DNA of 25,110 nt, taken from NCBI GenBank assembly GCA_017549745.1, contig JAFYUA010000240.1, positions 1-25,110 of the forward strand, written 5' to 3'. The position numbers were made by a program, and so were the translations under genes. Positions 1 through 25,110 of the stretch are shown one piece after another (position 1 is the first letter of the stretch; every line of letters begins with the position of its first letter). This stretch comes from Clostridia bacterium (GTDB lineage: Bacteria > Bacillota > Clostridia > UMGS1810). A model generated the notes under the pieces. The model was not told the DNA's origin and searched no databases. It saw nothing but the letters and a program-made list of their open reading frames with translations.

Positions 1-290
1 ACACCGGGGAGCATGTTGGCGCCGATGCTATTGCACACTACCCTGTTGCCCCTCGACTCAAAAAGCGAGCAGAGGAGATTGTTGGTGGTGGTTTTGCCAT
101 TGGTGCCGCACACCATGACAATGGGGCCTTTGAGCTGCAGAGCCAAGCGGCGAAGCAGACCGGGGGAAATGCGCAGGGCAAAGCCGCCGGGTGCTGAGGT
201 GCTCATCTTGCCCGCCAGGCGCCCTGCCACTGTGAGAAGCTTGCACGCAATAATGGCGATAATATCTCTTAGTTTGTTCATGCTTATCAT
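1..290 (-). CDS. murT: MurT-like Mur ligase family protein (lipid II isoglutaminyl synthase subunit), N-terminal part; runs off the window start
   Basis: Not in the ORF track. Manual translation from ATG 290 (or ATG 281) gives MISMNKLRDIIAIIACKLLTVAGRLAGKMSTSAPGGFALRISPGLLRRLALQLKGPIVMVCGTNGKTTTNNLLCSLFESRGNRVVCNSIGANMLPG. It contains the Mur-ligase P-loop GTNGKTTT, the MurT-typical N-x2-GAN-x3-G motif and the upstream 'S-x-PG' motif. AAAGGA RBS upstream. Confidence 0.85.
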   Translation of the reverse strand, partial: MISMNKLRDIIAIIACKLLTVAGRLAGKMSTSAPGGFALRISPGLLRRLALQLKGPIVMVCGTNGKTTTNNLLCSLFESRGNRVVCNSIGANMLPG

Positions 291-313
291 ATCCTTTAAT
301 TTGTCTATTGTTA

Positions 314-760
314 TTATGCCGCGGGGAAGCCTGTGAGATACACAAGCAGGCAATCCACCAAAACACCTGAAGCAGAATAGATTATCCAGCGCACCGAGCT
401 ATGCAACGAGCATGCCACATATTTTTCCTTGTTGACCCAGCGGTGGAAAGGAATGAGCATAAACACCAATGCCACTGCATCGATTGCCAAAAGCGCTGCA
501 AAGTCACCTATGATAAGAAGCGAGAGGGTGTTGCCAAGGTCGGGAATCACAAGCCAGAAAAGAAGCTTGGCTACAGCACCTACAATCACACAAAACCTGA
601 AAATTACCTTGTATTCACCCAAAACACGCGATTCACCGCCTTTGTCACGAAGGTGGTCGGTTTTCATGCATTTGAAGCCTGTGTAGAATGCTACAAAGCT
701 GAGAGCAATTGATGTTACCACCAATGCAACCCTTACACAAAAGAATAAAAATGCCAGCAT
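314..760 (-). CDS. hypothetical multi-pass membrane protein (148 aa)
   Basis: ATG with AGAAAGAGG RBS, 17 nt downstream of the previous gene's stop. About four hydrophobic segments. No recognisable family. Confidence 0.7.
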   Translation of the reverse strand: MLAFLFFCVRVALVVTSIALSFVAFYTGFKCMKTDHLRDKGGESRVLGEYKVIFRFCVIVGAVAKLLFWLVIPDLGNTLSLLIIGDFAALLAIDAVALVFMLIPFHRWVNKEKYVACSLHSSVRWIIYSASGVLVDCLLVYLTGFPAA

Positions 761-777
761 ATATTTATACCTCTTTC

Positions 778-1440
778 TTAATTATTGTCAATATGGGCAA
801 AAGGGAGAGACTGTGCAAAATCGTTCCACTTTTCACGCAATTGGTCTATGCACTCCTCTGCCTTATCGGTCACAGGCTCAAAGAGCACTGCATACCTTTG
901 CTTAGCCTCGACTGCATTGGCTTTGAGAATATCTTTCTTTTCCTTTAGCTCCCCTACCTTGGTCTCATTGAGAGTGTTGGCAGGATTTTGAACTGCCGTG
1001 GCGATATTCCCTGCTGCAAGCTCAAGCTTTCGTGCACAGCTCTGACTAAAGCTTGAGCGCCTCAGATGACTCATCTGATGAGTATATGCAAGGATTCTCT
1101 CGTTGGCGGGGTTATGGATGCTCACCATGCACACCACAAACGATAGCCACCCAACAATAGGAAGCACAACGCGGCGGTTTTTGACGGCAAGCCTGAGAAG
1201 CTCAAGAAGATAGAGACCCAAAACCTTGACGATAACACCAAAGGTGAGTTCTTCTTCGTCTATGTAGTGACCTATGCGTTTGATAATGGGCTGCATATAG
1301 TTGATGTTGAGCTTGTTCCTGGCTTTTTTTAGCTCACTGCGATATATGCGCGTGCGCTCGCTCTGAGGCATTGGCGCATGGCACGCGCAGCACATTGGGT
1401 CGGCAAGATTATTAACTGTCTGACAGGTACAGGTCCACAT
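778..1440 (-). CDS. RanBP2-type zinc-finger membrane protein (220 aa)
   Basis: Strong RBS (GAGGAGGTG). The N-terminus WTCTCQTVNNLADPMCCAC fits W-x-C-x-C-x3-N-x6-C-x2-C. One or two central hydrophobic segments (TFGVIVKVLGLYLL, VVLPIVGWLSFVVCMVSI) and a charged helical C-terminus. Confidence 0.75.
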   Translation of the reverse strand: MWTCTCQTVNNLADPMCCACHAPMPQSERTRIYRSELKKARNKLNINYMQPIIKRIGHYIDEEELTFGVIVKVLGLYLLELLRLAVKNRRVVLPIVGWLSFVVCMVSIHNPANERILAYTHQMSHLRRSSFSQSCARKLELAAGNIATAVQNPANTLNETKVGELKEKKDILKANAVEAKQRYAVLFEPVTDKAEECIDQLREKWNDFAQSLPFAHIDNN

Positions 1441-2551
1441 CGGGTGTCACCTCCTCTTGGGTATTGATAGCGTGTATTTCTTTGGCATACACGCTCAGAT
1501 GAACATGCTCGGGGTGCATCATAAGCTTTGCGCCTTCACTGCCCTCGGGCACAATCTCATAGGTGGCAGGGTTTTTGCCACCGCGTGTGAACACATCACC
1601 GATTTTTGCCTTTTGTTCGGTGAGAGCATATTCACGCTCTATCTTTGAAAGCGGCTCAAAATCGGCATCGGGGCGCACAACGGGCGTGACAGTCCTTTTG
1701 CCAAAATCAAACGAAAGCCCCCTATTTTGCATCTCGGTATGCACTGATTCGCTTATGGCAACGGGATTCCAAAAGACCCTCTCTCTGCCCTGAACGGGGA
1801 AAAGAATGAACGGATGAGGAAGAAAGTCATAGCGTATCATAAACGCTTCGACATACAGAATCTCATCAACACAAGCACCGAGAATTTCCTCAATATTGCG
1901 GTCTATCATTTCTTTGCCCTTGTAGCGCACAAGCTCTGAGTCAAGATGGTCTTTGACCTCGTCGCTTAAATCGCGCCCGATGGAATCAACAGGCAAAAAG
2001 CGCTTGTAGCGGTCAGGGTTTTTTTGCCAATAGAACGAGTCGATACCCGTGGAATTCTGCCACAGCTCATGGCTGAGCAAGGTGCCTGTGATGGCTTCAA
2101 ACTGCACCTGCATCACTGTGTCGAACACCTGAATGTTTTTGCCGTCGGCAAGTGATTCGCGGCCTTTGTCGGTGAGTTCACCGCCAGAAATGTGCTGATA
2201 GGTGTTTTCCATGAGATTGATGATGTTTTGCACCATTTTCAAATCTATGCCGAGCATCTCGGATATGACCTCGGGCGAAGTGACAGAGGCAGCATAGAGC
2301 CTTAGTATGAATAGCTCGATGGAGTCATAGTCCACGCGGGTTCTCTCGCGCACATTGACCGATGCAGTGGCCACAGGGCAAAGGAAAGGATAGAAATATA
2401 AAACCTTGCCGTGAGCGCCAAAGTCTGCCATCTTCTTTTGCCACATGGCAAGATAGCCTGAACCGCGCTGAAGATATTGAAAACGATAGTCCTTTTGGGG
2501 TTCGGCAGCTTCGCCGTTTTGCTGATTTATGTTTTCAGTGTTCATAATCAC
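1412..2551 (-). CDS. helicase-associated protein with N-terminal winged-helix-like region (379 aa)
   Basis: The GTG start overlaps the helicase TGA stop (alternative ATG at 2545). The segment ELFILRLY...SPEVISEMLGIDLKMVQNIINLM...ELTDKGRESL is a wHTH-like pattern ending in the typical LT-x-KG wing motif. No HxKxxxxD (PLD) motif found on reading. Confidence 0.7.
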   Translation of the reverse strand: MIMNTENINQQNGEAAEPQKDYRFQYLQRGSGYLAMWQKKMADFGAHGKVLYFYPFLCPVATASVNVRERTRVDYDSIELFILRLYAASVTSPEVISEMLGIDLKMVQNIINLMENTYQHISGGELTDKGRESLADGKNIQVFDTVMQVQFEAITGTLLSHELWQNSTGIDSFYWQKNPDRYKRFLPVDSIGRDLSDEVKDHLDSELVRYKGKEMIDRNIEEILGACVDEILYVEAFMIRYDFLPHPFILFPVQGRERVFWNPVAISESVHTEMQNRGLSFDFGKRTVTPVVRPDADFEPLSKIEREYALTEQKAKIGDVFTRGGKNPATYEIVPEGSEGAKLMMHPEHVHLSVYAKEIHAINTQEEVTPDVDLYLSDS

Positions 2552-5500
2552 TCAAAATCCTTTGATTTGATATATTCACCATTACCTTTTTTGACCTCGG
2601 TGAGCAAAAAGCTCATGAAGTTTGAAAAGCTCTGGACAGAATTGTCAAGCTCGGGTGAGGTGAATTCTTCTTTTGAAGCGTTGTCTGACGAATCGGGTGA
2701 ACTCTGCTCTTTCTTTTTGGCAAAGCCGAAGATGGGCGGAGCAGTTATTGGGAGAGTGAAGCGCTTTTGGCTCTCTTCTTCCTCCTCTTGGTCATCTTCA
2801 TCATAGTCATAATCATCATCGAAGTCGTAGTCGTCATCATAATCGTCGGCTTCGTCATTGTTGGTTTCTTCGATATCGACATCATATACGACCTCATTGA
2901 ACTCTTCGCGTATCTCTTCGTCATCATCGTCAATAGCATCGGTACAGGTGGTCAAAAAGTCAAAATCACCTATGATGACAATCTGACTTTTACAACGCGA
3001 AAGTGCCACATTGAGACGCCTGAGCTCATTGAGAAAGCCGATTTCGTTGCGGTCATTGCTTCGGGTGCAGCTATAGATGATGATTTTGCGCTCCTGCCCC
3101 TGGAAGCTATCGAGAGTGGCAATCATGGCTTCGATGTTGGAGCGCGACAAATGCGGAAATTCCTTGCGCACAACAGACTGAATTTCCTCTTTCTGACGCT
3201 TGAGCGCCGAAATTATGCCGATGTCACCAAACTTAACCTTACAATCGGGTGACAAAATATCGATTTTTTGGAGCACTTTGGCTATGATGCGAGCTTCACA
3301 TGGGTTGTAGCGGCTCTTTTTGTTGCTCTCGCGGTCATATTCGGTGACCTCACGGCGCACATCATCTGATTGGTCGCTCGTGTCGATGATAACAAGCGGA
3401 CTTTTGAACACCTCGGGTAAGAGAAGCGGCATAACGCCCTTTTTCTTATCGCCTGTGGTGTGATATTTTTTGTTGTAGAACCAGGTGGAGATGATGTCGG
3501 CAACCTCCTCGGGCATACGGAACTGAGTGTTCAGAAGAACCTTGTTGCGCTCGGGCAGACCTTTTTGCTCAAAGAGATATTCAAAAAAGCTCTTTTTGAG
3601 AAGCGAGGTGTCGATGCCCTCGTTGTCACAATGCTCCAAAAGCTCGCGGTCCACACTCGGCGGAATCTGCTTGTGGTCGCCAAGCATGAGGGTGCGTGTG
3701 GCTCTGGACATGGGCACTATGGCATCGTGAATCTGAATCTGACCTGCTTCGTCGATGATGGCAACATCAAAATCCAGATCCTGAACATCACGATTGGTGT
3801 TGATGCCTATGCATGTGGCACCGACAACCGACAGGTGACTTGCCAGGAGATTGGTGAGCACTGTGTTGTCCTTTTCGGACACATTGGTGTGCCAGTCAGA
3901 AAGAACGGTGCGGATTTGCTTGGTTTTCTCTTCGAGGGTAACGATAGCCGAAGCAAAGTCTTCAAGCTCTGATTTATTGGTGGAGAACTTATATGTAATA
4001 TTATCAAACGGAAGATCTGTGGTGATGGTGATGTCGGGCTTTGAGGTAAGATATTCTTCGAGGTTTGCATATTCGGTTTTAACGCGGACAAAATCACCGT
4101 TGCCCAGCAAAGCGATGAGCTCAGCTATTGCAGTGTTGTATAGCCCAACTAATGCAGGAGAATTATCAGCAAGGCGGAAATCACGCAAATATCCCTCAAG
4201 ACGGGCATGCTCTTTTCGTATCCAGCGTGTTTCGCGCATATGAAAGAGTCTGGCAAGGAGATTCTTTCTGGCATCTTCCTGAAGATATATCGCCTTGGCG
4301 GCAAAGTCTTCTTTGGCTTTGGCAAGGTCAGCAAGCTGCTTTGCCACTCTAATTTCCTCGGCGGCAATCTCTGCACCAAGAGAAGCTGCTATGTTCAATT
4401 GTTCTTTTATCTTGGCATAGTAGTCTGCGAGCTGCTCTTTGAGCGAAAATACGCGAGCGAAATTTTCTTTTTCCTCTTTGATGATAGATGTGGCATTATC
4501 GATGAGTGCAAGGGTTGAAGAAATGATGCGATGCCATTTGTCGGAATTGGCAAGGATTTTGTCCTGCATCTTCTGATGCTGATTTTCCAGCATATATGGA
4601 ACCACATTTGCCTGAACCTTTTCGGCATTACCCACACGGGCAATGACAAGGTCTTTGAATTCGGGATATTCCTCCATATAGTCGGCAATTCTATCAAACG
4701 CATTGTCCACTGCTTTGTTGTTCTTTGAAGAAATCAGCACTCTTTTGCGCTGACGCATATAATAGAGCGCCCATTCTACTATAATTGTGGTTTTGCCTGT
4801 GCCCGGAGGTCCGAGAACAAGGGCAAGGTCTTTTGATTTGATGCCTGCCTCAATTGCTTTTTGCTGCATATCGTTAAGAAGCGGCGAACGCTCATTTCTA
4901 ATTTCGTCAATTATGGGCTCGGTGTCGATGGTGTCATCGAAAGGCTCGGTGTCGATGGCATCGGGGTTATTGAACGCCTTTAGCATATACATGGAATTGA
5001 CTTCGCCGTTTCGAAACTTTTCGACCACAAAGTCTCTCACAAGCTTCTGGCATTGGTTGGCAGCTTTGCGGATAATGCCGCCGCTTGCAGGAAGGGCGGC
5101 TTCACTGAACTGGTCCTTGAAGCTCACAACCATGATGCGGCTTGCATCTTGCAACTCTCCCGTTTCGGCTATTCTGCCGCGCATTTCACCAAAGCTCAGC
5201 GCCACAAAGACCTCACTGCCTGTGGTGTAGGCGTCGGTGTCATAATCTTCACACACAAATTCATAAAGATATCGCTTGCGTTTGTCGCCTGAGTGCTTGA
5301 CCGATTTGCGGCTATAGTATGTGATGGGGCGGGTGGCGTCGGCTTTTTCTTGCTCCATATCCTGCTCGGCTTTGGCATAGGCGGTCACCGTTTGCAGATA
5401 TTTTTCGTCAAAATATTCTGCATTAAATTCAAATTCTTCTTTATCGGTCTTTTCTGTTTCGGTGAGGACATATTCCTTGAGAGCTTCATAGCCGTCACGG

Positions 5501-5967
5501 GGCATGTTGTCATTGTAGCGGAGGTTATATTTTGCCTTCATCTTGTCGGCAAGCTGCAGTGGAGCAACATCATGTGCGCGCTGACCGTCAATTATGCGCG
5601 AAAAGATTATGCCCTGCTCTGATATATTGACAAGCTTTACATCATTTTCAATAAAAGCGCGCTTTTGCTTTATGCCAGCAGTGAAAATACCCACAATGCC
5701 CAGGTTGTGATTGTCGTCATCGAATTCAACTCTGACAATATATCCCTTTGCAAAAATATCACAATACACAAGACCGCTTGATGTTTTATCCACATTACCT
5801 ATTTCAAGTACGCGTGCTTCATTGAGAAGAAAGTCCCTTATTGTATATCCGCGCCGGTCCTCCTCTTGAAATTTGTCGGCAAAGGCAAAAAAGACAACAG
5901 GGCATGGTGCACTAAACCATACATTATTGTCGGAAATTTTCAGACCGTGTTTCAGCGCTTCTCCCAT
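2548..5967 (-). CDS. superfamily 1 helicase, Upf1/DNA2/NAM7-like (AAA_11/AAA_12), 1139 aa
   Basis: Q motif LNDMQQKAI, Walker A GPPGTGKT, motif Ia ISSKNNKAVDN, motif II IIDEAGQ, III LGDHKQIPP, IV QFRM, V TLDSFQGQE, VI RRLNVALSRCK. Long helical insertion between Ia and II and an acidic C-terminal tract. RBS AAGAGGTG. Confidence 0.93.
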   Translation of the reverse strand: MGEALKHGLKISDNNVWFSAPCPVVFFAFADKFQEEDRRGYTIRDFLLNEARVLEIGNVDKTSSGLVYCDIFAKGYIVRVEFDDDNHNLGIVGIFTAGIKQKRAFIENDVKLVNISEQGIIFSRIIDGQRAHDVAPLQLADKMKAKYNLRYNDNMPRDGYEALKEYVLTETEKTDKEEFEFNAEYFDEKYLQTVTAYAKAEQDMEQEKADATRPITYYSRKSVKHSGDKRKRYLYEFVCEDYDTDAYTTGSEVFVALSFGEMRGRIAETGELQDASRIMVVSFKDQFSEAALPASGGIIRKAANQCQKLVRDFVVEKFRNGEVNSMYMLKAFNNPDAIDTEPFDDTIDTEPIIDEIRNERSPLLNDMQQKAIEAGIKSKDLALVLGPPGTGKTTIIVEWALYYMRQRKRVLISSKNNKAVDNAFDRIADYMEEYPEFKDLVIARVGNAEKVQANVVPYMLENQHQKMQDKILANSDKWHRIISSTLALIDNATSIIKEEKENFARVFSLKEQLADYYAKIKEQLNIAASLGAEIAAEEIRVAKQLADLAKAKEDFAAKAIYLQEDARKNLLARLFHMRETRWIRKEHARLEGYLRDFRLADNSPALVGLYNTAIAELIALLGNGDFVRVKTEYANLEEYLTSKPDITITTDLPFDNITYKFSTNKSELEDFASAIVTLEEKTKQIRTVLSDWHTNVSEKDNTVLTNLLASHLSVVGATCIGINTNRDVQDLDFDVAIIDEAGQIQIHDAIVPMSRATRTLMLGDHKQIPPSVDRELLEHCDNEGIDTSLLKKSFFEYLFEQKGLPERNKVLLNTQFRMPEEVADIISTWFYNKKYHTTGDKKKGVMPLLLPEVFKSPLVIIDTSDQSDDVRREVTEYDRESNKKSRYNPCEARIIAKVLQKIDILSPDCKVKFGDIGIISALKRQKEEIQSVVRKEFPHLSRSNIEAMIATLDSFQGQERKIIIYSCTRSNDRNEIGFLNELRRLNVALSRCKSQIVIIGDFDFLTTCTDAIDDDDEEIREEFNEVVYDVDIEETNNDEADDYDDDYDFDDDYDYDEDDQEEEEESQKRFTLPITAPPIFGFAKKKEQSSPDSSDNASKEEFTSPELDNSVQSFSNFMSFLLTEVKKGNGEYIKSKDFE

Positions 5968-6101
5968 TTTATCACCTCTTTTTGCACAGGCAAGGTGCTG
6001 AGCGCTTCGAGTTCTTGCTCGCTAAGATTCAAAAACTCGCGGTCATATTCATCCAAAAGCTCAGCTATTGATTTTACCTGATTGTTTTCTTTAGCAGACA
6101 T
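5952..6101 (-). CDS. small protein (49 aa) between kinase and helicase
   Basis: ATG at 6101 preceded by GGAGGAG. Translation MSAKENNQVKSIAELLDEYDREFLNLSEQELEALSTLPVQKEVIKWEKR. It overlaps the kinase 3' end and the helicase start, filling the otherwise 106-nt gap. The track's longer start at 6152 lacks such an RBS. Confidence 0.6.
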   Translation of the reverse strand: MSAKENNQVKSIAELLDEYDREFLNLSEQELEALSTLPVQKEVIKWEKR

Positions 6102-6937
6102 TCTATCGCTCCTCCGTCGCGCAAGCGTTTTTTGGGGTTGTAGGCAAGGCACTGCCTGAGTATGTCATCAATCTGCCTCGGCACATTGGGATTGACCTTG
6201 GTGATGAGGGGAATGTTTTTCCACTCACCCGTTTGCTTGTCGAGCACCAGATCCTCTCCAAGCACAAGCCGTTTGCCGCAGAGTAGCTCATACATAATAA
6301 GCCCGAATGAAAACACATCCACTCTTGATGAATCGGCACTTCCTGAAAAAAGTGCGCTCTGCTCAGGCGACTGATAGCCGAGTGTGCCTGTGCCGCGCAT
6401 GGTGCGCGAAGCGGATATACCAAAATCGACAAGGTAGATTCTCTCGTGAGGATATGTGCCCTTTATGATAATGTTTTGCGGTTTGAGGTCTTTGTGCTGA
6501 GTGTAGTCACCCATACCCGGGATTTTGCGGTGAATGCTCCTTAGAACTCCTGCAATGGAGGCAAGGCGCCTGAGATTTTTGAAGGTGGTCTCGCGTTCGA
6601 GCACATATTGACTGTCAGCGTCTATTTTTTTGGCAAGGGTGTCACCCTCTATGTATTGCATGACAATGTAGAGGCGTGTGCCGCGATAGTAGCTATAGTA
6701 TATCACGGGAATGTTGGCATCGTGCGACTCCAATTTTGCGAGCACATTGACTTCATTCATATATGCCCTCAGAGCAGTCTGATTGGCGGCATCGATGACC
6801 TTGATGCCCACCACTCTGCCTGTGCCGACCTCGCACGCCTTGTAGAAAGCAGTTTTGTTCTCAGCCGATTCATACACTGTGCTCTGAATTATATATTTAT
6901 AATCTTTGTGGATTGAAACCTCATTGCTTTGCTGCAT
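6074..6937 (-). CDS. Hanks-type Ser/Thr protein kinase, stand-alone catalytic domain (287 aa)
   Basis: VVGIK lysine, alphaC Glu (NEVNVL), catalytic loop HKDLKPQN, DFG, GTLGYQSPEQ, DVFSFG and R of PKKR. No TM or PASTA domains. Starts 4 nt after the upstream stop. Confidence 0.92.
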   Translation of the reverse strand: MQQSNEVSIHKDYKYIIQSTVYESAENKTAFYKACEVGTGRVVGIKVIDAANQTALRAYMNEVNVLAKLESHDANIPVIYYSYYRGTRLYIVMQYIEGDTLAKKIDADSQYVLERETTFKNLRRLASIAGVLRSIHRKIPGMGDYTQHKDLKPQNIIIKGTYPHERIYLVDFGISASRTMRGTGTLGYQSPEQSALFSGSADSSRVDVFSFGLIMYELLCGKRLVLGEDLVLDKQTGEWKNIPLITKVNPNVPRQIDDILRQCLAYNPKKRLRDGGAIECLLKKTIR

Positions 6938-6941
6938 ATTT

Positions 6942-8432
6942 TTATACCCTCTCTGCTAACACAATTTCTCTTCTGATTACTTTGAGCAGCTCTCCAAGTG
7001 TGGGTCTTGCTTTATATTCATTTTTTATAACACTTGTTATAATTTGGTGAAACTCAGGTGACATATTCTCTCTGATGGCTTCAAGATTTTGGGCAAGGGT
7101 TTCGTCACTCGCATTGCCAAAGAGCACATAGAGCGCAATCTTGGCAACTGCAAACACATCCACCTGCTCCCAGTCGGGTTTGGAACCTTTGGCAAAAGCG
7201 CCCATCTTGATTTCATTTGGTGCATATGGGTCGCGGGCGCCCTTTAGCGCAAATGCATTTGGCCCCACTGTAAGATCCGACGGCACGGCAACGGAAGAAT
7301 CCATGACCTTGGAGTATTCAAAATTGCCTATGCGCACACTGCAGCCCTTGGGAGTGGGAGTGATGAAAATGCAGGTGGGATGCAGGTTACGATGATGAAT
7401 AGACACAGAGTCGGTTATATCGATAAGAGAATACAAAATCTCAACAATATCCTCAATAATGCCAAGCTTGAGAGTGAGCACATCATTGGGGAAACGAGCT
7501 GAATAATCACGGAGGAATTTTTCATATTCATCACGCTGATTGAGCATAAAGGTGTTTTCTTCGGTGAGATAGCAAAGAAATCTCACCCTGCAATCGACCG
7601 CGGTGGGAATTTCCTCAGACCAAATAGGCATCTGAGATATGCGCGAGTTATATTTTTTGATTGTGTCCATAGCCATAAGGTCGCGAAATTGGGTGACATC
7701 GCCGTCACTGTCTTTTTCAAAGCGTCGGATTATGGCATAGCGGCACTCTTCCCTGCCCTCGTAGTGTTCTATCTTTCGGCATTTGTAGCTTTTGATTTTG
7801 GGCGGTTGACCATGAAATGAAAACATCGGCTTGATGACCTCATAGTCACCTATAGGCAGAAGGTCATAGGTTTCATAGCCCTTTATTTCCGCCACACGAA
7901 CATTGTCGCTCTTGCGCACATATGCCTCGCGTCTTTCGTTGGGTGCAATGCGCGATATCTTTTTGCCCATGGCATAGCCATATACAAGCAGATATAGTGA
8001 CTTAAACACCTTGGCAGCCTCTGCCTCGGCATTTTTACTGTAGACAATATCGGTTTCCACCTTTTCGATGGTGGTGAGAAGCTTTTTCACGCTTTTTTCC
8101 AGAGGACTGTGGACTGCATCATTGCCTGTGCTTCTCACAAGGTTCATGTCATAGCTCACCGAGGTGTCAAGATAGCCGTTGGCAAAACAATATTGCATTT
8201 TGTCCACAATGGTAGAAAGACCTGCAGCCTGCTTTTGGTCATAATCGGTGGGCACCTGCACACCGTTGATGTCGAGCACTGCATCAAGAAAGCTCTCCAC
8301 AGCGGTGCGGGCACGAGTGGAGATATTGAACGGATGGGTGCGCGCGGTGCGCTCACAATCCACACAATGAGTGTAGAGCTGATTGTAGCCTTTCAGTCTG
8401 GAATCTTCATTTTTCATAAAATCAAATAGCAT
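6942..8432 (-). CDS. DUF4145/HEPN-like domain fused to a kinase-like (pseudokinase) domain (496 aa)
   Basis: Likely start is ATG 8432 (AAAGGA RBS, 8-nt spacer) rather than 8477. The N-terminal RTAVESFL...RSTGNDAVH matches the DUF4145 pattern (R-x2-GN-x-A-x-H). The C-terminal kinase fold has degenerate motifs: AIIR, HRNLHP, GNFE, YAPNE, DVFAVA, RPT. Confidence 0.75.
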   Translation of the reverse strand: MLFDFMKNEDSRLKGYNQLYTHCVDCERTARTHPFNISTRARTAVESFLDAVLDINGVQVPTDYDQKQAAGLSTIVDKMQYCFANGYLDTSVSYDMNLVRSTGNDAVHSPLEKSVKKLLTTIEKVETDIVYSKNAEAEAAKVFKSLYLLVYGYAMGKKISRIAPNERREAYVRKSDNVRVAEIKGYETYDLLPIGDYEVIKPMFSFHGQPPKIKSYKCRKIEHYEGREECRYAIIRRFEKDSDGDVTQFRDLMAMDTIKKYNSRISQMPIWSEEIPTAVDCRVRFLCYLTEENTFMLNQRDEYEKFLRDYSARFPNDVLTLKLGIIEDIVEILYSLIDITDSVSIHHRNLHPTCIFITPTPKGCSVRIGNFEYSKVMDSSVAVPSDLTVGPNAFALKGARDPYAPNEIKMGAFAKGSKPDWEQVDVFAVAKIALYVLFGNASDETLAQNLEAIRENMSPEFHQIITSVIKNEYKARPTLGELLKVIRREIVLAERV

Positions 8433-8533
8433 AACGGTTATCCTTTGTGAAAGAAATTTAAATGATAATAGTGTCAAGGCGCGAGATAAGTGAATGTAAA
8501 ACCTTCTCCTATTGCCTATGGTATCCCAAAGGT

Positions 8534-9166
8534 TTATATTTTACTTCTATATAGCAAATACGAATACACTGTTGGAATAATCACAATTACAAAAATAGTA
8601 ATCATAAACAAAATTGTAAATTTTAATAGTCCTGCTACAGTCATTAATATACCGCTGATAATCCAAAGCTTTCCTGCAAGTTTATGCGTCTTATTCCAAT
8701 TTTCCTCATCGTGCAAGGTCCAGGGAAGTCTGATTCCAATAGTATAGTTTTGTTTGCACTTCGGAAGAATAAAACCAAGAACAAAAATTACAACTCCAAC
8801 AAAAACAAACATTATGTTTTCGACATTTACTCTATATCCCAATGCATTACCATAGATACAAACTCCGCATATCAAAGAGCAAATAGGAATTATGCTTATA
8901 ACAACGGAAATTACTTTGTTATTTATATTCTTTTTTCTTGGATCAGCATTTGTAGCAATGATACATATTAAATTTACAATTGTCAGCAGCGCCGGAAGTC
9001 CGACTACTGCAAACAGTTTACTGCTATAGCCTGTAGGCTCACCATTCCAACCGAAACTTGTTGCTATATTCTACGGAAGTCTGCCCCATACAATAAATCC
9101 AAAAATCATCGGCAATAATGTAATTATGGAAGAAATAATTATATTAAATTTATTGTTTTTTATCAT
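8534..9166 (-). pseudogene. sdpI: SdpI/DUF1648-family immunity membrane protein interrupted by an in-frame TAG
   Basis: The frame opens at ATG 9166 (AGGTGG RBS): MIKNNKFNIIISSIITLLPMIFGFIVWGRLP*NIATSFGWNGEPTGYSSK... It continues in the same frame into NYTIGIRLPWTLHDEENWNKTHKLAGKLW, the SdpI signature. The TAG is codon 32 (9071-9073). The track shows only the 113-aa C-terminal part. Confidence 0.8.
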
Positions 9167-9314
9167 ATAACCACCTAAATTTTGTTTTAATTAATATGTG
9201 TGTTATCGCAACTTATTAAACTATCATTTTTTGGTACAGTTTTTGGATTAGCTCGCATTCGATAGTATATGTAAATATTTAAAAGCGGCAAACCAATCTT
9301 TGATTTTCATGGAC

Positions 9315-9344
9315 TTGACACGAATAAGTCTATACCAATATAAT
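9315..9344 (+). promoter_or_regulatory. consensus sigma70/sigmaA promoter on the plus strand
   Basis: TTGACA (9315-9320), 18-nt spacer, TATAAT (9339-9344). Both hexamers are perfect. It points antisense into the esterase gene ending at 9371. Confidence 0.55.
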
Positions 9345-9370
9345 AGAGCCGACTCATTATCTTCGCATCT

Positions 9371-10132
9371 TTACAATAATTCCATTTTTGTTCTGTTATC
9401 ATCTTTTTCATTTGGTTTATTATAATAGTTCAAGTTATAACTTTCAAACTTTTGGTACGCATTGAAATACCGTATTCCAAATTCCTTCAATGCTGCGGCA
9501 TTAAAGTGTAGGTTATCCGGATTTGCCCCCAGACCATCGGCCGATACATAGGCGCAATTGGGATATTCTTCAGCAATTTTTCTGAGTGAACGATTTATGT
9601 GATGGTAGTTTTTCAGGTCTTCATCCAGAGTGCAATTCAAAAGAAAATCTCCTAAACCACCAATAAGGATTGGTAGATTCGGCATTTCTATATGTTTTCT
9701 AAGTTCATTCATAATAACAGTAAAATGTTCCTGATAAAGTGGATATCTTTCCGGGCTACAATCTCCTTCACCCTGATGCCAGATCACCCCAACCAAATGC
9801 GAGGTTCTCATAGCAAGTTTGGTACAATTTACAGCGTTATTAAAAAGCAGTCCGCCAGGTTGCCATTGTTCCAAACTCGTACCACCATCAGCACAAGGTA
9901 TGATGCCAACTTCAACGCCAGGATGAGAATCGGAATAAGCTTTTGCAAAGCTCTCAGCCAGGCAAGTACCCGAAAACGGGCGATCTGGGTTTACCGGTCG
10001 ATACATTGTCTGCCATCTGCCGTTGCGAAGGACTTTTAATTTGTCACCACAAGTGTCAAGCTCTTCTGCTTCATCATAAAATCCTCTGCCGGCAGCATTG
10101 GACTGGCCTATTAACAAAAATGAATGTATCAT
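9371..10132 (-). CDS. SASA-family (DUF303/CE6-like) carbohydrate acetylesterase (253 aa)
   Basis: Motifs LLIGQSNAAG, GGTSL-x2-W, WHQGEGD and DNLHF. AAGAAAGGG RBS. Confidence 0.88.
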   Translation of the reverse strand: MIHSFLLIGQSNAAGRGFYDEAEELDTCGDKLKVLRNGRWQTMYRPVNPDRPFSGTCLAESFAKAYSDSHPGVEVGIIPCADGGTSLEQWQPGGLLFNNAVNCTKLAMRTSHLVGVIWHQGEGDCSPERYPLYQEHFTVIMNELRKHIEMPNLPILIGGLGDFLLNCTLDEDLKNYHHINRSLRKIAEEYPNCAYVSADGLGANPDNLHFNAAALKEFGIRYFNAYQKFESYNLNYYNKPNEKDDNRTKMELL

Positions 10133-10183
10133 AATTCAAAACCCTTTCTTTATTTTATCAAAACACTATGTAATGATATAATC

Positions 10184-10217
10184 ATTGCGAGGCATAAGGT
10201 TTAGATGCAAACCTTTT
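10184..10217. repeat. 34-bp direct repeat copy 1 (hairpin-forming)
   Basis: ATTGCGAGGCATAAGGTTTAGATGCAAACCTTTT. Matches 10939-10973 with one substitution and one indel. Contains the perfect stem AAGGTTT/AAACCTT with a 6-nt loop. Confidence 0.85.
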
Positions 10218-10241
10218 TATCCTTTAACCAAAAATCATTTA

Positions 10242-10910
10242 TTAAAGTTGTTCTAAAAACTTTTTCAATTTATGTGAAATTACTGCATTTCCATTATCAT
10301 TTGGATGCAATCCATCAGGAATGTAGTTTTCCTGAATTTCTTTTATCTCAGGTTGCAATCCGCTTGTTGCAAACAAATCCAATACGGGAAGGGAATAATA
10401 TTGTGCAACTTCTCTGATTATATTTACATATTCTTTCAATGTTCCAAAATCACCGGGTTCTTTTCCTTCTGGAATTTTTGTTTCACCAATTCTATGAAGC
10501 GGTGTCATAATCACGATGGTTTTTCCAATATATTTTTTAATGAGTCCACTGAACAAATAATGGCAGGCTCCGTAAAAGGTTTCCGGCGTTCTGTCAGAAA
10601 AGCTGCCTATTCCTGCATCTCCGTGCCCATAATCATTTGTTCCGCCAAAAACAACTACAACATCTGCATCATCATCCATTTGTTCAAATCTTTCACAAAA
10701 AGAATTTATGTCCACATAGTCATCTTTTGGTCTTGCCGTTGTTCCCTTTTGCAAAGCAAACCTCGTACCACTTATTCCATAGTTTCTTGCAACTGCCAAA
10801 TCGGCTTCCTTTTTCAAAACTGAGTGGTATATCGTCTGTTCACAACTCGCTCCCACCCCCTGTGTAATACTGTCTCCCAAAAAATTGATTTTAAGACCTC
10901 TTAATTCCAT
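10242..10910 (-). CDS. SGNH/GDSL hydrolase (222 aa)
   Basis: Block I FLGDSIT, block III GGTNDY, block V DGLHPN. AAAGGAG RBS. Confidence 0.92.
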   Translation of the reverse strand: MELRGLKINFLGDSITQGVGASCEQTIYHSVLKKEADLAVARNYGISGTRFALQKGTTARPKDDYVDINSFCERFEQMDDDADVVVVFGGTNDYGHGDAGIGSFSDRTPETFYGACHYLFSGLIKKYIGKTIVIMTPLHRIGETKIPEGKEPGDFGTLKEYVNIIREVAQYYSLPVLDLFATSGLQPEIKEIQENYIPDGLHPNDNGNAVISHKLKKFLEQL

Positions 10911-10938
10911 GCTAGTTATCTCCTTTGTAAATTTATTA

Positions 10939-10973
10939 ATTGCGAGGCATACGGTTTAGATGCAAAGCCTTTT
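10939..10973. repeat. direct repeat copy 2 (35 bp)
   Basis: ATTGCGAGGCATACGGTTTAGATGCAAAGCCTTTT; near-identical to 10184-10217. Confidence 0.85.
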
Positions 10974-11006
10974 GATGTAAAGTTCATATTAAGTTAGGAT
11001 AAAAAA

Positions 11007-11231
11007 TCAATCGACTTGTATAAATCCTTCTAACCAAGAACCAACATTTAATTCATATTCGCTAATATAAAAACATTCGTCATCATATTTATTGAACCCC
11101 GGAAGCAATTTGTATTTAGACACTGCATTTTCTGCCATTTGTCTACTTTCGAAAATTCCAAGTGTTTTAGTTTCCGTATATTCAAGGTTTTCTCCATAAT
11201 CATAAGCATGTTCTAATAAATACACTTTCAT
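11007..11231 (-). CDS. small hypothetical protein (74 aa), DUF7336-like
   Basis: GGAGGT RBS. The pattern VYLLEH-x-Y...K-x-LGIFESR-x2-AE-x-A-x6-LPGF...FYI-x-EY-x-LN-x3-W-x-EGF resembles the DUF7336 family as recalled, not searched. Confidence 0.65.
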   Translation of the reverse strand: MKVYLLEHAYDYGENLEYTETKTLGIFESRQMAENAVSKYKLLPGFNKYDDECFYISEYELNVGSWLEGFIQVD

Positions 11232-11343
11232 ATCAATATTACCTCCATTTCAAATAGAATTAATTTTTTCACCAAAATTCGACATAGTTCGAGTCAAGTC
11301 AGACGAAAATTATATATCTATACCTGCGCTTTCACTTTCATAA

Positions 11344-12279
11344 TTACTGTTTTAACTGACTTTTCTTTGCACTCTTCGTGGTGGATGATATTATGTATTT
11401 GGGTCTGCCCTTGATTTCCTCATAGATGCGAGCAATATAATAGCCAATGATGCCAAGGCTTATCATGATGATGCTGCCTATGAAAATGGTTATGATGATA
11501 ACGGTGGTCATGCCCTCGAGTGCTCTGCCGACTATCTTGTCGATAAGTGCCCATATGCCGAACACAACTGATATAAAAAGCATAACAAATCCAAGAACGG
11601 TTACCGTTTGCATTGGGGCTGTGGAATATGAGGAAATGTTGGAAATTGCGTATTTGATAAGTCCGCGAGTTGACCATTTGGACTCGCCGCCCACACGCTC
11701 CCTTACCTCAAACTCAACTGTGGTTTTGTTGTAGCCCACCCAATAGGAAATTGCTCTGAAAAATCCCCTCTCGGGCATTTGGTTGAGCACATCGATTACC
11801 TTGCGGTCAAGAAGCTTAAAATCAGACGAATTGGTCATGTCAAAGCCCGCCATGCGGCTGATAACGGAGTAAAAAGCTTTTGCACCGATGCTATGCAGCT
11901 TCTTCTCCTGCCCGCGCTCGCTTTTTATGCCCTCAACAATTTCGTAGCCTTGCTGCCACAGACGATACATTTCGATGATTTTTTCGCTTGGATGCTGAAG
12001 GTCGCAATCGATGACAACGGCGCAGTTGCCGTTTGCTGCTGCAAGACCTGCAGATATGGCGGCTTCTTTGCCAAAGTTTCTTGAAAAATGCAAGCCCACA
12101 ACATTTTCTGCTTCACAGGCAAGCTCGTTGATTATGGCATAGGTGCGGTCACGGGAACCATCATCTACAAAAACAAACTCACTTTCGATGCCATGTGCAC
12201 ATAGCAAGGAATACACCTCGTTATATGCAGGTTTTATGCATTTTTCTTCGTTATATGCGGGAATAATTACGGATAACAT
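11344..12279 (-). CDS. GT2 polyprenol-phosphate glycosyltransferase, GtrB/YkoT-like (311 aa)
   Basis: SVIIPAYNE, VDDGSRD, FSRNFGKEAA, IDCDLQHP and SDFKLLDR motifs, plus two C-terminal TM helices. Confidence 0.92.
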   Translation of the reverse strand: MLSVIIPAYNEEKCIKPAYNEVYSLLCAHGIESEFVFVDDGSRDRTYAIINELACEAENVVGLHFSRNFGKEAAISAGLAAANGNCAVVIDCDLQHPSEKIIEMYRLWQQGYEIVEGIKSERGQEKKLHSIGAKAFYSVISRMAGFDMTNSSDFKLLDRKVIDVLNQMPERGFFRAISYWVGYNKTTVEFEVRERVGGESKWSTRGLIKYAISNISSYSTAPMQTVTVLGFVMLFISVVFGIWALIDKIVGRALEGMTTVIIITIFIGSIIMISLGIIGYYIARIYEEIKGRPKYIISSTTKSAKKSQLKQ

Positions 12280-12299
12280 AATAAATCACCTTGCTTAAT

Positions 12300-13658
12300 T
12301 TAAAATAGTTCTTCAAATCGTGCGACACTCATGGGGCGGTAAAAATAGTAGCCCTGAAGCAAATCGGCGCCTGCCTCAACAGCCTTTAACTTCTGCTCCT
12401 CGGTTTCTATGCCTTCGCACAAAGTCTTAAAGCCCAAATCATGGGCAGTCTGAATGATATTTTTGAGGATTAAAAATCCAGTTTCAGTTATTGCATTTTG
12501 AGTGAGAGCTTTGTCGACCTTGACAATGCTTATGTCAAGCTCTGCCAAATCGTCAAAAGAAGCATAACCTTTGCCGAAATCGTCTAAAAGAATTGAAACG
12601 CCTTTTTCTTTCAGGCGGGTCAGATTTTTGGTCATTGCACCCTTTTCTGAATCGGTCAGTTCTTTATCTTCAAGGATTTCGACTGCAAGGCATGGATAAT
12701 CGACGCCATATTTTTCCACTATTGCTATTATATTATCTGCAAAGTCTTCATCGCAAAGAGTGGAGCGAGAAAAATTGATTGTATATACATATCTTCTGCG
12801 CTGCTGCTTGTCATTTGAAATCCATTTGCAGTTTTTTTCAAAGATATAGTAATCAAATTTTTCATTGAGTCCCACATTATTTACTGCAGAGAGAAAATGA
12901 TGGGGAGTTAAAATTCCCTCGGTGGGAGAATTGAGCCTTGAAAGTACCTCAGCACCTATAATATTGTCCGTCTTTGCATCTAAAATGGGCTGATATTCAA
13001 GAAAAAATCTGTTGTTGTCGATTTCATTTTGTATGTTGTTTTCTATTTTGATTTTGCGTTCAAATTCTTTGCCGTTGCTGTTGTCCCACTGGCAATACAA
13101 AACCTCACGGTCTTCAGCCATGCTGCACGCCTGCTTTGCTCTTGAAAGCGCGGTTTCAAACGAAACCTCATTTGAGCTTGTGGTGTGGTAGCCAAAATAC
13201 ACGCGGGCAATATTGACGGCATCGTGTGCCGCAAAAGCTCTGCCTATTTCTTCATAGCATTTTTCGATGCACGCAATTATATCGGCTGAGTCCAAAGCAT
13301 TTAAGGCAACAAAATTGTTTTTGCCATAAAGCGAAATTTCGCCGTTTATATCAAGGCACAAGCTTTGAAGAAGAATTTTTTGGATTTGTTCATACATTCT
13401 CAGGGCTTTTGGCTCAGAGTACACCCTTTTCATGCCGTCAAGAGACACAGAAACATAGACGATGCAGCGGTTTTTGCGCTCTTCGCCTATCTTTTCAAAA
13501 TCGTTTTCAATTTTGCCTGTGCTGCAAAAGCCTTTTTCCACTGTACCGTTGGCCGTCTTTACAGATTTCATGGTAAAGTACAGACCAATCAGCACCAATG
13601 CAAGAAAGCATATTACAAGAACAGTTATAATTACATAAGGGTACTCAAAAATTTGCAT
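12300..13658 (-). CDS. membrane-anchored degenerate-GGDEF/EAL protein, putative c-di-GMP phosphodiesterase (452 aa)
   Basis: N-terminal TM helix. The GGDEF-like region has no GGDEF motif (YGKNNF). The EAL domain has YQPI, EVL, INFS, VEILE, LDDFG, KVD, EGIE and QGYYF. Confidence 0.88.
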   Translation of the reverse strand: MQIFEYPYVIITVLVICFLALVLIGLYFTMKSVKTANGTVEKGFCSTGKIENDFEKIGEERKNRCIVYVSVSLDGMKRVYSEPKALRMYEQIQKILLQSLCLDINGEISLYGKNNFVALNALDSADIIACIEKCYEEIGRAFAAHDAVNIARVYFGYHTTSSNEVSFETALSRAKQACSMAEDREVLYCQWDNSNGKEFERKIKIENNIQNEIDNNRFFLEYQPILDAKTDNIIGAEVLSRLNSPTEGILTPHHFLSAVNNVGLNEKFDYYIFEKNCKWISNDKQQRRRYVYTINFSRSTLCDEDFADNIIAIVEKYGVDYPCLAVEILEDKELTDSEKGAMTKNLTRLKEKGVSILLDDFGKGYASFDDLAELDISIVKVDKALTQNAITETGFLILKNIIQTAHDLGFKTLCEGIETEEQKLKAVEAGADLLQGYYFYRPMSVARFEELF

Positions 13659-13675
13659 ATGATGTCTCCAAATAA

Positions 13676-14740
13676 CTATTTTTCAAATATAGGGAACTCT
13701 TTTGTTCCTGATGTTTGTTTAAGGCCCAATTGATTTGCCACCTTTGTGCATTTGGCAATATCTTTTTTGGCTGTCATTTTGCGCCTTACTATCTCTTTGG
13801 CCACAAAGCAGGGGTTAAACATGCGCATTGCTTTGATGACATCGCTCTTTGCCACAGTGCCGCGTTTGTATTCAGCGAGGATTTCAAAGAGAGCATAGTC
13901 TATGGATTTTTTGTCAAAATTCTCATTAGCTATGCTTCTGAGCCATTTTGCATATTTGACAAATCGGTCTATGCTTGCATTTTCTTTGAAATATACTCCG
14001 CTGATGTAAAACTTTTGCATATCTTCATCCATTGACTGAAGAAGCGATGAATAGTATTTTTGCTGTATTTTCAGAACTTCGGTGTGTTGTCGCTCCAGGG
14101 TGGTGCTTGTGATTTGCTTGTCATGCAAACGATATATCAAAAGGCACTCAGGCAAAATCTTCATCTTGTGATTTGCCATTGCGAGCCTTGTCCACAATTC
14201 GAGGTCTTCGGTGCATGTGAGGGTGGTGTCATAGCAAAATTCCTTCATAACCTCTGCCTTTGCAATAACGCCGGGGTGCAAAATGGGATTTGCCACCAAA
14301 AGCATCGCCTTTATGGCATCACTATCGCATCTGCCTCCTGCCCCGCCCGATGCATACACGCCGTTTTTGACGGTCATGAATCTGCACGATGAGAGTGAAA
14401 CATCGGGGTTTTCTTCCATAAATTTATATTGGTTTTCGAGCCTGCCCGGCAGGCTGATGTCATCGGCATCCATCCTTGCTATGTATTTGCCGCTGCAAAG
14501 CGAAATCGCCTTGTTGAGCGAGGTGGGTAGTCTGAGATTGACCTCGTTTGGGTGCACCTTGACCCTTGCATCCTTTTGCGCAAAATCTGCAAGAATCTGG
14601 GCTGTGGAGTCTGTTGAGCAATCATTGATGACTATGAGTTCCCAGTTTTGGAAGGTCTGATTTATGATGCTTTCAATTGCTTCGGCAAGATATGCCTCGC
14701 CGTTATATACACTCATTATTACTGATACATCAACTTTCAT
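13676..14740 (-). CDS. GT2 family glycosyltransferase
   Basis: SVIMSVYNGE, INDCSTD, ARMDADD and EDLELW motifs. Likely start is ATG 14740 (MKVDVSV), overlapping the upstream stop. Confidence 0.9.
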   Translation of the reverse strand: MKVDVSVIMSVYNGEAYLAEAIESIINQTFQNWELIVINDCSTDSTAQILADFAQKDARVKVHPNEVNLRLPTSLNKAISLCSGKYIARMDADDISLPGRLENQYKFMEENPDVSLSSCRFMTVKNGVYASGGAGGRCDSDAIKAMLLVANPILHPGVIAKAEVMKEFCYDTTLTCTEDLELWTRLAMANHKMKILPECLLIYRLHDKQITSTTLERQHTEVLKIQQKYYSSLLQSMDEDMQKFYISGVYFKENASIDRFVKYAKWLRSIANENFDKKSIDYALFEILAEYKRGTVAKSDVIKAMRMFNPCFVAKEIVRRKMTAKKDIAKCTKVANQLGLKQTSGTKEFPIFEK

Positions 14741-15767
14741 GATTTGTGGCACCCCTTTTTAATAGGCTTTTTATATATTTGCAAAGATTTAAAAAATAAA
14801 ATGCTGTTCTGTAATGATTTTTTTTCATAAGTAAAATGGAAATTCGACTTTTGAAAGATATGTTTTCAAACTCGGCACCAAGGATTTTTTCATTGTGCAT
14901 GGAGCTTATGATATTGTGTTTAATTTCTTTGATGCTGCAAAAGTGATTGCCCTGGGCGGCTGCTGCGAGTATGGCAAAGCACATAAAGCAAGAATAACGG
15001 CAAATCTGCTCTTCGATGTCTGCCACTTTGGCAAAATCATTTGCGCTTATTTCATTGATGACATCTTCTATGAGATAGATTTGCTCTGTGTTGAAATCCT
15101 TTGAAATAGAATCCTCTCTCACATTATACAGATACGCCTCTTTTTTGCTTATGTACACACTCTCGGCATGAAGATAGCAAGGTATGACGCAGCATAAATC
15201 CTCACCCAGAGATATCTTTTCGCTCACGGCAAGCTGATGAGGCGTGAGAAGCTCGCGCTTCACTGCCTTACCCGCCAGATAATATGAGATATGGTTCATG
15301 TTTTTGTCCATGAGAAGCCTTGGAAAGATGGTGGCTTCAATGCCTTTTTTGTCATAGAAGCCTTCATCGATGCCATCGTTTGTGACATCGACCGTCTGCC
15401 CGTTTTTGACCCATCTGTATGAAAAAGATACCATTTCGCAATTGGTGTCTTTTATTATATTGTGTGCGCACTCTAAGGTGTCATTTTCGATGAGGTCATC
15501 GGAATCGAGGTTAAACACATAGTCGCCGCCTGCTATTCGTATGCCAGCTCTTCGCGCGCTGGCAAGACCACCGTTTGGCTTGTGGATAACCTTTATGCGA
15601 TTGTCCTTTTGCCTGTAGGCTTCACAGATTTCGCCGCAAGAGTCGGGCGAGCCGTCATCGACTAAGATGAGTTCAAAATCACCAAAGGTCTGACCGAGAA
15701 CGCTCTCGATGCAAGCAGGAAGATATTTTTCGACCCTGTATACGGGTACTATCACAGAAAAAAACAT
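14730..15767 (-). CDS. GT2 family glycosyltransferase (345 aa)
   Basis: SVIVPVYRVE, VDDGSPD, NGGLASARRAG, LDSDD and GED motifs. GAGGAG RBS. Confidence 0.9.
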   Translation of the reverse strand: MFFSVIVPVYRVEKYLPACIESVLGQTFGDFELILVDDGSPDSCGEICEAYRQKDNRIKVIHKPNGGLASARRAGIRIAGGDYVFNLDSDDLIENDTLECAHNIIKDTNCEMVSFSYRWVKNGQTVDVTNDGIDEGFYDKKGIEATIFPRLLMDKNMNHISYYLAGKAVKRELLTPHQLAVSEKISLGEDLCCVIPCYLHAESVYISKKEAYLYNVREDSISKDFNTEQIYLIEDVINEISANDFAKVADIEEQICRYSCFMCFAILAAAAQGNHFCSIKEIKHNIISSMHNEKILGAEFENISFKSRISILLMKKNHYRTAFYFLNLCKYIKSLLKRGATNHES

Positions 15768-15769
15768 TG

Positions 15770-16825
15770 TTATCTCCTCAGTCCCACCAGCACTTTTAAT
15801 AAATAATACAATCTGCGCTTAATCCCATAGGCAAAAAGTCGTTGCTTTAAGGGTAGCTTGCCTATTGGGTATGTATTCATCACTCTCACAGTGAGCGGAT
15901 GGGTGCACACTGCTTTGAGCCTTGCTTTTAAGTGGGCATATTTTATATTGTTGTCGGCAGCATGCATAATCTCCTGAGAGCATAGCACTCTGCAAAGCGC
16001 TTGCCAGAATCTGTCGATGTAAATCTGATATTCTTGTGGGGGTATGTCTTTTTGAAATCTTTTTTCTACCTCGCCCACAAAAATGAGACTTTTTTCAAAT
16101 CGGTCCTTTTTATATGACTTTGAGATGGAATCTTCATTTCGGCAGTAATTATAGAAAGCATGGGCAATTCCTGTGGCCTTGCTTATGCATGATATATAAT
16201 CAATCATAAATAGTGCATCCTCAGAAAGAAACTCCCTTTCGGATTGGAATTTTAGTCCATTGTCTTTTATAATCTGATGTCTGAAAAGATTTTTCCAGAT
16301 GCTCATGCCGTATTTGCTGTCATCTTCATCATCGGGCAAAGCACCCACTATGCCCATTGCGAGCTTTTTGAGCTCGTCGGGAGTTTCAAAATGAGTGTCA
16401 GAATCAAAATAGAGCTTGCTGGTGCAATCACCCTGCTGACTGAACATGTTGCCATCGACAAACACAACGCCTGACATCACAAGGTCAGAGTCATATTTTT
16501 GGGCGGTGTCATACATGATTCGGAGCATGTCACAATCCACAAAATCATCAGAATCGGCAAAGGCGATATATTCACCCGATGCGATTTTGAGCGCGGCATT
16601 TCTTGCCATGCCCGCGCCCTCATTGAACTTGTGAATGACCTTTATGCGAGGGTCTTTGAGCGCAAATTCATCACAAATCTGGGGTGATGAATCAGTGGAG
16701 GCATCGTCGGTGAGGATTATTTCGATATCTTCAAGAGATTGATTGACAAGAGAATTTATGCATCTTTCAAGGTATTTCTCGGCGTTATACACAGGAACAA
16801 TAACGCTGACTTTAGGCTGTGTCAC
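15770..16825 (-). CDS. GT2 family glycosyltransferase (EpsJ/EpsH-like)
   Basis: VSVIVPVYNAE, DDASTD, GAGMARN, FADSDD and SED motifs. Likely GTG start at 16825 behind a GAGGGG RBS. Confidence 0.9.
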   Translation of the reverse strand: MTQPKVSVIVPVYNAEKYLERCINSLVNQSLEDIEIILTDDASTDSSPQICDEFALKDPRIKVIHKFNEGAGMARNAALKIASGEYIAFADSDDFVDCDMLRIMYDTAQKYDSDLVMSGVVFVDGNMFSQQGDCTSKLYFDSDTHFETPDELKKLAMGIVGALPDDEDDSKYGMSIWKNLFRHQIIKDNGLKFQSEREFLSEDALFMIDYISCISKATGIAHAFYNYCRNEDSISKSYKKDRFEKSLIFVGEVEKRFQKDIPPQEYQIYIDRFWQALCRVLCSQEIMHAADNNIKYAHLKARLKAVCTHPLTVRVMNTYPIGKLPLKQRLFAYGIKRRLYYLLKVLVGLRR

Positions 16826-16829
16826 AAGC

Positions 16830-18038
16830 TCACCCCTCAATTAGTTTTTCATATTCTTTGATTAAAATATCGCAATAGGTTTCGACGCTCAGGATAGTTT
16901 CTTTTTCATTTTGGCAGTTTGATTTGAGATTATTGTAATAATCTTCATTTTCTATGGTTTGTCTGAGCTTTTGTGCTATCGCCTCAGGTGAAGCCTCGTC
17001 CACCAAAGTGCCTGTGAAGCCGTCTTTTACAAGCTCTGCCATACCGCCGCTATTCATGGTCACAACAGGCACGCCGAGGCAATGCGCTTCGAGAATAGAA
17101 AGCGGGCAGTTTTCATAGCACACCGACGGCAAAAGAAGCAGCTTTGCTTTTGCCATAAGCTTAGTGAGAGAATCACCTGTGAGAAATCCTGCCAAAGTGA
17201 TGTTGGAAATGCCATGAAGCATAGCTTCGTCGGGACCGCCGCCTGCCACAACAAACGGGATATCGGGGAGCAGCTTTGCAGCTGCAGCAAGATTCTCAAT
17301 GCCTTTTTCTTTGGAAAGCCTGCCCACAAACACGATATAATCCTCGCTATGTGTGCAAGAGGATGAAAATTGCTTTTTGTTGATAAAATTATGTATTGTA
17401 AGTGTTTTGCCACTATAATACTTTTTGGCAGACAAAAGCTTATTTTCAAGAAATCGGCTCGGGCAAACAAACAAATCAACTTTTTTGTAGGTTTTGAGCC
17501 ATGAATACAGCTTTGCTTCTATAGCACCCAAAATGCTTTTGACAGCTGAGTTATGAATGCATTTGTTTTTGATGCAGTTTATATGAAAGCCCCCCACGCA
17601 TTTTTCGCAAGGGGTGTTTTGGTCGAAATTATACATCAGATGATTGGGACAAATCATCTGATAGTCGTGCACAGTCTGCACAAGGGGGATTCCCCTCTTT
17701 TTTATGCCGTATATTATCGATGGAGTAAGCTGGAAGTTGATGTTGTTCATGTGAACTATATCGGGCTTGAAATCATCGATAACCTGCATGATTTTCTTTT
17801 TGGCTTCAAAGGAGTATATTATCTTAAAAGGATATAGAAAACGAGATAATCCCTTTGAGTGAAAATCCATGTTTTGAGTGTATTTGCCCGCGGTGTTTCC
17901 CACAGTGTTTTTGGGGTCATACATGCCGAAATACTCTACCTCGTGGCCAAGCCTTGCAAGATGCTCCCCTAAAGAGAGCATGTAGCTTTCGCTTCCGCCG
18001 CGGGGATAAAGGAATTTATTTACCATCAAAATTTTCAT
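16830..18038 (-). CDS. GT4 family glycosyltransferase (402 aa)
   Basis: KILMVNKFLYPRGG, FVGRLSKEKG and ENCPLSILEA (E-x7-E) motifs. Confidence 0.92.
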   Translation of the reverse strand: MKILMVNKFLYPRGGSESYMLSLGEHLARLGHEVEYFGMYDPKNTVGNTAGKYTQNMDFHSKGLSRFLYPFKIIYSFEAKKKIMQVIDDFKPDIVHMNNINFQLTPSIIYGIKKRGIPLVQTVHDYQMICPNHLMYNFDQNTPCEKCVGGFHINCIKNKCIHNSAVKSILGAIEAKLYSWLKTYKKVDLFVCPSRFLENKLLSAKKYYSGKTLTIHNFINKKQFSSSCTHSEDYIVFVGRLSKEKGIENLAAAAKLLPDIPFVVAGGGPDEAMLHGISNITLAGFLTGDSLTKLMAKAKLLLLPSVCYENCPLSILEAHCLGVPVVTMNSGGMAELVKDGFTGTLVDEASPEAIAQKLRQTIENEDYYNNLKSNCQNEKETILSVETYCDILIKEYEKLIEG

Positions 18039-19342
18039 AGCAGTGAATCACTTTCTTCTTTGGAATTAGCTTTGGAAATGCAACCAAACATTTTGTGCTC
18101 TGTTTCGCGTACACTATCGTCATAGCTGTTGCCTATCATAAGTATGGCAAGCACACAAGTGAGCAGAGGATAGTTCATCGTGTTGTCAGTGGATGATACA
18201 ATTATGAGATACAAGGTGAGCATGAATGAGATTATGGCATCTTCAACCTTACCTTTTCTGCCAAAATATCTGATTCTCACAAGCGTCATTGACGCAAGCC
18301 AGATGATATAACCCCAAAAGCCGAGGTCGATGAAATGCTGAAGAAAGTCGTTGTGCACCGATGCTACTCCCACCGTCATGAAGGTGTTGAGCTGATAGGT
18401 AAGAAAGCCTATGCCGTTGCCCAAAAAGCCTGGATTGAATTCATAGAATTTGTCTACCGCGTTATAGATCTCGACACGGCCGCTTGTGTCTATGCCTGCT
18501 TTTTCAAGAAGCTCAAACGCATCGGCTTTTATGAGAGCAATGTAGCCTATCAAAAGAGCTATAACAACCAGTGTGAACACTGTGACGAGGGTTGAAGCGG
18601 TTTTGGGGTGGTAGTGTGCCACAAATTTTAAAAGATAGCCAAACACCAATGCTATGGCAATGGCTATGATGCCTATTCTTTTGAATGCCGATAAAAAGCA
18701 GAACAGGCTGAGAAAAAGCAGAATAAAATAGACTATGCTTTTCTTTGGTTTATAAAACATATAGATGAGATATGCACCAAGGCAAAAAGCAAGCTCGTGG
18801 ACTTCTGCCTGAACGATGATGTCACCTGTTTCACCTGCAAAGGTGGTTATGAGCGTGATAAACTCTGAAATGTAGCTGCCCAGCCCATGCTCGGCAATGA
18901 TGGTGGCTATCATGAGGAGATTGGCTATGAGAATAGCTATGAGGTTATACCATATACCCTTTGAGCCGAATATATAGAGCATGGCGCCTGCAGCGAGTGC
19001 AAACGAAAACATGTTGACATATATGAACGAGCCCGAAAAGCCTCGGGAAATAACGCCGATGTCTACAGTGTCCACAAACCAGATGAACAACGAAACCACA
19101 GTGGTGACCAAAAGAGGAATGCTATAGATGAATGCTTGCTTAAACGAGGTGATTCCCCTTGCAATGTTGGGCCTATATAAAAACATCACTATAGCAGAGA
19201 AAGCAAGCACGAGGGCAAAGGCATGGCGGTATGTGACATGCAGGCCTACATCGATGTACTGCGTGATGAAATAATACATCATCACGGCTGCAAGCATAAA
19301 ATAAAACACTTTGGCTTTTTCAAGAATTTTATTTTCCACCAT
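18035..19342 (-). CDS. Wzy-like polysaccharide polymerase / O-antigen ligase family protein (435 aa)
   Basis: Ten or more hydrophobic segments, SGRVEIY and HNDFLQHFIDLGFWG (Wzy_C-type motif), located within a GT cluster. Confidence 0.8.
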   Translation of the reverse strand: MVENKILEKAKVFYFMLAAVMMYYFITQYIDVGLHVTYRHAFALVLAFSAIVMFLYRPNIARGITSFKQAFIYSIPLLVTTVVSLFIWFVDTVDIGVISRGFSGSFIYVNMFSFALAAGAMLYIFGSKGIWYNLIAILIANLLMIATIIAEHGLGSYISEFITLITTFAGETGDIIVQAEVHELAFCLGAYLIYMFYKPKKSIVYFILLFLSLFCFLSAFKRIGIIAIAIALVFGYLLKFVAHYHPKTASTLVTVFTLVVIALLIGYIALIKADAFELLEKAGIDTSGRVEIYNAVDKFYEFNPGFLGNGIGFLTYQLNTFMTVGVASVHNDFLQHFIDLGFWGYIIWLASMTLVRIRYFGRKGKVEDAIISFMLTLYLIIVSSTDNTMNYPLLTCVLAILMIGNSYDDSVRETEHKMFGCISKANSKEESDSLL

Positions 19343-19357
19343 GCCTGCCCTCCTTGT

Positions 19358-21205
19358 TTATATATTTGAACTATATGATTTTTTGTTTTTGATTGCTTCT
19401 GAAAGCAGCTTTCTTGCAGTTTTGTTTTCTTTGAATGTTTCGGCAATACCGATTTTGTATTCAATAGCGATATTGCGGTGTTCTTCTCTTTCGTCGAGCC
19501 TTAGTCTGAACAGACGCATAATATCTTCCACGGTGATATAATCAGAATCCTCTGCGAGCATTACAAAGCTGCCGTTGCCGTTGTAGATGTACTCGGTCTT
19601 TGTTTTGCCGAAGGCTTCTTTTATGTAGAAAGTGAACATCTTGATGATTTCGTCGCCAACATCTCTTGAATATTCACCGTTGATGTGCACCAGATTGGCT
19701 ATGTCAACCAGGCAGTACACCGCACCGTCATCGAGAAGCTTTTTGTCTTTGGATTTGAGATATTTATCAAGATATGCCCTGTTGTTGAAGAGCGTGAGGT
19801 GGTCGGTGTAGAAAATATAATTGATGATATCTCCCGTTCTGCCCAAGATGATTGCTCCGCCGCAGCAAAGAACAACAAGGAAGAAAAATGCAATTAAAGT
19901 GTAAAGCGGCACATTAACGCTTTGTTTCACCGATGCTGATGACAACACTGAAATGTAGCTTGCGCCTACATATTTGTTGTATTCATTGTTGGTTTTCATG
20001 GTGGTGTCATAGAGAGCTGACAATTCTTCCAATAGAGCTGCCAGTTCGTCTTCGACTTCTTTTCTTACAGAGGCGTATTGCTCATCACAAAGCTCTGTGC
20101 ATGTGAGATCAGAAGATGCACACTCGCCGCCGCAATTGCCTGTGCAATGATTGAAGGTGTCTATCACATAGGTGCAATATGCCGAATCGATGATTGCGTG
20201 CTCCTTGCTTTCGCGGTGGTCTCTCCAGCTGTAGATAAGCTCGTCATAGGTTACTGTCTGGTCGCCTACATAATCCTGAAGATTGCGCTCGTGGAGATTG
20301 TCTAAAATATACTCATAGGTGATATTGGTGTTGCCCGATTCTCTCATCTTGGTGACATAGGCGTCAATCAATGTGACCACATCTTCAACAATGCCGTCAG
20401 CTTTAGCATTGGAAATGGTGTTGTTGTCTATTCTTGTGGTATAGTCAGAGATGAGCACCGCTTTGTTTTTGGTTATCTGATATTTATATATCTTGGAAAA
20501 CAGTGATGAAACCTTGACCTGTCTGAGATAGTTGAAATCATCGGCAAGCTCACTGAATGACACGCCCGTTTCGGTGGAACGGTAGAAATCGTTTTGGTCT
20601 ATTCGCTGATACAGAGTAGTCAGAGTGCCATCGATGCCAGTGTCGATAAGCTCCATCATCTCCATGAAATCATAGTCGTTTTTGTCGATGTTTTTGATGG
20701 TGTTGTTGGCAGGTGCCACATTGACATATTTCTGACTGAACTGCTCAAAGTACACATCGAGTGTTTCATCGAGAATTGTTCTGGCAAAATCTGCTCCTTC
20801 GCCGCTTGTGGCTGCAAATGAAACTATGAATGTGCTGGGCTCATATATATATTCTTCGCCCTCTTCAAGCTTGGCATCTTTTTGAGCAAGCTTATCTTCG
20901 TCGGCAATTGGAGTTATGTCTATTCTGGAAATAAGACTATCCACAGAATATATGCCCGTGAGCCCCATTTTGTCGACAACCTTTGACATTACAGCCGATG
21001 ACTTGATTTCGTTGACATCGAGCTTGTCGCCTGTGGGTGCAAGACCCTTTTCTGCCTGCTCATCATTGTAGTGAATGACCTCGGATGCAATGTAGGTGTT
21101 GGATGATGAGAGCTTATAATAAATGACATATGTAGCCAAAAGGCAGAAAACTATTATGATTGGCAGAAGCTTTTTGATGTATCTTAGAATCTGAAAATTT
21201 TTCAT
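19358..21205 (-). CDS. polysaccharide co-polymerase-like membrane protein with C-terminal degenerate GGDEF domain (615 aa)
   Basis: N-terminal TM, large helical ectodomain and a second TM (YTLIAFFFLVVLCCGGAIILG). These are followed by YTDHLTLFNNRAY, VDIANLVHINGEYSRDVGDEII and NGNGSF in place of GGDEF. Confidence 0.72.
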   Translation of the reverse strand: MKNFQILRYIKKLLPIIIVFCLLATYVIYYKLSSSNTYIASEVIHYNDEQAEKGLAPTGDKLDVNEIKSSAVMSKVVDKMGLTGIYSVDSLISRIDITPIADEDKLAQKDAKLEEGEEYIYEPSTFIVSFAATSGEGADFARTILDETLDVYFEQFSQKYVNVAPANNTIKNIDKNDYDFMEMMELIDTGIDGTLTTLYQRIDQNDFYRSTETGVSFSELADDFNYLRQVKVSSLFSKIYKYQITKNKAVLISDYTTRIDNNTISNAKADGIVEDVVTLIDAYVTKMRESGNTNITYEYILDNLHERNLQDYVGDQTVTYDELIYSWRDHRESKEHAIIDSAYCTYVIDTFNHCTGNCGGECASSDLTCTELCDEQYASVRKEVEDELAALLEELSALYDTTMKTNNEYNKYVGASYISVLSSASVKQSVNVPLYTLIAFFFLVVLCCGGAIILGRTGDIINYIFYTDHLTLFNNRAYLDKYLKSKDKKLLDDGAVYCLVDIANLVHINGEYSRDVGDEIIKMFTFYIKEAFGKTKTEYIYNGNGSFVMLAEDSDYITVEDIMRLFRLRLDEREEHRNIAIEYKIGIAETFKENKTARKLLSEAIKNKKSYSSNI

Positions 21206-21225
21206 TAGTATTCCCCCCTAACAAT

Positions 21226-22581
21226 TCACACCTTTTTCGGGAATTTTTTGGATATGACTCTCAGCATAAAGGCAGCATATGCAAAGATGGCAAAGAGCAC
21301 AAGGGTTTTGAGCTCATTCATAATCGAAATGCCATAAATGCTCACTGCTATGCACTGATTCATTTTGTGGCTTGAATACTCCCTGCCCGCTTTTATGGCT
21401 TCTTTTTCAAAGCCTTTGATGCTGTCGTAGATTGCATCTGCCATCAAATCAACCGATTCATGAAGACCAGAGTCCTCATTGCCTGCAGACATTTTATCGA
21501 TGAGCAGATTATTATCCATGATTTCTTTTTCGTTGGAGGTTACATAGTCACTGTAGCTTGTGGCAAGCACCGAAAGCTCGTCGATGCCGACCTTGGTTCT
21601 GCCCATGTAATACTTGCCTGCCTCGTCCCATGTGGGCACAAGCACAACTCTTGTCATTTCTTCACTGTACATATCGATTGCCTGATTGCAAAGGTCAAAT
21701 GACACACCGTTTTTCTGACGGTCAAAATCAACATTTTTATTGTGGTGTGACAAGCGGTCAACATAGGCTTCTTTGTCTCTCACAATGCCGTTTTGCAGGA
21801 TAAATGACCTGAAATTCTGATTTATCTGAGTTTCTTTGAATTGGTACACCCTGCCTGCAAGAGAATTGAAGGTGGTGTTGTTTTCGGTGACAAAGCTATT
21901 GTTCTTTTCTGCCATGCCATAGAGATAGTTGAGGATAGACAAGGTCTCTTTGTCGAAATATGCGGCTATGTCCATGTATTCCATCTCGTCAAAATTCGGT
22001 TTTTCGGAGGCGAGGCCGAAATTGTCGGTGTAGTTTTCGATGTAGTATTCCTTATATGCTGAGGTGATGAGCTTGATAACATTTTCTGAATCAAGATGGG
22101 AAGTGTGCTTTGATGCGTGATATTCCACTGCGAACTCTGTGGAAATGTGATACTCTGATTCATCACCCACTCCGCCCTGCACACAAGGATAAACCACGAG
22201 ACAATCTCTGAGCTCTTTGGTGGTCACATCTTTGAGAGCGCCTTTTTCAATGGCTTTGTCGACAACTTCATCACAGATAATCTCTGCCATGTTGTATCTT
22301 GTGCCATTGGAGTTCTGCGCCTGAGACGCTTCGGAATAATTGAGCGAAATGATTGCATGAACTGATTTTTTGAGCTCAAAATGATTGAAAACACCAAATA
22401 CTATGGTGACAACGAAGCACAAAAGTATGAGCCATGCATTGAAATATTGAGTTGTTTTGAAAATCTGTGCTGCTTCTGTACGATTGACATTTTTAAAGCG
22501 AAAATATATTATTGCCGCTGACACGAGAAACAACACACCAATAATTAAAATTATTAATTTTTGAAGCAGTGCCGTAATCAT
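21226..22581 (-). CDS. polysaccharide co-polymerase-like membrane protein (451 aa)
   Basis: Two N-terminal TMs, a helical ectodomain and a C-terminal TM. The ectodomain resembles that of the adjacent gene (LNYSEASQAQNSNGTRYNMAEIICDEVVDK vs YNDEQAEKGLAPTGDKLDVNEIKSSAVMSK). Confidence 0.62.
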   Translation of the reverse strand: MITALLQKLIILIIGVLFLVSAAIIYFRFKNVNRTEAAQIFKTTQYFNAWLILLCFVVTIVFGVFNHFELKKSVHAIISLNYSEASQAQNSNGTRYNMAEIICDEVVDKAIEKGALKDVTTKELRDCLVVYPCVQGGVGDESEYHISTEFAVEYHASKHTSHLDSENVIKLITSAYKEYYIENYTDNFGLASEKPNFDEMEYMDIAAYFDKETLSILNYLYGMAEKNNSFVTENNTTFNSLAGRVYQFKETQINQNFRSFILQNGIVRDKEAYVDRLSHHNKNVDFDRQKNGVSFDLCNQAIDMYSEEMTRVVLVPTWDEAGKYYMGRTKVGIDELSVLATSYSDYVTSNEKEIMDNNLLIDKMSAGNEDSGLHESVDLMADAIYDSIKGFEKEAIKAGREYSSHKMNQCIAVSIYGISIMNELKTLVLFAIFAYAAFMLRVISKKFPKKV

Positions 22582-22602
22582 TTTTCCATCTTCCTCACAA
22601 AA

Positions 22603-23571
22603 TTAAAATTTATTGATGTCGATAACAACCAGTTCGGGCTGATTGTTTATGCGAAGGATATTTTTGTTTTCAAGACCTGAGCTTACTATGAGAGGCTTGC
22701 CCGAGACATCGTATCTGCCATAGACAAGACCGCCGCTTCGCTCGGGGAGTAGCCCGCCCTCGTGAGTGTACAGAGGACCGAGCACAGGCACTCGCATAAC
22801 TCCGCCGTGGGTGTGACCGCAAAGCATCAGATCACCCCAAAAATCGTGGCTGAACTCTTCAAAAATGAAAGGCTCGTGGACTGCTGTTATTTTGAGGTTG
22901 TCTGAATTCTCATAGATATGGTCAAAAAAGCTTTTTTCAGAATATGACCAGAAAGATGACGGATTTGAGTTGAGCACGCCATACACATCAACTGTCATGT
23001 TTTTGACCTCGATGGTGTCTTTTTCGTTTTTGAGCACCTTGATGCCTGCTTTTTCGAGCTTTTGCTCGAATGAATCCTTGATTTCGAGAAGCTTTGTTTC
23101 GTCGCGGTTGGCTTTGGTAAAGCCAAAATGCTCGTCAAGCTCTTTTTCGTTGAGTGGGAAATCATAGATGCTTTCCACTTCATTGTTGCCATACACATAA
23201 TATGACGGAGCAATCTTTGAAAGCTTGCGCCCCAAATCAGCTGCAAAGTCGGCATCGTCGGTTGCTGAGTTCACCATGTCGCCTGTGCAGATGATGACAT
23301 CGGGCTTTAGCTCTTCAACGCGCGCGATAAGCTTTTGGTTGTCATCGCCATACAGGCAGCTGTGCAAATCGGAAAGCTGAATAACACGAAGTGGACTGTC
23401 TGCCTTGATGCTGCTTACATTGTAGAAGGTTTCTCTGAAATTTCTGTTGCCAATGTAGCTGCACAATACAATCACAATGGCGGTTGCAAGGCACACAAAA
23501 ATCATGCCGAAGGCAAAAAACTTTGCTGCCCTGATATTCTTTTTTGCTTTGGGACTCAAAAATTTATCCAT
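22603..23571 (-). CDS. membrane-anchored calcineurin-like metallophosphoesterase (YkuE-like)
   Basis: SDLH, TGDMV, GNNE, HEP and GHTHGG motifs and an N-terminal TM. Likely start is ATG 23571 (AAAGGT RBS) rather than 23628. Confidence 0.85.
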   Translation of the reverse strand: MDKFLSPKAKKNIRAAKFFAFGMIFVCLATAIVIVLCSYIGNRNFRETFYNVSSIKADSPLRVIQLSDLHSCLYGDDNQKLIARVEELKPDVIICTGDMVNSATDDADFAADLGRKLSKIAPSYYVYGNNEVESIYDFPLNEKELDEHFGFTKANRDETKLLEIKDSFEQKLEKAGIKVLKNEKDTIEVKNMTVDVYGVLNSNPSSFWSYSEKSFFDHIYENSDNLKITAVHEPFIFEEFSHDFWGDLMLCGHTHGGVMRVPVLGPLYTHEGGLLPERSGGLVYGRYDVSGKPLIVSSGLENKNILRINNQPELVVIDINKF

Positions 23572-23590
23572 ACTAAACAAACCTTTTCTG

Positions 23591-24709
23591 TTATTTTTTG
23601 TAAAGCTCGCTTGTTGCCTTGGCAACATCGTGCCAGCTGTATTTGTTTAAAATAAATTCGTCTGCACCGATGCGCAGATTCTGCACAAGTGCGCTGTCGT
23701 CACACAGGGTCTGCAGCTTGCGGGCAAGGTCATCTATATTGCTCTTTTTGAAATACATTGCCTTGTGTTCTGCAACCGATGTGTTTTCGGGAATGTCTGA
23801 ACACAAAAGTGCATTTTGATATGCAAGAGCCTCTAAAAGACACAACGACATTCCCTCAAGGTCAGACGGCAGCACTGATATGTAGGCATTTGAATATATC
23901 TCGCAAAGAAGGTCGCCCGATACAAAGCCTGTGAATATGATGTTGGGATTGTCTTTGGCTTTTTCTTTGAGCATTGCTACATAATCGTCGGTATCGCTGG
24001 TGTCGCCTGCGATGACGAGTTTTTTGTCGGTGGTTATCTGGTTGTATGCATCAATAAGGTAGTGAATACCCTTTTCGGCGGTGAGCCTTGATACAACCGA
24101 TATATAGCCATCTTTTTCAAGGCCGTATTTTTCACATATGAGATTTGCCTCTTTGCGTTCGGGGCGGTTGATGCCATTGTGAATGATTACTGTGTCGCGA
24201 TTGTAGGTCTCTTTGAAATAATCGTGGGCAGCTTGGCTGAGCACGATGACCTCATCGGCATATTTGGCAAGAATTTTTTCGCCGAATTTTATGTACTTTG
24301 ATGCAAAGCCTTTGCCCCATTTTTCTCTCTGCCAGTCAAGCCCGTGGACAGTTGCCACACATTTTTTGCCGAATAGCTTGGGAATCCACAATGCCGCACA
24401 CGGGCCCTCAGCATGAAAATGAACAACATCATAATTACCAAATGCCGCCGCGATAGCCGCCGTGAACGAAGCTATCATTGCAGCAAATCCGCGCACATCA
24501 ACCGTGGGCGCTTTTTTGAGCTTTACGCCCTTGTACATTTTGTTTGTCACAGTGCCCACATATTCATTTTCGACCTTATCGGACGAACGGTTATAGCAAG
24601 TGACATCAAGCCCCAATTCAACCAGCATGGGGCAAAGTGTGGTGAGCACATTCTCTATGCCGCCGCGTCTTGACGGAACAACCTTATGACCAATCATGGC
24701 AACTTTCAT
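23591..24709 (-). CDS. GT4 family glycosyltransferase
   Basis: MKVAMIGHK-x2-PSRRGGIE, HFHAEGP, SRLTAEKG and EGMSLCLLEA motifs. Likely start is ATG 24709 behind GGAG; the track's extension to 24835 overlaps the upstream gene. Confidence 0.92.
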   Translation of the reverse strand: MKVAMIGHKVVPSRRGGIENVLTTLCPMLVELGLDVTCYNRSSDKVENEYVGTVTNKMYKGVKLKKAPTVDVRGFAAMIASFTAAIAAAFGNYDVVHFHAEGPCAALWIPKLFGKKCVATVHGLDWQREKWGKGFASKYIKFGEKILAKYADEVIVLSQAAHDYFKETYNRDTVIIHNGINRPERKEANLICEKYGLEKDGYISVVSRLTAEKGIHYLIDAYNQITTDKKLVIAGDTSDTDDYVAMLKEKAKDNPNIIFTGFVSGDLLCEIYSNAYISVLPSDLEGMSLCLLEALAYQNALLCSDIPENTSVAEHKAMYFKKSNIDDLARKLQTLCDDSALVQNLRIGADEFILNKYSWHDVAKATSELYKK

Positions 24710-24729
24710 TTTTTTCACTCCAGAATTCA

Positions 24730-25110
24730 TTATCTGCCTGTGGCAGTAAGCATTACTATAGGTGTTTTGAGCATAATTTTCAAATCGTTTAAGTAGGTGC
24801 GGGTCTGTATGTATTCTATATCCATTTCTACCCACTGTTCAAACGGGACATCGTTTCTGTTTTTGTGAATCTGCCAGGTGCAGGTGATGCCGGGGGTAAC
24901 GAGAAGACGAAGTCTCTGATAGTCAGTATAGTACTGAACCTCTCTGGGCAGCGGCGGCCTTGGACCCACGAGGGTCATGTCGCCTTTGAGCACATTGAAA
25001 AACTGCATGAGCTCATCAAGAGAAACTTTTCTGAGGAACTTGCCCACTCTTGTGATGCGCGGGTCCTCTTTCATTTTGAACACGGGACCATCCATCTCAT
25101 TTTCTTTGGC
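24730..25110 (-). CDS. priming sugar transferase (bacterial sugar transferase family), C-terminal part; starts beyond the window end
   Basis: FKMKEDPRITRVGKFLRK-x-SLDEL-x-Q-x2-NVLKGDM-x-LVGPRP and PGITC-x-WQ motifs. Confidence 0.93.
   Translation of the reverse strand, partial: AKENEMDGPVFKMKEDPRITRVGKFLRKVSLDELMQFFNVLKGDMTLVGPRPPLPREVQYYTDYQRLRLLVTPGITCTWQIHKNRNDVPFEQWVEMDIEYIQTRTYLNDLKIMLKTPIVMLTATGR

Follow-up and report, generated by a model that had tools for sequence, protein, structure and literature searches.

The 25,110-nt stretch of DNA analyzed here (the window), from a Clostridia bacterium (GenBank contig JAFYUA010000240.1), begins with a cluster of seven genes that was originally predicted to be an undescribed, possibly anti-phage, system combining a HEPN-pseudokinase, a kinase, and a helicase. 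The cluster raises the question of whether it is a genuine unit and, if so, whether it is a known defense system, a variant of one, or something with another role. Our answer is that the operon is probably a multigene system directed against phages or MGEs, horizontally mobile and of the Mokosh kind, with a configuration not described before and a proposed kinase/pseudokinase-gated HEPN RNase.

Organization and conservation of the operon

The features of the region are as follows:

1–290, minus strand, 5' end of murT (Mur ligase-like), a conserved downstream flank outside the system; its translation matches MurT of locus L017
314–760, minus strand, g7, last gene of the cassette; 148 aa with about four transmembrane (TM) segments, based on hydropathy and ortholog alignment
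778–1440, minus strand, g6; 220 aa; a zinc ribbon at the N terminus is followed by a single TM segment (about residues 89–111) and a helical C-terminal region
1412–2551 from a GTG or 1412–2545 from the ATG at 2545, minus strand, g5; 377 aa with wHTH and β-rich domains, a nuclease-less "MkoB N-terminal module"
2548–5967, minus strand, g4; 1139 aa, Upf1-like SF1 helicase (COG1112)
5952–6101, minus strand, g3; 49-aa acidic micro-protein between g2 and g4, overlapping the 3' end of kinase gene g2 by 28 nt and the start of helicase gene g4 by 16 nt
6074–6937, minus strand, g2; 287 aa, Hanks-type Ser/Thr kinase, predicted active (Pkinase E = 3e-30)
6942–8432, minus strand, g1, first gene of the operon; 496 aa, predicted HEPN(DUF4145)-pseudokinase fusion, with an ATG start and a frame open further to a TTG at 8477
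6945–7925, minus strand, C-terminal pseudokinase domain of g1 (about residues 170–496)
7968–8432, minus strand, N-terminal DUF4145/HEPN domain of g1 (about residues 1–155)
8109–8135, minus strand, candidate catalytic motif R100-x3-N104-x3-H108 within the HEPN domain
8433–8460, upstream limit of the conserved cassette; similarity to L017 ends 28 nt before the ATG of g1

The ORF listing confirmed that the seven genes are co-oriented and densely packed on the minus strand between 314 and 8432, and the junctions recomputed from the ORF coordinates (+4, −28, −16, −4, −29, and +17 nt) are identical to those first reported. The original domain call for each gene was also borne out by profile, structure, and alignment evidence. 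A weak promoter-like site lies at 8494–8465 on the minus strand, and the evidence for transcription consists of small, low-depth fragments only, in two RNA libraries that possibly contain DNA. The remainder of murT lies on G000 contig C271.

Conservation of gene order in other genomes, which had been named as a check on the original prediction, was found. The complete seven-gene order occurs, with differing flanks, in no fewer than six further contigs of Clostridia from gut or rumen (L007, L008, L011, L014/15, L016, whose g1 is truncated where the contig ends, and L017); positions 1–8460 of the window are 88% identical to positions 9974–18443 of L017. More distant loci (L013, L020, L021, L022, and L023) hold a core of g1, g2, g4, and g5, usually accompanied by a small ORF, with a membrane arm that is CorA-like, fused to g5, or absent. 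Since the entire order is kept in independent contigs at 24–60% protein identity, the arrangement is far beyond chance, and the seven-gene operon is a real, conserved bacterial unit.

The first gene encodes a HEPN domain fused to a pseudokinase

The AF2 model of g1 (pLDDT 86, pTM 0.84) has a helical domain (residues 1–155) and a kinase fold (residues 170–496). Sixteen homologs were found, one of which is called a DUF4145 protein by NCBI, and the full-length architecture is common to one AFDB cluster (TM 0.65/0.75). Pfam DUF4145 (PF13643) was matched by 11 of the 16 orthologs (best E = 2.2e-6), and the g1 of the window itself did not reach the E 0.1 threshold for this model; family support comes from the orthologs and from profile–profile comparison. 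The latter, using hhalign against bona fide DUF4145 domains, yielded a probability of 97.4% (E = 1e-11) and lined up the R..GN...H motif of g1 with the IRKxGNxAAH of true DUF4145 domains. Of the motif residues, N104 and H108 never vary across the homologs, and R100 is fixed in the 16 close ones and kept in at least 90% of sequences when distant ones are added. Judged by these comparisons, the N-terminal domain is a member of the DUF4145 family of the HEPN superfamily with a predicted RNase role, and the orthologs' PF13643 matches together with the hhalign result support the earlier suggestion that the candidate effector is of the HEPN type.

For the C-terminal domain, Foldseek searches of the PDB returned the kinases WEE1, PknB, and GAK as best matches (E ~1e-6), and this part of g1 also matches the kinase part of the PADLOC MkoA model (E = 1.7e-12). 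In the g1 of the window, HRD has become HRN and DFG has become NFE. The degeneration extends to all nine aligned g1 sequences, distant ones included, which carry HHR(N/S/F/R/A/M) in the catalytic loop and (N/C/K)F(E/D) at the DFG position, with K or R at the β3 position. The domain has the kinase fold and lacks the catalytic Asp, the metal-binding Asp, and the Gly-rich loop, the features by which a pseudokinase is recognized, and is, as read from the alignment, a pseudokinase whose degeneration is common to all orthologs.

A stand-alone kinase, a micro-protein, and a Upf1-like helicase

In g2, K46, H148, D150, K152, N155, D171–F172, and P191–E192 are invariant in 10 orthologs; with all its catalytic residues in place, g2 is predicted to be an active kinase. 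Its PADLOC matches include mad6 (5e-33), PD-T4-6 (2e-32), and positions 9–277 of MkoA (4e-28). As first noted, the kinase is split from the helicase: g2 is a gene of its own, and the 49-aa ORF stands between it and g4. A same-position open frame with the g3 pattern MS..I..LlDe.D...L...LP..E..W is present in L007, L008, L011, L014/15, L016, and L017, and acidic ORFs of 40–56 aa occupy the g3 position in L013, L021, L022, and L023; no g3-like ORF was found at L020.

The helicase g4 matches AAA_11 (4e-36), AAA_12 (1.5e-42), the IGHMBP2-family model TIGR00376 (2.5e-63), and, over profile positions 432–1099, PADLOC MkoA (PDLC03920; E = 5.3e-110). The sequences of motifs I, II, III, and VI are preserved (GPPGTGKT, DEAGQ, GDHKQ, and VALSR); an insert of about 350 aa with abundant predicted coiled coil separates the first two. 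The C-terminal tail is acidic (31 D/E in 50 aa) and is conserved only within the seven-gene clade.

Membrane components

A motif, MWxCxC...N...CxxC...MP..ER.RIY, is conserved in five orthologs of g6 and contains the W-x-C-x-C...C-x2-C of the zinc ribbon; the TM segment was called by hydropathy. The distant locus L022 also encodes a g6-like zinc ribbon–TM protein, and g7 was found in every seven-gene locus. In L013 and in the Azospirillum plasmid locus L029, g5 is followed by a gene for a CorA-like membrane protein (PADLOC CorA, 1e-11 and 4e-7), and in L023 g5 is fused to a multi-TM domain. The TM calls for g6 and g7 and the membrane proteins of related loci uphold the claim that membrane components have been added to the operon. 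A TM protein was also looked for in L020 and L021, which keep the core, and none is present.

This return of a membrane component in several forms (g6/g7 in the seven-gene clade and L022, CorA-like proteins in L013 and L029, the g5 fusion in L023) could mean that the membrane proteins are the true effectors, causing depolarization or leakage, with the HEPN domain of g1 binding RNA or acting as a sensor without catalysis, and the two kinase-fold proteins relaying the signal from helicase to membrane. The listing of CorA-like proteins by PADLOC as CRISPR-associated membrane effectors fits such a scheme. We nevertheless consider it rather unlikely, as L020 and L021 hold the core without a TM protein, and g1, found at all the loci examined, never varies at N104/H108 and keeps R100 in at least 90% of sequences, which argues for HEPN catalysis.

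The MkoB-like protein g5 carries no recognizable nuclease

Residues 69–136 of g5 (AF2 model pLDDT 77) form a MarR-like wHTH (Z 10.3), and the protein matches the wHTH family PF24409 (7e-5). Its matches to PADLOC MkoB (3e-9 and 6e-6) align only over profile positions 10–124 of 610, so that the likeness to MkoB is firm over about 110 residues only; the hhalign comparison with a single MkoB is weak (probability 31%), and structural matches outside the wHTH have low TM scores. A profile search with g5 returned 203 cluster representatives, among them the helicase–g5 fusions P0071 and P0174. In AFDB clusters, the g5 module of about 300 aa occurs in proteins named as PLD-, PIN-, Swt1-HEPN-, or Apea-HEPN-domain-containing, with matches to the PLD-named proteins at E = 1.5e-7. 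None of the seven proteins matches any PLD Pfam model, and the HxKx4D motif is not conserved, which, with the restricted MkoB alignment, agrees with the original view that PLD is missing from the operon. By comparison, PLDc_2 was found at residues 337–464 of the canonical control MkoB (L028).

The region of g5 that follows the wHTH has no PDB match and is conserved, with P245, P261, S265, and F296 invariant. These properties might be expected if the locus were a canonical Mokosh type I system in which the β-rich C-terminal part of g5 (about residues 170–360) is an unrecognized nuclease that takes the place of PLD, with g1 in an accessory regulatory role. This is, in our judgment, very unlikely: the region has no invariant acidic, His, or Lys constellation of the catalytic type, the HKD motif is absent, and the same module sits in AFDB proteins that additionally bear PLD, PIN, or HEPN domains, so that an adaptor fits better than a nuclease. 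By homology, g5 is shown to be an MkoB-like partner that has retained the N-terminal wHTH/β module and lost the PLD nuclease.

Distribution and genomic context

The cassette is rare: of 399 genomes sampled across the class, 2 carry it, and of 16 from the genus, 2 do. Within the genus, its presence next to murT is polymorphic, and four congeners have murT with no cassette within 4–10 kb. The GC content of the cassette is 0.45–0.49, versus 0.32–0.39 in the adjacent 8.5–11.5 kb stretch. A defense-island setting was seen at only some loci, and in the window the neighbors are polysaccharide genes, esterases, and murT. Genes adjoining related loci include a type II-A retron in L020, Csx20 in L008, and an integrase in L021.

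A role outside immunity, as a niche-specific RNA surveillance or signaling operon (for example, in stress-regulated RNA decay or envelope signaling) or as a selfish, toxin–antitoxin-like addiction cassette, would accord with the surface-polysaccharide genes that adjoin the cassette here and in L023, with the absence of matches when g5 was queried against plasmid and phage collections, and with an antitoxin function that the acidic g3 could have, yet we give it little credence in view of the very sparse and patchy distribution with presence/absence polymorphism at one locus, the defense proteins that are the closest scoring families for three operon proteins, the retron, Csx20, and integrase neighbors at other loci, and the fact that variable surface-polysaccharide regions are frequent sites of accessory genes.

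Comparison with known systems

The proposed relation to Mokosh type I is supported by PADLOC matches to the MkoA helicase (5e-110), the kinase part of MkoA (4e-28), and the MkoB N terminus (3e-9). Like Mokosh type I, the operon encodes a Upf1-like COG1112 helicase, a homolog of the MkoA kinase domain (g2), and, right after the helicase, an MkoB N-terminal wHTH module. In Mokosh, however, kinase and helicase form one MkoA polypeptide and the partner is a PLD (HKD) nuclease, as in the canonical control L028 (Pkinase 13–225 and helicase 604–1145 in one protein, plus a PLD protein), whereas here they are separate genes, no PLD nuclease is encoded anywhere in the operon, and a HEPN-pseudokinase, an acidic micro-protein, and two membrane proteins are added. 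The published definition of Mokosh is a helicase plus a PLD nuclease (Millman et al. 2022, bioRxiv 10.1101/2022.05.11.491447), which rules out membership. Homology shows the functions of MkoA to be divided between a stand-alone Ser/Thr kinase, g2, expected to be active, and the Upf1-like helicase g4, and it shows that g1 joins a DUF4145/HEPN domain with intact catalytic-type residues to a conserved pseudokinase. The predicted RNA-cutting HEPN fused to a dead kinase, plus the membrane proteins, appear to stand in for the DNA/RNA-cutting PLD enzyme that Mokosh usually has.

A full match to a described system was not found in the PADLOC defense models, NCBIfam, or the literature searched; the gene set as a whole has no describing model in the defense-system, Pfam, and NCBIfam collections. 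The comparison originally drawn with PglW of BREX type 2 is weak: the matches (E = 0.003, for g1 with PADLOC PglW, and 1.5e-8) fall far under the model cut-off (NCBIfam, 32.8 bits versus 990), and other BREX genes, including those of the PglX/PglZ type, were not found in the window. MADS mad6 and PD-T4-6 are the best-scoring kinase models for g2 (E ~1e-32), but all these kinase matches fall well short of the equivalog cut-offs (NCBIfam MADS6, 77.6 bits against 460), and the remaining genes of both systems are absent.

Among HEPN systems, g1 shares with RAZR/PD-T7-4 the DUF4145 HEPN subfamily and the R-x7-H spacing of RAZR R146/H154 (PMC13017515). RAZR drives ssRNA cleavage, and replacing R146 and H154 with alanine abolished phage defense (PMC13017515). 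RAZR acts as one protein, bears a zinc finger at its N terminus, and becomes active when it assembles on phage ring proteins (PMC13017515); in g1, by contrast, the HEPN domain precedes a pseudokinase, and the gene belongs to a helicase/kinase operon. In addition, g1 does not match the PADLOC PD-T7-4 models. In the type IX retron (RT, HEPN, and wHTH protein), the wHTH protein cages the HEPN nuclease until infection, when host RNA is cleaved and the infection becomes abortive (bioRxiv 10.64898/2026.07.14.738597). The operon likewise pairs a HEPN protein with a separate winged-helix protein; unlike the retron, it has no reverse transcriptase, an Rfam search of the operon found no msDNA, and the sensor would be the helicase/kinase module.

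In eukaryotes, RNase L and IRE1 are fusions of a kinase or pseudokinase to a KEN/HEPN RNase, and the HEPN census of 2013 records no fusion of DUF4145 to a kinase (PMC3710099). Both RNase L/IRE1 and g1 combine a kinase-fold regulatory domain and a HEPN RNase domain (predicted in g1) in one polypeptide. The likeness is an architectural analogy only, not membership: the HEPN domain comes first in g1 and belongs to DUF4145, whereas KEN is C-terminal in RNase L/IRE1, g1 has no ankyrin or lumenal sensor, and a separate, predicted active kinase is encoded next door.

A model for kinase-gated RNA cleavage

In RNase L and IRE1, dimerization of the kinase-fold domains forms a composite HEPN active site. 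We infer an anti-phage role and gating by phosphorylation for the operon; gene fusions and gene order suggest protein–protein contacts within the system. A complex of helicase and g5 would survey RNA or RNA–protein intermediates of infection, and sensing would switch the g2 kinase, which may phosphorylate the g1 pseudokinase or act on it through kinase–pseudokinase pairing. The HEPN domains would then dimerize into an active RNase, analogous to IRE1 and RNase L, and RNA cleavage would stop translation, leading to abortive infection.

More tentatively, and with considerable doubt, the operon may be a bacterial functional counterpart of the IRE1/RNase L switch, in which an active kinase coupled to the helicase governs a HEPN RNase via a fused pseudokinase, inside a modular "split Mokosh" family whose MkoB-like adaptor is able to bring in exchangeable outputs (PLD, PIN, HEPN, and CorA-like or other membrane proteins). 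If true, this family would show how separate genes assemble immunity based on kinase-gated RNA decay.

The acidic micro-protein g3 could be a bound inhibitor or a kinase substrate, and the membrane proteins g6 and g7, whose counterparts in distant variants are CorA-like, may provide an anchor or a second, membrane-directed output. A membrane output and a HEPN output are not mutually exclusive.

Gene content of the operon

Homology shows that the operon encodes a helicase and a kinase, both intact, together with a pseudokinase that is conserved, a HEPN domain bearing catalytic-type residues, a nuclease-free adaptor of the MkoB type, and membrane proteins. Seven minus-strand ORFs occupy positions 314-8432 of the window, which confirms the seven genes of the original prediction, and the junctions claimed there (+4, -28, -16, -4, -29, and +17 nt) agree exactly with the ORF coordinates.

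Genes of the operon, in order along the minus strand
6942-8432, minus strand: g1, 496 aa, HEPN domain and pseudokinase
6074-6937, minus strand: g2, 287 aa, kinase
5952-6101, minus strand: g3, 49 aa, micro-protein
2548-5967, minus strand: g4, 1139 aa, helicase
1412-2545/2551, minus strand: g5, 377/379 aa, similar to the N-terminal part of MkoB
778-1440, minus strand: g6, 220 aa, membrane protein
314-760, minus strand: g7, 148 aa, membrane protein

A HEPN domain joined to a pseudokinase

The AlphaFold2 model of g1, built with 16 homologs as input (pLDDT 86, pTM 0.84), has two domains, namely a helical domain (residues 1-155) and a kinase fold (residues 170-496) that resembles WEE1, PknB, GAK, and other kinases (Foldseek, E about 1e-6). 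The full-length architecture was matched by one AFDB cluster (TM 0.65/0.75). Because Foldseek matches of full-length g1 were dominated by kinases, the HEPN assignment was made by profile-profile comparison. Compared with bona fide DUF4145 domains from related genomes, the N-domain profile gave an hhalign probability of 97.4% (E 1e-11), with the R..GN...H motifs in register. The Pfam DUF4145 model was matched by 11 of 16 g1 orthologs (best E 2.2e-6) and was not reached by the window's own g1 sequence; one ortholog carries the NCBI name DUF4145 protein. The HEPN superfamily includes DUF4145 (PMC3710099). N104 and H108 are invariant, and R100 is invariant in the 16 close homologs and at least 90% conserved when distant homologs are included. 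The R-x7-H spacing equals that of R146 and H154 in RAZR (PD-T7-4), a DUF4145 HEPN RNase that drives ssRNA cleavage and in which alanine substitution of these two residues abolished defense (PMC13017515).

In every ortholog, even from loci with 18-27% identity, the kinase-like half of g1 is missing a glycine loop and both the catalytic and the DFG Asp; HHR in the catalytic loop is followed by N, S, F, R, A, or M, and the DFG position reads N/C/K-F-E/D. This half is therefore a conserved pseudokinase and not a recently decayed kinase. Recent paralogy of g1 and g2 was ruled out, as BLASTP between the two was not significant.

Two further DUF4145 domains were observed. Directly 5' of the g1 ortholog in L008, a metagenomic locus, a 140-aa ORF (L008:3737-4159, plus strand; g1 HMM match 2.8e-32) comprises the DUF4145/HEPN domain alone, without pseudokinase, and this locus thus has an extra solo HEPN. 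The source genome has a second DUF4145 domain (G000 contig C84:4426-4698, score above the Pfam cut-off) within an 1110-aa open frame unrelated to the operon.

Kinase, micro-protein, and helicase

The g2 protein is a Hanks-type kinase (Pkinase 3e-30); ten orthologs share K46, the H-x-D150-x-K-P-x-N155 loop, D171-F172, and P191-E192 without variation. The defense models on which it scores highest are mad6, PD-T4-6, and the MkoA kinase portion (positions 9-277, E 4e-28). Judged by sequence conservation, g3 is a real micro-protein gene: an acidic open frame of 40-56 codons lies between kinase and helicase in 11 of the 12 loci examined, despite diverged DNA, and these frames have an LlDe.D...L...LP pattern in common.

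The g4 protein is an Upf1-like SF1 helicase (AAA_11, AAA_12) with motifs I, II, III, and VI intact; against the helicase portion of PADLOC MkoA its E value is 5.3e-110. At E 1e-100, the long MkoA model PDLC03921 matched no genome, not even the controls, so this search carried no information; comparison with PHROGs gave generic kinase and helicase families only. The C-terminal tail of g4 after motif VI (window 2548-3010) is strongly acidic, with 31 D/E in 50 aa. This tail is kept across the seven-gene clade (20-33 D/E per 50 aa) and is absent in the distant core-only variants and in a canonical MkoA, which have tails of about 55-76 aa with 4-12 D/E. In the region encoding the N-terminal part of g4 (window 4916-4958), an exact 16-nt direct repeat with 27 nt spacing encodes a duplicated nine-residue stretch (...IDTEP... 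repeat).

Adaptor-like and membrane proteins

The g5 protein aligns with MkoB models over roughly the first 115 positions only (E 3e-9) and is weakly similar to a wHTH-PRTase-associated Pfam family. In its structural model (pLDDT 77), residues 69-136 form a MarR-like winged helix (Z 10.3), and PDB sequence and fold searches found no counterpart for the flanking beta-rich parts. A module spanning about residues 30-320 recurs among AlphaFold DB clusters in similar-sized uncharacterized proteins and in longer proteins named PLD, PIN, Swt1-like HEPN, or Apea-like HEPN domain proteins (E 1e-7 to 1e-4); the TM values of these matches are low because domain orientations differ. We take g5 to be the adaptor portion of MkoB, lacking an effector. 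No PLD domain or conserved HxKx4D motif was found in any of the seven protein families. In g6, a conserved zinc ribbon at the N-terminus is combined with a single TM segment, and g7 has about four TM segments; an ESM Atlas search with g6 gave nothing usable.

Conservation of gene order

All seven genes occur in the same order in the loci listed here, the more divergent of which have protein identities of 24 to 60% to the window.

Loci with the seven-gene order
L007: MAG contig in NCBI
L008 and L009: JGI metagenomes
L011 and L012: seven-gene loci
L014 and L015: seven-gene loci
L016: congeneric genome; g1 truncated at the contig end
L017: DNA 88% identical to the window (compared over window 1-8460)

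A search of 1.84 billion cluster representatives with the g5 profile gave 203 matches at E below 1e-3, two of which (P0071 and P0174) are helicase-g5 fusion proteins; no contig was listed for P0071. A core of g1-like protein, kinase, helicase, and g5-like protein is present in L013 and in the distant loci L020, L021, L022, and L023, the latter being all four of the distant g5-family members with retrievable context. With 203 such representatives in public data and the same core in four of four distant contexts, the core is not a one-off. A small acidic ORF is found in L013, L021, L022, and L023 and not in L020. What follows g5 varies.

Genes following g5 outside the seven-gene loci
L022: g6-like ZnR-TM protein and multi-TM protein
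L013: CorA-like membrane protein (PADLOC CorA 1e-11)
L029 (Azospirillum plasmid, split kinase/helicase): CorA-like membrane protein (PADLOC CorA 4e-7)
L023: multi-TM domain fused at the C-terminus of g5
L020 and L021: no TM protein

L029 (Azospirillum lipoferum 4B plasmid AZO_p1, 137980-152292) represents a split variant from a proteobacterium, carried by a mobilizable megaplasmid. The protein of its first gene (683 aa) has a kinase-like domain at the C-terminus and an N-terminal domain unlike that of g1 (weak SpoIIE/PP2C match, E 0.003); next in order are genes for a kinase (269 aa), a helicase (1076 aa), a g5-like protein (419 aa), and the CorA-like protein (423 aa).

Relationship to known defense systems

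Parts of Mokosh are homologous to the animal piRNA factors MOV10L1 and PLD6; to our knowledge, the mechanism of Mokosh is still unknown. The operon is predicted to work like Mokosh type I, to which three of its components are homologous, but the two defining features of that type, the STK-helicase fusion and the PLD nuclease, are missing, and for this reason we do not file the operon as a member; the missing PLD rules out true membership. In L028, a canonical Mokosh I locus on a Nostoc plasmid that served as control, the STK-helicase fusion is accompanied by a PLDc_2 protein, and the locus adjoins a CBASS operon. Identity with RAZR was ruled out, since there is no single zinc-finger-HEPN protein and g1 has no PD-T7-4 match, and a relation to BREX-2 was ruled out by scores far below the cut-offs. 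The operon is distinct from BREX-2, MADS, and retrons.

PADLOC-DB 2.0, NCBIfam 20, and Pfam contain no model for g1, g3, g5, g6, or g7 as a system component, and a literature search of incomplete coverage found no description of the gene set. The 2013 HEPN census gives no kinase fusion for DUF4145 (PMC3710099). Domain content and recurring gene order support, at the level of architecture and conservation, the earlier interpretation of a Mokosh-related system that is built differently. We regard the operon as a natural variant with separate genes for kinase, helicase, adaptor, and effector, and with a HEPN-pseudokinase in place of the PLD nuclease.

Proposed function

A defense function is probable. 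Much more tentatively, a kinase-gated HEPN mechanism is predicted and appears plausible. An infection-specific RNA or ribonucleoprotein would be sensed by a helicase-g5 complex, g2 would pass the signal to the g1 pseudokinase, and this would license HEPN dimerization and RNA cleavage, leading to abortive infection; g3 could be an inhibitor or a substrate, and the membrane arm a second output or an anchor. The gene fusions P0071 and P0174 support a link between helicase and g5, and the fusion in L023 supports one between g5 and a membrane domain. Recurrence of a membrane or CorA-like arm suggests that the system has two outputs.

These steps gain plausibility from two precedents. In IRE1 and RNase L, the HEPN active site is assembled when the kinase-fold domain dimerizes, and a HEPN-pseudokinase with a partner kinase would be a bacterial parallel. 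IRE1 and RNase L are both given as KEN/HEPN fusions (PMC3710099). In the type IX retron, a HEPN nuclease is caged by a wHTH protein until infection (bioRxiv 10.64898/2026.07.14.738597). Since its parts lie on separate genes, the system is genetically dissectable, with sensing, kinase signaling, and effector release each mutable alone.

Distribution and genomic surroundings

The system is rare: of the 399 genomes that were sampled from the class, 2 have a g5 match, and of the 16 genomes in the genus, 2 encode a helicase ortholog. Near-identical DNA occurs in many animal gut metagenomes, mostly bovine; two RNA libraries held small low-depth fragments only, which are too sparse to show transcription. 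L017 shares the downstream murT flank with the window and differs upstream alone, ruling out entirely different flanks, and four congeners have murT without g1-g7 within 4-10 kb. The remaining loci are flanked by quite different genes. L020 has a type II-A retron immediately downstream, and Csx20 and an integrase neighbor the system in L008 and L021, respectively. Scans for Rfam families, tRNAs, and repeats revealed no tRNA, Rfam RNA, or flanking repeats accounting for mobility, and tblastn of g5 against plasmid and phage collections gave zero matches.

The GC content is 0.45-0.49 in the cassette versus 0.32-0.39 in the adjacent stretch (window 8500-11500), which carries SdpI-family, SASA-esterase, and GDSL-esterase genes, separates the cassette from a polysaccharide cluster with GC of about 0.40-0.45, and is absent in L017. 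This surface-polysaccharide cluster (window 11344-25110) has a Wzy_C polymerase and additionally encodes an EAL protein and a GGDEF-domain protein; a Wzy_C cluster also adjoins the system in the distant L023 (10311-16894). The shared neighborhood may be a coincidence or may reflect a variable-region location common to both.

In a relative from run X12, the contigs are interrupted between murT and the stop codon of g7 (window 302-304). At this break, the loose contig ends (GGACTCGAAC... and its complement) look like the T-arm and 3' end of a tRNA gene, suggesting an insertion at the g7/murT junction in that strain.
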